This document shows positions 1 to 64,000 of a stretch of DNA of 64,000 nt, piece after piece. The stretch comes from Candidatus Amesbacteria bacterium RIFCSPLOWO2_01_FULL_49_25 (GTDB lineage: Bacteria > Patescibacteriota > Microgenomatia > CAZETR01 > Amesbacteraceae): contig MEXP01000009.1 in assembly GCA_001773725.1 (NCBI GenBank), forward strand, positions 5,073-69,072, in the 5' to 3' direction. How positions within the stretch are numbered: the stretch's first letter is position 1; the number at the start of each line of letters is the position of its first letter. A program made the translations under genes and the position numbers. The notes under the pieces were generated by a model that was given only the letters and a program-made list of their open reading frames with translations, was not told the DNA's origin and made no database searches.

Positions 1-111
1 TGTGAGGGGTAAGAATCTCAGTCAGATTTTTGTTTAATTTGAAAAAATGTTTTACAAATGTGTTTTTATCAAGGTATTGAAGCGAGGATATAATTTTCTT
101 TTTAATCTGCT

Positions 112-1335
112 TCATTTAATCAGTTTACTGCCGATCAGAACCAGGGCCATATAATTGGGGAAAGATTTTACCCCGGGCTTTGCGGATCCGATGATATCAA
201 AAGAATAAGCATTTTGTACATAGTCGGAAAGTTGACCGTCTGTAAATAAGCCGACGTTGACCAGACAGGTAAGAGCCGGCAGGTTTATTTCGGATGTTTC
301 AAAAACCAGAGTATTGTCAGAAACTTGACCCGAAGACAGACTCTCGGACTCGACTCTAAAAAGAGCGTTTCCCAGAGTGTCAGAAAAAGCAATTTTGGCC
401 TGCAATGTGGAAAAAGGCTTGATCACTTGAAATCTCAGAGTAATGCGCAGCCGGTCAAATGATTTTATGAGATTGTTATTTTTTATGTCAGCAATGTTTA
501 AATAAACCAGGCGGATGGCGCCATTGCCGTCGCGATCCTTTCTTTGGGAGAGGGAGATTGAAGAAGAAGCTGAACTGGCTTTGAGATATGATTCTATTAC
601 CCGGGAAGGAGTATCGTCCATTTTGATTTCACCTTTTTCCATAAGAATGCATCTGTGACAAAGGTTTTTTATGGCGGTCATGTTGTGGGATACAAACAAT
701 ACGGTGCGACCTTTTTTGGACATTTCTCCCATTTTTCCCAGACTGCGTTTTTGAAACTCAGCATCCCCGACTGCTAAAACCTCGTCTACCAGTAATATTT
801 CCGGTTCCAAATGAGCGGCAACAGCAAAGGCCAAGCGGATGTACATGCCGCTGGAATAATGTTTCACGGGTGTATCCAGGAATTTTTCGATTCCGGAGAA
901 TTCGACTATTTGGGCAAATTTCCGCTTGACTTCCTTGTGGGATAAACCAAGAATATTTCCGCCTAAATAGATATTCTCTCTCCCGGTAAGTTCCATGTGG
1001 AATCCGGTGCCTACTTCCAACAAACTGCCGATACGGCCGCGAATGATAGCTGTGCCGGAGGTGGGAGGAGTAATGCGGCTTAAAACTTTGAGCAGTGTGC
1101 TTTTACCTGCTCCGTTGGCGCCGATAATACCTACAACTTCACTCGGAAATATTTTAAGCGATACGTCTTTTAAAGCCCAAAATTCGTCGCTGATTAACTT
1201 CCGGAATTTGACAAACGGATGCAAAATTTGGGATAGACTGTCTCGGAGAGTGTAATAATGCTGAACAGCTCCGAGGCGGTATTTTTTGGAAAGTTTTCGA
1301 ATTTCAATAATGGGTTGGGGCATATGGTTAGACAA
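112..1335 (-). CDS. Polysaccharide/teichoic-acid-type ABC exporter ATP-binding subunit (Wzt/TagH family) with ~150-aa C-terminal extra domain
   Basis: Translation shows Walker A GANGAGKST, ABC signature YSSGM, Walker B ILLVDEVLAVGD and H-loop VSHN; long C-terminal extension after the NBD as in Wzt; immediately downstream of an ABC-2 permease. Confidence 0.85.
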   Translation of the reverse strand: MSNHMPQPIIEIRKLSKKYRLGAVQHYYTLRDSLSQILHPFVKFRKLISDEFWALKDVSLKIFPSEVVGIIGANGAGKSTLLKVLSRITPPTSGTAIIRGRIGSLLEVGTGFHMELTGRENIYLGGNILGLSHKEVKRKFAQIVEFSGIEKFLDTPVKHYSSGMYIRLAFAVAAHLEPEILLVDEVLAVGDAEFQKRSLGKMGEMSKKGRTVLFVSHNMTAIKNLCHRCILMEKGEIKMDDTPSRVIESYLKASSASSSISLSQRKDRDGNGAIRLVYLNIADIKNNNLIKSFDRLRITLRFQVIKPFSTLQAKIAFSDTLGNALFRVESESLSSGQVSDNTLVFETSEINLPALTCLVNVGLFTDGQLSDYVQNAYSFDIIGSAKPGVKSFPNYMALVLIGSKLIK

Positions 1336-2152
1336 TGTCAGCGAAAAACCGTTCGGTTTTTTTGAAATACCAGAGGCCGAATATAAGGCACGCGACTATA
1401 GATATGAGGGAGATTGATATTAAATTGGTGTCGATAAGCGGGTTGTCGCTAAATACCTGGCGGACTGATTCTATTACCATGGTCATCGGGTTTATAGCCA
1501 TGATGGCTCGTTTTTGGAGACCAACTATACTTAAGGGATAAATTACCGGAGTGAGAAACATGATAACTTGGATAAAAAACGGCAGGATGTATCTGACATC
1601 CCGATATCTAATGTTGAAAGCCGACAGAAAAAGTCCAATACCGCAAGCAGAGAGGGCGGTGACTATAACCGCTATGGGGATGATGACCAAGGTCCAAATT
1701 GACGGATAGTAACCCAAGATAACTGCGTAAATCATGAGAATAGAAAAATTGATAAGAAAGTCTATAAAGCTGACCACGATGGCCGATAGCGGCAGAATGA
1801 CTTTGGGAAAATAGACTTTTTTGATGATGCTTTCGTTGCCTACCAGGCTATCACTGGCGTGAGACAAGGAAGTCGAGAAAAAACCCCAAAAAACCAGGCC
1901 GCAAAGCACAAAAAGTGAGTAGGGAAGATTACCAGAAGGTATTTTGGCCAAGTTTCCAAAAAAAACCGTGAATACGACCATACTGGAGACGGGTTGAAGA
2001 ATAGCCCAGGCTACGCCCAGAACAGTTTGCTTGTAACGGACTTTGATGTCCCGCCAGGCAAATGTTAGAAACAGTTCCCGGTAGCGCCAGATTTCGGACA
2101 GGTTCAGAGCCAAACTAGACTCCGGTTTGATAATGACTGTGTAATTTTTCAT
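1328..2152 (-). CDS. ABC-2 type polysaccharide exporter permease (Wzm/TagG family)
   Basis: 6-TM ABC-2 pattern with typical N-terminus 'LSEIWRYRELFLTFAWRDIKVRYKQTVLGVAWAILQP'; ORF-track N-terminal 80 aa is Arg/Cys-rich low-complexity, so start re-set to internal ATG at 2150-2152 which forms ATGA overlap with stop of upstream acetyltransferase. Confidence 0.8.
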   Translation of the reverse strand: MKNYTVIIKPESSLALNLSEIWRYRELFLTFAWRDIKVRYKQTVLGVAWAILQPVSSMVVFTVFFGNLAKIPSGNLPYSLFVLCGLVFWGFFSTSLSHASDSLVGNESIIKKVYFPKVILPLSAIVVSFIDFLINFSILMIYAVILGYYPSIWTLVIIPIAVIVTALSACGIGLFLSAFNIRYRDVRYILPFFIQVIMFLTPVIYPLSIVGLQKRAIMAINPMTMVIESVRQVFSDNPLIDTNLISISLISIVACLIFGLWYFKKTERFFADIV

Positions 2153-2778
2153 TTGGTTATCACGCGGGCCGGGTTTCCGGCTACAACTGCAGATGCAGGA
2201 ACATCGGAGGCGACTACACTTCTGGCGCCAACTACGGCGTTGTCCCCTATCGTCACTCCTTTGAGAATGATTGAGTGCATGCCGATAAAGACATTGCGGC
2301 CAATACTCACTGGTGAAACCGGCACATTTTGGGTCGAGTAGCGCCGATTGTGAGGATTTAATGGGTGAAAATCTGTGTCTATTATGACGCAATCGGCTCC
2401 AATCAACGTATTGCTACCTATTTCGATTCTTTGGGAGGCGACGATGGATCCCCCGCTGACGCCCACATTGTCACCGATAATTAACTGGGCTTCGGGGCGC
2501 CAGGTGCAAAAAATGGTAGGCCGGGAAACCCCTAACGGGTTGGACCAATGTAAGTTCCGGTTTTCAAAATTGTTTCCGATTTCTATAGAACTACTGCGAG
2601 CACGGAGAAACACCGGGGAACCGTAGAATTTAGGATTGGATCCAATTCGGACACGAATCAATGCCATAGTAAACCGGGTCCATATTGTCGATACAACGGA
2701 CGTGAGTTCTAAAACTGCTTTCCAGGGATAGTTATAGAGTTGGTCCTTTGGGTTCATAAAAATATAAATACCTGCCAA
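2149..2778 (-). CDS. Hexapeptide-repeat (left-handed beta-helix) acetyltransferase, sugar O-acetyltransferase-like
   Basis: Tandem hexapeptide repeats IGDNVGVSGGSIV / IGSNTLIGADCVI / IGRNVFIGMHSII / IGDNAVVGARSVV then AGNPARVI; true start may be internal MNPKDQ (2757). Confidence 0.75.
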   Translation of the reverse strand: MAGIYIFMNPKDQLYNYPWKAVLELTSVVSTIWTRFTMALIRVRIGSNPKFYGSPVFLRARSSSIEIGNNFENRNLHWSNPLGVSRPTIFCTWRPEAQLIIGDNVGVSGGSIVASQRIEIGSNTLIGADCVIIDTDFHPLNPHNRRYSTQNVPVSPVSIGRNVFIGMHSIILKGVTIGDNAVVGARSVVASDVPASAVVAGNPARVITK

Positions 2779-4477
2779 GGGGTTTGGCTTGGCATACGAG
2801 ACGGGTCTCTAAATCGGAGCCCGAGTCACAAGTCCGGTGGCTGGCGAACCACACTGGCTGATCGGCGGTGGCCAATTGACCCGGTTTGGGAAAGATGTAG
2901 CGACAATTGACGACCAGGACGCTCATTGGTTGTTCATCTCGGGTGTATAAAATCCCTTCATCGAGAATGTAAAGATCTTTTTCCCCGGATGTACCGCACC
3001 AGGCAATTATATCGCCATTTTGCTTGTGGCGGTCTTTTAACCAGTGGTAAATGTTGGTTTTGCCGATGGCATAGTAGACTTCCTGCGGAGAAAGATAGTT
3101 CCAAGGGGAGTAAGTGGTTTTGAGAGTGGTGAAGACCAAGAAGACGGCGAGGGCAATAATCGGTAATAAATACAACTTATACCGGACGGCCGGAAGGACC
3201 AGAATAATTATTAAGAGAGTCTGCAAGTGCAGGAAATAACGATCAAAAAAACCGGAGAAGTTTCTGGTAAGAAATAGCTCGATAAAGGCGCCGATTAAAA
3301 GGAATATGACGGTTTTATGAAGTTTTAATAAGAGGAGAGCGACAATGAAGAGAGCAACTACAACCGGATGGCCGTAGGTGAGGCTGGAAATAATCTTGAA
3401 GGAATTGGCGAATTTTATGGGAATTGTCCAGCTGCCAGTATAAACTCCTGAAATGTCATAACACTGGGCGAATTTGCAACCGAACAGGAAGGGGTAAATC
3501 GGATTACCGGTGTAGAGGAGATTTTTTACATACCAATAACCACCAAAGATTAATAAAAGCATCAAAAATTTTGCCAGATTGCGGATATGAAGGTATTTTT
3601 TTCCCTGATACAGGTACCAAGCGCTAAAAATGGTGGTGTAGGCAGTTAACCCCAAAAGGGCGGTATATTTGCCGCCGATACTTAAGCCCCAAAAAATTGA
3701 TCCAGCTAAAAACGAGGCGGGGTTGGCAAATATCATGACGTCGAGAAGGGTAATCACAGCCAGGGTAATAAGAATGGCCATGGAATAGTCGATATAACCT
3801 GATGTGGCGATGATAAGAAGATTTTGGTTTATAAACAGGTACATAAGAGCAAAGAGGGCAGATACGGTAAAACCGAAACGCAATTTGAGCCAGGCGTAAA
3901 TTGCCGTCACTCCGCTATAAAAAAGCAGGAAATGCAGAAGACGCGAGGGTGCATAGGTTTTGGTAAGGGCAAAGGGGAGAACCATCATGGTGTCGATTAA
4001 TTTGGGCAGGTTTTGGTAATAACCGGTGCCAAAATTCCAAACCAACTCGTGTTTGACATCATACGGAGACCAGAAATGATAGGCCATCTCATCGGTCAGA
4101 TATGGGGGAAGCGAGCTTTTGACAAACAAGGCTGGTGACAAAATGAAGAAAATAATTAGCGGGAGGCGATGGGATTTGGCAAATATCCACAATTCCTTCC
4201 ATCGCCGAAAATGAAGGTACGGGGGCAGAGCGATGTAGAGTAGAGGGAGCGTTGAAAACAAAATATAGTCTGCTCTAAACGGAATGAAGAAATGCAAGCC
4301 GAACCAAACGGCCACAAACAATCCCATGCCGTAAAGCCAAACTGCAGGGCGGAGAAAAGCTGGTGATTTGATATAGCGAGAGTCAAACCAAGTTCCTATT
4401 GCATCAAAGAAAAACAAGGTGGCGACCACAAAAAGGACTAAGGCTATGTTTAGGGGATGAAAATATTGGGAGAGCAT
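2732..4477 (-). CDS. Polytopic membrane protein, putative GT-C-fold glycosyltransferase (family C: 'SSLPPYLTDEMAYHFWSPY' loop, Cys-containing C-terminal soluble domain)
   Basis: ~11-13 predicted TM segments, conserved DE-containing first loop, GNPIYPFLFGC motif; paralog of 4506-6296 and 6951-8888. Confidence 0.55.
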   Translation of the reverse strand: MLSQYFHPLNIALVLFVVATLFFFDAIGTWFDSRYIKSPAFLRPAVWLYGMGLFVAVWFGLHFFIPFRADYILFSTLPLLYIALPPYLHFRRWKELWIFAKSHRLPLIIFFILSPALFVKSSLPPYLTDEMAYHFWSPYDVKHELVWNFGTGYYQNLPKLIDTMMVLPFALTKTYAPSRLLHFLLFYSGVTAIYAWLKLRFGFTVSALFALMYLFINQNLLIIATSGYIDYSMAILITLAVITLLDVMIFANPASFLAGSIFWGLSIGGKYTALLGLTAYTTIFSAWYLYQGKKYLHIRNLAKFLMLLLIFGGYWYVKNLLYTGNPIYPFLFGCKFAQCYDISGVYTGSWTIPIKFANSFKIISSLTYGHPVVVALFIVALLLLKLHKTVIFLLIGAFIELFLTRNFSGFFDRYFLHLQTLLIIILVLPAVRYKLYLLPIIALAVFLVFTTLKTTYSPWNYLSPQEVYYAIGKTNIYHWLKDRHKQNGDIIAWCGTSGEKDLYILDEGILYTRDEQPMSVLVVNCRYIFPKPGQLATADQPVWFASHRTCDSGSDLETRLVCQAKPLGRYLYFYEPKGPTL

Positions 4478-4505
4478 GACTTGCTACCTGGATAACAAAC
4501 CTATG

Positions 4506-6296
4506 TTAATTTTGAGCTTTGTAGACATACAGGCCAGGAACTACCGGTTGGGATTTGCAAACCAAATCGTTATTTTGGCGACGTAGGGACAAAATCTGTT
4601 CGTCTTCGAGTGAATGCTTTGAAGTGACTTCAGGAAGGCAGGGTGAAAGAGAGACCAAATAAGACTGACCGGTTTCGGCCAGGCCAGTAAACGAACAGTT
4701 GACAAGGAATATATCAAACCGCCCTTGGGAGTCAAACCAAATTAAGTCCGGATCCATATTTACCAAATATTGAGTTTGGGATTGGTTATTGCACCACTCA
4801 ACTATTTGATGCGTGAGAGGCAGGACTGCGGCAATCCAGCTGGCTACTGTTGACTGCCCCTGTGAAAATTGAATTTCTCTTTGGGAGTCGGGGTTAGTAA
4901 AATAAGCAAGAGTGTTTTTTGAGAAACGAAACAGCTGGAGACTAAGAATAAGCAGCAATGGAATGGTGAAGATTTTCCTGACAGGAAATAAAGACCCCAT
5001 AAGCAGTCCGAAAATAGTCGTTCCCAAAAATAACCAGTGGTAGTAATAACGGGGAATGAAAATGAAAATCCGACTGGAAACCAAGAAGTCTGCTAGCAGG
5101 ATTAGAGCCAGAACAAGAGCGAATCGAGTTTGGGAATGATGTCGGCCGCGCCAAAGTAAAATGATGCCCATAGTTGAAACAGAAATGAGTACAGCCAGAC
5201 GACGAAGGGAAAGCTGATGCCTCAGTGAAATCCAAAGAGAAGAAAAGGTCTCGCCGGTGCCCGCCCAGGCGGCTTTAAAACCTGTGAGAAAGTTTTGACA
5301 TTCCTGATTACTGCAGCCAAATAGAAAGAAAGGGTAAATCGGAGTTTGGTAGACAACTAAATTTTTTATATACCAATAACCTCCCATCAAGACAAGTAGA
5401 GTAAGGCCAAAAAAAAGGGACTTAAATAGCGTCTTGGATTTGGTTATCATAAGAGCAGTTAAGATGATCCCGAAAAAAATTGCGGTAGGGAGAAGGGCAT
5501 TGTATTTGGAACCTAGTGCCAATCCCCACAGAGCAAGGGAGATTGGAAGTAATGTGTGATCCTTTAAAATTGAGTAGATTCCAACCACGCTAGCCAGAGT
5601 AATAAAGGAGGCCGCCGCTACGTCCACATATCCCAGGGTAGCCTCGACCGGGATGGATAGTACATTGAGCAGGGAAATGGCAGTCAAGGCGATGGCTTTT
5701 GATGACCTAAGTGACAAAAGAGAATAAAGGCAAAGCTGGAAAGAGATAAAGATCAGGCTGTGGATAAGACGGGCGGGCATGTACGTTTTAAAAACCGCAA
5801 ACAACCCTATCCACGCTGTTTCTAATGTTCTGGGAAGATTGCCATAAAGCCCGCCAAAGACCCAATGTTGTTCATGATTTAAAACGTAAGGTGAAATATA
5901 ATGATAGGTCATTTCATCCCAGGCGTAAGGAGGAAGGGATGATTTGACAAAAATCAGAGGAGCCAATGGCAATATGATTAATAGAAATAGTTTGTGATTG
6001 TGAAAAAAGTTCAGGAAAGATGATATGCCTGATGATCTCAGGTAGATAGGAAGGAAGAGAAGTGCGATTAAAAAATTCCCAATTGGAATTAAAACTGATG
6101 TGAAGGGGTAAAAAAAATGGATGGAAAAGATGAGAAGGGAATAAATACCCAGCCCTAATAACCAGGTGACGGGTCTTATAAATGGGTGATTCTTGACCGA
6201 TGAAGAAAATAGCCCAAAGCCAATAATGTCCCAACTGACAAGGTATAAAGCAAGCAGAAGGTATTGATTGGGAGTAAGGATGGCAAAATAGTTCAT
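4506..6296 (-). CDS. Polytopic membrane protein, family C paralog (putative GT-C glycosyltransferase)
   Basis: 'SSLPPYAWDEMTYHYISPY', 'TPIYPFFLFGC', C-terminal Cys-containing domain; start moved to MNYFAIL (6296) giving ATGA overlap with the methyltransferase stop. Confidence 0.55.
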   Translation of the reverse strand: MNYFAILTPNQYLLLALYLVSWDIIGFGLFSSSVKNHPFIRPVTWLLGLGIYSLLIFSIHFFYPFTSVLIPIGNFLIALLFLPIYLRSSGISSFLNFFHNHKLFLLIILPLAPLIFVKSSLPPYAWDEMTYHYISPYVLNHEQHWVFGGLYGNLPRTLETAWIGLFAVFKTYMPARLIHSLIFISFQLCLYSLLSLRSSKAIALTAISLLNVLSIPVEATLGYVDVAAASFITLASVVGIYSILKDHTLLPISLALWGLALGSKYNALLPTAIFFGIILTALMITKSKTLFKSLFFGLTLLVLMGGYWYIKNLVVYQTPIYPFFLFGCSNQECQNFLTGFKAAWAGTGETFSSLWISLRHQLSLRRLAVLISVSTMGIILLWRGRHHSQTRFALVLALILLADFLVSSRIFIFIPRYYYHWLFLGTTIFGLLMGSLFPVRKIFTIPLLLILSLQLFRFSKNTLAYFTNPDSQREIQFSQGQSTVASWIAAVLPLTHQIVEWCNNQSQTQYLVNMDPDLIWFDSQGRFDIFLVNCSFTGLAETGQSYLVSLSPCLPEVTSKHSLEDEQILSLRRQNNDLVCKSQPVVPGLYVYKAQN

Positions 6297-7048
6297 TTCC
6301 TGCCGACAACGATAACAGATTGGCCGAAGGGTAAGGTGAACAACTCCTCGAGTCTGGACCACCAGGGAACAATTAATTGGTCGTATAGCGAGATTTGGGC
6401 TTTAACGAGACTATCGGACGGGGTTCTACCGAGAAATTTATTTAACCACCAGCCAAAAAACCCGGGGAGATTAAAATAAGAGGAGGAGACTATTTGTAAG
6501 CCGGCGGTAATAAGTTTTTGCTCCAGACCGGATTTGGAATAGCGACGGAAATGTCCGATTGACCTGTCCCAATTGCCCATTAGAAAATTGAAGGCGGGAA
6601 CAAAGACTATCAGTTTGCCGCCGGGTTTGAGAATTTTGGCAAGCTGGACAATTGCTTGGGAATCTTTTTGGATGTGTTCCAGAGTATTAATGGTCACGAT
6701 AGTGTTTACTCGGGGCAATTTGTGCAGGGCGGTGGGTGAAGATATATCCGCATTTACGACGAGGATATTTTTATGAGTGGCATATTTGCGGCGGAGGTAA
6801 GAAATGTATCGCCTATCATTATCACAGAGAACCAAATGACGGGATCCCGATTCAAGAAGAACGTCGGCAATCGTGCCCAGTCCGGATCCAGCTTCCATAA
6901 CCACTCCCGAAACGTGCGACTTAATGTGCCGCCAAATCCAATGGTTGTAGTTATCTGCTTTTTGGGTTGCTACCAAACCCGCTGTCAGGGGAGAAGTAGT
7001 TAAATTCATAAAGATAAGGGGGAGGCAGGGGGCGTGATTTACAGACAA
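6293..7048 (-). CDS. Class I SAM-dependent methyltransferase
   Basis: Motif I VMEAGSGLGTIADVLL, acidic motif II LVLCDND, motif post-II/III region LKPGGKLIVFV; start could be internal (MNLTT, 7009). Confidence 0.75.
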   Translation of the reverse strand: MSVNHAPCLPLIFMNLTTSPLTAGLVATQKADNYNHWIWRHIKSHVSGVVMEAGSGLGTIADVLLESGSRHLVLCDNDRRYISYLRRKYATHKNILVVNADISSPTALHKLPRVNTIVTINTLEHIQKDSQAIVQLAKILKPGGKLIVFVPAFNFLMGNWDRSIGHFRRYSKSGLEQKLITAGLQIVSSSYFNLPGFFGWWLNKFLGRTPSDSLVKAQISLYDQLIVPWWSRLEELFTLPFGQSVIVVGRK

Positions 7049-8888
7049 TAATATTGTTGATTCGTCTTAAGTGCAACTCGAGTTCCTCTTCGCGAGGATC
7101 CTTGAAGAGAACTTCTGACTCCGGGAGACAAGGATTGAGGCTAATTAACCTGAAATTGGCCCGAGACTTTACTAATGTAGGAATAACATCGGGTAAGGGG
7201 ATGTTGTCTGAAAAGTAATCGGAGCGCGGGTGGATTTGGCAATTGGTCATAAAGATGGCAGCTTTACCATCGTCTTGATACCAAATGACGTCGGGATCAA
7301 TTTTTACAAGTGGAAGGGATGAGCTGGCAGAATTTTTTTCGCACCACTGAATAATCGGCCACATCCGGTCAAATTTGCTTTGGATCCAGTCGTAGACACT
7401 GGCTTTTCCGAGGGCATAGTTTATTTCTTCCCGAGGGAGGACGTCTTGTCGGTAAGTCAATAACAAATGGTAGCGCATGCTGGAAACGAGAATAATGACA
7501 AGTGAGATGAGAAAACCTCCAGAGATTATCCGCCAGCCAGTCCATTTATAGGTGTTGGCCAGCTGAATGCTAATAAAGAGGAACAAGAGAAGTTGGAGAT
7601 GTTGATGGTAACGAATCATGAAACCGGAAAATCGTTTGAGCAATAGCAACTCAATTAAAAATGAAGCTACTAAAAAATTGGAGACCAACCTCGTTCTAGG
7701 ATTGTTATTGGCAAGCATAAGAATTAGTGCTACAGCCAAAATTAAGGACCAGCGGTTGAGTCCCACAAATAACTGAGAAAAAATTTCAGGAAAATTAGCC
7801 CAGGAAACTTGGGTTGTCCAGCTGCCAAAGAATTCCGATTTCACTTGGCACTGATCCTCAAACCTATAACAAGGAAAGAAAAAGGGGTATGTGGGGTTAC
7901 CTGTGTAAATCAAGTTCTTGAGATACCAATATCCACCAAAAACAAGGGCTATAATTAGCAAAAGCGGTGTTTTTTTTAGATACTTTAACGGTTGATAACC
8001 TGACCAATGACGAAGGAAAATAAGTGTTAGAGTAAGCGCAGCGGCCGCCGAGGCCGTGATGGCTGAATATTTGGTGCCAATTGCTAAACTCCAGAAAAGA
8101 GAGGACAGGAGTAGGTTGTCGAAATTGTGAGAAATTAATTGACGAAAGATAAACAGCACGGCTATGGTGATAAACGAGTAAGTTGGGACGTCAACCATCC
8201 CAAGTGTCGAGGTGAGGACTATCTGGTGGGGAACGCTTAAAAAAAGAAAGGGGAAGAAAAAAGCGGTATGAAGATTGAAATTACGTTTGAGAACCAGGAA
8301 GCCGAAGGATAAAGCAGTCAAAAGGACAGTAAAGTTGGTCAAGCGAGCAAACGAGTAGGTTCTAAAAAGTGAAAAGGATAGTGTGTAATAGGTTTCCATT
8401 AAACGGGGGAGGTTTTCATAAATTCCCGAACCAAAACTCCATCGGGATAGAGATTGCAGTTGGGCGGGAGAAATAAAATGGTAAACCATTTCGTCACCGT
8501 AATAAGGAGGAAGAGAAGCTTTGACAAAAACGGCGGGTAAGAAGGGGGCTATCAAAATGACGGGAATCAGTAACTGCTTTAGCAAATTTAAAATCTGCTT
8601 GGGCTGATTTGAGCTGAAATAACGAGGTAGGATGAAAGGCAAAATACCTAATGAGATTACTAAGATCTGAAATCGCTGGGGCGGGATAAAAAATCCCAAC
8701 ACGAACCACCAAAAAACATAAACTCCGAGTCCAATTAACCAATTAACTACCCTACCCTCATTCGGAAGTTTCTCGGGAAAAACCCTATTCCTAACTGAGG
8801 TGCCCAGACAGTCGAGATAAATAACAATTAAGACAAAGATGAAAATTGATACGGGAGAGAGGGGAAAATAATACTCAGAAAGCAACAT
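6951..8888 (-). CDS. Polytopic membrane protein, family C paralog (putative GT-C glycosyltransferase)
   Basis: 'ASLPPYYGDEMVYHFISPA', 'GNPTYPFFFPC', C-terminal domain with WC..NC..PC..VCKS cysteine pattern shared with the two paralogs. Confidence 0.55.
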   Translation of the reverse strand: MLLSEYYFPLSPVSIFIFVLIVIYLDCLGTSVRNRVFPEKLPNEGRVVNWLIGLGVYVFWWFVLGFFIPPQRFQILVISLGILPFILPRYFSSNQPKQILNLLKQLLIPVILIAPFLPAVFVKASLPPYYGDEMVYHFISPAQLQSLSRWSFGSGIYENLPRLMETYYTLSFSLFRTYSFARLTNFTVLLTALSFGFLVLKRNFNLHTAFFFPFLFLSVPHQIVLTSTLGMVDVPTYSFITIAVLFIFRQLISHNFDNLLLSSLFWSLAIGTKYSAITASAAAALTLTLIFLRHWSGYQPLKYLKKTPLLLIIALVFGGYWYLKNLIYTGNPTYPFFFPCYRFEDQCQVKSEFFGSWTTQVSWANFPEIFSQLFVGLNRWSLILAVALILMLANNNPRTRLVSNFLVASFLIELLLLKRFSGFMIRYHQHLQLLLFLFISIQLANTYKWTGWRIISGGFLISLVIILVSSMRYHLLLTYRQDVLPREEINYALGKASVYDWIQSKFDRMWPIIQWCEKNSASSSLPLVKIDPDVIWYQDDGKAAIFMTNCQIHPRSDYFSDNIPLPDVIPTLVKSRANFRLISLNPCLPESEVLFKDPREEELELHLRRINNIIVCKSRPLPPPYLYEFNYFSPDSGFGSNPKSR

Positions 8889-9558
8889 CGCTTATTAAGA
8901 GATGGGTAGGTAACAATCCAAAGATCTTGTAAATTTTAACGAATACGGGCCGGGTAAGTTTCATTTTGTGAATGTCTGTAACAGAGAGCGGGTTAAAATG
9001 GGCTTCTATTCCCCAAAACTGACGGTCTGTTGAGCGACAAATTAGCCGGAACCATGACAAGGGTAGCCAGTGGATAAAGAAAAATGATGTGTGAGGCTCG
9101 TAAATGCAGTAGCGATATGGGGTGGTAACAAAGATGTGTTTACCGACGCGAAGAAGTTCGTTGAGTAATTTTTCCTGCAAGGAATAGCCTCCCACGTGTT
9201 CGAGCGTGGCCCAGGACGTCGCGATCTCAAATTTAAATTTGGGAAACGGGAGGCGTGAGTGGGGAATAATTTTAACGATTTTTATTTCAGGGTATCTTTT
9301 TTTGAGACTCGAGCAATCTTCCACAGAAGCGGCCGTCAACCGGTGAGGATACGGGTAATGCCGCTCAAAAAAGTTCGTGTCGGGCAATTTTTCTAATGGT
9401 GAGAGGCCGACATCCAAAATTAAGTCTCGATTGGAAGGGTGGAATAGGCGAAGCATTACTCCTAACTGGTGAATTCTGACTTTGAGCGATAAGCGGCTGA
9501 GGAGTGATTTCTCAGGAGTAATGCGATTGTTGATGTTGATTGACCAATTAATAGACAT
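8875..9558 (-). CDS. Probable SAM-dependent methyltransferase (Methyltransf_11/23-like)
   Basis: 'LILDVGLSP' glycine-poor motif I variant and 'ATSWATLEHVGG...LLNELLRVGKHIFVTTP' resembling class I MTase core; weaker than the other MTases. Confidence 0.45.
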   Translation of the reverse strand: MSINWSININNRITPEKSLLSRLSLKVRIHQLGVMLRLFHPSNRDLILDVGLSPLEKLPDTNFFERHYPYPHRLTAASVEDCSSLKKRYPEIKIVKIIPHSRLPFPKFKFEIATSWATLEHVGGYSLQEKLLNELLRVGKHIFVTTPYRYCIYEPHTSFFFIHWLPLSWFRLICRSTDRQFWGIEAHFNPLSVTDIHKMKLTRPVFVKIYKIFGLLPTHLLISDVAF

Positions 9559-10376
9559 TAAATGGACTTGACGAGAAATATTTTGGAATAAATGTCAAAC
9601 AGTAGTACGCCGAGTGTGATACCCAGCTCACGACGCATTGTGCTTGAAAGCAAGTCATAGTACTTCTTTTTATCTTGGTGAGCTTGACGGATTTGGACAA
9701 ATGTATTGCTGGATTGGGAATAGCTGTAATTGATCAGACGGCGGGGAAGTATGGCTAAATTTCCATATCTTGTGACTTCGAAAGTAAATTTCCAATCTTC
9801 ACAGAACTTGTATCTGACATCGAAACGCAAATTCCTGAGAAATGAAGCGTTGTATATGGTTTGCGAGACCTGGCAAAGATACACAAAAGATCTGGGAACA
9901 TTACCAGAGTTGAAATAGAAAAAGAGACCTAAGGAAGCTTCTTTCAGCACATTAAAAAGTAAAAGACGGATTTTGGAAAAGAACGACATACCCGGTTCAA
10001 AGACGAGGCGCATGAGAGTCATAACCGCCGCACAGTCCGGGTGGTGGAGCAAAAAGCCGAGGGCTGATGGCAAGAAATCGGGTTGCCAATAGTCGTCTGA
10101 GTCTAAAAAGGCTACAAAGGGGGTGGAGACGAACTTCAATCCGATATTTCGAGCGTTGGCCGGACCGCGACTGTGGGGTAGACGAATTATTTTGATTCGG
10201 TTGGGATGTGTTTTTGACTTGATCGAGAGAGGAATATCTGATCCGTCATCTATAATGACGATCCGAGATAACACTGGTTGTTTCAGAATCGACTCGACTG
10301 ACCGGACAAGCAAGGCCTGCCTATTTTTGGCCGGAATTATGACGGTGACTTGTGCCTCGGGAGGTGTATTTGGCAT
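9558..10376 (-). CDS. GT2 family glycosyltransferase
   Basis: N-terminal 'VTVIIPAKNRQALLVRSVESIL...IVIIDDGSD' and DXD 'FLDSDDYW'. Confidence 0.85.
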   Translation of the reverse strand: MPNTPPEAQVTVIIPAKNRQALLVRSVESILKQPVLSRIVIIDDGSDIPLSIKSKTHPNRIKIIRLPHSRGPANARNIGLKFVSTPFVAFLDSDDYWQPDFLPSALGFLLHHPDCAAVMTLMRLVFEPGMSFFSKIRLLLFNVLKEASLGLFFYFNSGNVPRSFVYLCQVSQTIYNASFLRNLRFDVRYKFCEDWKFTFEVTRYGNLAILPRRLINYSYSQSSNTFVQIRQAHQDKKKYYDLLSSTMRRELGITLGVLLFDIYSKIFLVKSI

Positions 10377-11127
10377 AAATTATTCCAATATCCGTTTCCA
10401 ACGGGTGGGGTTTAATTTTGACAGTGAAGCCCGATGAGCGCAAAAAGTCAACCAATTCGGGGTGGCGATGAGAGCTTAAGCTGTCGTGATATTCGATGAT
10501 AGCATGTCGAATACGAGAGAGTAACCTTTGAGGAAGGGACATGAGGATGTCATATTCTGAGCCTTCACAATCTAACTTTAGAATATCGCAAACGGTGATG
10601 TCGTACTGCTTAAATATTGAAGCGAGGGTGGTTGTACGAACTTTCTCTATCGATGAACCCGGCCTGGCTGGAAAAAGACTGGATAAACCACTGGCGGGCT
10701 GACTATAAAACTGCCGTTCACCATTGTGGTTTGATACCGCTTGCTGAATGGTGAGAACATGGCCTAGTCCATTGAGCTGCACGTTCTTTTGGAGCAGGGA
10801 GTAAGTTTTTCTAGCCGGCTCGAAGGCTAAGACTTTGGACTGGGGATAGGCTTTAGAGGCGACGAAGGAAAAAGTGCCGATGTTGGCACCGACGTCTATA
10901 ATCCAATGTGGACGGGGAATTCGGGGAAGAGGGTAGTGGCCGTCAATGATTATTTCTTTGATAGTGAGAGCGTCCAGAAAGTGGGTTATTTTGAATTGGG
11001 CACCTGAACGAAGTCGAAGCAAAGATTCCGAAATTAAGCCCAAATACAAGAGAACAATTTCATGCCAGTTTGTGATTTCTCTGGCAATGGGAAATATCTG
11101 GAGATAATAGCGGATTTTTTTAAACAT
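10321..11127 (-). CDS. FkbM-family SAM-dependent methyltransferase (sugar O-methyltransferase-like)
   Basis: 'IIDVGANIGTFSFVASKAYPQSKVLAFEPARKTYSLLQKNVQLNG' and 'LKLDCEGSEYDIL' are hallmark FkbM (Methyltransf_21) motifs. Confidence 0.85.
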   Translation of the reverse strand: MFKKIRYYLQIFPIAREITNWHEIVLLYLGLISESLLRLRSGAQFKITHFLDALTIKEIIIDGHYPLPRIPRPHWIIDVGANIGTFSFVASKAYPQSKVLAFEPARKTYSLLQKNVQLNGLGHVLTIQQAVSNHNGERQFYSQPASGLSSLFPARPGSSIEKVRTTTLASIFKQYDITVCDILKLDCEGSEYDILMSLPQRLLSRIRHAIIEYHDSLSSHRHPELVDFLRSSGFTVKIKPHPLETDIGIIYAKYTSRGTSHRHNSGQK

Positions 11128-12178
11128 CTGGCAGTCTATTAACTAAATGGGTCTTGACCGTCTCTACGAAAAAGACCCAGAGGAAGAGGGTGTTGGTTAG
11201 GCTGGCCAGAAAGAGTTTAGTTCCCATGCGGCTGTCCGGCAGCCAAAAGATCAAAAAGGCGAGAGCCGCGGCAAAGATAAGAAAAAAGGGAACTATGATG
11301 AACTTGCTCAGGAAAATTGAAACTCGCGAAGTCTTCTTTTCAATTGCCGATTTCAACAGTTCTAATAGAAGAAGACAGAGTCCAAGGGTAAAGACCAAGT
11401 ACACAAGAAAGAAGAAAACAGCAAAGTTTGACGGGTATATGTAGATAGCAATCAACGGCAAGAGAGCAATAAGGGGGTAAAGAATTTGTGGCTTGAGTAA
11501 AACTATGGCTTTGAGATGCCGCCAGCCGTCGGACCAAGTGGAAAGGTGCGGAGGTTTGTCACGTTGATCTTTTTTAAACGTTATCGGTACTTCCATGTAA
11601 CTCCCATTTTTGAGAGCGGTTTTCAAAAGCAGTTCGCTCGCCCACTCCATGCCGGAATTTCTCATATTTAACGATTTGTAGAAAGACTTCTTTACCAAGC
11701 GCATGCCCGAGTTGCAGTCCGAAGTATGAATTGAATAAATAATTCTAATTAGAGAGGACAGAATGGGTGTTCCCAGATAGCGATGGAGGACGGGCATGGC
11801 TCCGGGTTCGATGTTGCCGGTTAAGCGAGAGCCGAGGACCAAATCTGGGTGTAAGTTGAGAGTTTCTTTAAATTTTTCCAGATTTGAAAAGGGATAGCTA
11901 AGGTCGGCATCTGCATAAAGAACATACTGACCCCTGCTTCTGAGAATCCCTCCGTGCAAGGCTGCGCCATAACCGCGAATTGGTATGTGGACCACGTTTT
12001 CAAATTTGGCTTTATTGAGGGATTCTAGTGTCCCATCCGTGCTACCGTTGTCGGCGACTATTATTTCGAAATCGGAAGGAAAGAATTTCCGACAGTTTTT
12101 TTTGGCATCTGATATTACTTGCAATATTGTGGACGCCTCATTGAGGCAAGGAATAACTATGCTAATGAATGGTCCCAT
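11120..12178 (-). CDS. GtrB/ArnC/DPM1-like GT2 polyprenyl-phosphate sugar synthase with C-terminal TM helices
   Basis: 'ISIVIPCLNEASTI', 'IIVADNGSTDGT', 'YADADLSYP', followed by ~2-3 hydrophobic helices at the C-terminus (architecture of GtrB/CsbB/ArnC). Confidence 0.8.
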   Translation of the reverse strand: MGPFISIVIPCLNEASTILQVISDAKKNCRKFFPSDFEIIVADNGSTDGTLESLNKAKFENVVHIPIRGYGAALHGGILRSRGQYVLYADADLSYPFSNLEKFKETLNLHPDLVLGSRLTGNIEPGAMPVLHRYLGTPILSSLIRIIYSIHTSDCNSGMRLVKKSFYKSLNMRNSGMEWASELLLKTALKNGSYMEVPITFKKDQRDKPPHLSTWSDGWRHLKAIVLLKPQILYPLIALLPLIAIYIYPSNFAVFFFLVYLVFTLGLCLLLLELLKSAIEKKTSRVSIFLSKFIIVPFFLIFAAALAFLIFWLPDSRMGTKLFLASLTNTLFLWVFFVETVKTHLVNRLPDV

Positions 12179-12194
12179 TCTAGTTGTAAATTTT

Positions 12195-13373
12195 ATGTTT
12201 GATCATATAATTTGTCCAATGAAAAGGTATTATTACCGCGATCTGGAAAAATTGATCCAATTTGTCAGGCCGACGACAGTTTGGCAGAACTTGGTGGGAG
12301 AGATGGAAGATATTCAAACCGAATTAGTGAAACTATTAAAAAAGAGTAAGCCAGAGGACAGGTTGTTGATCGTTTATTATAACCATTTATGGGAACCTGT
12401 GCTGAAGTTGGCATCGATATTGGGATGGAGAAAGAAATTGCCGGAGCAGAATTGGCTGGACGATAAAGATTTGGGAAATATTTGTAATCTGGCAGGTTGG
12501 GAGGTAGTTACCAGTCAGAAAAGAATGCTGCTGCCGGTGGAAATTCCTTTGTTATCAGACTTTACTAATAAATGGCTGGCGCACTTGCCGATGTTTAATT
12601 GGCTATGTCTGACGACGTGGCTGGTGGCCCGGCCAAAGCCAACGAATAGAAGAGATTACTCTGTTTCGATTATCGTTCCAGCAAGAAACGAGGAAGGTAA
12701 TATCCCCGGGATACCGAAAAGCATTCCAAAGTTTGGAAAATGGCAGGAAATAATTTTCGTGGAAGGAGGCTCCAAGGATGACACCTGGGGAGCTATTACA
12801 AAGCTCAAGAAGCAAAGTACAAGGTTTAGGATAAAGGCTTATAAGCAAAAAGGCACTGGGAAGGCGGATGCCATGCGTCTGGGTTTAAAAAGAGCTACTG
12901 GGGAAATATTGATGATATTGGATGGGGATGTGACAGTGAATCCTAAAGATCTGCCAAAGTTTTATGAAGTGCTGGCATCTGGATTGGGAGAGTTTGCTAA
13001 CGGAAACCGAATGATGTATCCCCAGGAACGGGAAGCGATGAGAATGTTGAATAAGGTCGGAAATAAGGTATTCGGGTGGCTTTTAACATTAATACTCGGA
13101 CAGACATTCAGAGACACATTATGCGGGACCAAAGCCGTATTCAAACGAGATTATTTGCGGATCGTTAAAAACAGAAAAATGTTTGGTAATTTTGATCCTT
13201 ATGGTGATTTTGACTTGATATTTGGAGCTGTGAAATTGGGTCTGAAATCAGTAGATGTGCCGGTAAAATATAGAGAAAGAACATATGGGTCGACAAATAT
13301 CAGCAGGTTTATGCACGGTTGGTTGTTAGCCAAAATGTCTTGGTTTGGTTTTTTAAAGTTTAAGGCTTGGTAA
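12195..13373 (+). CDS. GT2 family glycosyltransferase with ~200-aa N-terminal extension of unknown function
   Basis: C-terminal half has 'SVSIIVPARNEEGNI', 'IFVEGGSKDDT', 'ILMILDGDVTV'; the ORF track starts at 11985 but that overlaps the divergent gene by ~190 bp; 12159/12165/12195 are candidate starts. Confidence 0.7.
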   Translation: MFDHIICPMKRYYYRDLEKLIQFVRPTTVWQNLVGEMEDIQTELVKLLKKSKPEDRLLIVYYNHLWEPVLKLASILGWRKKLPEQNWLDDKDLGNICNLAGWEVVTSQKRMLLPVEIPLLSDFTNKWLAHLPMFNWLCLTTWLVARPKPTNRRDYSVSIIVPARNEEGNIPGIPKSIPKFGKWQEIIFVEGGSKDDTWGAITKLKKQSTRFRIKAYKQKGTGKADAMRLGLKRATGEILMILDGDVTVNPKDLPKFYEVLASGLGEFANGNRMMYPQEREAMRMLNKVGNKVFGWLLTLILGQTFRDTLCGTKAVFKRDYLRIVKNRKMFGNFDPYGDFDLIFGAVKLGLKSVDVPVKYRERTYGSTNISRFMHGWLLAKMSWFGFLKFKAW

Positions 13374-14848
13374 GACAGTGGTCGGATTCTATTGAGGCGG
13401 ATCCGTTGGTGTTGGGTATGGGAATGTATTTAAACTGACGATCGGGAAAACGGGCAATGAATTGCTGGGCAAGTGTGGTTCGAGTATAAAATCTATCCCA
13501 ACATTCTTTAAATAGATTCTGCTCTTCTATAAGACTGTAATCAATGAGGTCAGGCCGCTTGGCTAATTCATTGGTAAATAATCCCCCTGCCCAGACCCGA
13601 CTCCAGAGGCGGGCGAAATCAACAGCTTCTCCAATTTGCCACATATCGGCTTTTTGAGGAGGGTTTTGCATTACGTAACTACTAAGATTTTTCGCCCATG
13701 AAAGAGTACGATTAAGTGAGGAACCGTACTGAATAAAACTGGTTACAGCCAATGCCAAAAGGAGAGAAACCGGTAATACTTTGACAATTCGAGGTAAATA
13801 CGAAAAATAATAAGAGATTGAAAATATGATCATGAGATAGTTTGCCAGTTGGTAATGGCTGAGCGGATATTTAGAGAATAGTAGAGTACCCGCAATGCCT
13901 GAGAATAATAGTGAAACAAATTCGGGAACAAGTTTACGTTTAAGTGCGGAAACAAAAATAGCGGAAATTACTCCGAAAGTGATAATGTACCCAGCTGCAA
14001 ATTCCCTGTTTATTAAGGTTTTGATTGAATCAAGGTATAGGGGCATATCAAAAAAGGTGTTTTTTCCTCCTCCATGAATTTCGGAGAAAGAAGCTAGTCT
14101 TAACGACCAACTGAATAACGCAAAATACTGGTTATGAATCGGCCAGGTTGCAATGAGGAAGCCGCACAGCGCCAAAAATGATGATATAAGCGTAAGAAAC
14201 GCTCGTTTGGGAAATGAGTACTTGACGTTTAACAATGGCAAGCTGCACGAGAAAGCGACGAGAAACAAGTTGGTAAACTTATTGCCGATAAGAATTCCAG
14301 ATATGAGGGGAAGTAATAACATTAAAAACAGGGGCTTGTTTTGCCGATAGTAAGCAAAAAGAAAGAAAAATGCAGAGATGATAAAGAAGGAAGTTGTTTC
14401 CGGAACGATAGCTGATCCGAAATAAAGAACTGGACTGTAGACGATGATGGCCAGCCATGTAAAAATTGCGCTAATTAATGACTTGGTTATTTTTAAAACC
14501 GAATAAACATAAATAAAGACAGCAGTTGATAGCAATACGCTTTGAAAAAGCCTAAGGTAGACCAGGACAAAACTGTAGTGAATGAATGACCAAGTGACGA
14601 AGGTTGTTTGAGCGAATAATTTAAGGTAAATCCGTAAAGGCCAGAGGAAAAAAGCAAGGAGGCGGATAGTCGGTGTACCGGGATGATCTACGTAATGAAT
14701 TAGGCCAGAGGAAATGTACGAAATTGCGTTCGCAGTATAAACTACATCCGGGTCGAGTAAAAAAACTGCCGATTCACTACCGGCGCGTGTAAGATAGTAT
14801 GTAGAAAAGGCTCCGGTAATGGCGGAAATTACGATAACGACAAAGAGT

Positions 14849-14877
<29 letters not shown>
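13360..14877 (-). CDS. Large polytopic membrane protein of unknown function with C-terminal soluble domain (possible GT-C transferase/polymerase)
   Basis: ~11 hydrophobic segments, 'HYVDHPGTP' loop after TM1, C-terminal ~130 aa hydrophilic; no confident family. Confidence 0.4.
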
Positions 14878-17158
<2,281 letters not shown>

Positions 17159-17160
17159 GG

Positions 17161-18138
17161 TCAGACTCGGGCGCGCCAGTAGTTGAGAGTGTCCAGAAGA
17201 GTTTGCTCGAATTTAATCCGAGGTTTCCAGCCTGTCTTGGACCGAAATTTGGAGCTGTCCCCGACCAACAAAGGAACGTCGGATGGGCGGATCCGGCTTT
17301 GATCTGCCACGATTTTTATTTTTTGGACACGACTATACTCCAGTAATTTGTCCAGCACGTTTTTTATCACCCAGGCTTTGTCTGAGCTGATGTTGTAAAC
17401 GTCCCCCGGGGTACATTTCAGGACTGATAGATAATATCCTCTCACCATGTCTCTGACGTCAGTAAAATCCCTTTGGGCATTTAAGTTTCCCACCATAATT
17501 CGGGAAGACTGGAGTTTTTTCTCTATTAAGGCGATTTGTTTGGCAAAGTTTGATGCGACAAAGACGTCTCCGCGTCGGGGACCTTCGTGATTAAAACCAC
17601 GAGTGCGAACAATTTTTAATCCATAACTTTTAAAGTACTGGTATCCCATAAAGTCCATGGCGGCTTTAGAAACGGCATAGGGAGAGAGGGGCCGCAGGGG
17701 ATTTGTTTCCTTGATGGGTGTCTCATGAGGCAAAACCAGTCCGTATTCTTCACTGGAGCAAGCTATTTGAATGACAGGGTCAATTTGGGCTGTTCTAACA
17801 GCCTCGAATAAATTGCATGAACCTATCACATTAGTTTCCAGTGTGGCTGACGGTGATGTCCAAGACGCTGGAACGTAACTTTGGCCGGCCAAGTGAAAAA
17901 TATAAGTTGGACGAATAAACATCATCACGTCCTGAATAGACCTGAGGTCCAACAAGTCTGCTTCAACCAGATGGATTCGCCCATTTAAGTGTTCTATGTG
18001 TTCTGAGCGGGACCGCCACCTGACGATGCCGTAGACTTCATATCCTTCTTTGAGAAGCAATTCAGCAAGGTGTGATCCGGCGAAGCCTGTTATTCCGGTA
18101 ATCAGGGTTTTCTTATGGTCTTTTTTTTGTTTTGGCAT
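17161..18138 (-). CDS. gmd: GDP-mannose 4,6-dehydratase
   Basis: 'KTLITGITGFAGSHLAELLLKEGYEVYGI', 'SPYAVSKAAMDF', 'GFNHEGPRRGDVFV', 'VGNLNAQRDFTDVRD', 'RPSDVPLLVGDSSKFRSKTGWKP' match Gmd hallmark blocks. Confidence 0.85.
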   Translation of the reverse strand: MPKQKKDHKKTLITGITGFAGSHLAELLLKEGYEVYGIVRWRSRSEHIEHLNGRIHLVEADLLDLRSIQDVMMFIRPTYIFHLAGQSYVPASWTSPSATLETNVIGSCNLFEAVRTAQIDPVIQIACSSEEYGLVLPHETPIKETNPLRPLSPYAVSKAAMDFMGYQYFKSYGLKIVRTRGFNHEGPRRGDVFVASNFAKQIALIEKKLQSSRIMVGNLNAQRDFTDVRDMVRGYYLSVLKCTPGDVYNISSDKAWVIKNVLDKLLEYSRVQKIKIVADQSRIRPSDVPLLVGDSSKFRSKTGWKPRIKFEQTLLDTLNYWRARV

Positions 18139-18466
18139 TTTTATAAGCGATATTTCTGGAAATTTCCTCTATTTGCCGTTGGAGAGATTTTATACCAACA
18201 TGATTCTGAAAACCCAGATATGCCAATATCATGAAGGCTACTATCGATAAAAGATCCATGGCTCGAGTGACAAACAGCCTGGCTAATATGGGATCTAGTA
18301 TCCGGGGGTTAAGAGCAAAATAGGTGAACGACACCCAAACCAATAACCAGTACACAAACTCTCGGCGAGTAATGTTCCCCTGTTTGCGATGGACGAACGC
18401 CACATATAGCATAAATGCGGCAAACATGACGGCAATGATTTGTATTCCTAGGAGAGCCTCCACCAT
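18113..18466 (-). CDS. Small 4-TM membrane protein, DUF2304-like
   Basis: 117 aa, hydrophobic helices with 'GNITRREFVYWLLVW' spacing; such proteins typically flank DPM1/GtrB-like GT2 genes. Confidence 0.5.
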   Translation of the reverse strand: MVEALLGIQIIAVMFAAFMLYVAFVHRKQGNITRREFVYWLLVWVSFTYFALNPRILDPILARLFVTRAMDLLSIVAFMILAYLGFQNHVGIKSLQRQIEEISRNIAYKNAKTKKRP

Positions 18467-19113
18467 ATAGTATTTGCAAGAATTTTTAGTGCGTCTATTA
18501 TGGACGTGCCTTTGTATTTGTCAATGTAGATGGGTTCGATGGGAAATTCAGTATATTTTAATAGGTGTTTATTTTTTCCCAGCTTGGCAATCATTTCCGT
18601 TTCAACACCATACCGAGGTGATGTCCATTTTAAAAGTTGATATGCCCTGAATGAAAGAGCCCTAAATCCGGATATCAAATCTGAAACGTATACGCCAAAG
18701 AGGACATTGATATAAATTGAGGCTAATTTATTGCCGAAGAGCCTGACGAATGGGGTGTGTAAAGACGGACGGCGCGAACCGATGACCACGTCAAACTTTT
18801 GATTGAGCAGATGGATAAACATGCTTATGTCTTGGGGTAAATGTTGGCCGTCTGTATCCATGAAGATTATAGCCTCGGCTTTGTGAGAGAAAGCGTATTC
18901 AGCGCCGGTTTTTAAGGCAGATCCTTTTCCCAGGTTGACAGGGTGACGAAGCAGAGTGACCGTTTTTGACTGGGTAGGGATTTGGACCGGTTGAACCGAA
19001 CCGTCATCGATAACCACAATATTTAAGTGGGGATGGAGTGAGAGGATAGCCGTTAAGACATCTACAAATCTAGCCCCCTCGTTGTAAACCGGCAATATTA
19101 ACCAAATGTTCAT
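18448..19113 (-). CDS. DPM1-like GT2 glycosyltransferase (polyprenyl-phosphate hexose synthase-like, soluble)
   Basis: 'IWLILPVYNEGARF', 'IVVIDDGSVQP', 'FMDTDGQHLPQDI'; start set at MNIWLIL. Confidence 0.8.
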   Translation of the reverse strand: MNIWLILPVYNEGARFVDVLTAILSLHPHLNIVVIDDGSVQPVQIPTQSKTVTLLRHPVNLGKGSALKTGAEYAFSHKAEAIIFMDTDGQHLPQDISMFIHLLNQKFDVVIGSRRPSLHTPFVRLFGNKLASIYINVLFGVYVSDLISGFRALSFRAYQLLKWTSPRYGVETEMIAKLGKNKHLLKYTEFPIEPIYIDKYKGTSIIDALKILANTIWWRLS

Positions 19114-19117
19114 ATTC

Positions 19118-20224
19118 TCATCCAACCCAATAGCCCCGAACAAACAGTGCTACCACCTCAAAAAAGAATAAAGCCAGGATCGCAAAAAAGAAGAGACGGA
19201 AGCGTGGTTTGGCGCTAGCTATCTGACCCAAGATAATAAAAGACGGAAAGCAGGCAAGTACATATCTTGGGAGAGAGACGAAACTGCCGGTAAAAGTGGG
19301 TACTAAGTAAGCTGCCAAATTAAAAATTATGTAAGAAGGGCGAATTTTTTTGAATGCAGATAAAATTGTTGTGAATAAAAACATTAAAGCGGTAACCAAT
19401 TCCAGCCAGAGGGTGTAATAAATAGGGTCGGTTTTGGTTACGGTAACCACCATTCTGGTGTACCGGTAAAAAACCTGAGGAAGAAGGATAATTCGCTCAC
19501 TTCTAAACTGCCCGTAGAGTTTTTGGACGTGAATGAAAGCCAGGGAATCACCGACAGTATTTTGCAAAAAAAGCATATATGAAATCAATCCTAAAGGAAC
19601 TAAAAAAGCTGGTAATAGGCCAATCAGGCTGCGCCTTTGCTGCCAAAACTCTAATAGAAGAGCGGGAAACATAAAAATACCCACGAAGCGAGTGTTGGCC
19701 GCTAAGGCGCCCAGGACGGCCGCAATCCACCAGCGGCGGGCACGAGCATAGTAAAAGGAGGACAATACTAAAAGTATAAATAAACTTTCGGTATATACAG
19801 CGCCAAAATAAAAACTGGTGGGAAATGCGAGCAGGGCTAAAAGCGAATACCTGGCCGCTGCTGAAGAATAATCTAACTCAATCAGACGAACAAAAAAAAT
19901 GCATGCAAATAGAAACGCAACGGAAGAAATTATTACCCCAGTTAGAGTGTCGTTTTTAATCTGGGGAATCAAGAGTTTCATAATATTCGGGTAAAGCGGG
20001 AAGAAGGCCTCTTCGGCATAGCCGTACCCGTTTTTGGCAATCCTGATGTAATGGTTGCCGTCGAAATTGGCCCGGGAGTATAAAAGTGGATTCTGCAAAA
20101 ATGTCTTTGTACCAATGCCCAAATAAGTTTCTCTCAGGGGCAATAGTTTGGGGGCCAATATGGCAATGACTATGATCGCTAGTTGCCAAATCGAGTAGTA
20201 TTTAATTATTGTCTTTGTCTTCAT
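19118..20224 (-). CDS. Polytopic membrane protein resembling PIG-V/Gpi18-type mannosyltransferase (GT76-like)
   Basis: 'ANFDGNHYIRIAKNGYGYAEEAFFPLYP' matches the W/FDxxHYLxIAxxGY...E..AFFPLxP signature of PIG-V family; ~9 TM. Confidence 0.5.
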   Translation of the reverse strand: MKTKTIIKYYSIWQLAIIVIAILAPKLLPLRETYLGIGTKTFLQNPLLYSRANFDGNHYIRIAKNGYGYAEEAFFPLYPNIMKLLIPQIKNDTLTGVIISSVAFLFACIFFVRLIELDYSSAAARYSLLALLAFPTSFYFGAVYTESLFILLVLSSFYYARARRWWIAAVLGALAANTRFVGIFMFPALLLEFWQQRRSLIGLLPAFLVPLGLISYMLFLQNTVGDSLAFIHVQKLYGQFRSERIILLPQVFYRYTRMVVTVTKTDPIYYTLWLELVTALMFLFTTILSAFKKIRPSYIIFNLAAYLVPTFTGSFVSLPRYVLACFPSFIILGQIASAKPRFRLFFFAILALFFFEVVALFVRGYWVG

Positions 20225-21210
20225 AGTAATTCCTCATAAACCATTAAAGTTTGGCTGGCGGTTTTTTCCCAGGAAAAGGTGTTGACGACGACTCTTTTTT
20301 GCTTAATGGCCGCAGATAGGCTTGAGACGATGTTATCTACGCTGTAAGGGTCGAAGTAAACTACTGTGTCGCCGGCGACTTCTGGTAGAGATCCGGACCG
20401 ACTGCAGGCAACGGGCGTGCCACAGGCTTGCGCTTCCAAAACCGGCAAGCCGAAACCTTCGGATAACGACGGCTGGCAGTAAACAGAGGCAAGGTTATAT
20501 ATATCAACCAAGTCGTCAACAAATCCCAGGCGGGTAACTCCGGACCAATTAATATCCCGTAAATGCCGGAGTTCGGGATGGGATAAATTTAATTTCTCCA
20601 TTTCCAAGGCTTGTTTTCCGACTATCACGAGGGGAAGACTTAATTTTTTACATGCCTGAACCAGTAAGGGAATGTTCTTGTTGTAGTTGATGTCGCCGAC
20701 GTAGAGAACAAATTTGGAAGGTAAATTATATTTGTTTGCCGGGTGAGGAATTTTTTTAAACACGGGGTCGGCGGCTAGATGAACAAGGCGGAGCTTGTGC
20801 GGAGGGACACCCAAAAACTTGTTTATATTGGTTAGGGAGTAAAAAGAGTCGGTAATGACCCGGTCGACGTTGGATAAAGATAGTTTCTGAAACTGTAAAT
20901 TTATCCATCCGCGAACGCCCGGAGGGTAATGGTCGGGGAACACCAGGGGTATGACGTCATGGATAGTGACCACTGTTTTAGTACTTTTTATTATGGGTAA
21001 AGAGGCTGTAAACAGATCAAAAAACGGGTAGTGCACAATATCTAAATTTGAATTTCTAAATTCTAAATAACTTCCGATTTCTAATATTTCAAATCCTAAA
21101 TCAGAAGCCATTGGTTTCATGTGATTCAAGAGTCTTTTGGTATAGAAACCGACGCCGCGGACGGCGTGACCTGAAGAAAGTGGGGTAATGACGAAACCAA
21201 CTCGGGTCAT
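20221..21210 (-). CDS. GT4 family (group 1) glycosyltransferase
   Basis: C-terminal 'SLSEGFGLPVLEAQACGTPVACSRSGSLPEV' (EX7E-type GT4 motif); alternative start MTRVGF chosen for ATGA overlap with next gene. Confidence 0.85.
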   Translation of the reverse strand: MTRVGFVITPLSSGHAVRGVGFYTKRLLNHMKPMASDLGFEILEIGSYLEFRNSNLDIVHYPFFDLFTASLPIIKSTKTVVTIHDVIPLVFPDHYPPGVRGWINLQFQKLSLSNVDRVITDSFYSLTNINKFLGVPPHKLRLVHLAADPVFKKIPHPANKYNLPSKFVLYVGDINYNKNIPLLVQACKKLSLPLVIVGKQALEMEKLNLSHPELRHLRDINWSGVTRLGFVDDLVDIYNLASVYCQPSLSEGFGLPVLEAQACGTPVACSRSGSLPEVAGDTVVYFDPYSVDNIVSSLSAAIKQKRVVVNTFSWEKTASQTLMVYEELL

Positions 21211-21986
21211 GATGGATACTTGGTATGCTGCCAATACTTGATATAGGACACGGGGTGGATGAGCCCTGAGAAAACAGCGAAAATAAATCCGGGCGTGCCA
21301 TCGACATAGCCGCGGTGACGAATGTAAATGCCCAGGAAAGTTGATAGGGGTTTGAGAAAGAGATACAGAAAAGTATTTGTTAACCCAAAATTAACTTTTT
21401 TGTTTTCAAGTTGTGAAGAAATGAACGAGCTGTAGCGATTGAAGCCTTCCATATATTTTTCGAAACTGGTATCCCGGTAGTGGAGAAGATCATGCTTGAG
21501 ATGACCGATTGGTGGTTCAACGGTGGCTTGTTCGTGTACATCCTTGGCGGGGAGCCGACCGAGGCCGCGGCGATAAAGACGAAGAGTAGGATCGGGATAC
21601 TGACCTCCCTTGGATAAAAAGCGAGTAAGAAACCAATTACGACGATTGATCCAGTACCCATTGATTGGTGATTGTCCATCTTTGATTGCTATGGTGATTT
21701 CTTGTGCCAACTCCGGGGAAACGACCTCGTCTGCGTCCAACTGCAATATCCATTCACCTTTCGCATTATCGATGGAGACGTTCTTGGTGATATGGAAGTT
21801 GTCCTGATGAGAAACTGGTATCACTCTGGTGCCAAATTTTTTGGCAATTTCTACTGTTTTGTCAGTTGATTTTTCATCGGCTATGACTATCTCATCAGCG
21901 ATTGTTTTGACAGACTCTAAACAGCGGCCAAGTTTTTCTTGTTCGTTACGCGCGGCCAAAACAACTGATAATTTGAGAGTTTTCAT
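21207..21986 (-). CDS. GT2 family glycosyltransferase
   Basis: 'LSVVLAARNEQEKLGRCLESVKTIADEIVIADEKSTDKT', 'ILQLDADEVV'. Confidence 0.85.
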   Translation of the reverse strand: MKTLKLSVVLAARNEQEKLGRCLESVKTIADEIVIADEKSTDKTVEIAKKFGTRVIPVSHQDNFHITKNVSIDNAKGEWILQLDADEVVSPELAQEITIAIKDGQSPINGYWINRRNWFLTRFLSKGGQYPDPTLRLYRRGLGRLPAKDVHEQATVEPPIGHLKHDLLHYRDTSFEKYMEGFNRYSSFISSQLENKKVNFGLTNTFLYLFLKPLSTFLGIYIRHRGYVDGTPGFIFAVFSGLIHPVSYIKYWQHTKYPS

Positions 21987-23653
21987 TAATTTGAGACTAT
22001 TTTAAAGGCGGGCTGGTCATTTGGGAAATAAAAGGTTTTGACGATGTTGACCCCGACAGAAGGTATATCTTCGGGAGCGGCAACTATAAGTGTGGAGTGG
22101 ATATCGCGAACTTTTTCCCAAGGGGCCGATTCGAAGTGAAATTTGTCAAAATCGCGGACGGTGGAAAAATTGAATTTATCTCGGAACGTCAATTGGTGAC
22201 GATCCTGAAATTTTTGGGGTGGATACTGGGAATAAAACAAAAATAAGATATAGGGTTGATCGTATTTATCGGTCACCCATATTTGGGAGTAGCGATTCTG
22301 AACCGATTGGACATAAGATACCAGTTCCTTAAAGCCGTTTTCCCAGGCGGCAGGGTATGTTTGAGGATAATGGACATAGTATTGGTGTAAATACCTTTTA
22401 AATTGCCAAATATAAATAGTAATTAAAATAATTAACAACGAAGAAAAAACAATTTTATTAGAACCTCTCGCCAATTGCAGGAAAAAATATAATCCTGAGG
22501 AAGTAATAATAGTCATGGGAATAACCAGGTTTTGAGCACGCAGGGCATTGGGGGTTTGGAAGGTCATAGCTGAGGCTATGGGAGCTATCAATAGCCATAA
22601 CCAGATGGTAGCTTGTAGCTTATAGCTTTTAGAGTTTAGAACGTAATAGATTCCTAGGGCAAAAAAGATAAAGTCGGTGAGATAAAAGAGGCCGGTTTCG
22701 GGGATGCGATTGCGTTCTATCATGTCGCCGTTTACAAACAGGAAATTGCCATCGAAATGGTCGGTGTAATTTTTGACGAACTGAATAACATAAATAACCG
22801 GGCGGTTGTGAAGCAGACGTGACAGAAGCGAGTTCCAATCGGAATGCTGGCCGCGAAGTTGTTCGACACGACGCAAAGGACCCTCGTCTGCAAGGAGACC
22901 GACACCGGATAGTCGGGAAGAAGCGTCGCTACTTGCAAGTGAAAGTATGAGAGGAGCTAATAACAATAGCAGCAGTAGAAAATTGGTGACTATTTGTTTG
23001 GGATACTTTAGTAATGTTTTGAAGTAAAGAATTGCCAATCCCAAACCAAGAAGTGGGGCTATGACGCGGGTAGATTGGTAAAAGTACATGGACAATACGA
23101 AGTTCAAACTACTTAGGCTTAGAGAAATCAACTCTCTATTTTTTAGCCATTTGACGAAAAAGAGGATGCCCAGAAGTAATAGGGTGGTGGAGACATTGAC
23201 TTCCCAAGCGCCTCGAGAGAAGTGCAAGTGCCATGGCGAGATAGCTAACATAAATGCGACGATTTCTTCAATCCTCAAATTCTGAATCCCAAATCTCAAA
23301 TAATTTTCAAAATTCAAATTTGCGAAGATTTCTTTGGTGAGCATATACACTAGAAATACAGCAGTTACTCCGAATAGTGCTGAAGGCAGGCGGATGGCGA
23401 ATTCTGTGAGGCCGAAAACTTTAACAAAAGGGATAAGGAGATATGAGTACCCGGCGGGTTTGAAGTCACCGAAAGATTCCAGATTGACGGGCAAGATGTG
23501 GCCATGTTCGTCCTTGCCGGTTAAAAGAAGTGAGTAGGCGTTGTAGCCTAAGGCGGCTTCGTCTGCATTTAACCCCGATGGAAAAAACGAAATTTTATGC
23601 AGCCGCAGAATTGCGGCCAGAATTAATAATAAAACGAGTAAATATTTTTTCAT
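21986..23653 (-). CDS. GT-C-fold membrane glycosyltransferase, PMT_2/ArnT-like (family A)
   Basis: N-terminal TM then 'GLNADEAALGYNAYSLLLTGKDEHGHILPV...FGLTEFAIRLPSALFG' (DE loop motif of GT39/GT83 enzymes), ~11-13 TM, C-terminal soluble domain. Confidence 0.8.
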   Translation of the reverse strand: MKKYLLVLLLILAAILRLHKISFFPSGLNADEAALGYNAYSLLLTGKDEHGHILPVNLESFGDFKPAGYSYLLIPFVKVFGLTEFAIRLPSALFGVTAVFLVYMLTKEIFANLNFENYLRFGIQNLRIEEIVAFMLAISPWHLHFSRGAWEVNVSTTLLLLGILFFVKWLKNRELISLSLSSLNFVLSMYFYQSTRVIAPLLGLGLAILYFKTLLKYPKQIVTNFLLLLLLLAPLILSLASSDASSRLSGVGLLADEGPLRRVEQLRGQHSDWNSLLSRLLHNRPVIYVIQFVKNYTDHFDGNFLFVNGDMIERNRIPETGLFYLTDFIFFALGIYYVLNSKSYKLQATIWLWLLIAPIASAMTFQTPNALRAQNLVIPMTIITSSGLYFFLQLARGSNKIVFSSLLIILITIYIWQFKRYLHQYYVHYPQTYPAAWENGFKELVSYVQSVQNRYSQIWVTDKYDQPYILFLFYSQYPPQKFQDRHQLTFRDKFNFSTVRDFDKFHFESAPWEKVRDIHSTLIVAAPEDIPSVGVNIVKTFYFPNDQPAFKIVSN

Positions 23654-25233
23654 CGAAGTCCGACCGCACGCAAGGCGATTTGGCCATTGGGAAAATTAAT
23701 ATCGGCAAATCTTTCTATGCCTGGAATGTTTAAATCCTTCTCTGGCAGTTCGTACTGGCCACCGATAAAAAGAGTTGAGGTAAGCCCCCGGTCGGAAGGC
23801 CAATAAATGGGGCGGAATTCAAATCTGTCCAAGCGACTGACACTTCCGACGTCTCTTTGAGGATTGGCTTGAAACTTATTTTGAGATTGATATATTTTCG
23901 GGTCGATGCGCAGGTAGAAAAGAGTAAAAATATACGGTTGACCATATTGGGAAGTAAAAATGATTTTTTGATAGCGGGAATAATTATCGGCTGCCAACTT
24001 GAGCGCGGGTTTATAAGGAGATAGCCAGTCTGAGGCAAAGTAGTGGGGATAATGGACGAAGTAAAGGTCGAGGAGGTAAAGAAGAAAGAATAAAAGAACG
24101 GGAAAGTATAAGAATATAAGCAGTTTTTTTGACAATATCTTAGAGAGACCAAGTCCAGAGATGATGATTAATGGGATTATCATGGGTAAAGAGCGGACGC
24201 CGGAGACTATGTCCCGGGAAAGGGCGGAGGGAAGCGGAGCCAGGAGCAACCAGGCTAAGATGAGCCTGGAAAGAGGTGACTGAGATTTGAGAAGAAGAAT
24301 TATACCTATGAAGAGGGTTATTACTTCGGGAAGGTGGAGATAACCGTAATAAGGAGTGGAATGTCGTGGATTGGACCAGTCACCATTGATAAATAAAAAT
24401 TGGGACGAAAAGTGATTTAGATAACGTTGGGCTATTCCCCTGCCCTGATCCAGTAGTTCCGAATGAAATAAATAGTAGGAAAGATTTTTGGTGGGAGAGT
24501 TGTCTTGACGCATTATTTCGCTGACAACCGCATCGGGGCGAGTATAACCGAAGACGCTGAAAACCTTGAGGCGGCCAGACTCGGTCCCGATTTTTAGCAA
24601 TATTGGAAGCAGGATGAAAAGTATAACTAGAAAAGGTTTAATTAAGTTTTTCAATATCGGTCTGTAAATGAAAAGAAGGCTAATTATTAAAAGTGGGGTA
24701 AAAAGTTTGGCTCCCTGATAGGCCCAAAATGTCAAACCAAAAAACAATGACGAGGAGTAATTTTTTTTCTTTAGAAATAAAAGCACTGCCAGGGAGGTGA
24801 GAAGTAAGGATAAGTTTGCTTCCCAAGCCCCACGGGAAAAATGAATGGCCCAGGGGTTAATGGCTATCATCAGCGCTGATGAAAGAGAAAATGCCTTACC
24901 TTTCTGGATTTTAACAAGCAAGTAAATAACAGGGATTAGCAATGTTCCAAAAATAGCCGAGGGGAGGCGGGTGGCAAATTCGGTAAGACCTAAAACTTTT
25001 ATAATTGGGGTGGTAAAGTAAATGTATAAGCCCGGCTTATAATCACCGAACGATTTGAAGACGATAGGCATCACTTGGGAGTGTTCATCCCGTCCAGTCT
25101 TGAGTATTGAATATGCGTTGTATCCCAGGGCGGCTTCGTCCCAGGTAAATCCCAGTGGTCTGGAGTCCAGCCTGTGAATCCGCAAAAAAAGTCCAAAAAT
25201 TATAATGGGCAATAATATGATCAGCGGCTTCAT
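23650..25233 (-). CDS. GT-C-fold membrane glycosyltransferase, PMT_2/ArnT-like (family A)
   Basis: 'GFTWDEAALGYNAYSILKTGRDEHSQVMPI...FGLTEFATRLPSAIFG'; ATGA overlap with both neighbours. Confidence 0.8.
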   Translation of the reverse strand: MKPLIILLPIIIFGLFLRIHRLDSRPLGFTWDEAALGYNAYSILKTGRDEHSQVMPIVFKSFGDYKPGLYIYFTTPIIKVLGLTEFATRLPSAIFGTLLIPVIYLLVKIQKGKAFSLSSALMIAINPWAIHFSRGAWEANLSLLLTSLAVLLFLKKKNYSSSLFFGLTFWAYQGAKLFTPLLIISLLFIYRPILKNLIKPFLVILFILLPILLKIGTESGRLKVFSVFGYTRPDAVVSEIMRQDNSPTKNLSYYLFHSELLDQGRGIAQRYLNHFSSQFLFINGDWSNPRHSTPYYGYLHLPEVITLFIGIILLLKSQSPLSRLILAWLLLAPLPSALSRDIVSGVRSLPMIIPLIIISGLGLSKILSKKLLIFLYFPVLLFFLLYLLDLYFVHYPHYFASDWLSPYKPALKLAADNYSRYQKIIFTSQYGQPYIFTLFYLRIDPKIYQSQNKFQANPQRDVGSVSRLDRFEFRPIYWPSDRGLTSTLFIGGQYELPEKDLNIPGIERFADINFPNGQIALRAVGLR

Positions 25234-26777
25234 AGTTCCTTAATAATGAATGCGGGTTTGGAGTCAAGGAAATTGATGCGGGTAAGGACGGTGCCGGGAG
25301 TTTCGTTGTCGGGGCTGGAAATTACCAGATACTTAGGCCCTATCGGTAAAGATGCCACTGCTTGGGACATTTCCCAATCATTGACGAATTTTATTTTGTC
25401 CAGTTTATTAACCCAATACCAGTTGTCGTGAAAATCCCAATTTTTTGATTTGGAGAAATTAGCGGGTTCCCATGGCCAATAGAAAGCAACAAACTCATGG
25501 GGTTCTCCATAGCGCTTAGTGAAAACGATTTGGTCGTATTGACTATAGTGATCTTTGACAAATTGAACGGCCTCTTTGTAGCCATACTGCCAGGCCCATG
25601 AATAGCGGGTTTGGTAGTTTGCAGATACGGGATTGATGTAATACTCGAGGCTAAGCAACAGAATAACTGGAAGAGCTATTTGCAAAACGTTGAATTTTTT
25701 GGCCGCTGTCCAAATTCCCATCGAGGTTACCACTATGGTGGCGGGAAGCATGGTTATGGCGCGAAGAACATGGGGCGAATCGCGAGTGAGAGAGCCGGGA
25801 ATGGGGGCTAAGAGAAGCCACACGATTATCAATTTGAAATTTGATTTTTTAAATTTGAAAAGCAGTGCGATTAAGCCCAGGTAAAAAAAGGGTAGGGCAA
25901 CCAAGTAAAGCAGACCATAGTTGGGAATGCTGAATTGGTAGTGAGAACCGCCGGAAATAAATAAGAATTTAGGGTTGAAATGATTTAGATAATTAACAGA
26001 GAAACGATAGGCCAAATAGGTAGCTTTGTTGTAAAGAAGGCGACCCCCGGGTCGACTTCGCAGCTGATTAATTTGGACGGTTGCTCCTTCATCCAAAAGA
26101 GTCAGCCACTTAAACCTAGCTTGGCCGGACGGGGAAAGAAGCTGAATGAAAACCGGGATGAATAGTAAAAGTGTAACTGCGACCGTAAGAAAGTTAATTT
26201 TGACATTTTTTCGATTAAGCAATAAATAAGAAAACAAGAATAAGGGTGTAAAAATGCGAAAACTATTGTAGGTCCAGGCAGAGAGACCTAAAAGGAAAAT
26301 CCCTAAAAACAAGCGGCGATAAAGAAGCAGGGTGGCCCCGAGGGTAAATAGAAGTATAGCTAAATTTGCCTCAACGGCAACACGAGACAAAAACAGCGGC
26401 CAAGGGGAAATTGCGACGAGCAGGGCAGTAAGGATAGCCATAAAACGAGAAGAGACCCGGCGAGAAAGAAGGTAAACTGCGGCTATCATAAGAATGCCGG
26501 AAACTATGGATGGGAAGCGAACTCCGAGTGGGTTGAGACCGAATATTGAAATGGAGGGAATGGCAGAATAAATATATCCAGGGAGTTTGAAGTCTCCGTA
26601 GGCACGAAAAATTGTGGGCAGAATAGACCCCCACTCGTCCCGGCCTGTTTTGAGAAGAGAATAAGCGTTGTAGCCTAAAGAGACCTCGTCCCAATTAAGA
26701 CTGGGGGGGAACTGGTAAATATAAATGAGACGAAAAAACGCTCCCAGTAAAATCAACAGGATTAAGTGCCTAGGCAC
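25230..26777 (-). CDS. GT-C-fold membrane glycosyltransferase, PMT_2/ArnT-like (family A)
   Basis: 'SLNWDEVSLGYNAYSLLKTGRDEWGSILPT...FGLNPLGVRFPSIVSG'. Confidence 0.8.
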   Translation of the reverse strand: MPRHLILLILLGAFFRLIYIYQFPPSLNWDEVSLGYNAYSLLKTGRDEWGSILPTIFRAYGDFKLPGYIYSAIPSISIFGLNPLGVRFPSIVSGILMIAAVYLLSRRVSSRFMAILTALLVAISPWPLFLSRVAVEANLAILLFTLGATLLLYRRLFLGIFLLGLSAWTYNSFRIFTPLFLFSYLLLNRKNVKINFLTVAVTLLLFIPVFIQLLSPSGQARFKWLTLLDEGATVQINQLRSRPGGRLLYNKATYLAYRFSVNYLNHFNPKFLFISGGSHYQFSIPNYGLLYLVALPFFYLGLIALLFKFKKSNFKLIIVWLLLAPIPGSLTRDSPHVLRAITMLPATIVVTSMGIWTAAKKFNVLQIALPVILLLSLEYYINPVSANYQTRYSWAWQYGYKEAVQFVKDHYSQYDQIVFTKRYGEPHEFVAFYWPWEPANFSKSKNWDFHDNWYWVNKLDKIKFVNDWEMSQAVASLPIGPKYLVISSPDNETPGTVLTRINFLDSKPAFIIKEL

Positions 26778-28365
26778 GGTATTTTTTTTTGGCGAGAATT
26801 AACCAAGAACCTGCGCTTAGTAATGTAAGTGAAGATACCAGATTGCCCATGAGCCTGACAAAGGAATCTTTAAATTCCAGTCGGATATCGTGCCAGCCTT
26901 GAGGCACGTCTAATGCAATTAGGCCAGTCTCAGGCTGGATGAGGACTTTTTGTTCTATTCCGTCGACTATTGATGTCCAACCCGGGAAAAAAACTTGAGG
27001 GAATATAGTAAGAGCAGACTGTGATTGAATGAACAAACGGTAGTTTCCACTGTGAGCTGAAAAGTGAGCTATAGATACAAAACCATCTCCCGCACTTATG
27101 GAGGGGAGCGATGGGGCAAAGGATTGGGGAAGACGAGGGGCGGATTTGGGCCAAAAGTCTGAAAGGGCAGATGACCGCTGTTCATCCCAAAGTTTGCCTG
27201 AGAAGTACTGGGTGTCGTTGAGATTCAGCCAAATATCTGGGCCAAAAAAATTGGCGCTGAGTAACAACAGAAAAGTAGATGAGAAGATAAGTGTAAGTTT
27301 GGGAGAGAAAAGTTTGGTGAGAACACCGGCTGTAAGAGATAAAAAGAAGGTTGACATGGAGAGAAACCGCCAGGGAAATTGGACAAAAGGCAGGCCAGGT
27401 ATAATTTTCCAAAACACCTCAGATTTACCGTGGGTGAGAAATAACGCGATCAGGGCCAGAATAACGAATAATGAAGTGGGAATTATGTGTTTTTTTGACT
27501 TTTTGACGAGAAAAGCGAAGGGTACCACTACTAGAGCAATTATCCAGTGGAGGTGGCCAATTGAGAAACTCATGGTGTCGTTGGGCCCCCAGTTGGAGCC
27601 GCCGTAGCCCCAGAAGCGGGAAAGAAAAAGCTGACTTAAAGTCGTCCAATGAAGACTATAATCGTAATAACCGGCGGTAGTTTGGGTGAGAGTTACCAAG
27701 TTACTTTCAAAAATTACCGGTAAAAGATAAAAAGAACTCAAGACCAGAGATAATAAGCCGGCAGGGATAAATTTCCAGTCCCAGCTTCTAACCAGCCACC
27801 ATATACCCATAAATGGCAGAAACATAAATAATGAGAGGTTGTGGGTGATAAGGAGAAGAAATAGAGAGAAGGAAAAGAGAAGGTATTTTTTCTTTTCGAT
27901 AAATAACAGAATGAGAGGGAAAAATACGAAGGACAACGCTTCCGGGAGAGCACCTCTTACCCAGACGTCGACTGCCCGGTATGGGGCGTATGTGTAAAAC
28001 AAAGCGCTAACAAGGGCTCCATCACTCCCCCAGAATTCTTTTGCCAATAAGTACATGGAGATGCCTGACAAGACTAATGAAAGAATGAAAACTGATTTGA
28101 CACTGTCTAGGACGGGGAAACCGGAAAGGCGGAAGATTGTTCCCAGCCAATAGGGGAGTTGGCCATAGTAGTTGAAGAGGGGCTCGCCGTAGCCTAGACC
28201 TGCGTCCGGAGCCCAGCGGCAAGGAAAAATACCTTCGGCAGTACATTTATCGAATTCGTACTGGCGAAAGACATGAAAGTCATGCATGGTATAAATCCCC
28301 GGCCGGAGCATGAGCGCGAACGCCGGAATTGTGAGAATGATCAGGAGGAGGATTTTTTTGGCCAT
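26770..28365 (-). CDS. Polytopic membrane protein family D (YfhO/PTPS-related-like GT-C candidate)
   Basis: 'MHDFHVFRQYEFDKCTAEGIFPCRWAPDAGLGYGEPLFNYYGQLPY', 13+ TM; paralog of 52415-54061; start re-set to MAKKILL (28365). Confidence 0.5.
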   Translation of the reverse strand: MAKKILLLIILTIPAFALMLRPGIYTMHDFHVFRQYEFDKCTAEGIFPCRWAPDAGLGYGEPLFNYYGQLPYWLGTIFRLSGFPVLDSVKSVFILSLVLSGISMYLLAKEFWGSDGALVSALFYTYAPYRAVDVWVRGALPEALSFVFFPLILLFIEKKKYLLFSFSLFLLLITHNLSLFMFLPFMGIWWLVRSWDWKFIPAGLLSLVLSSFYLLPVIFESNLVTLTQTTAGYYDYSLHWTTLSQLFLSRFWGYGGSNWGPNDTMSFSIGHLHWIIALVVVPFAFLVKKSKKHIIPTSLFVILALIALFLTHGKSEVFWKIIPGLPFVQFPWRFLSMSTFFLSLTAGVLTKLFSPKLTLIFSSTFLLLLSANFFGPDIWLNLNDTQYFSGKLWDEQRSSALSDFWPKSAPRLPQSFAPSLPSISAGDGFVSIAHFSAHSGNYRLFIQSQSALTIFPQVFFPGWTSIVDGIEQKVLIQPETGLIALDVPQGWHDIRLEFKDSFVRLMGNLVSSLTLLSAGSWLILAKKKYRA

Positions 28366-29573
28366 AGGGTGAACCAGGTAAATAAATTGATGACGCTTAG
28401 GGCTTTGGTGAAAATGGGAGTGTAAAGGGCGATGGCGAAGGGCATGGTTGGAGCGAACCACATGTTGTATTGATTGGCCAAAAAGGTAAAGGACAGAACG
28501 GCGTATTGAATCCAGATTTTGCGGCCGATAACTATTAGCCAGGACATAAGGGGAAACAGGGGGTACATGTAGCGCTCGTGCATACGAACGGAAAAGAGAA
28601 AGAAACCAAAGTAGACGATCAGTAATTGACTGACTAAATTATGCTCAGAGGGGTTTTTCCAAATGGATCGAAGAGTAACTGCAAATATCAATAACAATAG
28701 GAACACTGAAATTATATTGGCGGGGATGGTGAGAAAGAGCGAGGTGTCAGGAACTAGATCTATAGGGAAGAAGACGTGCCAGAAATTGAAGGCGTTGACG
28801 GTGATAAATGGTGATTCTCCCGGCAAGATCCGATTCAAATAGAGTTTGGTTAGCCAAAACGGAAGATCGAGTCTGGGATGGAAGGGAAAAAATAACAGTA
28901 ACGAGGACGCGCCGACCGACGCCAGATAAGTCCAGAAGTTTTTAGGAAATTTCCTGATTGCATAAATTGTGAATACTATTAAGGCTGGAGACCATGAAGC
29001 TTTGGTGACGAGTGAAGTCCCCAACAGAAATCCGGAAAGGACCAGGCGTTTTTCGAAGAGAAAGATCAGGCTCCAAACGGCCAAGGCGGCGACGATACAA
29101 TCGTTTTGCCCCCAAAGAGCGGAGTTGTACCACAAAGGAGGGTTAAGCAAATAGACTAAGCCGACTAGCTGGGAAACCTTGCTGGATTTACCAATTTTGA
29201 TAATAGCGGCAAAAAGAGCTATGTCCCCTAAAACGGAGGGCAGCTTGAGGCTGACTACGTCACCCCATCTTTGCCACCACCAAACTAATGTCGAGGGGAA
29301 AAAGGGGATTTTCAAATTGAGCTGCCAGAATAATTTGTTACCAAAGTCGTTGAGCTGATATGAAAGTGTATAAAGATAAACACTGCCGGCTGGTTGGTTG
29401 GGGCGGCTCTGAGGCCAGAAAACGGATCGCGGTAAATCATAAAAATCGACAAGGCCGAGTTTGGAGGCATTCCCGGCCCAATTCCAGCCGTTATGCAAAT
29501 CACCGTGTTTAGTGAATGTCGACACCCACAATCGCCAAGCAATTAACAAGACAATGAGAATTTTATATTTCAT
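28341..29573 (-). CDS. Polytopic membrane protein family E (unknown; possible GT-C)
   Basis: 'FTKHGDLHNGWNWAGNAS' loop after TM1, ~10 TM; shares 'FT[SK]H[PG]D' loop with 40769-41932. Confidence 0.4.
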   Translation of the reverse strand: MKYKILIVLLIAWRLWVSTFTKHGDLHNGWNWAGNASKLGLVDFYDLPRSVFWPQSRPNQPAGSVYLYTLSYQLNDFGNKLFWQLNLKIPFFPSTLVWWWQRWGDVVSLKLPSVLGDIALFAAIIKIGKSSKVSQLVGLVYLLNPPLWYNSALWGQNDCIVAALAVWSLIFLFEKRLVLSGFLLGTSLVTKASWSPALIVFTIYAIRKFPKNFWTYLASVGASSLLLFFPFHPRLDLPFWLTKLYLNRILPGESPFITVNAFNFWHVFFPIDLVPDTSLFLTIPANIISVFLLLLIFAVTLRSIWKNPSEHNLVSQLLIVYFGFFLFSVRMHERYMYPLFPLMSWLIVIGRKIWIQYAVLSFTFLANQYNMWFAPTMPFAIALYTPIFTKALSVINLFTWFTLWPKKSSS

Positions 29574-31072
29574 CTGGGATTGATGACAGCAAAGCGATAA
29601 TCGGCCAAGTCAAATAAGATATGCTGGCTGGCGGGAAAATCTCCAAAACTACTGACTAACAAGGCGTTTTGTAACTTACCTTCCCGTTCCCAATGAAAAT
29701 CGTGAAACTCATATTTGCCCAAATTCCAGCTTTCCAACTGGTCGACGTATAATTTGTCTGCTTTTTCGTAACGTCTCCAGTCCTGTGAGTACTTTTGAAA
29801 ATCGGCCGGATCCCATTTGCTGTAAAAAGCTACAAAGATATGGGGAACAGTAAAGACGCGGGAAAAGTGAACGGAGTCGTATTTATCGGCCAGAGAAATG
29901 GCCTTGGTGAAGGCTTCTTTATAATTTACCCTTTGACTGTAGATCGGGTTTTTGGGGAGTTTGATCAGATATGTGTGGAGATAAAAACCAAATGAAGCCG
30001 CCAAAGCGAGCAGGAAGAGTTTTTGAAAGCGCAGGTTTGACAGGCCATAAGCAGACAGGAAGATGGGTAGAGGAAAGATTGCAATGGCCCGTTGGGCGTT
30101 TGAACTTTCGGTCAAGGCGGCGGGGACCGGGGCCAGCAGCGCCCAAAGCAAAAGGTAAGGCGATGGTTTGCCGCGGAGTATTAAAACGAGGCCCAATAAA
30201 ATGAATATTATTTCCAGGGGAAAGTGTAAGGGCATTCCGGGAAAGTTGAGGTGGGAAAAATCAGGCCGGTGACCGGTAAAGTAGAAGATGGGGGAAAAGT
30301 AAGATAGATAGTTGGTAAAAAACTGATCGGCATAAAAAACGTATTTATTGTCAAATAAAGTTGGAGGGGAATTTCGGTTGGTCAGATAATTTAAAGTGTT
30401 GGCTGAAGAAAAGATACCGACGTCGCTGGCGCGTACAAGAACTGCTTTGAGGTTAATGACTAAAGGTAGCAAGGCTAAAACAAATATCAAAAAAGCCGGT
30501 TTGAGTTGTCTGAGATAGACGATTATGCTTGCGACAAAAAAGACAGTAAAAATACGCCAGGAATGGTAAGTATACAGATTGATGCCCCAAACTAAAAAGG
30601 CCGGCCAGTAGCGTTTTTTTATAAACAAGTATAGACCGAGGGGGAAAAGTAATACCCCCAGTCCGCCTTCCCAGGCATTTCGGGATAGTTGGACATGCCA
30701 GGGGGAAATACTCATAAGCAGAGCGGCCAAAAAGGCCGTTTTTTGAGAAAATAATTCTTTGGCCAGAAGATAAACGACCAATATTGATAAGGTTCCCGCT
30801 ATCGCGGCCGGGAGGCGGACGGCGAACTCGTTTAACCCGAAGACGGCAACTGAAGGAATAGCGGCGTACATGTATAGAGGGGGTTTGAAATCACCAAATC
30901 CGCGAGGGAAGAGGGGGAAAAACTGACTCCAACTATCCCGTCCAGTTTTGAGGATCGAGTAGGCATCGTAGCCCTGACCGGCCTCATCGGCGGTGAATCC
31001 AGCCGGAAACTTATCCAACCAAAAAACTCTGAGAATTAGGCCTAAAAGGAGAACGAGAAGAAGGCGTTTCAT
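29570..31072 (-). CDS. GT-C-fold membrane glycosyltransferase, PMT_2/ArnT-like (family A)
   Basis: 'GFTADEAGQGYDAYSILKTGRDSWSQFFPL...FGLNEFAVRLPAAIAG'. Confidence 0.8.
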   Translation of the reverse strand: MKRLLLVLLLGLILRVFWLDKFPAGFTADEAGQGYDAYSILKTGRDSWSQFFPLFPRGFGDFKPPLYMYAAIPSVAVFGLNEFAVRLPAAIAGTLSILVVYLLAKELFSQKTAFLAALLMSISPWHVQLSRNAWEGGLGVLLFPLGLYLFIKKRYWPAFLVWGINLYTYHSWRIFTVFFVASIIVYLRQLKPAFLIFVLALLPLVINLKAVLVRASDVGIFSSANTLNYLTNRNSPPTLFDNKYVFYADQFFTNYLSYFSPIFYFTGHRPDFSHLNFPGMPLHFPLEIIFILLGLVLILRGKPSPYLLLWALLAPVPAALTESSNAQRAIAIFPLPIFLSAYGLSNLRFQKLFLLALAASFGFYLHTYLIKLPKNPIYSQRVNYKEAFTKAISLADKYDSVHFSRVFTVPHIFVAFYSKWDPADFQKYSQDWRRYEKADKLYVDQLESWNLGKYEFHDFHWEREGKLQNALLVSSFGDFPASQHILFDLADYRFAVINPR

Positions 31073-32649
31073 TTTTTGGTAAGAATATAGTAGAGAGGTA
31101 AGCCGGTGGGTGAAGTAATAATTTGGTCGACAGTTACTCCCCCAATGGTGCCAGTGCCAATTTCATCACGAACGCTGGCTAAATATGCTTCCCCGGGCTG
31201 AAGCAACTGAGAAAAGCCAGTTTCGGCTACACGATTTTTGAGGGTTCCAAAGTAATATTTGCCAATATTGTAGCCATCGAAGGCCGAGGTGGGATTTGAG
31301 TCTCTGAGAGGATATTCACTTTGGAACAGGGCCGGATCGTAGGCGAACCAGAAAAGAAAGCGGGATAAGGTAAATTCGTAAGTGTTATTGAGATAAACCC
31401 GTGAAAAATTGGAATCCTGGGACTTGAGATAAGTGAGGGCAGTTTTGAAGCCGGGTTGCCAGAATCGCCAAGCGTCGTGGGTCCACTCGATATAGTAACG
31501 GTATAAGTAAAAGCTGAAATTGAAAACGGCAAAGGCGCCCAATGCAAAAAAGAGCAGTTTTTTGGGTCGCAGATAGTTCAGGCCGGCGGCAGAGAGGAGG
31601 ATGAGGGGGGGGAGCATAACGATAAGCCGGCCGGCGTGATTACCGCCATCCTTGGTCATGGCCGAAGCAATTGGAGCAATTAATAGCCATCCCAAAATTA
31701 GTTTGTTTCTGAAAAAGAATAGGCCGAGAGCGACAGTGGCAACTTCAAAAAAATAAAGCATGCCCATGCCGCCGACAGCGTGGCGTAAGATGGGGTCACC
31801 TGAGAAAAACAGAAATTCCGTGGAAAAAGAACGGAGATAATTATTGAGGATTTCCTGGGGATAATAAATCAGGCGGTTACGAAAGACGGGGGTAAGCGGA
31901 GAGGAACTTTCTACCCGACGGCGAATGATATCTTCGCGCAGCGTAGAGTCGGAAAAGACGGAGATTTGAGAGAAGCGCCGGGAGGTAATTTGCTGGGATA
32001 AGCCGTAGATATAGGGTGTAAGTAAAACCAGACCAAAAATAATAGGCACGATGAGTTTGCCGGTTAAGGTTCGGAGAGAGATTAACAAAATCAAGATCAG
32101 GAGGGGGACGAAAACTGCCGCCACGGAATAAGCGTAAAAGGAAAGAGCAAGAAACAGGGCGGCCAGAGTATAACGACGACGCAAGAAAAGAGAAACTCCT
32201 AAAACTGAGAGAAGCATGACGGCCAAGTTATCGTTTGACCAGCGGGAAAACTGAATATGCCAGGGAGATATAGTTGTAAGTAACATGGCGGTGAAACCCA
32301 GGCGCTGACTTACAATCTGACTGCCTAAGACGAAAATAGCCAGGATGGAGAAAAGAGAAAGAATAACCATGGGTAAACGAACGGTCCACTCAGTGAGTCC
32401 AAAAACAGCCACGAAGGGAATTGTCAGATAGTGAAGAAGGGGAAGGCGATATTCGGAAAAGGATTGGAGAAATATGGGGAGAGGATGGCCAAGATAATCT
32501 TTGCCGGTTCTGAGGAGAGAATGGGCTTGGATGCCGACGTCAATTTCGTCACCCGTGAGCTCAACTGGCAGGTTATCCAGCTGATAGACACGAATCACTA
32601 CTGAAAATAACAAAATGAGACAGAAGAGAACCCACGAAAGGCGGGACAT
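31069..32649 (-). CDS. GT-C-fold membrane glycosyltransferase, PMT_2/ArnT-like (family A, divergent)
   Basis: 'LTGDEIDVGIQAHSLLRTGKDYLGHPLPI...FGLTEWTVRLPMVILS'. Confidence 0.75.
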   Translation of the reverse strand: MSRLSWVLFCLILLFSVVIRVYQLDNLPVELTGDEIDVGIQAHSLLRTGKDYLGHPLPIFLQSFSEYRLPLLHYLTIPFVAVFGLTEWTVRLPMVILSLFSILAIFVLGSQIVSQRLGFTAMLLTTISPWHIQFSRWSNDNLAVMLLSVLGVSLFLRRRYTLAALFLALSFYAYSVAAVFVPLLILILLISLRTLTGKLIVPIIFGLVLLTPYIYGLSQQITSRRFSQISVFSDSTLREDIIRRRVESSSPLTPVFRNRLIYYPQEILNNYLRSFSTEFLFFSGDPILRHAVGGMGMLYFFEVATVALGLFFFRNKLILGWLLIAPIASAMTKDGGNHAGRLIVMLPPLILLSAAGLNYLRPKKLLFFALGAFAVFNFSFYLYRYYIEWTHDAWRFWQPGFKTALTYLKSQDSNFSRVYLNNTYEFTLSRFLFWFAYDPALFQSEYPLRDSNPTSAFDGYNIGKYYFGTLKNRVAETGFSQLLQPGEAYLASVRDEIGTGTIGGVTVDQIITSPTGLPLYYILTKK

Positions 32650-32651
32650 GG

Positions 32652-34472
32652 TTATATTCTACCTTTTGCCCATTGCTCTTGCCAAACACTAAAGGCAAAA
32701 ACCATCCAAAGAGTCCGCAGGTGGTTTTGAGACCAAGCCGCATCCACAAACACCCGAGGGAAGGCGTCTGAAATATCGCGACGATAAACGTAATCGGATA
32801 CTATGGTTTTGAGCGGACCAGAAATCCAGTCCGAAAGGGGTAGACCGAAGCCTTTTTTTGGTCGGTTACGGATGTTTTCGGGAAGTTTGCCTTTGAGTAA
32901 ATTGCGTAAAGGCAATTTGGTGCTAAAAAGGCTAGTGAAAGGAGAAGTTTGGGAAAAAGCAAAGCTGATAATTTCCCGGTCAAGATAGGGTACGCGAACT
33001 TCCAGGCCATTAAACATGGAGGCTCGATCTGACTTGAGAAGCATGGCGTCGCGCAAATACGTTTGAAAATCCAGAAGTTGAGCGGTTTTGACCTGGTCTT
33101 GGGGGTATGGAAGTGAGAAAAGCTCTTTAATTGGAGAGGTTTTAAATAACGCCTCTGGTGCAATTTGGCCTGTGGTGAAAAAAACCATCCACTGGAGTTG
33201 ACGGTGAAGTACCGGCAGACCAAGTCCAGAAAAAAAATTGGCAAGCGTGTCTCCAAATTTATAACTGGATGAAAAGAGGGGGAATTTTACAGCAGGTATA
33301 TTTTGAGCCAGATTGACCAACAAGGATTTAAAACTAGATGGAAACCAGGGCAGAAGGTTGGCAAAGCGGTGGCCCAAATATGTAGGGTAACCGGCGAATA
33401 CTTCGTCCCCCCCGTCTCCGGATAGGGCAACTTTGACATGAGAGCTGGCCAGGCGGCAGACGTGGTAGGTGGGAAACAGTGACGGATCGGCAAAAGGTTG
33501 ATCCATGAGTTTTTGGATGACGGGAAAATCGGTGAGTAGATCGGAAGCGGAATACGGCTGGTCAAAATGGCGAGTACCCAAAATCTTGGCTACTTGGGCT
33601 GCATGAGAACCTTCATTGAAGTCCTGATGAGCGAAGGAGATGGAAAAACTTTTAACTTCGTGTTTTTGCCGCGTAAGGTAATAGGCCAGGATTGAGGAAT
33701 CCAGGCCGCCGGAAAGAAGCAGACCAACGGGCACGTCGGCGATGGCTTGGCGCGAGACGACGGTATCCAACATAGAATCCAGATCTGCGGGCTCCGGGTT
33801 GGGCTGGGAAAAAAGGTCGTAATATTGATGTATTTTCAGGCCAGATTGGGAAAACGTAAGAGTGCTGCCCGGGGGAAGCTGGAAGATGTCCTGGTAAATA
33901 GTTCTAGGAGTTGGGACATAACCTAAGAAGGTGTATAAAAAAAGAGAGTCGGGATCGATTTTTGGGGTCTGAATAACAGACAAAATAGTTTTAATCTCGG
34001 AGCCGAAGATTAATTTGCTGCCTTTATGGTGATAAAACAGGGGTTTGATGCCGGCGTGATCACGGGCCAAGAGCAAGCTTTGTTTCTTCTCATCCCATAG
34101 AGCAAAAGTAAACATTCCGTTTAATTTTTGGAGAAAGTCCTTGCCCGAATCTTCATATAGGTGAACCAAGGTTTCGGTATCCGAAGTAGTTTTTAGCTTA
34201 TGACCATTTTTTATAAGCTGCTCCCGAATCAATTTGTAGTTGTAAATTTCGCCATTGAATACGACAGTTAATGAGCCGTCCTCGTTGCTGATAGGCTGAT
34301 CGCCGGTTTTTAAATCGATGATTTTCAGACGGCGGATGCCCAGACCCACGTGGTTTTTTACAAAACTGCCGCCAGAGTCCGGCCCGCGGTGAACAATTGT
34401 TTTAGCTATTTTCCCGATTTGGGAAGAAATGACTGGGGATGAAAAATCAACAATGCCAGCAATTCCACACAT
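32652..34472 (-). CDS. Asparagine synthetase (glutamine-hydrolysing) family amidotransferase (AsnB/WbpS-like)
   Basis: N-terminal 'MCGIAGIV' Ntn-glutaminase nucleophile, 'LLSGGLDSS' PP-loop ATP pyrophosphatase motif. Confidence 0.85.
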   Translation of the reverse strand: MCGIAGIVDFSSPVISSQIGKIAKTIVHRGPDSGGSFVKNHVGLGIRRLKIIDLKTGDQPISNEDGSLTVVFNGEIYNYKLIREQLIKNGHKLKTTSDTETLVHLYEDSGKDFLQKLNGMFTFALWDEKKQSLLLARDHAGIKPLFYHHKGSKLIFGSEIKTILSVIQTPKIDPDSLFLYTFLGYVPTPRTIYQDIFQLPPGSTLTFSQSGLKIHQYYDLFSQPNPEPADLDSMLDTVVSRQAIADVPVGLLLSGGLDSSILAYYLTRQKHEVKSFSISFAHQDFNEGSHAAQVAKILGTRHFDQPYSASDLLTDFPVIQKLMDQPFADPSLFPTYHVCRLASSHVKVALSGDGGDEVFAGYPTYLGHRFANLLPWFPSSFKSLLVNLAQNIPAVKFPLFSSSYKFGDTLANFFSGLGLPVLHRQLQWMVFFTTGQIAPEALFKTSPIKELFSLPYPQDQVKTAQLLDFQTYLRDAMLLKSDRASMFNGLEVRVPYLDREIISFAFSQTSPFTSLFSTKLPLRNLLKGKLPENIRNRPKKGFGLPLSDWISGPLKTIVSDYVYRRDISDAFPRVFVDAAWSQNHLRTLWMVFAFSVWQEQWAKGRI

Positions 34473-34474
34473 TG

Positions 34475-35416
34475 TTACAAATTCTTAATCTCTTTAATTT
34501 CGTAAATGGGCTTTTGGCGAGATTCGAAGTAAACACGAACCATGAGTTCGGACATAAGACCCAACAGAATAAATGACACACCAATAAAAACTAGAAACAT
34601 GGCAATGATAAACATGGGGTTGTTGTGAACGAAGACGCCTAGAAATAATTTACGGTAGACAACTTGGACAAAGGCGGGGACAGAGAGGGCCAGGGAAACT
34701 AGACCGCCGGTGCCAAAGATGTAGGCTGGCTTGGTAGAGTAGGAGTCCAGAAATTTGGTGGTGATAATGTCGATAATAGTTTTGACCGACCGGGAATAAC
34801 CGTATTTGGAACGGCCGTGGGTACGGGGACGGTGACTGACTTCAATTTCTTTGAAGCGGGCTCCGCGCAGAACCACGAGTAGTGAAAGAAGGCGATGGTT
34901 TTCACCATACAAACGCATGTTGGCAAAAATCTCCCGACGAACAATACGTGTCGTACAGCCTAAATCCTTAATGGTGACATGAAAAATTGAACGGATGAGC
35001 CAGTTGGCTATTTTGGAAACAGCAACACGGATCAAGTCGTCGTGGCGGTGTTTGCGCCACCCAAAGATGGCGTCGGTATTGGAATCTAACATATCTAACA
35101 TTTTGAGCAAGTCGGGGGGAGGGTTTTGACCGTCGGCATCGAGAAAAGCGATAAAGTTTCCGCGGCTGTGGTCAATGCCGGCTGAAGTTGCTGCTGTTTG
35201 GCCGTGATTGTGCCAGAAATGAATCATCTTGACGGTAATATTGGGGTGGGGTGCCTGAGGAATAGAGGGGTTATCAGTACTACCGTCGTCTATGTAAATA
35301 ATTTCGGTAGTACCTCGGATCTGGGAGAGGGTGTGAACCAATTCCGAATGCAACTGGGTTAAATTTTCTTGTTCATTGTAAAAGGGAACGATAACGGAAA
35401 GTTTGGGATTGGCCAT
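34475..35416 (-). CDS. GtrB/ArnC/DPM1-like GT2 polyprenyl-phosphate sugar synthase with C-terminal TM helices
   Basis: 'LSVIVPFYNEQENL', 'IIYIDDGSTDN', 'FLDADGQNPP', two C-terminal hydrophobic helices ('LVSLALSVPAFVQVV', 'FIIAMFLVFIGVSFILLGL'). Confidence 0.8.
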   Translation of the reverse strand: MANPKLSVIVPFYNEQENLTQLHSELVHTLSQIRGTTEIIYIDDGSTDNPSIPQAPHPNITVKMIHFWHNHGQTAATSAGIDHSRGNFIAFLDADGQNPPPDLLKMLDMLDSNTDAIFGWRKHRHDDLIRVAVSKIANWLIRSIFHVTIKDLGCTTRIVRREIFANMRLYGENHRLLSLLVVLRGARFKEIEVSHRPRTHGRSKYGYSRSVKTIIDIITTKFLDSYSTKPAYIFGTGGLVSLALSVPAFVQVVYRKLFLGVFVHNNPMFIIAMFLVFIGVSFILLGLMSELMVRVYFESRQKPIYEIKEIKNL

Positions 35417-35439
35417 GACTTTTTGATATTATACCCCCA

Positions 35440-36312
35440 GTGCTATCCGTAATCATCGTCTCGTACAATACCCGGGGAGTTACACTGGAATGCTTGAGAA
35501 AAGTACTGGCCTCGAAAAATATAGATCTGGAAGTAATGGTGGTGGATAATGCGTCGAGTGACGGAACGGTGGAAGCGATAGAAAAGCAATATAAGGATAT
35601 TGGAATATTAAGAAATAAAACTAACCTAGGGTTTGCCGGGGCAAACAACCAGGGTATGAAAATAGCCAAGGGTGAAAAGTTTTTACTTTTGAATAGCGAC
35701 TGTTTTGTTGAGCCCGTAACATTGGCCAAAATTTATAAATTGGATTTAGACGTGGTGGGATGCAAACTACTCAATAAAGACGGATCGGTCCAACCATCGT
35801 GGGGATACTTTCCTACTCTGCGACGAATATTGCAATTAATGCTATTTGTTGATAATTTTCCAGTGATTCGGAAGTTTATAGATTCGATTCATGTGCGGGA
35901 TGTGTCTCGATACGAAAGCCAGTTGGAAGTGGATTGGGTGACTGGGGCGTTTGTAATGGTTAAACGTGACGTTTTTGAAAAAGTAGGTGGAATTGATGAG
36001 AAATACTTTATGTACGGAGAGGAAATGGAGTGGATGTATCGAATTAAAAGGGCCGGATTTAAGGTATGGTACTCCCCCGTTGCTACGGCAATTCATTTAC
36101 TTGGGGCTAGTTCGTCAAACCGCGCGCCTGCAGTCACGGGAGAAATGAAAGGTTGGATTTATTGGTTTTCTAAACATAATTCTGGATTTGAACAAAAAAT
36201 TTTGCCTTGGGTGATTTTGAAAGGATGTATTTTGCGAATATTTCTCAAGCCGAAGTTGTCCAGCTACTACGCTCAGGCAATTTCTGAAATTATTGGCCGG
36301 AGGACGGGATAA
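35440..36312 (+). CDS. GT2 family glycosyltransferase
   Basis: 'MLSVIIVSYNTRGVTLECL', 'VMVVDNASSDGT', 'LLLNSDCFV'; one of only three convincing plus-strand genes. Confidence 0.85.
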   Translation: MLSVIIVSYNTRGVTLECLRKVLASKNIDLEVMVVDNASSDGTVEAIEKQYKDIGILRNKTNLGFAGANNQGMKIAKGEKFLLLNSDCFVEPVTLAKIYKLDLDVVGCKLLNKDGSVQPSWGYFPTLRRILQLMLFVDNFPVIRKFIDSIHVRDVSRYESQLEVDWVTGAFVMVKRDVFEKVGGIDEKYFMYGEEMEWMYRIKRAGFKVWYSPVATAIHLLGASSSNRAPAVTGEMKGWIYWFSKHNSGFEQKILPWVILKGCILRIFLKPKLSSYYAQAISEIIGRRTG

Positions 36313-36319
36313 ACCCGTA

Positions 36320-37066
36320 TTATTTTTTCCGGAAAACAAATATATGAGGGCGGAGGCCATGAATAAATAGAGGAAGATCTTTAACAAGTGTAAATTTTGA
36401 TGAAAGGGTGTGGTGAATGAGGTTGGTTTCTTGGGATAAAATAACCATTAACCCTTCAGGCTTGAGCCACTTAAGTGCGTTGTTAGCAAACGATGAATAA
36501 ACTCTCTCATTATCTACATGTTTTCCCGATCGGATGCCAAATGGTAGATTGGTAATTATTTTATCGATGCTAGTTACTCCAAGCTTTAGATCTTTAACGT
36601 CTGAGTGAATTACAATCAGCTTATCGGGACTAATATTTGCGGCGATTGCGTTTTTTCTAACGCAAGCAGTCGAGTAACTACTAATGTCTGATGCGATAGC
36701 AAGCCGTGCTTGATAATAGAGAAGTGCACTTATGGGAATTGTCCCCCCACCGCAAAAGGGATCCAAAACAGAATCGGCGGGGGTGATTTGGGCAAGCTCA
36801 CACATGACACAAGCCAGAGACGGGTTTATTCCTGCTGCGAGCATGCACACTCGCCAGTTACGCTGATAGAGTTTAATTGAGACGTGTTGATCGGTAACTG
36901 AAAGCGCAGTTTTGAGGAACTGGAAATCGGCCGGTGACCTGTCTGATTCAAAGGAGATAATGCTAACCTTGGTATGAAGCTCAACACTGGGAGAAAGCCT
37001 TGGAGAAAGTTGTTTTAATACTATTTCCTCTGTACCTTGAATTATAGTAATATCAATTTTTGACAT
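36320..37066 (-). CDS. UPF0020/RlmL-Trm14-like SAM-dependent methyltransferase (putative RNA N2-G/N6-A type, with N-terminal THUMP-like region)
   Basis: 'VLDPFCGGGTIPISAL' (motif I) and 'ITNLPFG' ([DN]PP[YF]-type motif IV); start re-set to MSKIDI (37066). Confidence 0.55.
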   Translation of the reverse strand: MSKIDITIIQGTEEIVLKQLSPRLSPSVELHTKVSIISFESDRSPADFQFLKTALSVTDQHVSIKLYQRNWRVCMLAAGINPSLACVMCELAQITPADSVLDPFCGGGTIPISALLYYQARLAIASDISSYSTACVRKNAIAANISPDKLIVIHSDVKDLKLGVTSIDKIITNLPFGIRSGKHVDNERVYSSFANNALKWLKPEGLMVILSQETNLIHHTLSSKFTLVKDLPLFIHGLRPHIFVFRKK

Positions 37067-37976
37067 CTTGACCCAAGAATCGATGTGATGTCCAAATAAT
37101 AACTGCCAGAATGGCGGCTTTAAACCAACCGTTGTACCAAATCCCCGATTCAGTTCGATAACGTTCCATTGAAGGAGTTGTATTGGGGAGGTGCAACATT
37201 TTTCTACACGGATAGACAACTGTTTCAATGAGGTTCCGATATTTTAGATTGGATAATTTTTTAGAACTTTGACCATGTTCGTGAATGATGGTAATTTGAG
37301 GATTGTAGTAGACTTTTAATTTTGCACGCCGAATTCGGCGACAATAATCCATATCTTCAAAATACATAAAAACTTCCTCTGTAAATTTCCCCACTTTAAC
37401 GATCGTAGTTTTAGGGAAAAACATGCAGGCACCAGAGACTGAAGAGACTTCAGCAATACCAGGTGGAGAATATTTAGCTGTCAGGCCTTTTTGGCCAAGC
37501 CAGTATTCGCGAAAAGTAGTGATTATCGATGGTTCGAGAAAAACTGAGCCCTGGGGCGTGCCGTCGGGATTGATAAATTTTGGTCCCATGACGCCCAAAT
37601 CGGAATGCGAATAGACAAACTCCAAGGATCGGGTAAAGAAATCTTTGGGCAGACGGGTGTCTGGATTGAGGAGAAGTATGTAGTCTCCCCTACTCTGGCG
37701 CAATCCAATATTAACGCTTTTGGGGAAACCCAGGTTTTTGGTATTGGCAATGACATTGGTTTGGGAAAAAGATTTGGCAATTTTTAATGAGTTGTCTGTC
37801 GAAGCGTTATCGATGACAATTATTTCCAAGTTTGAATATTTGGTAGTAAATACTGAATCGAGACAGCGTTTCAATGAATCGGCTACATTCCAGCTGACTA
37901 TAATTACGGATATGAGCGGAGTGCTGTCAGGCATAAAGATTTGGCAAAACTTGGGCATATATTTTGATTTTTTCAT
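37053..37976 (-). CDS. GT2 family glycosyltransferase
   Basis: 'LISVIIVSWNVADSLKRCL', 'IIVIDNASTDNS', 'LLLNPDTRL'. Confidence 0.85.
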   Translation of the reverse strand: MKKSKYMPKFCQIFMPDSTPLISVIIVSWNVADSLKRCLDSVFTTKYSNLEIIVIDNASTDNSLKIAKSFSQTNVIANTKNLGFPKSVNIGLRQSRGDYILLLNPDTRLPKDFFTRSLEFVYSHSDLGVMGPKFINPDGTPQGSVFLEPSIITTFREYWLGQKGLTAKYSPPGIAEVSSVSGACMFFPKTTIVKVGKFTEEVFMYFEDMDYCRRIRRAKLKVYYNPQITIIHEHGQSSKKLSNLKYRNLIETVVYPCRKMLHLPNTTPSMERYRTESGIWYNGWFKAAILAVIIWTSHRFLGQDVKN

Positions 37977-38439
37977 TCAAACTCAGCGCGGCGTAACGAG
38001 GCGACGGCGAAGGAAGAGTGACGTAAACAATTGCGGGAAATTTTTCTATGATGTTTTTGAACAACAACCTGAATTTCTGTTCGACGAATCGGCTAGAGAA
38101 ATAAACCGTGTGTATGTTATGAGTTTCGAATATTTTTTGGATGGGGATAATGTTATAAACAATATTTGTCAGATTCGTATCAAGATTGTTTCCTTTAATC
38201 CTTTCGCATTGGTAGATAATGTCTGCAATAGCTAGACGGAGTTGAGTAAAAAGCTGCTGCTGCGGTTTTTTGTCGGTTAGTTTAGTTTGGTAGACAGTTT
38301 CGAGAATCGGCCAGAATTGATTTCTCTTGGTCCCATAAAACCAATTATAAATGCCCTTTCCGGTAAAACTGCCGAGAAGGAGGTATTTAGCTTGCGGGGG
38401 AATGAAAACGCCAAAGGGGTGGGTTTCTATCATAGCCAT
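37927..38439 (-). CDS. UDG-superfamily DNA glycosylase-like protein (hypoxanthine/deoxyinosine-DNA glycosylase-type)
   Basis: 'HPFGVFIPPQAKYLLLGSFTGKG...FYGTKRNQFWPIL' resembles the HPF..P..LILGSFPS...YY..P.N.FW signature of family-6 UDG/HDG proteins. Confidence 0.45.
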   Translation of the reverse strand: MAMIETHPFGVFIPPQAKYLLLGSFTGKGIYNWFYGTKRNQFWPILETVYQTKLTDKKPQQQLFTQLRLAIADIIYQCERIKGNNLDTNLTNIVYNIIPIQKIFETHNIHTVYFSSRFVEQKFRLLFKNIIEKFPAIVYVTLPSPSPRYAALSLNEKIKIYAQVLPNLYA

Positions 38440-39206
38440 TTGGCCAAGGCCATAAGGGTGGGAATAAAGTAACCGGGATGGCGAAAGATTTTTGATATCA
38501 GATGATAGATGTGAGATGGGTAATATTTCGAATCAAGATTTTTCCAGTGACAGAGTAAATAGTTGCGTTCTTTGATTAGCTGAAGTGATTTTCTGAGAAA
38601 TGTTTTATTGAAGGTGGATTCTGGAGCGGTGTGAGTTACTCTGGCCTTTGGTTCCCAAACAATCCCGTATCCTCTTTTCCGAGCCCGCCAGCTAATGTCG
38701 AGGTCTTCATAGTAACCAGGGGTAAATTTGGAGTCGAAGCCACCAAGTTCATCCCAAATTGACTTGCGGATGGCGCTGCTTCCACCGGAAGCCCAGAATG
38801 AAGAGTGAATTTTGTTATCCAAAGGGCCGTTGGTAAATTGTAAGAATCCGTCTTGGACTTCGGCTTTGGCCCAGGAACGATTTTGTTCATTGAAGGTGAC
38901 GGCGAAGGTTTTGGGATCTGCAAAATGAGGCAAAGTGTATTTGAGCAGGTCTTTATCCGGTTTGACATCCTGATTTAAGAGAATAACTATGTCGCCAGAG
39001 GTGGCGGAAAAGCCATCGTTAACTGATACGGGGAAACCCAGGTTTTTGGGGTGGCGGATTACTTTAGTGCCGGGTGCGCTTACTGGTTCTGAGGAGGCAT
39101 CATCAACGATAATTATTTCGTCGGCCCCCAGTTTCATGACCGCTGGCAGGTTGGCGACAAGAAACTTGGCCCCGTTGAAGGCGGGAATGACGACGGAGAT
39201 AGTCAT
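38430..39206 (-). CDS. GT2 family glycosyltransferase
   Basis: 'MTISVVIPAFNGAKFL', 'IIIVDDASSEP', 'ILLNQDVKP'. Confidence 0.85.
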   Translation of the reverse strand: MTISVVIPAFNGAKFLVANLPAVMKLGADEIIIVDDASSEPVSAPGTKVIRHPKNLGFPVSVNDGFSATSGDIVILLNQDVKPDKDLLKYTLPHFADPKTFAVTFNEQNRSWAKAEVQDGFLQFTNGPLDNKIHSSFWASGGSSAIRKSIWDELGGFDSKFTPGYYEDLDISWRARKRGYGIVWEPKARVTHTAPESTFNKTFLRKSLQLIKERNYLLCHWKNLDSKYYPSHIYHLISKIFRHPGYFIPTLMALAKWL

Positions 39207-39285
39207 GATGCCATTTTACGAGCTTTGACCAAAAGAAACATCCCCAGCAAAAACCGGTGGGTATCAATCAGAATTACCTGTTTAT
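39207..39285 (-). promoter_or_regulatory. Candidate internal promoter/UTR region (one of only two intergenic gaps >50 bp on the minus-strand block)
   Basis: 79-bp non-coding gap upstream of the GT2 gene at 38430-39206; AT-rich TAAAAT element near the start on the minus strand; no clear SD. Confidence 0.2.
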
Positions 39286-40782
39286 TTATGACCTGCGGGT
39301 GCGGTTCTGGATGGTAATCTCCCCAAACTGCTGTTGATGGTTGAATGTGGAGAAGTACTTTTCTTTGTCTAATATCTTGTCGACTAAGTCAACCGGGATT
39401 CCCTGGGACGGCTCGATGATGACAAAGACTAGAGGTATGGACGGCGAGAAAGAAAGATTATTTCCCAATTGGCCAATCTGGTTCTCTCCATGCCAGTAAG
39501 GTAAATAGCCGTATTTGGTTTTACCGTACCAGTTGAATAGATACGACCAGGTGGTGTTGATATAAAGCGGGGAGGTGACGGAATTGAAAGTAAACGGCCT
39601 TCCCTGGGCCTGACTGTACATATAATCGATGGCATCAAGTTCATGGTGCAAGGTCATGGTCTTTTGAATGGCAAATTCGGTCAGGCCTTGAGAATTTTTT
39701 TGTTTGATATAAGACAGGTTGGACAAGACTATAAAAACAATGATTGTGGCTTTTACCCACGAAGATTTGAGCCGAGACAGAAAATAAACCGTAAAAAGGA
39801 TGACTAACATGCCAAGTCCAGTGTGAATATATGGGGTGCTGATTCCGCCAAATATGAGAGGCGGGGCAAATGAAATTAAACCCAAAGAAAATGTGGCCCA
39901 CCAAGACGGATGGGGCTTAACAAAGACAAAAGCTATCACGAAGCCAAGTACAGCGAGTGTGGGTTGAGTGGGGAAAGTATTGAGACTTATCAGACGTTTA
40001 AATTGGTAAAGGGAGGTGTTTATAAGAGTAAGAGGATTAACTTTGAGTTGTGAATAAGTTGTACGGTTAAATAATAAATTCGCAGGGCCGGAGCGACTGG
40101 GAAAACCGAATTTTATTTCCGAAATTAACATAGTTGATATTGAGAGAGTAAAAAATGATAGTAAAAGTAAGAGTTTTTTTGAGGTAATAGACAATTTTTT
40201 GAGTAAGATCAAAATTAATATGACAGCTGAGTGATAGATAAAAATAAAATTGGATTGGAAGCTCAGGCCCAGTCCAAGACCGGCAAGAATCGGGCCGATG
40301 GTTGAGCGGCGTTGCCATTGCCAAAGACCGTAATATAAAAGAGGCACGAAGAGGATGGCTAAAGCGGTGTTGGTCAGATAGATAGCGTGCTGGGTTTGTT
40401 CGTAAGAGACGGCCGTTAAAAGTGAAGCCAAGGTTGCTAATGACTTGGATTGGAAAAGCCGAAGGCCGATAAAATATGCCAGAAAGATGGCGAGTGAGTT
40501 AATAAAAGACAGCCAGCCGGCTGCTACTGCCGGACTTCCCCGTCCCAACCAATAACCCGGGGCAATAACATAGTAATAGAGAACGCCGTGAAAAAAGTCC
40601 CGAGTGGAAGTAGGTGGTCCCTGAATTTTTATGTCCCCGTGAAGAAGCTCTTGAATGGTATAAGCGTCACGTGCCTGGTCGTAACTGAACATTAAATCTC
40701 CCCCGGGTAGGTAGCGGATCCGGATCAAAAACCCCAGGAAAAAAATAGTTAATACTAACCAATATCGCTTAAGAAAGCTCAT
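39286..40782 (-). CDS. GT-C-fold membrane glycosyltransferase, ArnT-like (family B, 'D[EQ]xRDA' loop)
   Basis: 'FSYDQARDAYTIQELLHG' loop after TM1, 'YYYVIAPGYWLG', ~12 TM; paralog of 57745-62071 genes. Confidence 0.7.
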   Translation of the reverse strand: MSFLKRYWLVLTIFFLGFLIRIRYLPGGDLMFSYDQARDAYTIQELLHGDIKIQGPPTSTRDFFHGVLYYYVIAPGYWLGRGSPAVAAGWLSFINSLAIFLAYFIGLRLFQSKSLATLASLLTAVSYEQTQHAIYLTNTALAILFVPLLYYGLWQWQRRSTIGPILAGLGLGLSFQSNFIFIYHSAVILILILLKKLSITSKKLLLLLSFFTLSISTMLISEIKFGFPSRSGPANLLFNRTTYSQLKVNPLTLINTSLYQFKRLISLNTFPTQPTLAVLGFVIAFVFVKPHPSWWATFSLGLISFAPPLIFGGISTPYIHTGLGMLVILFTVYFLSRLKSSWVKATIIVFIVLSNLSYIKQKNSQGLTEFAIQKTMTLHHELDAIDYMYSQAQGRPFTFNSVTSPLYINTTWSYLFNWYGKTKYGYLPYWHGENQIGQLGNNLSFSPSIPLVFVIIEPSQGIPVDLVDKILDKEKYFSTFNHQQQFGEITIQNRTRRS

Positions 40783-41932
40783 GGTTTTTGGAGGAAAGAT
40801 GAAGCACTAAAGCCAGACTTGTAGCGGCCAGAACGCCGCGGGCAAAAGAAACCATTTGATCGGTCAGGGGCAAACGAAAGTTGATGCCGAATAGACCGAA
40901 ATTGAGTGAAGAATCGAAGGATAGGACAATAACTAAGTGACAGAGCAACAGAGTTAAAAGCTGCGGAAGAGTTTTTCGGAAGTGAATGAAAGTCAAAATA
41001 AAAAATGGAGTGACCCAGGAAAACCATTGAGGATGGTAGTGAGTGACTGAGTAAAAAAGCAGAAGAACGGACATGGGCCAGGCCCAATACGGCAGGCGCT
41101 TGGAAAAAAAATACTGCAGCCAGAAGAGGAGGACGAATCCAACCATAAACAAGGGTAGATATTGGGAGCCGGCGACCATGATTTTGGCATACCACATCTT
41201 GTCTGATTGCTGGGCGAGAAGCGCGTATTGTTTAAAACCAGGAGAAGATAGGTAAGGAAGAATTATGAGAAAGTAGGTAATTGCTCCAAGGCTTATGTTT
41301 TTGATCTTGGAGCCGGGGAGAAAGGGGAGTAAAAATAGCGGAAAAGGTTTAAATCCGGCTCCAATAGCCAGACTGAATGCGGCTATAATAGGACGACGTG
41401 AAGAAAAATACATAGCGACTACAAAAGCTAGGACTAGGAAGATATCAAATTGGCCCATTAAAAATGCCGAATAAATAAGAGGTAGATTGAATGCCCAAAG
41501 ACCGGTAGCCAGTAGTTTGTGTTTGACGTCTACAAGTTTGAGTAATAGCCAGAGAATGATTAAATCTACAAAAAGATAAGGCAATTTGAGTAAGAATAAG
41601 ACTTGGGAGTATTGGGGATTTTGGGAGGCTTGACCCATATCCAACAAGAGTTGTTCGAATAGACTTTTCTGAATTGGAAGAAGTTTTAAAAACGCTGCAT
41701 GAGTTAAATAAGTCAGAGGTGAGTAAACTAAAAAATCATCGCCGTAAAGCTTGACCAGAGGGTCGGTCCGAGGCAAACGACTGATGTAATCGTACACGCC
41801 CAAAAGGCTGTTTTTCTGAGAGATAAAATACCCCCCCAAATAGTGCCCACGGATGTCGGGATGGGAAGTGAAAGGCATCAAGGCCAACCTGAAAATGATT
41901 CCCAACAGAATAAATACCCAAGCTTTTTTCAT
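40769..41932 (-). CDS. Polytopic membrane protein family E (unknown; possible GT-C)
   Basis: 'FTSHPDIRGHYLGGYF' loop after TM1, ~10 TM. Confidence 0.4.
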   Translation of the reverse strand: MKKAWVFILLGIIFRLALMPFTSHPDIRGHYLGGYFISQKNSLLGVYDYISRLPRTDPLVKLYGDDFLVYSPLTYLTHAAFLKLLPIQKSLFEQLLLDMGQASQNPQYSQVLFLLKLPYLFVDLIILWLLLKLVDVKHKLLATGLWAFNLPLIYSAFLMGQFDIFLVLAFVVAMYFSSRRPIIAAFSLAIGAGFKPFPLFLLPFLPGSKIKNISLGAITYFLIILPYLSSPGFKQYALLAQQSDKMWYAKIMVAGSQYLPLFMVGFVLLFWLQYFFSKRLPYWAWPMSVLLLFYSVTHYHPQWFSWVTPFFILTFIHFRKTLPQLLTLLLCHLVIVLSFDSSLNFGLFGINFRLPLTDQMVSFARGVLAATSLALVLHLSSKNHELS

Positions 41933-42942
41933 ATCAGTTTTAGGAATTTGCGGTTGAATTCGCTGGTATCAAATATTTTACTCTTAACGACGGCAGCTTG
42001 TGAAACAGCTTGTAGTTTGGAGCTTTTCGCTTTTATCAGCTCCAAAGTAATTCTCTCGAGCTGGGAAGGGGTATCCCACAAAAAGCCGTTTTGGGAATGA
42101 TCTACTATTTCTTTGTGGCCACCCAGGTTGGTTATAATGGGGACAACTCCCGCGGCCATGGCTTCGACGACCGTGATGCCGAAATGTTCAGTTTGAATCG
42201 CCTTGTCCGCCGAATAGCCGCTGGCTGACCAAAATATATTGGCGGTTGAACATAAATCCTGAATCTTTTTAAATGACGGGTTGGTAATGATCTCGATCGG
42301 CAATTTTTCAGAAGATTTACGAAGTTTGTCGATGGTGGATTGAGTAGCACCCACTGTAGTTCCTCCGGCTAAAACCAATTTCCACCCCGGGAGTTGTTTG
42401 TGTATGTGTTTAAATGAGTTGATGAGGACGGAGTGACCTTTGAGTTGGGTGAGATGAGAAAAGCGCCCGATATATAAAATGATGCTTTGTTTTGTTCCGG
42501 GACTAAAAAGGGATGTGTCAATGGGGGGATAGATCACAGTGCTTTCGATATTGAACTCTTTATCGATCGTAGTTTTGGTAAATTGTGAATTGACGACAAA
42601 TTTGTAAAAACGGGACTTAATAATATTTGACATTGATTGACCGGAAACGTTTTGAAAAGGAAATTGGAAGTGAATAATGGTTTTGGGGGCTAATGAAGTG
42701 GGAAGAGAGCCATCGGAAAGCCAAAAAAGTAGTTTATAGTTCATGGTCCGCAGTTGCCGGACATAATTTGCTTGAGAAATATCTAATCCAAAACGATTAT
42801 TAATATCCTGGGATATGTCATGAGACCACTGGATATCTATTTGCCAACCGTGGTTGAGAAGAAGTTTAGTAAAAGCCGCAGTATAGCGCTCCCCACCTCC
42901 TAGGGAGTCCCAATAAGGGTTATAAATTCCGGCCTTTGGCAT
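41929..42942 (-). CDS. GT4 family (group 1) glycosyltransferase
   Basis: 'GIYNPYWDSLGGGERY' N-terminus, 'LVLAGGTT', 'HFGITVVEAMAAGVVPIITNLGGHKEIV'; start set at MPKAGIY. Confidence 0.85.
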   Translation of the reverse strand: MPKAGIYNPYWDSLGGGERYTAAFTKLLLNHGWQIDIQWSHDISQDINNRFGLDISQANYVRQLRTMNYKLLFWLSDGSLPTSLAPKTIIHFQFPFQNVSGQSMSNIIKSRFYKFVVNSQFTKTTIDKEFNIESTVIYPPIDTSLFSPGTKQSIILYIGRFSHLTQLKGHSVLINSFKHIHKQLPGWKLVLAGGTTVGATQSTIDKLRKSSEKLPIEIITNPSFKKIQDLCSTANIFWSASGYSADKAIQTEHFGITVVEAMAAGVVPIITNLGGHKEIVDHSQNGFLWDTPSQLERITLELIKAKSSKLQAVSQAAVVKSKIFDTSEFNRKFLKLI

Positions 42943-43669
42943 TTTGCATCTCCCAAACCCTGGCATAAATAACAAACGTATTAAATACTTGGAACAAGCC
43001 GTCGATTATACCTTTGGGGCCATCGCGCCAGGCAGATAACTTGACAAAACGCAGCCAGAACTCGGTGGCCATGACTCGCAAAAACCGCCACCAGACGACT
43101 AGGGGGTGATTTGCTTCTAATCTCAACCGAGCTTCGTAGTGAGTAAATTCTATAGTTTTATTTAGCATGGAAGATAAGTCACGATGGGAATGGTGTATGA
43201 GTTCATGGTTCGTAGTTGATAGTTGGCCCGAGTATGTTGGCTGTTCATGGAGTTCCCCTGAATATTTTTTAAGTAGTGATTTGTGAAACAAACGGATGAC
43301 TTTATCGTTACCCCAGCCGCCGTAGTGCATTTCTTTATCAAGATAGATGTTGCGACGGGGGATTTGATAGACACCTGGCTTGATAATAGATTTGACTTCG
43401 AGTCGAAGTTGGGGAGAAACGCGCTCATCGGCGTCGACGTAAAAAATCCAATCGCCCGTGGTATTTTTCAGGCCGGCATTCCTGAATTGGGAGTAGTCTG
43501 AGCCATTGGACTTGATTATTTTGGCACCATAAGACTTGGCTATTTCGTTGGTTTGGTCGGTGTTTCCGGTGTCAACGAGAATAATTTCATCAGCCAAATC
43601 TTTAACCGATACCAAGCAATCCCCTATCATGGCCTCTTCGTTTTTGGTGATGATGATTACACTAAGCAT
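42920..43669 (-). CDS. GT2 family glycosyltransferase
   Basis: 'MLSVIIITKNEEAMIGDCLVSVKDLADEIILVDTGNTDQT', 'IFYVDADERV'; same subtype as 21207-21986 and 44555-45451. Confidence 0.85.
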   Translation of the reverse strand: MLSVIIITKNEEAMIGDCLVSVKDLADEIILVDTGNTDQTNEIAKSYGAKIIKSNGSDYSQFRNAGLKNTTGDWIFYVDADERVSPQLRLEVKSIIKPGVYQIPRRNIYLDKEMHYGGWGNDKVIRLFHKSLLKKYSGELHEQPTYSGQLSTTNHELIHHSHRDLSSMLNKTIEFTHYEARLRLEANHPLVVWWRFLRVMATEFWLRFVKLSAWRDGPKGIIDGLFQVFNTFVIYARVWEMQNAKGRNL

Positions 43670-44558
43670 ATGAGCCTGGGCCCAAGTTCATCAGATAAAA
43701 GTCGAGGACTCCCCTTTTTTGCCATTGACGGCCTGAAAATAATAATTTGAGTGATTCTTTCATTAAGGCGACTTTGGTGCGCACAGGAGCCCAGCGCAGG
43801 CCAAAAAGCAGGCGGTTTCGAGTGATGTAATAATCCTGAAGGGGTGAGCCTATGCCTGCAGCTTGAGCGTTGGCGTGCCAAGCAAGGCTGTCGGCCACAT
43901 ACATAATGGAGTATCCGATCCGTTTGGCACGTTGGCAGAAGTCGTTTTCCTCAAAATATAAATAGTACTTCGGATCGATTAGACCGGTTTTGTCAAAAAC
44001 TTCCCTGCGAACAAAAATTGACGCGCCGGTAGCAAATTCGGTCAAAGCGTCTGAATTGTATTGACCAATGTCTAGCTCATCGACTCCGCGATGCGAGGAA
44101 ATGAGATTGGCCCAATCTATCAGACCACCTGCCGACCAGATAACCTTGCCCCGGTCTGATTTGGAATAACGATCTTTGTGAAACTCGAAACCTGGGGAAA
44201 AATATATTTTTGGAGTGAAGATTCCGGCTCGGGGATACTTTTGGGCGGCGCTAAGGAAGGCGGATAAAGAATCGGGGGCAACGGTGACGTCGGGGTTGAC
44301 GATCCAAATAAAATCCGCTTCGTGGTCGAGGGCATACTTAATTCCAGCGTTGTTACCGGCGGCGTAACCGAGGTTAGCAGGATTTTTGATGAAGATGAAC
44401 TTGGGGTATTTTTTTTTAACAAAATCCGCTGTACCATCCGTAGATTGGTTATCTATTACTAGAACTTCTGATGGGGTGTCAAGTTTTTTTAGAGAATCGA
44501 GACAGTGGGAAATGTACTTTTTGGAGTTCCACGAAAGAACAATAATATGAACTTTCAT
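43662..44558 (-). CDS. GT2 family glycosyltransferase
   Basis: 'MKVHIIVLSWNSKKYISHCL', 'VLVIDNQSTDGT', 'IWIVNPDVTV'. Confidence 0.85.
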   Translation of the reverse strand: MKVHIIVLSWNSKKYISHCLDSLKKLDTPSEVLVIDNQSTDGTADFVKKKYPKFIFIKNPANLGYAAGNNAGIKYALDHEADFIWIVNPDVTVAPDSLSAFLSAAQKYPRAGIFTPKIYFSPGFEFHKDRYSKSDRGKVIWSAGGLIDWANLISSHRGVDELDIGQYNSDALTEFATGASIFVRREVFDKTGLIDPKYYLYFEENDFCQRAKRIGYSIMYVADSLAWHANAQAAGIGSPLQDYYITRNRLLFGLRWAPVRTKVALMKESLKLLFSGRQWQKRGVLDFYLMNLGPGSYA

Positions 44559-45451
44559 GATAACTTACGCATGAGCTTTAAAAGCGGTTTTGTAAGAAAA
44601 CCTGCTTGATCGATTTTGGTTTGATATTTCCACCAATTTAACTTTGAGTGGATAGCTTTTAGTTGATAGTCAAATTGGGTAGGAGTAACGGACTCGGAGA
44701 CGAAACCGGATTTTTCCCAGAGTTTCAAGTACAAAACTAACATGGAAAAGGCCTGGAGAAGGGAGAGGGTCAGGCCGTGCAGACCTTCTTTGTAGCCTTT
44801 ACGGGCAAAATACTGGGTAAGAAATTCCTCAGCAGGTTGGGTAACCAAGTCGGTCCAGGAAAAATTGTGGCCTCGAGCAATAACTTGTTCCAGTTGGTGA
44901 CTCGTGTAGCGATCCATCCGGTTGATAAATTGGGAGATTGAGTTGTAGTTGTGGTGGATGAGGGCGTGAGATTCGTCGGCGGGAAAATCACGGCCGGTGC
45001 CACGGGTAAAAGGAACACTGTGGATGACTGGATCCCAAGTAACGGCGCCTTTTTTGAATAATCTGTAAACATAATCCGGCCACCAATGGGAACTTTTGAT
45101 CCATTGACCAAAAATAATATTACGACGAGGGATACGGTAATAATCCGCACTGGTTTCCGTAATTGCGGAACGAATATGGCCGGCCAAATCTTGGGAGATT
45201 TCCTCGTCGGCGTCGAGGAGGAGGATCCAGTCGCCTCGGGCTTTGGAAATCGAGAAATTACGGACGGGTTCCACGATGCCGGTGTTTTTGTGGTGATAGA
45301 CTTTTGCGCCTAACTTCTTGGCGACTTCGGCCGTCTTATCGGTACTTTCTGTATCTACGACTATGATTTCTCCGGCGATAGGTTTGGCGGAAGAAATTGC
45401 CCGGGCGATGTTTTTCTCCTCATTCCAGGCGGTGATAACAACCGAGAGCAT
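44555..45451 (-). CDS. GT2 family glycosyltransferase
   Basis: 'MLSVVITAWNEEKNIARAISSAKPIAGEIIVVDTESTDKT', 'ILLLDADEEI'. Confidence 0.85.
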   Translation of the reverse strand: MLSVVITAWNEEKNIARAISSAKPIAGEIIVVDTESTDKTAEVAKKLGAKVYHHKNTGIVEPVRNFSISKARGDWILLLDADEEISQDLAGHIRSAITETSADYYRIPRRNIIFGQWIKSSHWWPDYVYRLFKKGAVTWDPVIHSVPFTRGTGRDFPADESHALIHHNYNSISQFINRMDRYTSHQLEQVIARGHNFSWTDLVTQPAEEFLTQYFARKGYKEGLHGLTLSLLQAFSMLVLYLKLWEKSGFVSESVTPTQFDYQLKAIHSKLNWWKYQTKIDQAGFLTKPLLKLMRKLS

Positions 45452-45463
45452 AGCGAAAGATAA

Positions 45464-46993
45464 TTATATGCTATCTCTTTGAGTCGCGCTAATTTTTAGC
45501 GCTGGGTGGGTTTGATAAACATATAACGCAGGTTGGGCGTTGATATCAGGAATAATGGTGACAAGGGTCAGAAAATGTTCGTCAGCCTGAGATGCGGAAA
45601 TGCCCAAGGAATCGGATATGAGTATTTGGTCGGTAAGAGCATCTGACTTCCAAAATATTGGTCTTATTTGGACGTTGTCGATTGTTTTATTGAGATCGAA
45701 CTCGACGTGATTATAGTAATCTTTGAGCCACTCAGTGTCGACCATTGACTGAAGTTTTTGCGGAGGGTAGTGATTGTAGAGAGCTAACCAAATATAAATT
45801 GGGCCTGACCTGGCGTTGTCGATTACTATAGTTTCGTCCGAATGGCTCCTGACGAAGTTCGCCAGGGCTTGGTATTGATACCCCCAAGCGGTTGAGCCTT
45901 CATGCTTTAATAAAACCAAATTTGAATATATCTCAAAAGAGGAGATTAGCAACATAAAAAAATAAACCATTTTACTTTTGCCCAGACCCATGGAGATGAT
46001 CCAGGCAAGAGTTAAAAACATCGGCAACGCCCGCCAGGTGGAGAAGTAATCCGGAGTAGCGGCGGCAATGGCCGGAGAAACAATTACTGATACAACTAAA
46101 GACTTGCCAAACAGGGATTTATAACTTTTAGAGGAAATAAACTTTTTTATTCCCATGATAAACGGAATTATCATCCACCAATAGAAGACGCTGACTTGGG
46201 GAAAAGATTTTCTGGGAGCTGGATCGGGGCGGCTAAAAAGATTAGACGGAGAGAAATATGTTAGAAATAAGAAGGGGTAATTGCCCCGCCCGGCTAAAGT
46301 AGAAATCCTGGAGTTGGCACCGGGGGTAAAACTGATAAACATAATTGGAATTTGGATAAGCAGAGCCAATAACAAAGATAAAATGACGATCTTTTTTCGC
46401 GTTTTCCAATAATAAACAGCTATGAGGGAAATTAATATAACTGAGAGAACTCTTTCGACCTGATAGGCGTAAGCGGAAAGCGATAAAAAGAGAAATGATA
46501 GCGGAAGCATTTTGGGCCGTGAGGCGGCTCTAACTGCCAATACTATCCCCAAAAATAGTAAGGTCAGAGCTAAGTTGGTCTCAAATGCTGCTCGGGAGTA
46601 GAAGATAAAAACGGGAGAAATAGCGACTACGAATCCGGCGGCAGGACCCAAAGCGGCTATAACTAAAACCACAAAAATAAGCCCGGAAACTAAGGATGGA
46701 AGACGAATGCTGACTGGATTGAGCCCGAATAATTTGACTGGTAAAATTGTCATATAAGTATATAAACTCGAAGAGTAAGTTCCGAACGACCGGTTTAATA
46801 TGGGCCAGGTTTTGCCGTATTCATCCCGACCGGTAAGTAAAAGAGAGTAGGCATTGTAGCCGTGGGAAGATTCGTCATCAGTTATACCAGCCGGAGTTTT
46901 GCCAAAATCTACGCCTCGGGAAATCATGGCTAAAATCAGGATTAAGCCCATGGCAAGATGCCGGTTATTCATAGCCGAGAGTTCTGAATACAT
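45464..46993 (-). CDS. GT-C-fold membrane glycosyltransferase, PMT_2/ArnT-like (family A)
   Basis: 'GITDDESSHGYNAYSLLLTGRDEYGKTWPI...FGLNPVSIRLPSLVSG'. Confidence 0.8.
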   Translation of the reverse strand: MYSELSAMNNRHLAMGLILILAMISRGVDFGKTPAGITDDESSHGYNAYSLLLTGRDEYGKTWPILNRSFGTYSSSLYTYMTILPVKLFGLNPVSIRLPSLVSGLIFVVLVIAALGPAAGFVVAISPVFIFYSRAAFETNLALTLLFLGIVLAVRAASRPKMLPLSFLFLSLSAYAYQVERVLSVILISLIAVYYWKTRKKIVILSLLLALLIQIPIMFISFTPGANSRISTLAGRGNYPFLFLTYFSPSNLFSRPDPAPRKSFPQVSVFYWWMIIPFIMGIKKFISSKSYKSLFGKSLVVSVIVSPAIAAATPDYFSTWRALPMFLTLAWIISMGLGKSKMVYFFMLLISSFEIYSNLVLLKHEGSTAWGYQYQALANFVRSHSDETIVIDNARSGPIYIWLALYNHYPPQKLQSMVDTEWLKDYYNHVEFDLNKTIDNVQIRPIFWKSDALTDQILISDSLGISASQADEHFLTLVTIIPDINAQPALYVYQTHPALKISATQRDSI

Positions 46994-47198
46994 AATCGAA
47001 AGATAAAAGAGAAAAGACTTGGGTTCTGGCCTGATAAAAACCGGTAGTTAATTTGTTTTGAAATATCCTGGAGATAGGCGGTGGGTAATAGCTTCTGCGA
47101 ACAGAGATGGCGTAGATATCAAGATTCGTCAAGGAAAGAAGGCGAAGGTACGTTGATATTGTGAGTACCAAAGCGAGCACAATCCCGAATACTTTCAT
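46965..47198 (-). CDS. Hypothetical small protein (77 aa) with N-terminal hydrophobic segment
   Basis: ATG at 47196-47198 overlaps the TGA stop of the upstream family A gene (ATGA); 'MKVFGIVLALVLTISTYL' looks like a signal/TM helix; no homology recognised; occupies the largest intergenic gap. Confidence 0.25.
   Translation of the reverse strand: MKVFGIVLALVLTISTYLRLLSLTNLDIYAISVRRSYYPPPISRIFQNKLTTGFYQARTQVFSLLSFDYVFRTLGYE
46994..47194 (-). promoter_or_regulatory. Largest non-annotated gap in the minus-strand block (candidate internal promoter / small-ORF region)
   Basis: ~200 bp without a long ORF in the main gene frames between two family A genes; overlapped by the 77-aa ORF. Confidence 0.2.
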
Positions 47199-48799
47199 GG
47201 TAAGGAGGTGTCGACGAAGAGGAAACCCGGTTGGCCATTGAGAAAATCTACCTGGTGAACGACTTTGGAATAGGGTATGTCAAAACCAACATAATCCCAG
47301 GGAGCGGAGATGAGCAGGGCCTTTGCCCTCTTGGAGTCTTGTTTCCAGTCCACTCGGCGGAAAATAAACTTGGGAATTTGACGGGTGAGATAAAACTCGC
47401 GAGGATCGGGAGGGCAGTAATAGAGAACATAGGCGTAGGGTATGCCGGTAATGAGCGGGCCCAGACTGCCAAAAGTTTCAGAGATAAGGATATTGTCGTA
47501 GCGGTCTTTGTTTTGACAGGCATATTGAGCCGCTTGTTTGTAACCATACTGCCAGTATTCTGAATAAAACCTGGGAAAATGAACGAAGTAAATATCGGCA
47601 AATATAGCCAGAGAAATTGCTGAAATGGCAAGATACCCGATGGGTAAGAGTTTGCGAAAGCGGGGATACAAAAATTGAAAACCCGAAGCGATTACCAAAC
47701 CGAAGAACGGCAGCCAGACCAGAGAGCGCTGGACGTGCTGCTCGTTCATAGTGAAAGAGGCGGCTAAGGGGCCGGCGAAAAACCAAAACAAGATAAGATG
47801 ACGCAAAAAACGACCGCGGAAGAGAAGAAGGGCAAAGACACCGGCTATGAAAACTGGAAGGTCGGTTAAATACATCAGGCCAATATCGGGATATCCGGGG
47901 AGAGTCAATCCCTGGGCTTTCCAAAACCAGAAGCGAAGATCAAAATAATTGAGATACTTGGCCGCCCAATGATGGAAGATGCGATATAGGTCGTGATCGA
48001 AGATTTTTTGAGTCAGAGATGTGTAGGAGCCGCGATGAAGATAGGGACTTAGACCGGGGTCGCGTAAAATGGATGTGGCGGCGGCGCGAGTAGTGATGGC
48101 CGGGGTAGTAAAAAGAAGGTAAAAGAAAGGAATGGCAAAAATAAATAAGGGGAGGGTGGAAAGCAAGAGTTTTTTGGGGTGAGAGAAGAGAAACTTGAGG
48201 CGATCCCTGCTAAGCCAGAGTAACACTATAAAGAGCAGGGGGGAGAAGAGCCTATCGAAGTAAGACCAGACCGAGAGAGAAAAGAAGGTCAGACACCAGG
48301 AGAAATCGAGAAATGAAGACCGGCGAAGGGATTTGAGAAAAAACGCCAGCCCCAAAAGCAAAAAGGTAGAGGCGGCTATCGCCTCGTGTCCGTAGCGAGA
48401 CATGTGGATGTGCCAAGGCAGGACAGCCAGCCAAAGAGCCGCCAAGAGACTGGCCGGAGAGCTAAAATGGAGATGGCGAAGGATGTAATACCAGACAAAA
48501 ATGGCCAATGATCCAATAACAGCTAACGGCAAACGGGCCGCTAATTCAGTATTGCCAAAGATGGCAATGCTTGGAACCATAGAGTAAATAACTGTCGGGG
48601 GCGTGTAATCACCAATGGTTTTGAATATTAGAGGAAGGGCTATTCCCCATTCGTCGCGACCAGTATGCAATAGCGAATAGGCGTTGTAGGCATGATCCGC
48701 CTCGTCGATAGTTAGACTGACGGGATAGGAGCCGACTGAAAATGTCCGGGTAAAAATGGCTACCAGTAGGACTGAGATGGTTAGCGAAAACCGAACCAT
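47195..48799 (-). CDS. GT-C-fold membrane glycosyltransferase, PMT_2/ArnT-like (family A)
   Basis: 'LTIDEADHAYNAYSLLHTGRDEWGIALPL...FGNTELAARLPLAVIG'. Confidence 0.8.
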   Translation of the reverse strand: MVRFSLTISVLLVAIFTRTFSVGSYPVSLTIDEADHAYNAYSLLHTGRDEWGIALPLIFKTIGDYTPPTVIYSMVPSIAIFGNTELAARLPLAVIGSLAIFVWYYILRHLHFSSPASLLAALWLAVLPWHIHMSRYGHEAIAASTFLLLGLAFFLKSLRRSSFLDFSWCLTFFSLSVWSYFDRLFSPLLFIVLLWLSRDRLKFLFSHPKKLLLSTLPLFIFAIPFFYLLFTTPAITTRAAATSILRDPGLSPYLHRGSYTSLTQKIFDHDLYRIFHHWAAKYLNYFDLRFWFWKAQGLTLPGYPDIGLMYLTDLPVFIAGVFALLLFRGRFLRHLILFWFFAGPLAASFTMNEQHVQRSLVWLPFFGLVIASGFQFLYPRFRKLLPIGYLAISAISLAIFADIYFVHFPRFYSEYWQYGYKQAAQYACQNKDRYDNILISETFGSLGPLITGIPYAYVLYYCPPDPREFYLTRQIPKFIFRRVDWKQDSKRAKALLISAPWDYVGFDIPYSKVVHQVDFLNGQPGFLFVDTSLP

Positions 48800-49401
48800 A
48801 CACTGCCAAGAGCGGCATAGAGTGAATAAAAGGAAACGGCCGCGGTTGCAATATTTTTATGAGTGGACAGACTATCGAGGCCTTGTGAGGCCCAACGCAA
48901 ATAGATGACGAGGACCGGTAGGAGAAAGGCAAGGTTCTTTTGACCAATGAGATAGGCGATTGATGTAAAGATAAACAGAAGGACGAATTCGGACCAGTGT
49001 TTGGTTTTAATGTGATTGAGAAGACCGATAAACCAGAAGGGAAAGAGGACTACGGGTATGGGTTGGAGGGAGGGGGGAGAAAAGTTGCTGCCGTCGCCGG
49101 TGACAAAGAACATACGCGGCTGGGCAAATTCAACCAATTCGATAAATTCGTTGATGAGCAGCATGGGATAGCTGTACACTAGCTTGGGGAGGAGAGAGTT
49201 GCGATGGATTAACCATCCCCCCCATTGCATGTCCCGCAGACGATCCAGGTATGGACCATTTATGCGATTGGCGAACGAACTTCTGAAATATGCGGGTGAC
49301 TGAACCCACTCTTTGACTAAATTTCCCGGTTGGGTAACCGGCCACCAGAAACCAGGGGAAATTACTAACAGCCATATCAACAGCCGAATCCGATGAGACA
49401 C
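48781..49401 (-). CDS. Membrane protein of unknown function (206 aa), GTG start
   Basis: ORF begins with GTG 5 bp after the stop of 49406-50992; hydrophilic N-terminal ~90 aa then 3-4 hydrophobic helices; no family recognised. Confidence 0.35.
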   Translation of the reverse strand: MSHRIRLLIWLLVISPGFWWPVTQPGNLVKEWVQSPAYFRSSFANRINGPYLDRLRDMQWGGWLIHRNSLLPKLVYSYPMLLINEFIELVEFAQPRMFFVTGDGSNFSPPSLQPIPVVLFPFWFIGLLNHIKTKHWSEFVLLFIFTSIAYLIGQKNLAFLLPVLVIYLRWASQGLDSLSTHKNIATAAVSFYSLYAALGSVWFGFR

Positions 49402-49405
49402 TGTT

Positions 49406-50992
49406 TTATTCTATCATCCTGCCCCAGATTGCTGTCTGAGAGTTTTCGAAAAGCTTTGTCATGCCTAGTTGTGATTCATTGAGAAATGGTCGGTTGCGAT
49501 CAAGGTCGGCTAAGTATATGTAGGAAATTTTATTGGCAGCCAAGAACTGGCGAGCTGAAGCTGGATCGGAGCTAGTGAAAAAATCGTTGACAGTTTGCAA
49601 ACGATCGCGCCAGGGAAATCTCGTGATATCCAGGTTTACCGTATCTTCCAAAAAGGTGGGGTGCTGGGAAAACGCGGCTACGTAGGCAGTGGACTCGTAT
49701 TTGTAGAGCGGCCTGGGAGCTGGGGCATAGGTGTCGGGTTGGGCGGGATATGTCAGAACCGCACCGGGTGGTTGGGTGGATAAAAAGTTGAGAGCGGTAA
49801 GTTCTTCCTGAGATATTTTGGCGGGAGGCTGAGACGGCAGGTAGTGAGGTGAGGTTTGAAAAACAGTCGGAATGGTTAAAAGAGCGATGAATAATGAAGC
49901 AGGAACCGTGGTCTTTGAGACGACTGTTCCCGCCATAATGCCGAGGAAGAATTGGGTATAGTAAAAGAATTGGAGAGTGTTCCATGGGGTTCCCGATTGG
50001 AGAAAAAACATAGGGATTACTAAACCAAGGAGCGAGGCTGAAATGTAAAATATTTTGTCAGGATGATTGCGGAATGAGAGTAACCCGATGGTCCTAGTTC
50101 CAAGATTCCCGACTAGGAAAATCAGCAAAGCGACGATGTAAGCTACTGGCAGCTTGATAAGATTGAGGGTTGATTTGTAGGCCAGCATGGCTTGATAAAA
50201 CCTAGACCAGTCGAGACGGTCTGATAAGCCCATCATTGTTTCCAGGTACCAGCCGGGCTGCCAAACCAGCAGCTTAGAGCTGTTTGCTAATAGCTGATAG
50301 TTTATGGGCAGATATATCAGCAGCCCTATTATTAATGAGATAAAAAATTTCTTATTTTTAAAGGCTGAAAAAAATATTCCTGAAAATGCCAGTAATCCGG
50401 CGTAGATTTTGACTTCAGGAAGAAGACCCAAAATAATACCCGCGAGGATGTAGCGATGACTACGAAGTAATAGTAATAATAATAGCAATAGGATAAGAGA
50501 CAGCGCGTAGGGGGGGTTTAGAAGAGTGGAGATGGCTTGCTGGGACCAAAAGGTTGATTCTCCCTTGCCCAATACCCAACCCAGACTGCCACCAAAGTAG
50601 GTAAAAAAAACCGACCAATTATTGGTGGTTAGTTTGAAAACCAGATAGCCGGTTAAAAAGGCCATAATTGGTGGAAGAATTTGAAAGTAAAGGTTGACCG
50701 TGGGAATTCGAGTGAGAACGTGCAGACTGGCGACTAAAAGATCAAAGCCGAGGTGATAATTTTGGATTTTCTCCCCAACAAAAATGGGCATTTCGAAAGT
50801 TCCTCGCGATAGGCCTTCGATGATAGCTAGGTGCCAAACTCCGTCGTGACCATTGGGACCCCAAAAACCCATGCCAAAGTCATAAACCAGCCCGCTTTTG
50901 ATCATGGTGGCTGACCAAATAATCGTGCCTATAGTTATCAATAACCAGTGCTTATTTCTTAGAATCCAGGGCATGGTAAAAATGACGGACAT
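49406..50992 (-). CDS. Large polytopic membrane protein with C-terminal soluble domain (unknown; glycan polymerase/GT-C candidate)
   Basis: 'GMGFWGPNGHDGVWHLAIIEG' loop, poly-Leu segment, ~12 TM, ~130-aa hydrophilic C-terminus. Confidence 0.4.
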   Translation of the reverse strand: MSVIFTMPWILRNKHWLLITIGTIIWSATMIKSGLVYDFGMGFWGPNGHDGVWHLAIIEGLSRGTFEMPIFVGEKIQNYHLGFDLLVASLHVLTRIPTVNLYFQILPPIMAFLTGYLVFKLTTNNWSVFFTYFGGSLGWVLGKGESTFWSQQAISTLLNPPYALSLILLLLLLLLLRSHRYILAGIILGLLPEVKIYAGLLAFSGIFFSAFKNKKFFISLIIGLLIYLPINYQLLANSSKLLVWQPGWYLETMMGLSDRLDWSRFYQAMLAYKSTLNLIKLPVAYIVALLIFLVGNLGTRTIGLLSFRNHPDKIFYISASLLGLVIPMFFLQSGTPWNTLQFFYYTQFFLGIMAGTVVSKTTVPASLFIALLTIPTVFQTSPHYLPSQPPAKISQEELTALNFLSTQPPGAVLTYPAQPDTYAPAPRPLYKYESTAYVAAFSQHPTFLEDTVNLDITRFPWRDRLQTVNDFFTSSDPASARQFLAANKISYIYLADLDRNRPFLNESQLGMTKLFENSQTAIWGRMIE

Positions 50993-52430
50993 CAGCTATT
51001 AATGCCGGACCGACTAAAATAAAAATGGCTATAGAAAATACCAATGCCGAGGTGGTGATGTTGACAGCAAGAAAATAAATGTTTGCGGGTAAAAGCCGGG
51101 CTAGAGTTTGGGTTACCGGCAGCATACAAATGGTGGCGATAAGCGGTTTGAGGACGCTTGAGGAAAGATCAAACTTGGTAATTTTCTTGACTATATATAT
51201 GGGGATGATCGACGTAAATGAAATGATTGCAGTTGCCCAGGCGACTCCATCGAATCCGTAACGAATGGCCATTAAGGGCGATAAGATCCAGGCTAATGCC
51301 GTCCACATGATCATGAGATACGTATTTATTTTGACTTTTCCTAAAGCATTGAGGACATTGGTGAGAGGGGTAGAAATAGCGGCCCAGGCACTATTGAAAC
51401 AATATAGCGCAAGTGCCAAAAGGGCAGGTTGCCATTTGGCATAGCGGGGATAAATCTGGATTATGACGGGCACCAAAAGAGTAATCCCGGCGAGGATGGG
51501 GAATGTAGCCAGGGAAACGAAGAATAGGGTTTTTTCGACGGCTTTTTTCAATTCGACGGGGTGATCCTGAAGACGGGAAAAGCCGGGAAAGGTAACTTTG
51601 GTAACGTTGTCCATGATAAAGCGCAAAGGTTTTTGAGAAAGAGTCTGGGCGGAGCCAATGAGACCAACGCCACTGGCGCCGATTATTTTCCACAGAAAAA
51701 CTATTAATAAACGGTCTTTAATAACCGCTATAAAAGTGTTTAATTGGAACGGAATTCCGAAGGTGAGTAATCGTTTTAACGAGGGGCGAGAAAAACTAAA
51801 GCCCATTTGCCATGGGGACAGAAGATAAATCATGGCGGTGCCAACTAGTCCGCGTAAAAGCACTGCCCAAACATATGAGAGAATCCCCTGCCCTTTTACG
51901 GCCAAAAAGATTAAGGAACCATAAAAAACTAAGGTCTCGACTATTTCGACGCCAGCTAGAATCTCGAATCGCAGGCGTCTTTCCAACACAATTGAAGGGA
52001 TGCTTTTGAGTGAAGCCAAAAAAAACCCTGCCAATAGGCTGTACAAAAGCAGAACTCCGTGGGGGGACAGGTCGTAGTACGAAATAAGTCTGGGAGAAAG
52101 AATGAGAGTGACAACTATGAGCAGTGACACAAGGACTTGCTGGATAGTAAATGTGGTACGCAGGTCCGAAAGTGTGATTTCATCCTTCTTCTGAATGAGA
52201 GAGGCGGCTAAGCCGATGTCTGAAAAGTAGCTCAAAATGGCGACTAATTCATTGATGACTACAAAGAGACCAAACTCGGCTGGGCCTAGATAGCCCCAGA
52301 GGATGGCTAGACCGACAGTGGAGATAATTTGGATAAGAAATGATCGACTAATGAGGGTGACAACTCCAGTTAGAGATCTCGCCTTGACCGTAGCCAAATC
52401 TACATCCCCGAGTGTTACTTCCGCATCCAT
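50952..52430 (-). CDS. Wzx-like oligosaccharide flippase (MOP/PST superfamily, polysaccharide biosynthesis protein)
   Basis: ~14 TM, N-terminal 'KARSLTGVVTLISRSFLIQIISTVGLAILWGYLGPAEFGLFVV' and mid-protein 'LKRLLTFGIPFQLNTFIAVIKDRL' typical of PST-family flippases. Confidence 0.75.
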   Translation of the reverse strand: MDAEVTLGDVDLATVKARSLTGVVTLISRSFLIQIISTVGLAILWGYLGPAEFGLFVVINELVAILSYFSDIGLAASLIQKKDEITLSDLRTTFTIQQVLVSLLIVVTLILSPRLISYYDLSPHGVLLLYSLLAGFFLASLKSIPSIVLERRLRFEILAGVEIVETLVFYGSLIFLAVKGQGILSYVWAVLLRGLVGTAMIYLLSPWQMGFSFSRPSLKRLLTFGIPFQLNTFIAVIKDRLLIVFLWKIIGASGVGLIGSAQTLSQKPLRFIMDNVTKVTFPGFSRLQDHPVELKKAVEKTLFFVSLATFPILAGITLLVPVIIQIYPRYAKWQPALLALALYCFNSAWAAISTPLTNVLNALGKVKINTYLMIMWTALAWILSPLMAIRYGFDGVAWATAIISFTSIIPIYIVKKITKFDLSSSVLKPLIATICMLPVTQTLARLLPANIYFLAVNITTSALVFSIAIFILVGPALIADVRHFYHALDSKK

Positions 52431-54061
52431 ATGGATATTTTACGGTTAAAGGACAATAAAAGTAGAGACCAGGATATTAGAGAAAGCGTGTTGCCCAGGG
52501 TGCGGATGGGGGTGTTGGTGAATTTGGCCACAATTTCATGACGCCCGGTGGGAAGTGATAACTGCGGACGGCCCAGTAGTGGATCTAGATTATAGTTTTT
52601 CACTTCTGCACCGTCTATCCAGTATCTCCAGCCGGGAAAATAATAAGTTTGCAGTTCGACCAAGGATTGGGGAGAAGTAATGTCAAGAGAATATTTTTGT
52701 AAGTTGGAGGTTTTGATAATTCGGATGAAAGTTCCCAACCCTTGGCTAATATTGAGGTCTGCTCCGACCGGATCGGCTGGAGGAGCGGGAGCATAAATTG
52801 GGAGATAATCGAAGATGCCGGAAGTTACTAATAACTGCCAGGACTTACCGGAAAATTTTTGGGCATCGGTCATGGACGGGTACCATTCTCTGGGACGAAA
52901 ATAGTTCCCATTCATAAATATTAATAAGCTTATTATTAAGGGGACAAAGATTTTTTTGTTGGTGGCCATCATGATAGCTCCGGAGAGAAATGAGGCGGTG
53001 AAGACGGCCAGAGTGAGGAAGCGCCAGGGGAATTGGAGAAATTCGAGCGGTTTTAGCACGAGCCATATGGGAGTGGATTTGGAATGGCTCATGAATAATG
53101 CACCGAGGGTTATAAGAACCAGAATTATGATTAATGATTTATGGTTTACGAATTTTTTGGAGAAAATAAACAACAGGACTAGGATTGGAACTATCCAATA
53201 TAAAAAACCTAGGGCGAAGGACATAGTGTCGGCAGGGCCCAAGATGGATGATCCGTAGCCCCAATTGATGTTGAGAAAGATCTGCTTTAAGTCCAGAAAA
53301 TGGGCCAGGTAGTTAAAATAACCGGAAGTAAGAGTCCAGACAGATACGTATTTAGTTTCGAAAATAACAGGTAAGGTAAAGAAGGCGGCAAGACCCAGGG
53401 ACCACAGAACTGCCAAAAACAAATTTCTAATTGACCTAACTGACCTAAACTTTGCAAGCCAGAAAAGGCACCAGAGAATAAGAACGGGGGTGAAGATCAT
53501 GAGCATGGGATTGTGAGAAAGCATGAGGGCGGCAACGGAGAGGGAGACGAATGGGATCCATTTGGTTTTTTGGTCTTTTATGAGCCGATAAGTGGTCCAA
53601 AAAATGAGCGGATAGAAAGCCATGGCCCAAAATTCGTTGACGGCTGCCCGGACCCAAAAATCCACGGAGTGATATGGCGCGTAAGTGTAAAAAGCTGCAG
53701 AAACGAATCCTCCCCAGCGACCCCAAAATTCCCGAGCCAGCAGGTACATGTTCAAGGCAGTGACTATAAATCCAAAAATCCCGACGACCTTTACTACGTC
53801 GATGTATTGAAACCCGAGCCACACAAATGGCTGGCCGATTAAGTATGGTAAGGGCGGATAATAGTTGAACAGTGGATAGCCGAAACCATAGCCCATATCC
53901 GGAACCCAGCGGCAGGGAATCTGACCGTCTTGAAAACATTTGTTCAGTTCAAGTTGACGAAAAGCTTGCAAATCGTCGTGCATGGAAAAATAGCCCTTTT
54001 GAAATAAAAGAGCAAATGAGGGAAGAATTAAAATTAATAAAATTAGTAAATCTTTTTTCAT
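52415..54061 (-). CDS. Polytopic membrane protein family D (YfhO/PTPS-related-like GT-C candidate)
   Basis: 'MHDDLQAFRQLELNKCFQDGQIPCRWVPDMGYGFGYPLFNYYPPLPY'; paralog of 26770-28365. Confidence 0.5.
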   Translation of the reverse strand: MKKDLLILLILILPSFALLFQKGYFSMHDDLQAFRQLELNKCFQDGQIPCRWVPDMGYGFGYPLFNYYPPLPYLIGQPFVWLGFQYIDVVKVVGIFGFIVTALNMYLLAREFWGRWGGFVSAAFYTYAPYHSVDFWVRAAVNEFWAMAFYPLIFWTTYRLIKDQKTKWIPFVSLSVAALMLSHNPMLMIFTPVLILWCLFWLAKFRSVRSIRNLFLAVLWSLGLAAFFTLPVIFETKYVSVWTLTSGYFNYLAHFLDLKQIFLNINWGYGSSILGPADTMSFALGFLYWIVPILVLLFIFSKKFVNHKSLIIILVLITLGALFMSHSKSTPIWLVLKPLEFLQFPWRFLTLAVFTASFLSGAIMMATNKKIFVPLIISLLIFMNGNYFRPREWYPSMTDAQKFSGKSWQLLVTSGIFDYLPIYAPAPPADPVGADLNISQGLGTFIRIIKTSNLQKYSLDITSPQSLVELQTYYFPGWRYWIDGAEVKNYNLDPLLGRPQLSLPTGRHEIVAKFTNTPIRTLGNTLSLISWSLLLLSFNRKISIWMRK

Positions 54062-54069
54062 AATGACTT

Positions 54070-55575
54070 CTATTTAACTGGAATGACCTGGAAAAATAGC
54101 AGGTATTCACGGGTGGTGTCGGGGCGAGCACTTTTGGGGTAACTGGCTATTAACTTAAGGCCTATGGATTCGGGGTCGAAAACATGGAAACGACTGGAAT
54201 TGACGACCAAAAAAACCTGGTTATCGACTAGTGAGTTGGTGAGTTTCTCGTCGACGGAATCGATCCAGACACCGACACCAATAATCCGGGCGTTGGGAAC
54301 GTCGTTGAGGTACATCTGAAGGGCGGAAAAAGGGGTACCAAAAAAGCCTTCGGAGCCGACTAGAACCGATCCGGACTTGGCGGCTTGGCGAAGATAGGCG
54401 GAAACCTCACGAATCCCCTGCCCCGCCGTCCATTCCTCCAAATACCCCGAGCGCTCTATGCGGGAAAGAGGAGCATCTTCGGGGCGGCTGAGTAATTGAT
54501 AATCGATGGCAAGTGAGGGGAAAAAAATCAGAGCCGAGGCGACATAAACTAAAAGATGTTTCTGGGTCTTTTGACTGATGTGTTCAATAGCGTGGGCGAT
54601 AAGGATTACTGCGAAAGGAACGGTAAATAACAAATAACGAGCGGTGAATGACTTGGCGATAAAGGATTGGGCGACAACCGGAATAAGCCACCAGGCGGCC
54701 AGGACTAGACGAGAGCGCCAATGGGTTAAACGACCCTCGATAAGGCCCCAAAATGCAAATAATAGACCTATGGGAGTCAACAGATACAAGTAAAAGCTGA
54801 AAGAATCTTTGAGATGCGGAATCAGTGGATCTAAGGGATGACGCAAAACTTCTGTCAACGAATAAACATAATCTTGATTGCGAAGGGCAATTTGGTGAAA
54901 TTCGGGACCGAGACGCAGTATGTTGTACATCCCAAAAGAAATGCAAAAAGTAATAGTCAAAAGGCAAAATGATTTAAAAATAGTTTTGAATTGAAAGTTG
55001 GGTAAGAAAATCAGAAGAGTTGGAGACATGACTACCGCAAAGATGGCCGGGGATTTTGTCAGCCAGGCAAACCCAAGGGCGAAACCGGCTAACTGGGACA
55101 TGTCCAGACGAAGGTGAGAGACGGAAAGATAAGATAAGATAAAGGCCCAAAGTACAAACATGGTCAGCAAACTATCCGCCAATGCCATTCGGTCAAAAAA
55201 GACCAGGTAAGGCAGGGCGGCCGATAAAACTGTCGCAACTGAAGTGAGACGCCAGTTTTTAAAAAGAAGATAAGAAGCTAGCGCTATCCCGACCACAGTG
55301 CCTAAGCCGGCAATAGCCGAAAGTGTGCGAGCGGCTACTAGAGGATCGAAAATTATTTTTAGGAAGGGAATAGTGAGCCACATAAAAAGGGGTTGTTTGC
55401 CGTCGGATAAGGGTAAGAACCGAAGGGAGGCTTCGGCTCGCATAACCTGACTCCAGCGGATGTAGATCGATTCATCGGCAAAAACCGGCAAGGAGTTGAG
55501 GTTCCAAAAGCGAAGGAGAGCAGCTAGAAGAAGAACAGCCAGACTGAAGATAATCAGCCGCTTATGATTACTCAT
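54070..55575 (-). CDS. GT-C-fold membrane glycosyltransferase, ArnT-like (family A variant, 'FADESIYIRW' loop)
   Basis: 'LPVFADESIYIRWSQVM' mirrors the ArnT DExRYA loop; ~12 TM; C-terminal soluble domain. Confidence 0.7.
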   Translation of the reverse strand: MSNHKRLIIFSLAVLLLAALLRFWNLNSLPVFADESIYIRWSQVMRAEASLRFLPLSDGKQPLFMWLTIPFLKIIFDPLVAARTLSAIAGLGTVVGIALASYLLFKNWRLTSVATVLSAALPYLVFFDRMALADSLLTMFVLWAFILSYLSVSHLRLDMSQLAGFALGFAWLTKSPAIFAVVMSPTLLIFLPNFQFKTIFKSFCLLTITFCISFGMYNILRLGPEFHQIALRNQDYVYSLTEVLRHPLDPLIPHLKDSFSFYLYLLTPIGLLFAFWGLIEGRLTHWRSRLVLAAWWLIPVVAQSFIAKSFTARYLLFTVPFAVILIAHAIEHISQKTQKHLLVYVASALIFFPSLAIDYQLLSRPEDAPLSRIERSGYLEEWTAGQGIREVSAYLRQAAKSGSVLVGSEGFFGTPFSALQMYLNDVPNARIIGVGVWIDSVDEKLTNSLVDNQVFLVVNSSRFHVFDPESIGLKLIASYPKSARPDTTREYLLFFQVIPVK

Positions 55576-56314
55576 ATTTACCCAGTATACCGTAGAGGCG
55601 GATCTTGAAGGTATCGAGGGCCATCTGGAACGGCTCTTTCCAAATATTTAACCTGTCGGACCAGTATTTGATCCAACTGACCGGAACTTGGGCTATGGCA
55701 TAGCCGTATTTCTGGGCTAAAAACAGCACTTCCACATCGAAGGCTCCCATATAGCCACCGGCAATTTCCCCTTGGGGTAGACACACTTTAAGTTTGGAGA
55801 ATATCTTTCGGGCGGCAGTATGAGTAAATGACTTGAAGCCGCATTGGGAATCCATAATGCCGGGCAGGGCAACAACTTGAACTAGTGTCACAAAAGCCCA
55901 ACTGCGGATTTTGCGAACCAGGGTATCTTTGGCGGTTTGAGTTCGCACACCGATAACCACGTCGGCTCCGGATTTGTGAGCGGAAATGAATTCGGCTACT
56001 TGATGCAGGGGGGTAGACTGGTCGAAATCAGTAAACAAGATATATCTCCCTTTCGCGGCCAACATCCCGGCTGTGACTGCCGCCGCTTTGCCGCCATGGG
56101 GAATTTGTAAAACTTTGATATTCCGGTTCATTACTTTCGAGAGCAAGTTATGCGTGTCGTCCGTTGACCCGTCGTCTACGAATATAAGTTCCCAAGGGTA
56201 TTTTTGCTGTTTTAAGTACTTCAAGGGTAGATCCAAAACCCCAGCTTGAAAATTAGACGATTCGTTGTAAGCCGGGACAACTACAGAAAGATAAATCGGA
56301 TTATTTTTGTTCAT
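55568..56314 (-). CDS. DPM1-like GT2 glycosyltransferase (polyprenyl-phosphate sugar synthase-like, soluble)
   Basis: 'IYLSVVVPAYNESSN', 'LIFVDDGSTDDT', 'ILFTDFDQSTP'. Confidence 0.8.
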   Translation of the reverse strand: MNKNNPIYLSVVVPAYNESSNFQAGVLDLPLKYLKQQKYPWELIFVDDGSTDDTHNLLSKVMNRNIKVLQIPHGGKAAAVTAGMLAAKGRYILFTDFDQSTPLHQVAEFISAHKSGADVVIGVRTQTAKDTLVRKIRSWAFVTLVQVVALPGIMDSQCGFKSFTHTAARKIFSKLKVCLPQGEIAGGYMGAFDVEVLFLAQKYGYAIAQVPVSWIKYWSDRLNIWKEPFQMALDTFKIRLYGILGKYE

Positions 56315-57006
56315 GATTCATGCTCCGCTAATTGTTTGGCAAATTTTAGTTGGTTAATAAAGTTTATTAATCCAAGAAATTGGGGGTAAGAGACAATCAT
56401 TTTTATGTCTTCCATGAGACCTGATAATCCTTTCTTCCATATTTTGTTGACTTGGCCAACTCCATTCAATGATACAGACGCAACATTGTATTTGGCAAAG
56501 AAGACGGTATTCATTGCCGGTTCAATGAGATACTTGGGCTGGGAAAAGATTTCCGGATGAAGGTGAAGTATTCTTTTTTTGATGACCCTTTCGCCGGTAT
56601 AGGCCAAGTTGAATCCGATCCAGTCCATCCATATAACGTCGTGGGTTCGATGGCCTAAAACTAAGTCATTATTTCCCTCGAAAAATTTGTTGGCTAATTT
56701 ATTCAAATGATAAGTTTTGAAACCTGTTAGATCTGCGTCTACGAAGGCTATAAATTCCCGGTGGGTGTTTTCCAGTCCGGTTTTAAGAGCCGCTGCTTTA
56801 CCTAAATTTTTGACATGATTAATTAGTGTGATTCCTGAAATTTTGGCCAAGAGTCGCCTTGAATTGTCAGTGGAACCATCATTGACGACGATGATTTCTT
56901 TGACATATTGTGATTTTTTGACCTGGGAGATTATTTCTGATACTCGAGTGCTTTCGTTATAGGTTGGAATGACAACAGAAAGAAGCGGACTAAATTTTGT
57001 AGGCAT
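56311..57006 (-). CDS. DPM1-like GT2 glycosyltransferase
   Basis: 'LLSVVIPTYNESTRV', 'IIVVNDGSTDNS', 'IAFVDADLTGF'; start set at MPTKF. Confidence 0.8.
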   Translation of the reverse strand: MPTKFSPLLSVVIPTYNESTRVSEIISQVKKSQYVKEIIVVNDGSTDNSRRLLAKISGITLINHVKNLGKAAALKTGLENTHREFIAFVDADLTGFKTYHLNKLANKFFEGNNDLVLGHRTHDVIWMDWIGFNLAYTGERVIKKRILHLHPEIFSQPKYLIEPAMNTVFFAKYNVASVSLNGVGQVNKIWKKGLSGLMEDIKMIVSYPQFLGLINFINQLKFAKQLAEHES

Positions 57007-57742
57007 GGGTGAGGGAACGGAAGCGGACAAGAAGAAGCCCTGTGAGTCCTGCGATTGCATCTTTGACAAAGCTCACTCGGCGAGACTCCTGGTGACGCCA
57101 GGAGACGGGAACTTCGACAATCTTGTAGCCCATTTTCCTGCCTAAGTAAAGCATTTCTACATCAAAACCAGGGTTAACTGCTGGCCCCGAAATTACGCGG
57201 GGGGGAGTAATTTTGTTCATGATCTGGAAGATCCTTTTGCCAGCTTCCGCTGTAAAGGCCTTGAAGCCGCATTGTGTATCTTTAATTGGCAGCTGGAGAA
57301 TGAGAGCTCGCATAATTACGTTTCCGTAAGCAAGAACTTTCCTAAATAAAGGGGCGTTGGGACGACCGGAGCGTGAACCGATAACTATGGAGTAGCCAGA
57401 TCTAAGTTTTGGTAAAAATTTATCCAGCTCAGTTATGGGCGTGGCTTGATCCATATCAGAAAATAAAATAATTTCGCCTTTGGCGGAAAAAACACCGGTG
57501 GCTATACCAGCGGCTTTGCCCATATGAGGATTGTCTATAATGGTGAGTTCGCTGTGGCGATTTGCCAGCTCATGTAAGAGCGAAGATGTGTTATCGGAGG
57601 AACCGTCGTTGACTATTATTACTTCCCAAGTGAAATTCTGTTCCTTGAGGTAATCAATGACAACATTAAGCGACCCGCGATGAAGGTTATCAGCTTCGTT
57701 ATAAGCAGAAATGACGACTGATAGGTATGGTTGATCGTTCAT
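56990..57742 (-). CDS. DPM1-like GT2 glycosyltransferase
   Basis: 'PYLSVVISAYNEADNL', 'VIIVNDGSSDNT', 'ILFSDMDQATP'. Confidence 0.8.
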   Translation of the reverse strand: MNDQPYLSVVISAYNEADNLHRGSLNVVIDYLKEQNFTWEVIIVNDGSSDNTSSLLHELANRHSELTIIDNPHMGKAAGIATGVFSAKGEIILFSDMDQATPITELDKFLPKLRSGYSIVIGSRSGRPNAPLFRKVLAYGNVIMRALILQLPIKDTQCGFKAFTAEAGKRIFQIMNKITPPRVISGPAVNPGFDVEMLYLGRKMGYKIVEVPVSWRHQESRRVSFVKDAIAGLTGLLLVRFRSLTHAYKI

Positions 57743-57744
57743 TG

Positions 57745-59187
57745 TTACTTAGTAAAACCGAACATGGGATCAGTTAAATTGGAGTCTGCCCCAGAACAGC
57801 TGATTTTAACATTTGGGGCTGTATAACGCCAATAATCCGGGAATACTATTCCTAAAGCGCCAAAAGTGAGGTCCAATCGATTGGCTCGGGGGTGGGGAAA
57901 GACGACAGTATAAACTGGAGCCAGACTATTAACCGGGGCGGTTTTGACTTTGGCCAACCAGAAAAGATAGCGGTAGCCTAATTGGTAACCCTCGTCGGTC
58001 ATATAGGAAACGGAAACGCAGGGATAGTCATGTAATTTGGAGTCGGCGAATATTGCGGCAACCGCGGCTTTGCGCTCAATATAACCGCTGTGATTGACGG
58101 GGAGATCAACTAATCGAATAATGTTATGAACTACAAAAAAAGGTAAGATTAGGAAAGATAATTTTGGATATCGACTGAGAAATAGGGCTGCGATAATAAT
58201 AAATATAATATTCAGGCTATTGAGATAGTATTCGGAAAGGTTGATGGGGTGGAGAGAGAAAAAAAGAACGAATAATACAAACCAGCTTACAAAGACAAAA
58301 ACTTGGTAAGAAGTGAGAATTTTCTTCCTAATTAAATAAACAAACGCGATTAAGACAATGATGGGCAAAAACCAAAAGTTGAGTGCGTTGGGTTTGTTCC
58401 AAAAAATATAGTTTATATTTCTGGCGGCGTATTCAACGACGTGCCAGATTTTTTCGAAGAGCGGACGGGAAATTTGAGAAGTTTTGTCGAAAGAAAAAAA
58501 CAGGGCTTTAGTTTGGCTGAAACCGTGACGAAATTCAAAAACAATGAGAGGCAGGGAAAGAAGAACAAATATAACTCCCGGTTTTAGGAAATCTGAAAAT
58601 TTATGGTGTTTGCGGACGGCCAAAAAAGCCAGAACGGTGAGAATCCCAAGAGCCAAATGGATATGCCAGACGAGCGAGAAAAGGAAGGCAAAATAGATCA
58701 GTGACCGACGATGGAGGGCAAAAAGAAACCAGATTGACCACAAAAATACTAACGTGGTGGGAACAACCTCGCGCTCAGTGGCGGAAATACCAAAAGAAGC
58801 GGCATAGATTAGGGTAGAAATAATGGCGACCTTTTTGCCCCATATTTTTTGTGTCACATAAAAGAGGCTTATTATTGAGATAAACCCAATTAGCCACGGC
58901 AAAGCTACAGTACCAATGGGATCCATACGGGTGGCCAAATAGAAGGGGATTAGGGCGTAGTAAAAATAAGGGCCGATGAAGATTCCCTGGGCCGTGGTTT
59001 GCTGGCCGATGAGGCGGAGGTGTTTATCGACGACGATATCTTTAACTATCCAGGCAGAAAGATCATTATCATGGTTGTAGTTGAAGCGCTCTTTATACTG
59101 GTAAACCCTCACAAACATTCCGATAGCCAATATTGCCAACAAGGGAATTATGCTGATTGTTTTAAATGAATTAATTAACTTATGCAT
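57745..59187 (-). CDS. GT-C-fold membrane glycosyltransferase, ArnT-like (family B)
   Basis: 'NYNHDNDLSAWIVKDIVVD...GIFIGPYFYYALIPFYL', ~12 TM. Confidence 0.65.
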   Translation of the reverse strand: MHKLINSFKTISIIPLLAILAIGMFVRVYQYKERFNYNHDNDLSAWIVKDIVVDKHLRLIGQQTTAQGIFIGPYFYYALIPFYLATRMDPIGTVALPWLIGFISIISLFYVTQKIWGKKVAIISTLIYAASFGISATEREVVPTTLVFLWSIWFLFALHRRSLIYFAFLFSLVWHIHLALGILTVLAFLAVRKHHKFSDFLKPGVIFVLLSLPLIVFEFRHGFSQTKALFFSFDKTSQISRPLFEKIWHVVEYAARNINYIFWNKPNALNFWFLPIIVLIAFVYLIRKKILTSYQVFVFVSWFVLFVLFFSLHPINLSEYYLNSLNIIFIIIAALFLSRYPKLSFLILPFFVVHNIIRLVDLPVNHSGYIERKAAVAAIFADSKLHDYPCVSVSYMTDEGYQLGYRYLFWLAKVKTAPVNSLAPVYTVVFPHPRANRLDLTFGALGIVFPDYWRYTAPNVKISCSGADSNLTDPMFGFTK

Positions 59188-59189
59188 AA

Positions 59190-60620
59190 TTATTCAAATT
59201 TATGACGGAAGCGGCGCTGAACTAAGAGGGGACCGATTTGATGTTCTTCTTCGACAGATGAGAAAAAGCTTTGACGGACGAGCCAGGTGTATCTAAGCTG
59301 AGGATGCTCATCGTCGGGTTCTACTATAGTGTAAAGGCGAGTGACCAGCCCGGTATCGGGAAAACGACGGTACCAGGTGGTACCGCGCCAGAGAAAGACA
59401 TAATCATAGGCGTGGGGAATAATCGGCGGCACATAGGCATCCGTATTAAAAGCCCGGTCTTTGGCATCTGTGTAGACCCAGTCTACTGCCTGGAGAATGG
59501 GGGAAAGGGAAATATAACCCGGAAAAGGACGGGAGAGCAGTGCAAAAGTCTGGGAAATGTTCTGGTAGAGAAAGACTGCTAAAAAGGAGACTAAAACCAA
59601 GCGATTTAAGCGAATGGCCAAGACGGAAAAAATGATAACAAAAACTAAATAAAACCCAGTGAAATAATAGTCATAAACGTTACCCTCATTGCCATGAAAA
59701 AAGAGCATGCCGACTAATGGTGTGAAAAACAGCACTAAAAGGAGTTGGAAGTGATTTGAGAATTTGCGAAATAAGGAAAGCCCACAAAGGGGGAGAAATA
59801 TATAAGCCGGAAGAAGACTGGAGGGGAACAATTTGGATCCGAAGGTTTGGAGATAAAAAGGCAGACGTACTATAAGAGTGTCCAAAAAAGAGAGTTGGAA
59901 ACTTTTGTCGGCAACAAAAAATTTGAGCAAATTTTGACTAATAATTCCCTGATGCCGGATATCAAAAAGAATCTGGGGAGCGAAACTGAGAAAGATGGCG
60001 GACAGGGAGAGAAGAAAAATTTTAAAACCGGGGAAAAGTGATCTATTGAAAGCTAAAAAAATAATAATGGCGGGTAGGATAAAAATTTCCGTGGCACTAC
60101 CGAACTGCATGGATTGGCCAAAAAGAAAACCGACCCCTATCCAGGCCCATTTCTTTCCGTCTATGACTTTAAATAAGAAGTAGACCAGAAGCATGTTGAT
60201 AAGAAACATGGGGGTAGGATTGCTTAGCCAGCGGGAAGCGTGCATCAGAGGATATGATATGGCCGTGATGAATACGGCGAGCAGGCCGGCACGGGAACCG
60301 GCGATTTTAGTGGTGAGGTGGCAAACCAAAAAAGCTGCCAGGACAGTGGTTGAGCTTAAGAAAACGGCTGGCCAGACGGGGTTCCCGTTTCCCAACCAAT
60401 AAGCCGGGGTGATCAGCCAATAGTACCAGGGACCGCGGAATATACCGGAGATGCCGGTGACCGGGCCCACCAGAAAGAATTTGCCGTTGTGGATAAAGTC
60501 CCAAATAACCTTTGCGTCGCGACCCTGGTCGTACCAGAAACCCAAGAAATCCTGCGTCCGATAGACACGAAGAAAAAGAGCCAAACCCAAAATAGCTGCC
60601 AAAATTATTTTATGTTTCAT
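59190..60620 (-). CDS. GT-C-fold membrane glycosyltransferase, ArnT-like (family B)
   Basis: 'FWYDQGRDAKVIWDFIHNG...GIFRGPWYYWLITPAYWLG'; start set at MKHKIIL giving ATGA overlap with next gene. Confidence 0.7.
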   Translation of the reverse strand: MKHKIILAAILGLALFLRVYRTQDFLGFWYDQGRDAKVIWDFIHNGKFFLVGPVTGISGIFRGPWYYWLITPAYWLGNGNPVWPAVFLSSTTVLAAFLVCHLTTKIAGSRAGLLAVFITAISYPLMHASRWLSNPTPMFLINMLLVYFLFKVIDGKKWAWIGVGFLFGQSMQFGSATEIFILPAIIIFLAFNRSLFPGFKIFLLSLSAIFLSFAPQILFDIRHQGIISQNLLKFFVADKSFQLSFLDTLIVRLPFYLQTFGSKLFPSSLLPAYIFLPLCGLSLFRKFSNHFQLLLVLFFTPLVGMLFFHGNEGNVYDYYFTGFYLVFVIIFSVLAIRLNRLVLVSFLAVFLYQNISQTFALLSRPFPGYISLSPILQAVDWVYTDAKDRAFNTDAYVPPIIPHAYDYVFLWRGTTWYRRFPDTGLVTRLYTIVEPDDEHPQLRYTWLVRQSFFSSVEEEHQIGPLLVQRRFRHKFE

Positions 60621-62071
60621 ATATTGTGAACCAAACGCAGAACTTTTACACCCCAGGGGAAAGTCCATTCCTGGTCAATTTTGGACCAACCGAAGGCGGC
60701 GATTTCCCATAACGGGTTGTTAATTGGTTCACAGTCACTTTGTTCACAAATGACGAATAGTTGATCGGTCAATTTGTCATGGATGGTGTAATAAGGGGCA
60801 TCATTCAATTGCATAAAGTAGCGATAACTGGCGTCGTAGTTGTTTTTGGCGAGCAAGGCTAAGTTGAAAGGGGAATTTTGGGACTGCGATTTGATGAAGT
60901 TTGCTATTTCTATGGTGCGTGCCAGCTGATTGTTCGGTGAATTGCGGAAAGGGTTATTTTGAAGGGAGACAAAGAACAACGGTAGAACCAGCAGGATTCC
61001 CATAAACGCCAGTTTGGTTTTTTGGAACAGCTGGTTCAGAACGAAACCTAAAAGAAGAAAAATTGCCGGAAAAATAAAACCGTAATAATGATCATAGATG
61101 TGTTGTTTGTACAAACCGAGACCAATCAGGCCAAATCCCAACCAAGAAATAACGAACCAGGCGGCGGGTGATAAGCGGCGGCGAATGGCGTAAAGGATGG
61201 CCAAATCAAACAAACCGAAGGCCGCCCACTTGCCCACTAAGGAATTTTTGCCGGCGAGAAGACTCGTTGCCATGTCTTGCCAAATAGGCCAGAGATTGGG
61301 AACGGCTTTATATACTTTGAAATTGACAGTGGTTTGACGGTCTGTAAAAAAGGTTTTCATGGAGGAATAATTTTGCCAGCCGTGGCGTAAATCAAAGATG
61401 ACCAAGGGCGACATGAGTAATATCAAAATCCCAAACCCCATGAGCCAATATTTTTTGTTTGACTTCTTATCCGAGCTTAAGAATAAAAATAAAAGAATTG
61501 TGGGAAGTAGGAGAAAGCCTAAATAGTGAGAGTTGAGGACAAACGCAAAAGAAACTGCTGAGATGATTAGCCAGCGCCAGCGGCTGAAACGCCAGATATT
61601 CCAAACTCCATACATGGTTAAAAGAGCAAAAAAGGCCATGATATTGGGATTCCACGAAGAACGGGAGTAAATAATAACAGTGGGTGAAAGAGCGTACAAA
61701 GCTGAAACGGTCAATCCCGGCCAGCGTCCAAACCACGAGCGGCTGATCCACCATAAGAGCGCTACGGTTAACAACCCGAGTAAGGCCACAAAAACTGCAG
61801 GGCCAACGGGAGATAGGTTGAATAAAGCCAGAGAGGGGGCGGCTAAATAATAATAGAGAGGACCGAGATACATGTTGCCGATGGAAGTACCTGGACCAAT
61901 GGCGGGAAAGTGTTTGAGAGCGACAATGCCCTTCATAACAAGGGCGTCACGGCCTTCGTCGCCCAGAAAAGTCATGTATTGGTCTATTTTGTAAAGACGC
62001 AAGAAGGCTCCGAGGAGCAAAATGGAAATGATTGCGATTTTTTCTAGTCTCGTTATCGAAGTTTTTTCCAT
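60617..62071 (-). CDS. GT-C-fold membrane glycosyltransferase, ArnT-like (family B)
   Basis: 'TFLGDEGRDALVMKGIVAL...NMYLGPLYYYLAAPSLALF'. Confidence 0.7.
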   Translation of the reverse strand: MEKTSITRLEKIAIISILLLGAFLRLYKIDQYMTFLGDEGRDALVMKGIVALKHFPAIGPGTSIGNMYLGPLYYYLAAPSLALFNLSPVGPAVFVALLGLLTVALLWWISRSWFGRWPGLTVSALYALSPTVIIYSRSSWNPNIMAFFALLTMYGVWNIWRFSRWRWLIISAVSFAFVLNSHYLGFLLLPTILLFLFLSSDKKSNKKYWLMGFGILILLMSPLVIFDLRHGWQNYSSMKTFFTDRQTTVNFKVYKAVPNLWPIWQDMATSLLAGKNSLVGKWAAFGLFDLAILYAIRRRLSPAAWFVISWLGFGLIGLGLYKQHIYDHYYGFIFPAIFLLLGFVLNQLFQKTKLAFMGILLVLPLFFVSLQNNPFRNSPNNQLARTIEIANFIKSQSQNSPFNLALLAKNNYDASYRYFMQLNDAPYYTIHDKLTDQLFVICEQSDCEPINNPLWEIAAFGWSKIDQEWTFPWGVKVLRLVHNI

Positions 62072-62754
62072 AGCCGAAATAGGTCGACAAAACTTTTGAT
62101 AATGACATTCAAGTTGGCCCCAGTGCCGGAACCTGTTTTTCGGGGATAATGATGGACTCCAATTTCGATTATTTTGAATCCTGATTTTTTGGCTTTAATA
62201 AGGAACTCGCTAGAAATAAAGGCTCCCCGCGATGATTCCAGTTTGGGGATAGTGTCAATAACTTTTTTGGAAATAAGTTTAAATCCGCAGTCGATGTCCC
62301 GGATATTTAAACCAAAGAGTAAATTTACTGCTGTTTGCCAAAGTAGAGTATTAGCTTTTCGGTAAAAAGGGACTTGCCTTTTTAAGTAATAGCCAACAAC
62401 TAAGTCAGCCCCAGTTTGCTTTTGATTGTGAATAAAATTTGTAATTTCGGAAAAATCAAATTGGCCATCGGAGTCTGTAAAAGCTATCCAGGGAAATTTG
62501 GCGGCGTATAGTCCGCTTCTTAGGGACGCGCCGTAACCTTGATTGGGATTATGAGTGACGACTTTGATTCGTGCATCCTGGCGGACTAGTTTGGCGGCAA
62601 TTTCAGCTGTCCGGTCTTTGGATCCGTCGTTGACGATTATTATCTCCCAGTTTTTGACGACTTTTTCCAAAATTGATTTGGCCTTAACAACGGTATTTTC
62701 TATTTGTTCTTGTTCGTTGAAGGCCGGAAAAAAGACCGATAGCTCATCAAGCAT
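62053..62754 (-). CDS. DPM1-like GT2 glycosyltransferase
   Basis: 'LSVFFPAFNEQEQI', 'IIIVNDGSKDRT', 'IAFTDSDGQFD'. Confidence 0.8.
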   Translation of the reverse strand: MLDELSVFFPAFNEQEQIENTVVKAKSILEKVVKNWEIIIVNDGSKDRTAEIAAKLVRQDARIKVVTHNPNQGYGASLRSGLYAAKFPWIAFTDSDGQFDFSEITNFIHNQKQTGADLVVGYYLKRQVPFYRKANTLLWQTAVNLLFGLNIRDIDCGFKLISKKVIDTIPKLESSRGAFISSEFLIKAKKSGFKIIEIGVHHYPRKTGSGTGANLNVIIKSFVDLFRLWKKLR

Positions 62755-62787
62755 GCCTTAATAATATCAAAATGGTAATATTTAAGA

Positions 62788-63828
62788 GTGACCAGAGTGG
62801 TAAGAGATTTACTGATCTTGGCGGGTGTGGCTGTGGGATCGACAGTGATTTTGTGGATTACGACAGGGATGAAGGTGGTATATCAAAATTTTGACGGGCC
62901 ATATTACACGGCCGTTGCCAAGTGCTTTTATAACAAAGATTGCCTGGGTAAAAGTTTTGATTTTCCTTTGAAACTGGAATATTACCCGGCGCATTTCCCG
63001 TTGTACCCTACATTCATTAAGTTGATGGAGCCACTTGGGTTGATAAGGGCGGGGTTAATAATAAATATATTGGCCACAGTGGCGGCGGCAATTGTAATAT
63101 ATGAAGTAACAAAGAGGAATTTGTGGATAGCGATGACCTGGTTATTCTTCTGGCCAAGGATGTGGGTGGTGAGATCGATTGCTAGTCCAGAAACTTTATT
63201 TATTTTGTTTGTAGTTTTATCTTTATATCTTTTTGAAAAGAAAAGCTATTGGATGTCTGCATTGGCTGGATCGGCGGCGGTTTTGACAAAAAGCCCGGGA
63301 GTATTGTTGTTCGCGGTTTATGCATTGATGTTTGCAAGAAAACCGGACTCCAAAATATGGCCGGTTTTATTGATCCCCATAACATTGCTAGGGCTGTTTT
63401 ACTTTTTCAAAGTGCAGACAGGTGATTTCTTCGCCTACTTCCATTCGGGGGACAATATTCATTTACAATACTTGCCGTTTAAGGTGTTTGACAGCGGTCA
63501 ACCGTGGGTGGGGACGTTTTGGCTGGAGGATGTGTTGTGGATATACCTAATTGGAGCGATTGGAGTAATTAAAACTATGAGAAAAAATCAGGTGTGGGGC
63601 TACTTCGGAGTGGTGTTCTACGCGACTATTTTGTTCGTGTCACACCGGGATATTGCCCGGTATAGTCTGCCATTGGTGCCGGTAGTTTTGATCGGATTAT
63701 CTGAAATTTTTGAACGACGCGAAGTCAGATGGGCAATGGCGCTGCTTGTCGTACCGATGTTTTTTTACAGTGTGAATTTTCTGCTTCATAACCAATTGTC
63801 AATAGCCGACTGGGCTCCGTTTTTGTAG
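62788..63828 (+). CDS. Polytopic membrane protein resembling PIG-V/Gpi18-type mannosyltransferase (paralog of 19118-20224)
   Basis: 'QNFDGPYYTAVAKCFYN...YYPAHFPLYP' aligns with 'ANFDGNHYIRIAKNGYGYAEEAFFPLYP' of the other copy; ~8 TM. Confidence 0.45.
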   Translation: MTRVVRDLLILAGVAVGSTVILWITTGMKVVYQNFDGPYYTAVAKCFYNKDCLGKSFDFPLKLEYYPAHFPLYPTFIKLMEPLGLIRAGLIINILATVAAAIVIYEVTKRNLWIAMTWLFFWPRMWVVRSIASPETLFILFVVLSLYLFEKKSYWMSALAGSAAVLTKSPGVLLFAVYALMFARKPDSKIWPVLLIPITLLGLFYFFKVQTGDFFAYFHSGDNIHLQYLPFKVFDSGQPWVGTFWLEDVLWIYLIGAIGVIKTMRKNQVWGYFGVVFYATILFVSHRDIARYSLPLVPVVLIGLSEIFERREVRWAMALLVVPMFFYSVNFLLHNQLSIADWAPFL

Positions 63829-63837
63829 CCCTTCGAC

Positions 63838-64000
63838 TCAGGACTTCGGGGCATTGGTCTTCGTTTTCCAAATGAATTTGTTGTAGATGTAGTAGTTGAC
63901 GATGAGAACGATAAAGATGGCGCCGAAGTAGAAAAATTGGATAATGACGGCACTGCCGCGGGCAAAAAACTCGCCGATACGCAGGATGACAAACTGAATG
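63838..64000 (-). CDS. GtrA-family small membrane protein, 3'-partial (runs off window end)
   Basis: Minus-strand frame ending in TGA at 63838-63840 translates '...FVILRIGEFFARGSAVIIQFFYFGAIFIVLIVNYYIYNKFIWKTKTNAPKS*', matching the GtrA C-terminal VNYxxNxxWxF pattern; replaces the low-complexity ORF-track call 63786-63992. Confidence 0.5.
   Translation of the reverse strand, partial: IQFVILRIGEFFARGSAVIIQFFYFGAIFIVLIVNYYIYNKFIWKTKTNAPKS

What the first reader, a model, noticed from the sequence alone, without database searches (positions are those of the whole stretch)
112..2778. Wzm/Wzt ABC exporter with Wzt C-terminal domain and coupled LbH acetyltransferase, co-resident with a Wzx flippase
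The Wzt/TagH-like ATPase (112-1335) has an extra ~150-aa C-terminal domain (about 112-585). In E. coli O9a-type systems that domain is a carbohydrate-binding module that recognises a methyl or methyl-phosphate chain terminator added by WbdD. Here four methyltransferases lie within 10 kb upstream, so termination by a methyl cap is a plausible inference. The hexapeptide acetyltransferase (2149-2778) is ATGA-coupled to wzm. The same locus also encodes a Wzx-like flippase (50952-52430), so two export routes coexist: an ABC route for a cytoplasmically built polymer and a Wzx route for lipid-linked units.
Basis: partly seen in the sequence, partly recalled or inferred. Interest (0 to 1): 0.55.

Follow-up and report, generated by a model that had tools for sequence, protein, structure and literature searches.

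The report
Glycan ABC exporter with cap-binding domain
This is a known kind of polysaccharide export pump (Wzm/Wzt) whose ATPase carries a domain that reads the chemical cap on a finished sugar chain; it sits in an uncultivated groundwater bacterium (Candidatus Amesbacteria), and the gene right after it is a sugar O-methyltransferase that probably makes the cap.

Summary
The genes are real and at the stated coordinates, with small corrections to starts. Wzt is 112-1323 (403 aa), Wzm is 1328-2152, and the hexapeptide acetyltransferase is 2149-2667. Their stop and start codons overlap or nearly touch.

The Wzt C-terminal domain scores below Pfam's Wzt_C cut-off (26.1 against 30.4 bits). A confident model of it (pLDDT 94.8) matches only solved Wzt carbohydrate-binding domains (TM 0.58-0.69). 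A profile of this domain alone finds the Aquifex aeolicus 3-O-methyl-sugar-binding domain at E=2e-15.

The host is Candidatus Amesbacteria from the Rifle aquifer, a candidate phyla radiation lineage that by background knowledge lacks lipopolysaccharide. The product is therefore not an O antigen in the strict sense.

No WbdD-like kinase-methyltransferase with a coiled-coil ruler was found. Just outside the window, a TylF-family O-methyltransferase gene overlaps the wzt stop codon (ATGA). Its first 38 codons are window 1-115.

A methyl cap is the best reading but is unproven. The Wzx flippase is confirmed.

This is a new member of a known kind, of modest interest. The window's 22 polytopic membrane proteins, most of them GT-C-like, are the more unusual feature.

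The parts
1..115 (-). First 38 codons of a 367-aa TylF-family O-methyltransferase gene. Its ATG overlaps the wzt TGA (ATGA). The rest of the gene lies outside the window (L009 12038-13141).
   Evidence: Sequence read. The full gene is on identical public contigs. Pfam TylF E=1.1e-9, 38.3 bits against a cut-off of 23. PDB relatives are MycF and NovP sugar O-methyltransferases.
112..1323 (-). wzt: ABC ATPase of 403 aa. The ORF can be extended to a TTG at 1335. The nucleotide-binding domain is about nt 574-1323.
   Evidence: ABC_tran E=1.1e-21. Best solved relative is A. aeolicus full-length Wzt, E=8e-68. Foldseek top hits are 7k2t and 8dku over ~400 columns. Walker A, signature, Walker B and H-loop residues are invariant in a 58-sequence alignment.
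115..528 (-). Carbohydrate-binding domain of Wzt (residues ~266-403). It is a beta-sandwich with a terminal strand set apart by a long loop.
   Evidence: Wzt_C E=9.7e-6, below the Pfam cut-off. AlphaFold2 model pLDDT 94.8. The top 17 Foldseek PDB hits are all Wzt binding domains, TM 0.58-0.69; the next hit is TM 0.38. A domain-only profile hits 8dky/6o14 at E=2e-15.
1328..2152 (-). wzm: ABC-2 permease, 274 aa.
   Evidence: ABC2_membrane E=1.8e-18. Closest solved chains are A. aeolicus Wzm at 8.9e-24 and M. abscessus Wzm at 1e-22, ahead of TarG at 5.6e-15.
2149..2667 (-). Left-handed beta-helix (hexapeptide) O-acetyltransferase of 172 aa. The ORF is extendable to a TTG at 2778. Its stop overlaps the wzm start (ATGA).
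   Evidence: Hexapep E=3.5e-11. Nearest NCBIfam models are maltose O-acetyltransferase and WbbJ, both below cut-off. Junction read.
2732..8888 (-). Three paralogous polytopic membrane proteins (2732-4477, 4506-6362, 6951-8888), GT-C-like, with a class I methyltransferase (6293-7009) between them. They lie directly upstream of the exporter in the same orientation.
   Evidence: They form a paralog group by blastp, with 9-11 hydrophobic segments each. 6951-8888 has a weak PMT_2 hit, E=2.5e-5; the methyltransferase hits Methyltransf_25/23/11.
8875..9558 (-). 227-aa protein, a possible methyltransferase. Unconfirmed.
   Evidence: No Pfam or NCBIfam hit. Only a weak PDB hit, 2gs9, E=0.027.
10321..11127 (-). 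FkbM-family methyltransferase, also matching the V. cholerae RfbT model. It is a second candidate capping or decorating enzyme.
   Evidence: Methyltransf_21 E=1.9e-21 and V_cholerae_RfbT E=2.6e-9. TIGR01444 E=1.7e-32, above cut-off.
11120..12178 (-). GT2 with a membrane tail, resembling a polyprenyl-phosphate sugar synthase. It would supply the lipid-linked donor for GT-C enzymes.
   Evidence: Glycos_transf_2 E=4.8e-25. Nearest NCBIfam models are AglJ, PpgS and dolichyl-phosphate hexose transferase, all below cut-off.
14849..15493 (-). Class I SAM methyltransferase, 13.5 kb upstream of wzt.
   Evidence: Methyltransf_23 E=4.2e-17.
15480..18138 (-). GDP-6-deoxyhexose supply: Fcl-like GDP-L-fucose synthase (15480-16403), a GT2 (16400-17158) and GDP-mannose 4,6-dehydratase (17161-18138).
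   Evidence: GDPFucSynFcl E=5.7e-90, full length but below cut-off; gmd E=8e-56. GDP_Man_Dehyd E=1.3e-81.
50952..52430 (-). Wzx-type MOP flippase, 492 aa.
   Evidence: Polysacc_synt_3 E=1.6e-45. MOP flippase family E=7.9e-40.

Best explanation
The block acetyltransferase-wzm-wzt-methyltransferase is the export and termination module of an ABC-transporter-dependent glycan pathway in Candidatus Amesbacteria.

**Proposed mechanism.**
1. A polymer is built in the cytoplasm on a polyprenyl carrier by the locus's soluble GT2 and GT4 enzymes. Donors include a GDP-6-deoxyhexose made by Gmd and Fcl. The polymer may be O-acetylated by the hexapeptide acetyltransferase.
2. Chain growth ends when the non-reducing end is capped. 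The most likely cap is an O-methyl group added by the TylF-family methyltransferase whose gene overlaps the wzt stop codon.
3. The C-terminal carbohydrate-binding domain of Wzt binds the capped end. The Wzm2Wzt2 channel then moves the lipid-linked chain across the membrane using ATP.
4. Outside the membrane, the neighbouring GT-C-type enzymes probably add further sugars from polyprenyl-phosphate sugar donors. The Wzx flippase serves a separate lipid-linked oligosaccharide route.
5. Because the host has no lipopolysaccharide (background knowledge), the acceptor would be a wall, lipid or protein anchor, not lipid A-core.

**What is shown.** Gene identities, gene overlaps, the fold and homology of the binding domain, and conservation of the block in a sister genome.

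**What is inferred.** The lipid carrier, the nature of the cap, cap-dependent export, later GT-C elaboration and the acceptor.

**My probabilities.** About 0.9 that this is a Wzm/Wzt exporter with a genuine binding domain. About 0.5 that the cap is an O-methyl group made by the TylF-like enzyme.
For: **The binding domain.**
- The domain-only model has pLDDT 94.8.
- Its 17 best PDB matches are all Wzt carbohydrate-binding domains: A. aeolicus 6o14/8dky, E. coli O9a 2r5o and R. terrigena 5hno/5hnp, at TM 0.58-0.69. The next match drops to TM 0.38.
- A 21-sequence profile of the domain alone hits the A. aeolicus domain crystallised with 3-O-methyl-D-mannose (8dky) at E=2.2e-15. It does not reach 2r5o or 5hno at E<=1.
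- In that alignment Trp362, the indole that stacks on the methyl cap (PMC9445017), falls on a Tyr/Trp/His column next to a nearly invariant Asp. It is Tyr in this protein ('SDYVQN').

**The transporter.**
- The full-length model best matches A. aeolicus WzmWzt 7k2t/8dku.
- Wzt and Wzm score higher against Wzt/Wzm than against TarH/TagH and TarG.

**Gene coupling.**
- ATGA overlaps are present at both the acetyltransferase/wzm and wzt/methyltransferase junctions.
- A second Amesbacteria contig (L096) keeps GT-C, acetyltransferase, wzm, wzt and TylF-methyltransferase at 81-91% identity. The binding domain is 84% identical and the ATGA overlap is retained.
- A third Amesbacteria genome (L017) has a different methyltransferase beside wzm. 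Its nucleotide-binding domain is 64% identical but its binding domain only 30%. This is what one expects if the domain tracks the cap chemistry.
- Distant homologues of the TylF-like enzyme sit next to polysaccharide-type ABC transporter genes in 2 of 3 contexts examined.

**Precedents.**
- In G. stearothermophilus, wzm, wzt and wsaE have overlapping stop and start codons. WsaE's methyltransferase domain makes a 2-O-methyl cap (PMC2943079).
- P. syringae has a wzm-wzt-O-methyltransferase-wbdA operon next to gmd and rmd (PMC7820976).
Against: - The Pfam Wzt_C score is below the curated cut-off.
- The residues lining the A. aeolicus methyl pocket, Leu300/Thr346/Ala348, align to Ala/Asn/Gly here. 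Specificity therefore cannot be read from the sequence.
- The alignment around the lid residue is loop-rich, and MAFFT and HMMER disagree there.
- The TylF-like protein has no coiled-coil ruler, yet characterised terminators consistently have one (PMC11231755).
- At least three other methyltransferases in the locus could be the capping enzyme, or all of them may only decorate the chain.
- No initiating phosphoglycosyltransferase, ligase or LCP enzyme was found in the window by Pfam.
- The methyltransferase gene itself lies almost wholly outside the window.
- No biochemical data exist for this organism.
Confidence: 0.6

Rival explanations
1. This is the same exporter and binding domain, but the cap is not a methyl group. 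The domain would recognise another terminal residue or substituent. Candidates are an unusual sugar made by the nucleotide-sugar cassette just downstream, a ulosonic-acid-type residue as in Klebsiella O12/O4, or a phosphate- or acetyl-bearing end. The methyltransferases would then only decorate the chain.
For: - Known binding domains with the same fold read very different caps: methyl phosphate, methyl and beta-Kdo.
- Downstream of the methyltransferase lies a conserved cassette: a cupin or SIS isomerase, a nucleotidyltransferase plus APH-like kinase fusion, a KdsC-like phosphatase and further nucleotidyltransferases.
- A homologous cassette follows wzt in a gammaproteobacterial locus.
- The pocket residues differ from those of A. 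aeolicus.
- The domain has very few sequence relatives: 24 clusters at E<=0.001 among 1.84 billion representatives.
Against: - The domain's only sequence-level match among solved structures is the methyl-sugar-binding A. aeolicus type.
- The gene translationally coupled to wzt is a methyltransferase, not a glycosyltransferase.
- No KdsA- or NeuB-type synthase was seen in the 10 kb downstream.
Confidence: 0.25
2. The pair is functionally a teichoic-acid-type (TagGH/TarGH-like) exporter for a polyol-phosphate or phosphodiester-linked wall polymer of a single-membrane cell. The C-terminal domain would serve some other recognition role.
For: - The host is a candidate phyla radiation bacterium without lipopolysaccharide (plus background knowledge).
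- The top NCBIfam hit by E-value is a teichoic acid export ATPase model, 1e-53, far below its cut-off.
- GDPD, IspD-like nucleotidyltransferase and Fe-ADH genes lie downstream.
Against: - Wzt and Wzm score clearly better against A. aeolicus Wzt/Wzm than against TarH/TagH/TarG: 232 against 183 bits, and 88 against 59 bits.
- The solved TarH and TagH N-domain chains matched here end with the nucleotide-binding domain.
- The extension here is a genuine Wzt binding domain.
- No TagF/TarL-type polymerase was detected in the window.
Confidence: 0.08
3. The binding domain is retained but is not a checkpoint. Export would be coupled to synthesis as in Klebsiella O1/O2-type systems, and the domain would be vestigial or bind internal repeats.
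For: - No coiled-coil terminator was found.
- The Pfam score is sub-threshold.
Against: - The domain is modelled with very high confidence.
- It is 84% conserved in the sister genome, with the pocket-lining stretches identical.
- In every characterised system with such a domain, it is required for export (PMC9445017 and PMC11231755).
Confidence: 0.07

Closest known systems
Aquifex aeolicus WzmWzt O-antigen ABC transporter (PDB 7k2t, 8dku; binding domain 6o14, 8dky)
   Same: - It is the best sequence and fold match for the whole Wzt (34% identity over ~400 columns), for Wzm, and for the binding domain alone (profile E=2e-15, TM 0.65-0.69).
- The architecture is the same: nucleotide-binding domain, hinge helix, beta-sandwich domain.
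- An aromatic residue aligns with the methyl-stacking Trp362.
- The locus likewise makes a GDP-6-deoxyhexose.
   Different: - The binding domains are only ~16-18% identical.
- The pocket residues differ: Ala/Asn/Gly/Tyr here against Leu/Thr/Ala/Trp.
- The host has no outer membrane or lipid A-core acceptor (background knowledge).
- The sugar reductase looks like Fcl (L-fucose) rather than Rmd (D-rhamnose).
Geobacillus stearothermophilus NRS 2004/3a S-layer glycan cluster (wzm-wzt-wsaE)
   Same: - The host is a single-membrane bacterium.
- wzm, wzt and the gene encoding the capping methyltransferase have overlapping stop and start codons.
- The O-methyl cap is proposed to be read by Wzt before export (PMC2943079).
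   Different: - WsaE is a trifunctional methyltransferase plus two rhamnosyltransferase modules. Here the enzyme is a stand-alone TylF-family methyltransferase with a ~180-aa N-terminal region of unknown role.
- No WsaB-like O-oligosaccharyltransferase or WsaP-like initiator was identified in the window.
- The sequences were not compared directly.
E. coli O9a/O8 (Klebsiella O3/O5) WbdA-WbdD-Wzm/Wzt polymerase-terminator system
   Same: The logic is the same: cytoplasmic polymerisation, a terminal methyl or methyl-phosphate cap, a Wzt binding domain as export checkpoint. The binding-domain fold also matches (2r5o, TM 0.64-0.66).
   Different: - No WbdD-like kinase-methyltransferase and no coiled-coil ruler were found.
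- No sequence-level match to the O9a domain was obtained.
- The product here would not be a lipopolysaccharide O antigen.
Pseudomonas syringae CPA 'TET' operon (wzm-wzt-O-methyltransferase-wbdA beside gmd/rmd)
   Same: The gene order is transporter followed by an O-methyltransferase, in a locus with GDP-mannose 4,6-dehydratase. The wzt 3' part and the terminator vary together between lineages (PMC7820976). The L017 against L096 contrast here is similar.
   Different: - That host has two membranes and lipopolysaccharide.
- The methyltransferase family there was not compared.
- A WbdA-type polymerase is adjacent there but was not identified here.
TarGH/TagGH wall teichoic acid exporters
   Same: They belong to the same ABC class and to a single-membrane host context.
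   Different: - Similarity is lower than to Wzm/Wzt.
- The matched TarH/TagH chains show no Wzt-type binding domain.
- No polyol-phosphate polymerase is present in the window.

Membership tests
Wzm/Wzt polysaccharide ABC exporter | ABC ATPase with intact Walker A, signature (YSSGM), Walker B plus catalytic Glu, and H-loop | tested here: met
   ABC_tran E=1.1e-21. G65-T76, S157-M160, D180/E181 and H213 are invariant across 58 homologues.
Wzm/Wzt polysaccharide ABC exporter | Adjacent ABC-2 permease partner, closer to Wzm than to TarG or KpsM | tested here: met
   ABC2_membrane E=1.8e-18. A. aeolicus Wzm 8.9e-24 and M. abscessus Wzm 1e-22, against TarG 5.6e-15 and KpsM 1.1e-9.
Wzm/Wzt polysaccharide ABC exporter | ATPase closer to Wzt than to TagH/TarH | tested here: met
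   phmmer 232.5 bits to A. aeolicus Wzt, against 183.3 (TarH) and 177.0 (TagH). Foldseek ranks 1-9 are all A. aeolicus Wzt chains. NCBIfam models do not discriminate and all fall below cut-off.
Wzm/Wzt polysaccharide ABC exporter | Transports a completed polyprenyl-diphosphate-linked polymer | not testable with these tools
   This needs biochemistry or genetics. The organism is uncultivated.
Wzt C-terminal carbohydrate-binding domain (Pfam PF14524) | Score at or above Pfam's gathering threshold | tested here: not met
   26.1 bits against a cut-off of 30.4, E=9.7e-6, residues 266-386. Public precomputed annotation also marks it 'weak'.
Wzt C-terminal carbohydrate-binding domain (Pfam PF14524) | Beta-sandwich/jelly-roll fold superposable on solved Wzt binding domains | tested here: met
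   Model pLDDT 94.8. The top 17 Foldseek PDB hits are exclusively 6o14, 8dky, 8dku, 8dl0, 8dne, 7k2t, 2r5o, 5hno and 5hnp, TM 0.58-0.69, probability 1.00. The next fold is TM 0.38.
Wzt C-terminal carbohydrate-binding domain (Pfam PF14524) | Sequence-profile homology of the domain alone to a solved binding domain | tested here: met
   Profile A3 (21 domain-only sequences) hits 8dky at E=2.2e-15 and 6o14 at 3e-15. The single sequence alone finds nothing in the PDB.
Wzt C-terminal carbohydrate-binding domain (Pfam PF14524) | Cap-contacting residues (in A. aeolicus: Trp362 lid; Leu300/Thr346/Ala348 pocket) | tested here: inconclusive
   HMMER alignments place Trp362 on a Tyr/Trp/His column, which is Tyr here. 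The pocket positions align to Ala/Asn/Gly. The MAFFT alignment is unstable in this loop.
Wzt C-terminal carbohydrate-binding domain (Pfam PF14524) | Dimer formed by exchange of the C-terminal strand; binds the non-reducing-end cap | not tested
   Only monomer models were made. A terminal strand separated by a ~20-residue loop is present.
WbdD-type chain terminator | Kinase and methyltransferase modules in one protein | tested here: not met
   The wzt-coupled protein has only a TylF/Methyltransf_24 domain. The only APH-like region (E=0.0078) is in a separate 528-aa protein fused to a LicC-like nucleotidyltransferase.
WbdD-type chain terminator | Extended coiled-coil molecular ruler | tested here: not met
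   This was a crude test. The longest Pro/Gly-free stretch in the 367-aa protein is 41 residues, and the methyltransferase domain fills residues ~185-367. No dedicated coiled-coil predictor was available.
TylF-family sugar O-methyltransferase (PF05711) | Pfam score above cut-off and similarity to solved members | tested here: met
   38.3 bits against a cut-off of 23. MycF 8.7e-6 and NovP 7.4e-5. The substrate was not tested.
Wzx / MOP flippase | Polysacc_synt family membership over the full length | tested here: met
   Polysacc_synt_3 156 bits against a cut-off of 23. PRK10459 MOP flippase E=7.9e-40, below its 273-bit cut-off.
TagGH/TarGH teichoic acid exporter | Best similarity to TagH/TarH and TagG/TarG, with a polyol-phosphate polymerase in the locus | tested here: not met
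   These rank second to Wzt/Wzm. No TagF-like family appeared.

The most novel reading that the evidence does not exclude
A candidate phyla radiation bacterium with no outer membrane uses a cap-checked Wzm/Wzt exporter for a surface glycan. The binding domain is a rare sequence subtype, and the terminator is a stand-alone TylF-type methyltransferase without a coiled-coil ruler. The exported chain then serves as scaffold for extensive extracytoplasmic elaboration by up to 22 GT-C-type enzymes encoded in the same 64 kb. That would be a mycobacterial-arabinogalactan-like assembly line in the candidate phyla radiation, and a way of terminating chains without a ruler.
Probability: 0.2. Interest if true: 0.6.

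Novelty: new member of a known kind. Interest (0 to 1): 0.3.

Why it matters
Cap-dependent export by Wzm/Wzt is well understood in Gram-negative O-antigen synthesis and has a precedent in Gram-positive S-layer glycans. Finding the complete module in Amesbacteria shows that the same quality-control logic is used in the candidate phyla radiation. The surface chemistry of that group is almost unknown, and it probably governs attachment to host cells.

The result also corrects public annotation. Wzt is named 'hypothetical protein' and Wzm 'phosphate ABC transporter permease'.

It gives a concrete handle for experiments: a small soluble domain and a small methyltransferase. Both could be expressed to learn what sugar end these uncultivated cells display.

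It does not change the current understanding of the transporter family.

Tried and rejected
- **Exact look-up of the 407-aa TTG-start Wzt** found nothing. The public calls use the ATG, giving 403 aa.
- **A PDB sequence search with the C-terminal domain alone** gave only chance-level hits. A profile and a fold search were needed.
- **The GTDB genome scan** did not return the source genome. The best hit was 52% identity, in another Amesbacteria genome. The organism was identified instead by exact-sequence cluster look-up.
- **MAFFT --add --keeplength of the A. aeolicus fragment** dropped inserted residues and mis-numbered the lid region. I relied on the HMMER alignments instead.
- **tblastn of the TylF-like methyltransferase against 80 Wzt loci from other phyla** found only one weak hit. 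The wzt-TylF pairing is therefore lineage-restricted, not general.
- **The 528-aa kinase-like protein as a WbdD-type terminal kinase.** I considered this and rejected it as unlikely. It is fused to a LicC-like nucleotidyltransferase. It also travels with an isomerase and a KdsC/GmhB-like phosphatase, both in the sister genome and in a gammaproteobacterium. That matches the logic of an NDP-heptose-type nucleotide-sugar pathway. This is an inference.
- **A literature search for candidate phyla radiation plus Wzt** found nothing relevant.
- **No structure prediction was left for the methyltransferase.** Its N-terminal ~180 residues remain uncharacterised.

Full report
**Observation**

- **wzt** is an ORF at 112-1335 (407 aa from a TTG). 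An ATG at 1323 gives the 403-aa product found in every public gene call.
- **wzm** is 1328-2152.
- **The hexapeptide acetyltransferase** is an ORF at 2149-2778, most likely starting at the ATG at 2667 (172 aa).

Pfam gives ABC_tran (1.1e-21), ABC2_membrane (1.8e-18) and Hexapep (3.5e-11).

I read the junctions directly.

- The acetyltransferase stop and the wzm start share ATGA at 2149-2152.
- The wzt ATG follows the wzm TAA by 4 nt.
- The wzt TGA overlaps the ATG of a further gene at 112-115.

The Wzx gene at 50952-52430 is a clear MOP flippase (Polysacc_synt_3 1.6e-45).

The claim of 'four methyltransferases within 10 kb' is overstated.

- Two have family support inside 10 kb: 6293-7009 and 10321-11127.
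- One (8875-9558) has no family hit and only a weak PDB hit.
- The fourth (14849-15493) lies 13.5 kb away.

**Is the C-terminal extension a Wzt carbohydrate-binding domain?**

Pfam's Wzt_C model matches residues 266-386 at E=9.7e-6, but at 26.1 bits it is below the 30.4-bit gathering score. By that criterion alone, membership is not established. The domain on its own also finds nothing in the PDB by sequence.

Three further tests settle the question.

1. The full-length protein aligns with full-length A. aeolicus Wzt well into its binding domain: E=8e-68 with query residues 42-333, and a family profile reaches profile position 388 of 416 at E=2e-104.
2. AlphaFold2 models are confident, at pLDDT 86.8 for the whole protein and 94.8 for the domain alone.
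   - The full model's best PDB matches are the A. aeolicus WzmWzt structures over ~400 columns.
   - The domain-only model's 17 best matches are all Wzt binding domains: A. aeolicus 6o14/8dky, E. coli O9a 2r5o and R. terrigena 5hno/5hnp, at TM 0.58-0.69.
   - The next fold (NPC2) drops to TM 0.38.
3. A profile of 21 domain-only sequences hits the A. aeolicus domain (8dky, crystallised with 3-O-methyl-D-mannose) at E=2.2e-15.

The alternative of a TagGH pair with an unrelated extension is also not supported. Wzt and Wzm both score higher against A. aeolicus Wzt/Wzm than against TarH/TagH/TarG.

**Source organism**

Exact-sequence look-ups place these proteins in Candidatus Amesbacteria genomes (Microgenomates, candidate phyla radiation) from the Rifle aquifer. 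Identical contigs of up to 157 kb occur in many samples.

The public names are 'hypothetical protein' for Wzt and 'phosphate ABC transporter permease' for Wzm.

From established knowledge, not tested here, these bacteria lack lipopolysaccharide and an outer membrane. The polymer is therefore not an O antigen in the strict sense.

**What lies just outside the window**

On the identical public contigs, the gene whose ATG overlaps the wzt stop encodes a 367-aa protein with a C-terminal TylF-family O-methyltransferase domain.

- Its Pfam score is 38.3 bits against a cut-off of 23.
- Its PDB relatives are the macrolide-sugar O-methyltransferases MycF and NovP.
- The window holds only its first 38 codons.

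A sister Amesbacteria contig (L096) keeps the block GT-C, acetyltransferase, wzm, wzt, TylF-methyltransferase at 81-91% identity. Its binding domain is 84% identical, its pocket-lining stretches are unchanged, and the ATGA overlap is retained.

A more distant Amesbacteria genome (L017) has a different, class-I-like methyltransferase beside wzm. Its Wzt is 64% identical in the ATPase domain but only 30% in the binding domain. This is the pattern expected if the binding domain co-varies with the terminating chemistry, as reported for the P. syringae TET operon (PMC7820976).

The TylF-like subfamily is rare, with 14 hits in the word-indexed search. In two of three distant contexts examined it again neighbours polysaccharide-type ABC transporter genes. 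It is absent from 79 of 80 Wzt loci of other phyla.

**Cap chemistry**

In A. aeolicus the 3-O-methyl group sits in a pocket of Leu300, Thr346, Ala348 and Trp362, with Trp362 stacking on the methyl (PMC9445017).

HMMER alignments put Trp362 on a column that is Tyr, Trp or His across the family, next to a nearly invariant Asp. That position is Tyr in this protein. The other three positions are Ala, Asn and Gly.

This is compatible with a small-substituent pocket but does not define specificity. The alignment in this loop is also not robust.

The domain alone has only 24 relatives at E<=0.001 among 1.84 billion cluster representatives, the best at 37% identity. It is therefore a lineage-specific variant.

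**Is there a WbdD-like enzyme?**

None was found.

- The wzt-coupled protein has no kinase module.
- It has no room for a long coiled coil: its longest Pro/Gly-free stretch is 41 residues.
- Characterised terminators consistently carry such a ruler (PMC11231755).

The only kinase-like region nearby (APH, E=0.0078) is the C-terminal half of a 528-aa protein. Its N-terminal half resembles LicC-type nucleotidyltransferases.

That protein travels with a cupin isomerase and a KdsC/GmhB-like phosphatase. In the sister genome a GmhA-sized SIS isomerase replaces the cupin. A 35%-identical copy with the same partners follows wzt in a gammaproteobacterial locus.

The set isomerase, kinase, phosphatase, nucleotidyltransferase mirrors NDP-heptose biosynthesis. 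I infer a nucleotide-sugar pathway rather than a polymer-end kinase.

**Context in the window**

Almost every gene is on the minus strand. G+C ranges only from 0.41 to 0.49 across the window. The window contains:

- about 18 GT2 genes and 2 GT4 genes;
- Gmd plus an Fcl-like reductase, implying GDP-L-fucose or a related 6-deoxyhexose;
- an AsnB-type amidotransferase;
- GT2 enzymes with membrane tails that resemble polyprenyl-phosphate sugar synthases;
- 22 polytopic membrane proteins, thirteen of which match the GT-C family PMT_2 at E<=0.01, six of them above its cut-off.

Three of these polytopic proteins are paralogues that sit directly upstream of the acetyltransferase.

This fits post-export glycosylation by GT-C enzymes using lipid-linked donors, which is known for ABC-transporter-dependent glycans (PMC11127046).

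No initiating phosphoglycosyltransferase, WaaL-type ligase or LCP enzyme was detected in the window.

**Best explanation**

This is the export and termination module of an ABC-transporter-dependent glycan pathway.

1. The polymer is assembled in the cytoplasm on a polyprenyl carrier.
2. It is possibly O-acetylated.
3. It is capped, most likely by O-methylation through the wzt-coupled TylF-like enzyme.
4. The Wzt binding domain recognises the cap.
5. Wzm/Wzt translocates the chain.
6. The chain is probably elaborated outside the membrane by GT-C enzymes.

Wzx serves a separate lipid-linked route.

The closest mechanistic precedents are:

- A. aeolicus WzmWzt, which has a methyl-sugar cap.
- The G. 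stearothermophilus S-layer glycan cluster, in a single-membrane host. There wzm, wzt and wsaE also have overlapping stop and start codons, and WsaE's methyltransferase domain makes the cap (PMC2943079).

The transporter and domain identities are shown. The cap, its dependence for export, the carrier lipid and the acceptor are inferred.

**Rivals**

- A non-methyl cap, about 0.25.
- A teichoic-acid-like substrate, about 0.08.
- A non-checkpoint binding domain, about 0.07.

**Verdict**

This is a new member of a known kind in an under-studied phylum. Interest is modest, at 0.3.

Noticed in passing
window 2732-62071, minus strand: The window encodes 22 polytopic membrane proteins of 368-645 aa. 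By blastp they form one 11-member paralogue family, a 3-member family next to the exporter, a pair, and singletons that include a PIG-V-like and a GT87/ALG6-like protein. Thirteen match the GT-C family PMT_2 at E<=0.01, six above its cut-off. This is an unusually large set of putative extracytoplasmic glycosyltransferases for a small candidate phyla radiation genome.
   Followed up: partly
L009 13166-20825 (the same contig, beyond the window's start); L096 8120-15107; L034 13249-17628: A cassette lies downstream of wzt and the methyltransferase. It holds a cupin isomerase (SIS plus Ru5P 3-epimerase in the sister genome), a 528-aa LicC-like nucleotidyltransferase fused to an APH-like kinase, a KdsC-like HAD phosphatase, GDPD, further nucleotidyltransferases, Fe-ADH and a GatZ-like protein. 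A 35%-identical kinase fusion with the phosphatase, GatZ-like protein and cupin also follows wzt in an uncultured gammaproteobacterium. It may be an undescribed nucleotide-sugar pathway.
   Followed up: partly
window 112-2152: Public annotation is uninformative or wrong. Wzm (OGC92132.1) is named 'phosphate ABC transporter permease', and Wzt (OGD04542.1/OGD08085.1) is named 'hypothetical protein'.
   Followed up: yes
L001 4728-11233 (contig carrying the closest non-Amesbacteria Wzt, P0002): On an archaeal-looking contig (Pilin_N and AF2212-like genes), wzm is separated from wzt by ~4.4 kb. That gap holds toxin-antitoxin modules (HepT/MNT and two PIN/AF2212-like pairs) interleaved with two short ABC_tran fragments of 83 and 101 aa. 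They look like remnants of disrupted wzt copies.
   Followed up: no
window 32652-34472: A full-length glutamine-dependent asparagine synthase (AsnB-type) lies inside the glycan locus (Asn_synthase 9.7e-74). A similar homologue (wsfA) is listed in the Paenibacillus alvei S-layer glycan cluster. It may amidate a sugar acid.
   Followed up: no
window 36320-37228: A UPF0020/RNA-type methyltransferase domain protein (E=5.4e-27) is embedded among glycosyltransferases and overlaps the next ORF (37053-37976) by ~175 nt. Its role in a glycan locus is unclear, and the start codons there need checking.
   Followed up: no
window 11985-13373 and 35440-36312, plus strand: These are two of only three plus-strand ORFs of 150 aa or more that do not lie inside a minus-strand ORF; both are GT2 glycosyltransferases. 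The 462-aa ORF at 11985 overlaps the minus-strand GT2 at 11120-12178. Public calls use a shorter 384-aa product.
   Followed up: no
window 10321-11127: The FkbM-family methyltransferase also matches the Vibrio cholerae RfbT model (E=2.6e-9). By background knowledge, RfbT methylates the terminal perosamine of the O1 Ogawa antigen. This gene is therefore a second candidate for a terminal-sugar methyltransferase.
   Followed up: no

Follow-up and report, generated by a model that had tools for sequence, protein, structure and literature searches.

Three neighbouring genes on a Patescibacteria contig most likely represent three subfamilies that diverged long ago within a single uncurated family of membrane glycosyltransferases, which is GT-CA-like within the GT-C superfamily and would work by the mechanism proposed below. 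Patescibacteria (CPR) are mostly uncultured bacteria with tiny genomes that are attached to other cells. The window (the whole 64,000-nucleotide stretch of contig MEXP01000009.1 that was analysed) carries all three genes, here called Family C, at the coordinates given in the sequence-only reading; they lie on the minus strand:

6951..8888, minus strand: Family C copy 3, 645 aa, predicted to be a glycosyltransferase of GT-CA type and to have 14 TM helices
4506..6296, minus strand: Family C copy 2, 596 aa; its ATG at 6296 agrees with the JGI gene call
2732..4477, minus strand: Family C copy 1, 581 aa, with a shortened C-terminal domain

The three copies are genuine paralogs: BLASTP aligns them pairwise across more than 550 aa at 29-35% identity (E 1e-52 to 1e-84). 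Copy 3 is the one nearest to most relatives (40-43% identity). Copy 2 has its own orthologs (P0104, 41%; P0133 and P0177, 36%), and so has copy 1 (P0089, 49%; P0176, 44%; P0181, 43%). Since each copy has separate orthologs elsewhere, the copies fall into three subfamilies. All of them have the PPYxxDEMxYH loop in common, along with the GGYWYxKN..GNPxYPF motif and a four-cysteine C-terminal domain. The spellings differ from copy to copy (SSLPPYLTDEMAYHFWSPY and GNPIYPFLFGC in copy 1, SSLPPYAWDEMTYHYISPY and QTPIYPFFLFGC in copy 2, ASLPPYYGDEMVYHFISPA and GNPTYPFFFPC in copy 3), so the motif strings first quoted for these genes hold as a consensus and not as the exact wording of every copy.

No curated entry covers Family C. 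Copy 3 scored 25.0 bits against Pfam PMT_2 (PF13231; cut-off 26.1), and copies 1 and 2 had no match at E<=1. Few relatives pass this cut-off (P0031, 30.0 bits; P0085, 26.4 bits), and a precomputed PF13231 match is found in about 7 of 85. NCBIfam gave no match above cut-offs for the copies; the LIC_10190 family membrane protein model (NF047510, cut-off 100) reached 23.2 bits in copy 3 and 12.7 in copy 1, and only over its N-terminal ~125 positions (residues 16-138), a stretch that takes in the added TM helices as well as the DE loop. The family profile matched no PDB sequence even at E<=10. The relatives are named 'hypothetical' in their sources, and they are confined to Microgenomates-type, ultra-small Patescibacteria. 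Because the window copies lie below or without a PMT_2 match and hit no solved GT-C by sequence, GT-C membership rests on the predicted structure.

The structure model of copy 3 has a pLDDT of 92.8 and a pTM of 0.93. Its best Foldseek matches were GT-C enzymes, ArnT first (E 2.6e-6), followed by ALG9, ALG12, STT3, Pmt4, AftA and PglB. That most members carry no curated domain and that no solved GT-C was matched by sequence would also suit a different sort of polytopic protein in the envelope (a Wzy-type polymerase, a WaaL-type ligase or a transporter, for instance). We regard this as hardly credible: Wzy/WaaL and transporters were considered and rejected with no sequence or fold match, and transporters stayed below a probability of 0.1 in Foldseek. 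The model fold, the Foldseek matches and the conservation of the DE loop all agree with the GT-C-type enzyme suggested by the sequence-only reading. Its idea of an undescribed family stood as far as curated entries go; by its predicted fold, Family C is supported as a divergent, GT-CA-like branch of the known GT-C superfamily rather than a new enzyme kind or chemistry.

Three parts of copy 3 outside the C-terminal domain are used in the following:

8570..8888, minus strand: N-terminal extension, residues 1-106, three TM helices and an amphipathic helix
8355..8513, minus strand: first extracytoplasmic loop, residues 126-178, with PPYYGDEMVYH
7794..7901, minus strand: loop after core TM7, residues 330-365, with GNPTYPFFFPC and C340/C347

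The conserved seven-TM module with the GT-C fold of GT-CA enzymes is present in the model. The loop 126-178 would supply their DE/first-outer-loop helices, with a predicted catalytic role; it contains helices 133-137, 141-145 and 163-175 (DSSP of the model), has a net negative charge and is assigned outside. D132 sits at the N-terminus of the first loop helix in the model, and the DE pair at this position matches both the GT-CA definition and the site of the PMT 'DE motif'. D132, Y136, D233 and R426 are each conserved in 146/146 relatives, E133 in 144/146. The N-terminal module is different from that of GT-CA enzymes, whose catalytic loop follows TM1. Four hydrophobic helices of TM length (12-36, 43-64, 72-92 and 107-125) stand ahead of the DE loop of Family C, and the canonical start lies near residue 100 by Pfam coordinates. 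The N-terminal extension, which precedes the helix next to the DE loop, contains helices 12-36, 43-64, 72-92 and 95-105 in the model, in accord with the hydropathy peaks. It has K+R-rich loops at 34-45 and 91-108, and its W50 and G53 are conserved in 144/146 relatives. According to the model, Family C is the GT-C core kept and three TM helices added.

The C-terminal domain is predicted to be outside the cytoplasm from helix parity in the model and from a strong positive-inside bias (K+R of 18.3 in assigned inside loops versus 4.3 in short outside loops). In the proposed architecture, the N-terminus would be outside, and three family-specific TM helices would lead into the canonical GT-C core of 7 TM helices. 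After core TM7 would come a loop stapled by a disulfide, then four more TM helices and, at the C-terminal end, an extracytoplasmic alpha/beta domain private to the family, which two further disulfides would hold and which would probably shape acceptor binding. The four-cysteine domains are located as follows:

6954..7457, minus strand: C-terminal alpha/beta domain of copy 3, residues 478-645, invariant C516, C550, C587 and C616, predicted extracytoplasmic
4509..4901, minus strand: C-terminal four-cysteine domain of copy 2, residues 466-596
2735..3115, minus strand: C-terminal four-cysteine domain of copy 1, residues 455-581

These domains are about 125-168 aa long, not ~110 aa as estimated earlier. 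All three copies have the four cysteines (W-C, N-C, x-C, V-C-K/Q). The P-C-L-P-E context reported for the third cysteine is present in copies 2 and 3; copy 1 reads R-T-C-D-S-G, and its segment between the third and fourth cysteines is cut to 11 residues. The pattern is conserved across orthologs: the four cysteines are invariant in 146/146 full-length relatives, and 145 of the 146 proteins have exactly four in this domain. A second conserved pair, overlooked in the sequence-only reading, lies in the loop after GNPxYPF (C340/C347 in copy 3). It is all-or-none, with both cysteines in 128 relatives, neither in 18 and a single one in 0. The other GT-C paralogs within the window have only 0-3 cysteines.

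From the all-or-none loop pair and the constant number of C-terminal cysteines we infer disulfides at both places. Four invariant cysteines would equally suit a tetrahedral metal site (Cys4 zinc or an Fe-S cluster), which would fit a cytoplasmic domain, and the disulfides themselves are predictions. A metal site is nevertheless quite improbable, as the C-terminal cysteines are spaced 29-37 residues apart without CxxC or CxC knuckles, and the all-or-none behaviour of the separate loop pair is typical of a disulfide. Moreover, ten TM helices lie between the catalytic outer loop and the domain, a count backed by the positive-inside bias. Helix parity, charge bias and cysteine patterns together support the earlier suggestion of a disulfide-bonded domain outside the cytoplasm.

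The genes around Family C are listed below:

11120..12178, minus strand: GT2 with C-terminal TM helices (GT2-TM), 352 aa, Glycos_transf_2 88.9 bits
10321-11127, minus strand: FkbM/RfbT-type methyltransferase, between GT2-TM and copy 3
9558-10376, minus strand: GT2, between GT2-TM and copy 3
8875-9558, minus strand: 227-aa protein weakly like a methyltransferase, between GT2-TM and copy 3
6293..7009, minus strand: class I SAM methyltransferase, located between copy 3 and copy 2; 238 aa when counted from the ATG at 7009
2149..2667, minus strand: hexapeptide-repeat O-acetyltransferase, between copy 1 and Wzm
1328-2152, minus strand: Wzm, ABC-2 permease of a glycan ABC exporter
112-1323/1335, minus strand: Wzt, ABC ATPase of the glycan exporter, with a weak Wzt_C domain
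13360..14877, minus strand: 505-aa polytopic membrane protein without a Pfam match

A conserved block of GT2(462), GT2-TM(352), Methyltransf_21, GT2(272) and Family C is kept in Woesebacteria CP011214 and in a second contig. GT2-TM is its best-conserved gene (54-57% identity) and is syntenic in three genomes. The FkbM/RfbT-type methyltransferase and the GT2 at 9558-10376 have orthologs in the same order in the loci L003 and L005. Wzm and Wzt have orthologs in L003 (46-48% identity), and in CP011214 they lie in the same block as Family C. The conserved neighbours are the Dol-P-Man-synthase-like GT2, methyltransferases and Wzm/Wzt. The 505-aa protein is also kept in the block (34% identity to its L003 counterpart) and has a weak likeness to Family C across the PMT_2-like region (hhalign probability 68%). 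The contig, over at least 64 kb, consists almost wholly of surface-glycan genes and encodes about twenty GT-C-like membrane enzymes, which standard annotation left 'hypothetical'.

The methyltransferase wedged between copies 2 and 3, with overlapping stops and starts, is real. Methyltransf_25/23/12/11 are above their Pfam cut-offs, and its stop shares an ATGA (6293-6296) with the start of copy 2. The JGI gene call begins it at the ATG at 7009, which gives a 59-nt overlap with the end of copy 3; with a start at the TTG at 7048, the protein would have 251 aa and the overlap would be 98 nt. No ortholog was found in the two syntenic loci compared (L003 and L005), and the placement is specific to the MEXP01000009.1 contig.

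GT2-TM is probably a polyprenyl-phosphate sugar synthase making the lipid-linked donor. Among PDB sequences it matched the Pyrococcus Dol-P-Man synthase best (5mlz, E 1.6e-7), with ArnC next, and its best NCBIfam matches, all under cut-off, were AglJ, PpgS and Dol-P hexose transferase. The likeness of this neighbour to Dol-P-Man synthase, ArnC, AglJ and PpgS hints indirectly at an isoprenoid-phosphate-linked sugar as the donor of Family C. On the cytoplasmic face, GT2-TM would load the sugar from a nucleotide sugar onto polyprenyl phosphate, a flippase would bring the lipid-linked sugar to the outer face, and each Family C enzyme would transfer the sugar onto its acceptor. No flippase gene of GtrA, MATE or SMR type adjoins the Family C genes. 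The window has a single small multi-TM ORF, a DUF2304 at 18113-18466, and a Polysacc_synt_3 (MOP-type) protein is encoded at 50952-52430; both are without link to Family C. In the transfer step, D132 is the proposed catalytic base. The donor phosphate would be held by the invariant basic and aromatic residues R182, K273/Y274 and R426/Y427/H430, the last group in the core TM9-TM10 loop. In ALG3, a residue of the TM9-TM10 loop binds the donor phosphate (PMC13503287), and R426/H430 would be in the same loop if helix 107-125 of the model is core TM1. The loop 330-365 is presumably the counterpart of LL4, a loop that in GT-CA enzymes spans the donor groove (PMC13503287).

Family C enzymes probably decorate a surface glycan outside the cell. 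The likeliest acceptor would be the glycan that leaves through Wzm/Wzt after assembly by the locus's numerous cytoplasmic GT2 enzymes and methyltransferases. It is an unlikely alternative that they are protein O-glycosyltransferases (PMT-like or TMEM260-like) modifying pilins, S-layer proteins or other proteins that are secreted or lie at the surface: Pfam found no MIR or TPR acceptor-binding domain, and the family is conserved beside the Wzm/Wzt exporter, cytoplasmic GT2 enzymes and sugar methyltransferases. ArnT with a lipid acceptor and ALG12 with a glycan acceptor were also equally good matches. Processive extracytoplasmic polymerases (Emb-, AftD- or AftA-like), building a homopolymer from polyprenyl-phosphate sugar instead of adding single decorations, are less probable still. 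The C-terminal domain does not match Emb/Aft modules, nor is it a beta-rich module for carbohydrate binding; the best matches (ALG12, ArnT, PMT) are single-addition enzymes, and the ABC exporter of the locus offers a complete route for a polymer assembled in the cytoplasm.

The enzyme type is familiar, and the value of these results is a family-level discovery that bears on how CPR cells build their surfaces. The GT-CA placement names candidate catalytic and phosphate-binding residues and proposes a donor synthase, and the analysis defines a family-specific, putatively disulfide-bearing domain. This gives a practical handle for annotating Patescibacteria genomes and for expressing and assaying Family C enzymes.

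The nearest relatives outside Family C (hhalign probability 98.5% over residues 67-336) are unannotated Nitrospirota/Thermodesulfovibrionia proteins of 648-649 aa (e.g. L030 7812-9758 and L046 7800-9749), which are flanked by GT2 genes and have no Pfam or NCBIfam match. Common to both groups are the N-terminal 3-TM extension, PPYTWD.LWYH, aYVDV and GGYWYIKN..YGNPVYP; these relatives are close to Family C in length and also have a C-terminal soluble domain. However, this domain is not detectably homologous to that of Family C and the cysteine pattern is absent. In place of the Glu of the DE pair these proteins have Gly or Ala, so only the Asp is likely essential. Tentatively, Family C and these cousins may form a distinct GT-C lineage meriting a CAZy-level family, N-out with 14 TM helices and with the catalytic loop after the fourth. 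The Patescibacteria branch would have added the private two-disulfide extracytoplasmic domain and a third disulfide stapling the donor-groove loop, and the three ancient subfamilies would work one after another on a single exported surface glycan, with donor from the conserved Dol-P-Man-synthase-like GT2. If true, this would imply oxidative protein folding outside the membrane of ultra-small, reduced-genome bacteria.

Among known enzymes, ALG9/ALG12 (CAZy GT22; ER Dol-P-Man-dependent mannosyltransferases, GT-CA) have the same layout as the Family C model, with 7 TM, 4 TM and a C-terminal outside domain, at only 9-13% identity and without a sequence-level match. Unlike them, Family C has three extra N-terminal TM helices, another C-terminal fold and six conserved cysteines, and it is bacterial (Patescibacteria), encoded in a glycan locus with Wzm/Wzt. 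ArnT (CAZy GT83; undecaprenyl-phosphate-L-Ara4N:lipid A transferase; 14-15% identity) has 13 TM helices and uses lipid A as acceptor; its catalytic loop follows TM1, and it lacks a conserved cysteine pattern. Lipid A is not expected in monoderm Patescibacteria. Compared with PMT (CAZy GT39) and PMT_2, Family C has no MIR domain (no Pfam match and no inserted beta-trefoil in the model) and combines a 4-TM variable module with the private C-terminal domain and the N-terminal 3-TM extension; its context points to a polysaccharide acceptor, versus protein for PMT. Three-component systems (Gtr-type; GT136 of Citrobacter youngae, PMC11127046) use a dedicated flippase, none of which was found adjoining Family C. 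GT136 has 11 TM helices and its catalytic Asp next to TM1, and its C-terminal domain, which binds the acceptor glycan (PMC11127046), is a beta-rich carbohydrate-binding module, in contrast to the small alpha/beta domain with four cysteines in Family C. Both GT-Cs nevertheless carry an extra C-terminal extracytoplasmic domain, a GT2 synthase is encoded with Family C as well (GT2-TM), and the proposed logic is the same: a polyprenyl-phosphate sugar synthase and a GT-C would together decorate a glycan after its export.

Three minus-strand genes of the window encode paralogous polytopic membrane proteins (Family C), and a class I SAM methyltransferase gene is situated between copies 3 and 2.

Family C genes of the window
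2732-4477, minus strand, Family C copy 1, 581 aa
4506-6296, minus strand, Family C copy 2, 596 aa
6951-8888, minus strand, Family C copy 3, 645 aa

BLASTP confirmed these three genes as paralogs (E 1e-52 to 1e-84), with pairwise identities of 29-34% over more than 550 residues. The two motifs quoted for them in the sequence-only reading exist at the consensus level, but not as exact strings in every copy: we found SSLPPYLTDEMAYHFWSPY and GNPIYPFLFGC in copy 1, SSLPPYAWDEMTYHYISPY and QTPIYPFFLFGC in copy 2, and ASLPPYYGDEMVYHFISPA and GNPTYPFFFPC in copy 3. Likewise, the four C-terminal cysteines are present in all three copies, but their proposed P-C-L-P-E context only in copies 2 and 3 and not in copy 1, where the segment between the third and fourth cysteines is also shorter. 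The C-terminal domain, first estimated at about 110 aa, measured 125-168 aa.

The methyltransferase does overlap both neighbours, as had been described. Its stop codon shares ATGA (6293-6296) with the start of copy 2, and its probable start, the ATG at 7009 (JGI gene call, 238 aa), gives a 59-nt overlap with the end of copy 3. A role as conserved partner was rejected, because no ortholog of this gene (first delimited as 6293-7048) was found in either of two syntenic loci, one in Woesebacteria (L003) and one on a second JGI contig (L005). What both loci have instead is another small methyltransferase (186-191 aa), encoded immediately upstream of Family C and in the opposite orientation.

Among 5.8 billion proteins, a word-indexed search returned 85 relatives, nearly all of 610-650 aa; the few named ones are called "hypothetical", and the organism, where given, is Woesebacteria or Patescibacteria. 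When one genome per species was scanned, full-length members were found in Gottesmanbacteria, Woesebacteria, Amesbacteria, Pacebacteria and Microgenomates MAGs, and several MAG records entitled "uncultured Gammaproteobacteria" or "uncultured Pseudomonadales" also contained them (loci L009, L010, L011, L015, L017, L019, L021 and L023). Such titles seem to be placeholders or misassigned taxonomy, since all members with a specific organism name belong to Patescibacteria lineages. Identity to orthologs elsewhere reached 49% for copy 1, 41% for copy 2 and 40-43% for copy 3, against only about 30% between neighbouring copies. Judged by these identities, the three copies are three old subfamilies, as each is nearer to its orthologs elsewhere than to its neighbours, and a recent tandem duplication was rejected on the same ground (41-49% versus about 30%).

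The suggestion that the family is undescribed held up against the curated collections. Pfam PMT_2 scored 25.0 bits on copy 3 (residues 169-313; cut-off 26.1) and did not match copies 1 and 2, and in NCBIfam only the uncharacterised LIC_10190 family matched, weakly and at the N-terminus (23 bits versus a cut-off of 100). PF26626.1 appears in the precomputed domains of three copy 3 relatives (P0024, P0031, P0084) and was not reproduced by our Pfam scan. Literature searches turned up nothing specific on CPR/Patescibacteria GT-C enzymes, Woesebacteria glycosyltransferases, LIC10190 or PF26626. Against sequences of solved structures, the 3-sequence and 82-sequence profiles gave chance matches (endoglucanase, spike) or none at E<=10; the 82-sequence Family C profile had none at that threshold in the PDB. 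Comparison of the family profile with single paralogs of the window by hhalign was uninformative (probability 1.7% to the PMT_2 protein 60617-62071; 68% to 13360-14877).

Since profile searches of solved structures gave chance matches or none, a fold comparison was needed. Copy 3 was modelled by AlphaFold2 from the 82-sequence alignment (pLDDT 92.8, pTM 0.93). Foldseek matched this model to ArnT (E 2.6e-6, TM-score 0.46/0.54), which favours the GT-C-type enzyme proposed from the sequence, and gave transporters a probability below 0.1. The transporter and Wzy/WaaL readings were both considered and rejected. On the evidence of the model, Family C almost certainly has a GT-C fold, and it is highly improbable that its members are not glycosyltransferases at all.

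In the model, helices 12-36, 43-64, 72-92, (95-105) and 107-125 precede the DE loop, the first outer loop (126-178), which holds short helices at 133-137, 141-145 and 163-175. It is followed by six TM helices to residue 329, a loop (330-365), four TM helices to 478 and an alpha/beta domain (486-630). GT-CA enzymes combine a conserved 7-TM module with a variable C-terminal module and a first luminal loop in which the catalytic base sits on the first helix; ALG9 and ALG12 in particular have four additional TM helices and a luminal C-terminal domain (PMC13503287). If helix 107-125 is equated with core TM1, the modelled Family C fits this plan, and D132/E133 come where the first helix of the loop begins. 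The pair is then the counterpart of the "DE motif" that is characteristic of PMTs as well as other GT-C enzymes; mutation of D77/E78 in Pmt1 abolishes in vitro activity (PMC8698208). In the alignment of 146 full-length members, some down to 25% identity, D132, Y136, D233 and R426 are invariant and E133 is kept in 144. In ALG3, residues of LL4 and the TM9-TM10 loop hold the donor phosphate (PMC13503287). In Family C the equivalent loop (420-428) is the site of R426, accompanied by Y427 and H430, and we infer by analogy that these residues would have the same role.

Topology was examined by counting K+R in loops assigned from the model helices, as means over the 146 sequences. The count is 18.3 per 85 residues in the seven inside-assigned loops and 4.3 per 60 residues in the short outside loops; the net charge of the DE loop is negative. 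From this distribution we predict 14 TM helices with the N-terminus outside, and the DE loop, the Cys loop and the C-terminal domain also outside, as had been supposed for the last. GT-C catalysis requires the non-cytoplasmic face, with which the predicted topology agrees. The helix leading into the DE loop is preceded by three TM helices and an amphipathic helix, and both hydropathy and the model place four TM-length helices ahead of the DE motif. By Pfam coordinates, the canonical start lies near residue 100 of Family C: position 61 of the PMT model is residue 59 in a canonical paralog of the window (54070-55575), and position 84 is residue 187 in a Family C relative (P0085). This N-terminal extension is conserved (W50 and G53, 144/146).

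All four C-terminal cysteines are kept in 146/146 members, so the Cys pattern is conserved in orthologs, and 145 of the domains contain exactly four. A further pair, C340/C347 in the loop after GNPxYPF, had been overlooked; both residues are present in 128 proteins, neither in 18, and a single one in none. Other GT-C-like paralogs of the window have 0-3 cysteines. That the C-terminal cysteines form a metal site instead of disulfides seems improbable.

A profile of the C-terminal domain found only 118 proteins at E<=0.001 among 1.84 billion cluster representatives. The domain is always at the C-terminal end, mostly in proteins of about 580-670 aa; shorter matches likewise end with it and resemble fragments. 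By this search, the domain is private to Family C. Distant relatives of 648-649 aa occur in Nitrospirota/Thermodesulfovibrionia (hhalign probability 98.5%, residues 67-336), with no Pfam or NCBIfam match. They share the N-terminal 3-TM extension with Family C. Their own motifs are PPYTWD(G/A)LWYH, with D-G or D-A for D-E, and GGYWYIKN..YGNPVYP, and they lack the Cys pattern. Homology of their C-terminal region is unsupported, because hhalign with the domain profile gave a probability of 0.14%. One relative lies in locus L046 (7800-9749). In locus L030 (7234-9758), a 192-aa TPR protein directly precedes another relative, the TPR stop overlapping the start of that relative, and GT2 genes (503 aa and 230 aa) flank it.

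As a whole, the window forms a single long glycan locus with nearly all genes in one direction. Family C adjoins a hexapeptide acetyltransferase and the Wzm/Wzt exporter (an ABC-2 permease, and an ATPase carrying a weak Wzt_C domain); upstream are a GT2, an FkbM/RfbT-type methyltransferase and GT2-TM, a 352-aa GT2 with C-terminal TM helices. The genes listed below form a block that is also present in Woesebacteria GW2011_GWF1_31_35 (complete genome, CP011214).

Syntenic block, identity to the window genes
505-aa membrane protein, CP011214 34%
GT2-462, CP011214 52%
GT2-TM-352, CP011214 54%, L005 57%
Methyltransf_21, CP011214 36%, L005 39%
GT2-272, CP011214 33%
Family C, one or two copies
Wzt, CP011214 48%
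Wzm, CP011214 46%

The 22 kb of locus L005 that were compared contain two Family C genes together with GT2-TM, Methyltransf_21 and GT2-272; no 505-aa membrane protein, GT2-462 or Wzm/Wzt was found in them. Among solved proteins, GT2-TM is nearest to Pyrococcus Dol-P-Man synthase (E 1.6e-7), with ArnC second, and in NCBIfam it comes closest, always below cut-off, to AglJ, PpgS and Dol-P hexose transferase. All of these families load sugar onto polyprenyl phosphate.

Almost all of the window (1-64000) is minus-strand. Alongside many GT2 genes, it has about twenty polytopic membrane proteins between 370 and 650 aa long. Among these are a seven-member paralog family (21986-26777, 29570-32649, 45464-48799), some of which match PMT_2 or GtrII weakly, a PMT_2 trio (57745-62071) plus 39286-40782, a GT87/ALG6-like protein (28341-29573), a PIG-V-like pair (19118-20224 and 62788-63828) and a MOP-type Polysacc_synt_3 protein (50952-52430). 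Two membrane proteins of 563 and 548 aa (26770-28461 and 52415-54061; 40% mutual identity, no Pfam match) carry Cys pairs near the N-terminus, spaced 8 residues apart (C73/C81; C42/C50). In the stretch 18113-19143, a GT2 closest to the polyprenyl-phospho-GalNAc synthase PpgS (98.9 bits over the full length, still below cut-off) is followed, with overlap, by a 117-aa four-TM DUF2304 protein, the sole small membrane ORF in the window. This protein could be an accessory or flippase-like partner; in mycobacteria, PpgS (Rv3631) is likewise followed by a small membrane protein (Rv3632). A 313-aa GT2 (34475-35416) matched the undecaprenyl-phosphate Ara4FN transferase ArnC over its full length (158.7 bits versus a 529-bit cut-off) and also PgfS, and is a second candidate lipid-linked sugar synthase of the locus. 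A glutamine-dependent asparagine synthase homolog (Asn_synthase and GATase_7, 32652-34472) amid the GT-C genes may amidate a sugar acid or glycan. Plus-strand GC skew is positive in all 2-kb windows (0.10-0.27), hence the coding (minus) strand is markedly G-poor and mostly T-rich, a composition that probably reflects the encoded hydrophobic, Phe/Leu/Ile-rich membrane proteins.

We propose a mechanism along the logic of extracytoplasmic "three-component" glycan modification (PMC11127046). GT2-TM would make a polyprenyl-phosphate sugar, a putative flippase would carry it across the membrane, and Family C enzymes, with D132 as base, would transfer the sugar onto an acceptor outside. As a whole, GT-C enzymes moving lipid-linked sugar to an exported glycan is a likely scheme, and the lipid-linked donor taken by itself is slightly firmer. 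The acceptor would most probably be the glycan exported by the adjoining Wzm/Wzt. For a polysaccharide acceptor as such we put the chances at roughly even. Protein O-glycosylation by Family C is unlikely, and a processive polymerase more unlikely still. In the proposed transfer to an exported glycan, each of the three subfamilies would have its own acceptor position or linkage. The acceptor and donor grooves would probably be formed by the C-terminal domain and the loop that follows core TM7, both presumably stabilised by disulfides; the variable module supplies most acceptor contacts in ALG3/9/12 (PMC13503287).

In conclusion, nothing is new in the enzyme class or in its catalytic and genomic logic. 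The novelty is an uncurated family restricted to Microgenomates-type Patescibacteria, with cousins in Nitrospirota, and marked by an N-terminal 3-TM extension before the catalytic loop and a private, probably disulfide-locked C-terminal domain. Family C is useful to specialists and not startling, because variable modules are familiar in GT-C enzymes.

What the first reader, a model, noticed from the sequence alone, without database searches (positions are those of the whole stretch)
19118..20224. Two PIG-V/Gpi18-like (GT76-type) membrane proteins in a bacterial locus
19118-20224 contains 'NFDGNHYIRIAKNGYGYAEEAFFPLYP'. The plus-strand gene 62788-63828 contains 'NFDGPYYTAVAKCFYN...YYPAHFPLYP'. 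The first matches the signature block of eukaryotic GPI mannosyltransferase II (PIG-V) and of actinobacterial homologs. Two copies, one at each end of the locus, support lipid-linked mannose or hexose transfer outside the cytoplasm.
Basis: partly seen in the sequence, partly recalled or inferred. Interest (0 to 1): 0.55.

Follow-up and report, generated by a model that had tools for sequence, protein, structure and literature searches.

The report
Two small GT-C membrane glycosyltransferases
Two related small membrane enzymes in an uncultured groundwater bacterium (Candidatus Amesbacteria) most likely attach lipid-carried sugars to a cell-surface molecule; one is a real but distant relative of the eukaryotic GPI-anchor enzyme PIG-V, which databases already flag, so the finding is correct in part and fairly ordinary.

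Summary
They lie in intact genes: A (19118-20224, minus strand, 368 aa) and B (62788-63828, plus strand, 346 aa). The window is 100% identical in these proteins to Candidatus Amesbacteria RIFCSPHIGHO2_02_FULL_47_9 (CPR/Microgenomates).

A passes Pfam's PF04188 (PIG-V) threshold: 32.6 bits against a cut-off of 22.4. Its family aligns to real PIG-V sequences over the N-terminal half only (hhalign 97%, E=1e-10). It aligns much worse to the locus's own PMT_2-type GT-C proteins (50%).

B has no PF04188 hit, and neither do any of 40 relatives. It is nonetheless a true divergent paralogue of A (hhalign 99.6%, E=7e-24).

Confident AlphaFold models (pLDDT 91 and 88) match only GT-C fold glycosyltransferases.

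Neither family keeps PIG-V's second acidic motif residue. Only one Asp, plus a Tyr four residues later, is conserved, as in PimE.

Gene context supports lipid-phosphate-sugar donors. A is followed by a PpgS-like GT2 and a DUF2304 (GacI/GacJ-like pair). B sits between two such GT2 genes.

The sugar (mannose?) and the acceptor are unknown. A's most conserved partner is an upstream GT4 (61/72 genomes).

Verdict: new members of a known kind, already auto-annotated; moderate-to-low interest.

The parts
19118..20224 (-). Protein A: 368-aa GT-C fold membrane glycosyltransferase with about 11 TM helices; PF04188 (PIG-V-like) member by Pfam threshold
   Evidence: ORF. PF04188 32.6 bits against cut-off 22.4. 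AF2 pLDDT 91.3. Foldseek significant hits are all GT-C enzymes. hhalign to PIG-V 97%, E=1e-10. 100% identical to NCBI OGD04527.1, 'hypothetical protein'.
19988..20068 (-). Signature block NFDGNHYIRIAKNGYGYAEEAFFPLYP in the first extracytoplasmic loop of A. The candidate catalytic Asp55 is codon 20060-20062, with invariant Tyr59.
   Evidence: Translation. N53 F54 D55 G56 Y59 F75 P76 are invariant in 40/40 sequences. D55 is the first residue of the loop helix 55-65 in the model. D55 aligns with invariant PIG-V D67.
62788..63828 (+). Protein B: 346-aa GT-C fold membrane glycosyltransferase; a divergent paralogue of A that no Pfam family covers
   Evidence: ORF. No Pfam hit. Family hits are GT87 16/40, PMT_2 14/40 and PF04188 0/40. 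hhalign to the A family 99.6%, E=7e-24. AF2 pLDDT 87.9. Foldseek significant hits are all GT-C enzymes.
62887..63009 (+). Signature block NFDGPYY...YYPAHFPLYP of B. The candidate catalytic Asp36 is codon 62893-62895, with Tyr40.
   Evidence: Translation. N34 D36 G37 H69 P71 P74 are invariant; Y40 is present in 39/40.
20221..21234 (-). GT4 glycosyltransferase (337 aa). Its stop overlaps A's start codon by 4 nt (ATGA). It is the most conserved partner of the A family.
   Evidence: Pfam Glycos_transf_1. Junction sequence. An orthologue lies directly upstream on the same strand in 61 of 72 loci.
21207..21986 (-). GT2 glycosyltransferase (259 aa), upstream of the GT4; a frequent member of the GT2-GT4-A module
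   Evidence: Pfam PF00535. Found within 1.4 kb upstream of A in 38 of 67 loci. The best solved relative is GmaR at 68 bits.
18448..19143 (-). GT2 of the polyprenyl-phosphate glycosyltransferase type (PpgS/GacI/DPM1-like), directly downstream of A. The real start is probably the ATG at 19113, 4 nt after A's stop.
   Evidence: The best NCBIfam hit is PpgS, 98.9 bits over the whole profile but below its cut-off of 370. PDB hits are Dol-P-Man synthase 5mlz, GtrB 5ekp and ArnC. Start analysis.
18113..18466 (-). DUF2304 small membrane protein (117 aa); GacJ/Rv3632-like activator of the adjacent GT2
   Evidence: Pfam PF10066 59.3 bits. The role of GacJ and Rv3632 is described in 10.1101/180810.
15480..18138 (-). 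Sugar-nucleotide genes in the same operon: GDP-mannose 4,6-dehydratase (17161-18138), GT2 (16400-17158) and a GDP-L-fucose-synthase-like reductase (15480-16403)
   Evidence: Pfam GDP_Man_Dehyd 275 bits. NCBIfam gmd 190 bits and Fcl 302 bits, both below their equivalog cut-offs.
62053..62754 (-). GT2 of the polyprenyl-phosphate glycosyltransferase type (233 aa), transcribed divergently from B (33-nt spacer). It heads the GT2-PMT_2-PMT_2 operon.
   Evidence: PDB hits: ArnC 63 bits, GtrB 49, DPMS 43. NCBIfam hits to ArnC and Dol-P-hexose transferase. The arrangement is conserved in L007-L009, and the GT2 is fused to the PMT_2 protein in L008 and L009.
63838..64000 (-). 3' end of a gene convergent with B: the orthologue of a GT2 + GtrA_DPMS_TM fusion protein, cut off by the window edge
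   Evidence: Translation. 85% identity over 46 aa (E=4e-25) to the C-terminus of the L007 414-aa protein, which carries PF00535 + PF04138. The 53-aa fragment alone gives no Pfam hit.

Best explanation
A and B are paralogous, minimal GT-C fold glycosyltransferases of roughly 350 aa. Each has about 11 transmembrane helices, with the N-terminus inside the cell, and neither has a large soluble domain. Each most likely takes a single sugar from a polyprenyl-phosphate-sugar on the outer face of the cytoplasmic membrane and transfers it, with inversion, to a surface glycoconjugate. The invariant Asp at the start of the first extracytoplasmic-loop helix (D55 in A, D36 in B) would act as the catalytic base. 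It would be braced by the invariant Tyr four residues later, as D58 and Y62 are in PimE. The lipid-linked donor would be made on the cytoplasmic face by neighbouring GT2 enzymes: the PpgS-like GT2 plus its DUF2304 helper for A, and the ArnC/GtrB-like GT2 and the GT2-GtrA fusion for B. For A, the acceptor is probably a glycolipid or lipid-linked glycan begun in the cytoplasm by the translationally coupled GT4 and the upstream GT2. Shown here: homology, fold, conserved residues and conserved gene order. Inferred: topology, donor class, catalytic residues and the link to neighbouring enzymes. Unknown: the sugar and the acceptor.
For: Fold: the AF2 models are confident (pLDDT 91.3 and 87.9). All significant Foldseek hits are GT-C enzymes or GT-C-like proteins: STT3, ArnT, ALG9/12/3/6, PIG-M, PIG-U, PimE, AftA, Emb, Pmt4. 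No SEDS protein or O-antigen ligase is among them.

Family: A hits PF04188 above threshold. The A family against PIG-V gives 97%, E=1e-10, with D55=D67, E146=E170 and R179=R203. A against B gives 99.6%.

Active site: D55 and Y59 are 40/40 in family A; D36 is 40/40 and Y40 is 39/40 in family B. The Asp starts the loop helix in both models. This matches PimE, where D58 at the tip of JM1 and Y62 are both essential (PMC12041525).

Topology: the K/R-rich short loops (ARR, QRRS, KKIR in A; TKRN, KKS in B) and the basic N-termini fall on one side. The invariant D/E/R/H residues fall on the other side.

Donor supply: the GT2 next to A is PpgS-like and is followed by a DUF2304. This mirrors GacI/GacJ/GacL and PpgS/Rv3632 (10.1101/180810). 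B is flanked by an ArnC/GtrB-like GT2 and a GT2-GtrA fusion, and that arrangement is conserved in three other genomes.

Operon: GT4 and A overlap by 4 nt, and the gap between A and the GT2 is 4 nt. GT4-A adjacency holds in 61 of 72 genomes.

General rule: most GT-CA families use lipid-P-monosaccharide donors (PMC10920833).
Against: There is no biochemical evidence for any member of either family. The PpgS-like GT2 is directly downstream of A in only 7 of 71 related loci, so that pairing is not a constant feature. The GT2 divergent from B is fused to a PMT_2 GT-C in two genomes, so it probably serves that enzyme rather than B. All GT2 assignments are far below the NCBIfam equivalog cut-offs. 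Structural matches are remote (TM-score normalised by query length 0.39-0.58, E no better than 8e-5), and STT3, which uses lipid-PP-oligosaccharide, ranks first. Invariant D118 of A falls on the cytoplasmic side in my topology count, which is unexplained. I could not inspect model coordinates, so the position of the Asp in a pocket is not verified.
Confidence: 0.7

Rival explanations
1. A is a true functional counterpart of PIG-V/Gpi18: an alpha-1,6-mannosyltransferase that uses polyprenyl-phosphate-mannose to extend a mannose-containing glycolipid. The glycolipid would be GPI-like, PIM-like or lipomannan-like, with the conserved GT4 making the lipid-proximal sugar.
For: PF04188 membership. 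Specific profile match to PIG-V, including the first-loop block, against only 50% to PMT_2-type proteins. A GT4 is conserved directly upstream, and PIG-A and PimA are GT4 enzymes (established knowledge). The GT4's best solved relative is MshA, an inositol-phosphate GlcNAc transferase, at 60 bits. GDP-mannose-utilising enzymes are in the same operon.
Against: Only the N-terminal 186 residues align, and A is 125 residues shorter than PIG-V. PIG-V's invariant second acid E69 (D/ExE motif, PMC6056205) is Ile, Asn or another non-acidic residue in 35/40 of family A. The adjacent GT2 resembles a GalNAc-P-polyprenol synthase more than any Man-P synthase. The operon converts GDP-mannose towards fucose rather than using it as such. 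No inositol or phosphatidylinositol genes were seen in the window. The GT4-MshA score is ordinary for cross-family GT4 similarity (NCBIfam MshA 45.6 bits against cut-off 462).
Confidence: 0.12
2. A and/or B transfer a preassembled oligosaccharide from a lipid-diphosphate carrier, acting as an oligosaccharyltransferase, ligase or polymerase rather than a single-sugar transferase.
For: STT3 subunits are the top Foldseek hits for both models. In many related loci a Wzx-type flippase directly follows the A-family gene. The window also encodes Wzx and Wzm/Wzt exporters.
Against: Both proteins lack the large C-terminal extracytoplasmic domain of STT3/PglB/AglB; they are 346-368 aa against 640-870 aa. 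No SEDS, O-antigen-ligase or polymerase structure appears among the significant hits. The nearest sequence families (PF04188, GT87, PMT_2) all use lipid-P-monosaccharides. Polyprenyl-P-sugar synthase genes flank both.
Confidence: 0.1
3. One or both proteins are catalytically inactive GT-C-like scaffolds or substrate-binding subunits, as PIG-U is in the GPI transamidase.
For: PIG-U structures (8imx_U, 9ub7_B, 7w72_U) are among the fold matches. The two-acid motif of PIG-V is reduced to a single Asp.
Against: The first-loop Asp is invariant in 40/40 of both families, together with several other invariant charged residues. PIG-U lacks any such motif (PMC6056205). PimE works with a single essential Asp.
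Confidence: 0.05

Closest known systems
PIG-V / Gpi18 (GPI mannosyltransferase II; Pfam PF04188, CAZy GT76)
   Same: A passes the PF04188 threshold. The first-loop block aligns residue for residue (NFDGNHY..GY...AFFPLYP against WDAEHF..GY...AFFPGFP), and so do the downstream Y(T/S)E and (T/V)R motifs. The GT-C fold and the N-in topology with an acidic first loop are shared. B shares the same block more weakly.
   Different: Only the N-terminal half aligns. A is 368 aa and B 346 aa, against 493 aa. PIG-V's invariant E69 (the second acid of D/ExE) is not conserved. B has no PF04188 hit. The organism is a CPR bacterium with no sign of GPI or inositol-lipid genes in the window. Donor sugar and acceptor are untested.
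PimE (mycobacterial polyprenyl-P-mannose:Ac1PIM4 mannosyltransferase; GT87; PDB 9dm5/9dm7)
   Same: It is similarly small, with no soluble domain, and has a GT-CA fold. It has a single essential Asp at the tip of the first loop helix, plus an essential Tyr four residues later. It is a fold hit for A (TM-score normalised by query length 0.42). 16/40 of family B and 7/40 of family A give weak GT87 Pfam hits.
   Different: The Pfam hits are all weak (best E=8e-6), and none was found for the window proteins themselves. The Foldseek match is marginal (E=0.06).
GacL-GacI-GacJ (S. pyogenes) and Rv3779-PpgS-Rv3632 (M. tuberculosis): extracytoplasmic glycan decoration systems; Gtr-type three-component systems
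   Same: The parts list matches that around A: a GT-C enzyme, a GT2 polyprenyl-phosphate-sugar synthase and a DUF2304 helper, tightly packed in one operon. B lies next to a GT2 with a GtrA-type membrane domain.
   Different: A and B are not sequence relatives of GacL or of the GtrC-type enzymes, as far as tested. The GT2+DUF2304 pair accompanies A in only a minority of related genomes. No separate flippase is assigned for A in this window.
PMT_2 / ArnT-like GT-C proteins (GT39/GT83-type), 13 or more paralogues in the same window
   Same: Same superfamily and same locus. Some members of families A and B give weak PMT_2 hits. UniProt names A and B 'Glycosyltransferase RgtA/B/C/D-like domain-containing protein'.
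   Different: About 130-200 residues longer. The profile match to A is only 50% and excludes the first-loop block. They lack the NFDG...FPLYP signature.

Membership tests
Pfam PF04188 Mannosyl_trans2 (PIG-V/Gpi18; CAZy GT76) | Scores above Pfam's gathering threshold against the PF04188 HMM | tested here: met
   Protein A: 32.6 bits against 22.4, E=7.6e-8, residues 47-185 against profile 54-205 of 443. 25 of 40 family A members hit at E<=0.1.
Pfam PF04188 Mannosyl_trans2 (PIG-V/Gpi18; CAZy GT76) | Same test applied to protein B | tested here: not met
   No hit for B at E<=1. 0 of 40 family B members hit PF04188. The B family against the PIG-V profile gives only 89.7%, E=1.8e-6.
Pfam PF04188 Mannosyl_trans2 (PIG-V/Gpi18; CAZy GT76) | Full-length homology to PIG-V (10 TM helices, about 440 profile positions) | tested here: not met
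   Both the Pfam match and the hhalign match stop at A residue 185/186, which is PIG-V residue 210 of 493. The C-terminal halves do not align.
Pfam PF04188 Mannosyl_trans2 (PIG-V/Gpi18; CAZy GT76) | Conserved D/ExE motif followed by an aromatic residue in the first lumenal loop (PMC6056205) | tested here: not met
   The first acid is conserved (D55 and D36, 40/40). The position aligned to invariant PIG-V E69 is Ile 16, Asn 12, Glu 5 and other residues 7 in family A, and Pro 34/40 in family B.
Pfam PF04188 Mannosyl_trans2 (PIG-V/Gpi18; CAZy GT76) | Dol-P-Man/polyprenyl-P-Man-dependent alpha-1,6-mannosyl transfer to a GPI intermediate | not testable with these tools
   This needs an enzyme assay or complementation of PIG-V- or gpi18-deficient cells.
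GT-C fold glycosyltransferases, GT-CA structural class | Polytopic membrane fold matching solved GT-CA enzymes | tested here: met
GT-C fold glycosyltransferases, GT-CA structural class | Conserved acidic residue in the first extracytoplasmic loop, at the start or tip of a juxtamembrane helix | tested here: met
   D55 (A) and D36 (B) are invariant and are the first residue of loop helices 55-65 and 36-46. That the loop is extracytoplasmic is inferred from the positive-inside pattern.
Three-component extracytoplasmic glycosylation systems (GT2 lipid-P-sugar synthase + flippase/helper + GT-C) | Polyprenyl-phosphate glycosyltransferase-type GT2 encoded beside the GT-C gene | tested here: met
   18448-19143 is PpgS/DPMS/GtrB/ArnC-like. 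62053-62754 is ArnC/GtrB-like. The GT2-GtrA fusion 3' end is at 63838-64000. For A, this adjacency recurs directly downstream in only 7 of 71 related loci.
Three-component extracytoplasmic glycosylation systems (GT2 lipid-P-sugar synthase + flippase/helper + GT-C) | Dedicated flippase or helper membrane protein (GtrA, Wzx, MATE or DUF2304) | tested here: inconclusive
   A DUF2304 helper is present next to A's GT2. For B's neighbour, a GtrA-type domain is shown only by orthology of a 53-aa fragment. No flippase is assigned specifically to A in this window.
Pfam PF09594 GT87 (PimE-like) | Significant hit to the GT87 HMM | tested here: not met
   No GT87 hit for the window's A or B. Only weak hits are found in relatives: 16/40 in family B (best E=8e-6) and 7/40 in family A.
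NCBIfam NF046093 AZOBR_p60025 family (cell surface glycopolymer formation protein) | Score above the curated cut-off of 150 bits | tested here: not met
   B scores 46.1 bits and A 19.6 bits.

The most novel reading that the evidence does not exclude
The conserved GT2-GT4-A module, found in most of the Microgenomates-type genomes sampled, might be a bacterial pathway that builds a membrane-anchored glycolipid in the same way as the eukaryotic GPI core or mycobacterial PIM/lipomannan. A GT4 would attach the first sugar to a lipid on the cytoplasmic face, and a PIG-V-type GT-C would extend it outside from a lipid-phosphate sugar. Family A would then be a prokaryotic sister of the GPI mannosyltransferase II lineage. 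These lipid-scavenging, host-attached bacteria would carry a previously unrecognised glycolipid anchor.
Probability: 0.06. Interest if true: 0.75.

Novelty: new member of a known kind. Interest (0 to 1): 0.3.

Why it matters
On its own this is a modest annotation refinement. Two 'hypothetical proteins' of an uncultured CPR bacterium can be called small GT-C glycosyltransferases with a named candidate catalytic Asp/Tyr pair and plausible donor-supplying neighbours. One is a bona fide, if partial, PF04188 (PIG-V-type) member.

Three points go slightly beyond routine:
- Family B (more than 1,800 database relatives) is not captured by any Pfam family. It could seed a new GT-C family once an activity is shown.
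- The A family is tied to an upstream GT4 in about 85% of genomes, which gives a testable two-enzyme module.
- The surrounding 64 kb carries at least 16 GT-C-like and at least 17 GT2 genes in a genome of roughly 1 Mb. This points to a very large investment in surface glycans by bacteria thought to live attached to other cells.

No bacterial PF04188 member appeared as characterised in the literature searched, so any assay result would be new.

Tried and rejected
- PDB sequence and profile searches with A, B, A1 and A2 found no relative. The only hit was a chance match to chlorite dismutase at E=1.5.
- I asked whether the 387-aa membrane protein at 40769-41932, which follows a GT2-GT4 pair in the same order as A, is a third family member. 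It is rejected: hhalign probability 0.1% and no Pfam or NCBIfam hit.
- Pfam on the 53-aa edge fragment gave nothing. Orthology had to be shown by direct comparison instead.
- I looked for a B-family gene near A-family genes in other genomes. None lies within 6 kb in any of 52-65 loci, so the two are separate modules.
- NCBIfam gave no above-threshold name for A, B or the partner GT2s.
- tRNA and Rfam scans of the window were empty.
- Literature searches for PF04188, COG5542, 'Gpi18-like' and for CPR glycosylation found no functional study of a bacterial member. The search that included AZOBR_p60025 returned no paper containing that term.
It was used only to fetch database sequences (97% identical to a cluster named GPI mannosyltransferase 2). 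Only those returned sequences entered the alignment.
Full report
**Observation**

ORF 19118-20224 is on the minus strand and encodes a 368-aa protein, called A here. It carries NFDGNHYIRIAKNGYGYAEEAFFPLYP at residues 53-79, which is window 19988-20068. ORF 62788-63828 is on the plus strand and encodes a 346-aa protein, called B. It carries NFDGPYYTAVAKCFYN...YYPAHFPLYP at residues 34-74, which is window 62887-63009. The two proteins are paralogues. BLASTP gives 27% identity over 195 residues, E about 1e-11. Their family profiles align over 270 columns with hhalign probability 99.6%, E=7e-24.

**Source and public status**

A is 100% identical to 'hypothetical protein A3D85_01935' of Candidatus Amesbacteria bacterium RIFCSPHIGHO2_02_FULL_47_9, a member of the Microgenomates group of the Candidate Phyla Radiation. 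B is identical to A3D85_02760 of the same organism.

UniProt's automatic name for both is 'Glycosyltransferase RgtA/B/C/D-like domain-containing protein'. The precomputed Pfam label of A is PF04188. JGI names many relatives of both families 'Gpi18-like mannosyltransferase', and NCBI names a relative of A 'mannosyltransferase family protein'. CAZyme inventories of ordinary bacteria routinely list GT76 genes, for example Streptomyces and Isosphaera. A PIG-V-like gene in a bacterium is therefore already known at the annotation level. I found no functional study of a bacterial member.

**The requested test: PF04188**

A hits PF04188 with E=7.6e-8 and 32.6 bits, above the gathering score of 22.4. 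The match covers only residues 47-185, against profile positions 54-205 of 443. Among 40 diverse relatives of A, 25 hit PF04188, 11 PMT_2, 7 GT87 and 3 ALG10.

B has no Pfam hit at all. Among 40 of its relatives, none hits PF04188, 16 hit GT87 weakly and 14 hit PMT_2 weakly. NCBIfam gives only sub-threshold matches to NF046093, described as a cell-surface glycopolymer formation protein: B 46 bits and A 20 bits, against a cut-off of 150.

**Direct comparison with PIG-V**

I retrieved real PIG-V sequences by querying with a remembered human sequence. It proved 97% identical to a database cluster named GPI mannosyltransferase 2. I then aligned 20 of the returned tetrapod proteins.

- Family A against PIG-V: probability 97.0%, E=9.7e-11, 187 columns, covering A residues 1-186 and PIG-V residues 5-210.
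D55 aligns with D67, E146 with E170 and R179 with R203, all of them invariant in PIG-V.
- Family B against PIG-V: 89.7%, E=1.8e-6.

As a specificity control I aligned the 13 PMT_2-type GT-C paralogues of the same window.

- Family A against them: only 49.7%, E=1.7e-4, without the first-loop block.
- Family B against them: 87.6%.
- PIG-V against them: 36.9%.

A is therefore specifically PIG-V-like in its N-terminal half. B is about equally distant from PIG-V and from the PMT_2 type, and its nearest relative is A.

**What does not fit PIG-V**

- The C-terminal halves do not align, and A and B are 125-147 residues shorter than PIG-V.
- PIG-V's published first-loop signature is D/ExE followed by an aromatic residue (PMC6056205).
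- The first acid is invariant in both families.
- The position aligned with invariant PIG-V E69 is Ile 16, Asn 12, Glu 5 and other residues 7 of 40 in family A. In family B it is Pro in 34 of 40.
- What is invariant instead is Asp plus a Tyr four residues later: D55/Y59 in A and D36/Y40 in B.
- That is the arrangement of the essential D58/Y62 pair at the tip of the first juxtamembrane helix in the solved mannosyltransferase PimE (PMC12041525).

**Structure**

AlphaFold2 models built on the family alignments are confident: A has pLDDT 91.3 and pTM 0.92, and B has pLDDT 87.9 and pTM 0.89.

Foldseek against the PDB returns, at significant levels, only GT-C glycosyltransferases or GT-C-like subunits: STT3/AglB/PglB, ArnT, ALG3/6/9/12, PIG-M, PIG-U, PimE, AftA/AftB, EmbA-C, Pmt4 and DPY19. 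TM-scores normalised by the query length are about 0.39-0.58. No SEDS protein or O-antigen ligase is among them. There is no close solved relative, and sequence searches of the PDB find nothing.

In both models the invariant Asp is the first residue of a short helix in the loop after TM1. Counting Lys and Arg in the loops between model helices gives an N-in topology with about 11 helices. The short basic loops lie on the N-terminal (cytoplasmic) side. The invariant D, E, R and H residues lie on the other side. The exception is D118 of A, which I cannot explain. Topology is inferred, not measured.

**Context of A**

A sits inside a tightly packed minus-strand operon:

- GT2 (21207-21986)
- GT4 (20221-21234), whose stop overlaps A's start in ATGA
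- A
- a GT2 of the polyprenyl-phosphate glycosyltransferase type (18448-19143, probable ATG at 19113, 4 nt after A's stop)
- DUF2304 (18113-18466)
- GDP-mannose 4,6-dehydratase
- GT2
- a GDP-fucose-synthase-like reductase

The downstream GT2 is most like PpgS, the mycobacterial polyprenyl-phospho-GalNAc synthase. It scores 98.9 bits over the whole profile, below the cut-off of 370. It also matches the solved Dol-P-Man synthase, GtrB and ArnC.

A GT2 of this type followed by a DUF2304 protein is the GacI/GacJ pair of Streptococcus pyogenes and the PpgS/Rv3632 pair of M. tuberculosis. There the small protein stimulates synthesis of the lipid-phosphate sugar, and a GT-C enzyme (GacL) then uses it outside the cell (10.1101/180810). 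This is the general three-component logic reviewed in PMC11127046.

**Conservation of A's context**

A scan of one genome per species found relatives in at least 578 species, and the best 80 are all Microgenomates-type CPR genomes. In these loci:

- An orthologue of the GT4 lies directly upstream on the same strand in 61 of 72 loci with room.
- The upstream GT2 is within 1.4 kb in 38 of 67.
- The PpgS-like GT2 is directly downstream in only 7 of 71, though it occurs within a few kb, often with DUF2304, in roughly 15.
- In many loci a Wzx-type flippase follows A instead.

The constant partner of A is therefore the GT4, not the lipid-sugar synthase.

**Context of B**

- B is transcribed divergently, with a 33-nt spacer, from a GT2 (62053-62754) that resembles ArnC, GtrB and Dol-P-hexose synthases.
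- That GT2 heads a GT2-PMT_2-PMT_2 operon.
- In two other genomes this GT2 is fused to the first PMT_2 protein (735 aa), so it probably serves that enzyme rather than B.
- On B's other side, the last 162 bases of the window encode the C-terminus of a convergent gene.
- That fragment is 85% identical over 46 residues to a GT2 + GtrA_DPMS_TM fusion protein found at the same position in other genomes.
- B is therefore flanked on both sides by lipid-phosphate-sugar synthase genes, and this arrangement is conserved.
- No B-family gene lies within 6 kb of an A-family gene in any locus examined.
- At least seven long contigs appear to carry both, judging from matching longest-contig lengths in the two hit lists.

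**Interpretation**

The best-supported reading is as follows. A and B are minimal GT-CA-type enzymes that transfer a single sugar from a polyprenyl-phosphate carrier to a surface glycoconjugate on the outer face of the membrane. The first-loop Asp would act as catalytic base.

Most GT-CA families use lipid-P-monosaccharide donors (PMC10920833). The nearest sequence families (PF04188, GT87, PMT_2) all do as well.

The sugar is unknown. 'Mannose' rests only on the family name. The neighbouring synthase looks more like a GalNAc enzyme, and the operon makes a GDP-6-deoxyhexose.

The acceptor is unknown. For A it is probably the product of the coupled GT4 and GT2.

The rivals are an oligosaccharide-transferring role, a true PIG-V-like mannosyltransferase on a GPI/PIM-like lipid, and an inactive scaffold. 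All three are less likely, for the reasons given in their entries.

**The wider locus**

Glycosylation genes fill the whole window:

- a Wzm/Wzt ABC exporter with a Wzt_C domain at 112-2392
- an FkbM-type methyltransferase
- an asparagine-synthase-type amidotransferase
- a Wzx-type flippase
- at least 17 GT2 genes
- two GT4 genes
- at least 16 GT-C-like membrane proteins

A lies 19 kb in from the left edge.

**Verdict**

A is a PF04188 member by the curated threshold, but only over its N-terminal half and without the full PIG-V motif. B is a divergent relative outside any Pfam family. Both are new members of a known kind, GT-C glycosyltransferases acting with lipid-linked sugars. They are already flagged by automatic annotation and have no experimental characterisation.

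Noticed in passing
window 1-64000: The whole window is one glycosylation locus, almost entirely on the minus strand. It holds at least 16 GT-C-like polytopic proteins (13 PMT_2-type paralogues of about 480-560 aa, plus 54070-55575, the 2732-8888 trio, A and B), at least 17 GT2 genes, 2 GT4 genes, a Wzx-type flippase (50952-52430) and a Wzm/Wzt exporter with a Wzt_C domain (112-2392). This is a striking density for a CPR genome of roughly 1 Mb.
   Followed up: partly
window 40769-43669 (-): There is a second GT2 - GT4 - polytopic membrane protein trio in the same order as GT2-GT4-A. The GT2 (42920-43669) is 32% identical (E=2e-38) to 21207-21986. The 387-aa membrane protein (40769-41932) has no Pfam or NCBIfam hit and no hhalign match to family A (probability 0.1%). 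It may be an unrecognised membrane glycosyltransferase or polymerase.
   Followed up: partly
L008 3768-5975 and L009 3772-5982 (orthologues of window 60617-62754): In two related genomes the polyprenyl-phosphate-type GT2 and the first PMT_2 GT-C protein are fused into one polypeptide of about 735 aa. The donor-making and donor-using enzymes are thus in a single chain. In this window they are separate but overlapping genes (62053-62754 and 60617-62071).
   Followed up: no
window 56990-57742 (-) and 11120-12178 (-): Two further GT2 genes were hidden by overlapping spurious or over-extended ORFs. One is 250 aa, 41% identical to the GT2 at 55568-56314. The other is 352 aa with a hydrophobic C-terminal region. 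ORF 11154-11444 (+) and the N-terminal part of 11985-13373 (+) are probably not real as listed.
   Followed up: partly
window 37927-38439 (-): A 170-aa protein resembling DNA-deoxyinosine glycosylase (TIGR04274, 62.6 bits, below the cut-off of 80) sits in the middle of the glycosylation operon. It looks out of place functionally.
   Followed up: no
window 36320-36850 (-): A 176-aa ORF with a methyltransferase-like NLPFG motif lies in a stretch that my first gene list left empty. It was not scanned against any family library.
   Followed up: no
window 28462-29569: A 1.1-kb stretch between two PMT_2-type genes has no ORF above 76 aa and no detectable remnant of any window paralogue. Its nature was not examined further.
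   Followed up: partly
window 32652-34472 (-): An asparagine-synthase-type glutamine amidotransferase lies inside the locus. It scores 436 bits to the XrtA/PEP-CTERM-associated amidotransferase model, below that model's cut-off of 817, and passes the generic AsnB model. It may amidate a sugar acid in the glycan.
   Followed up: no
L054 and many loci L014-L079 (record titles): Many MAG records holding close relatives are titled 'uncultured Gammaproteobacteria', and one is titled 'Bathyarchaeia archaeon'. Their gene content and identity to Microgenomates proteins suggest placeholder or wrong taxonomic labels.
   Followed up: no
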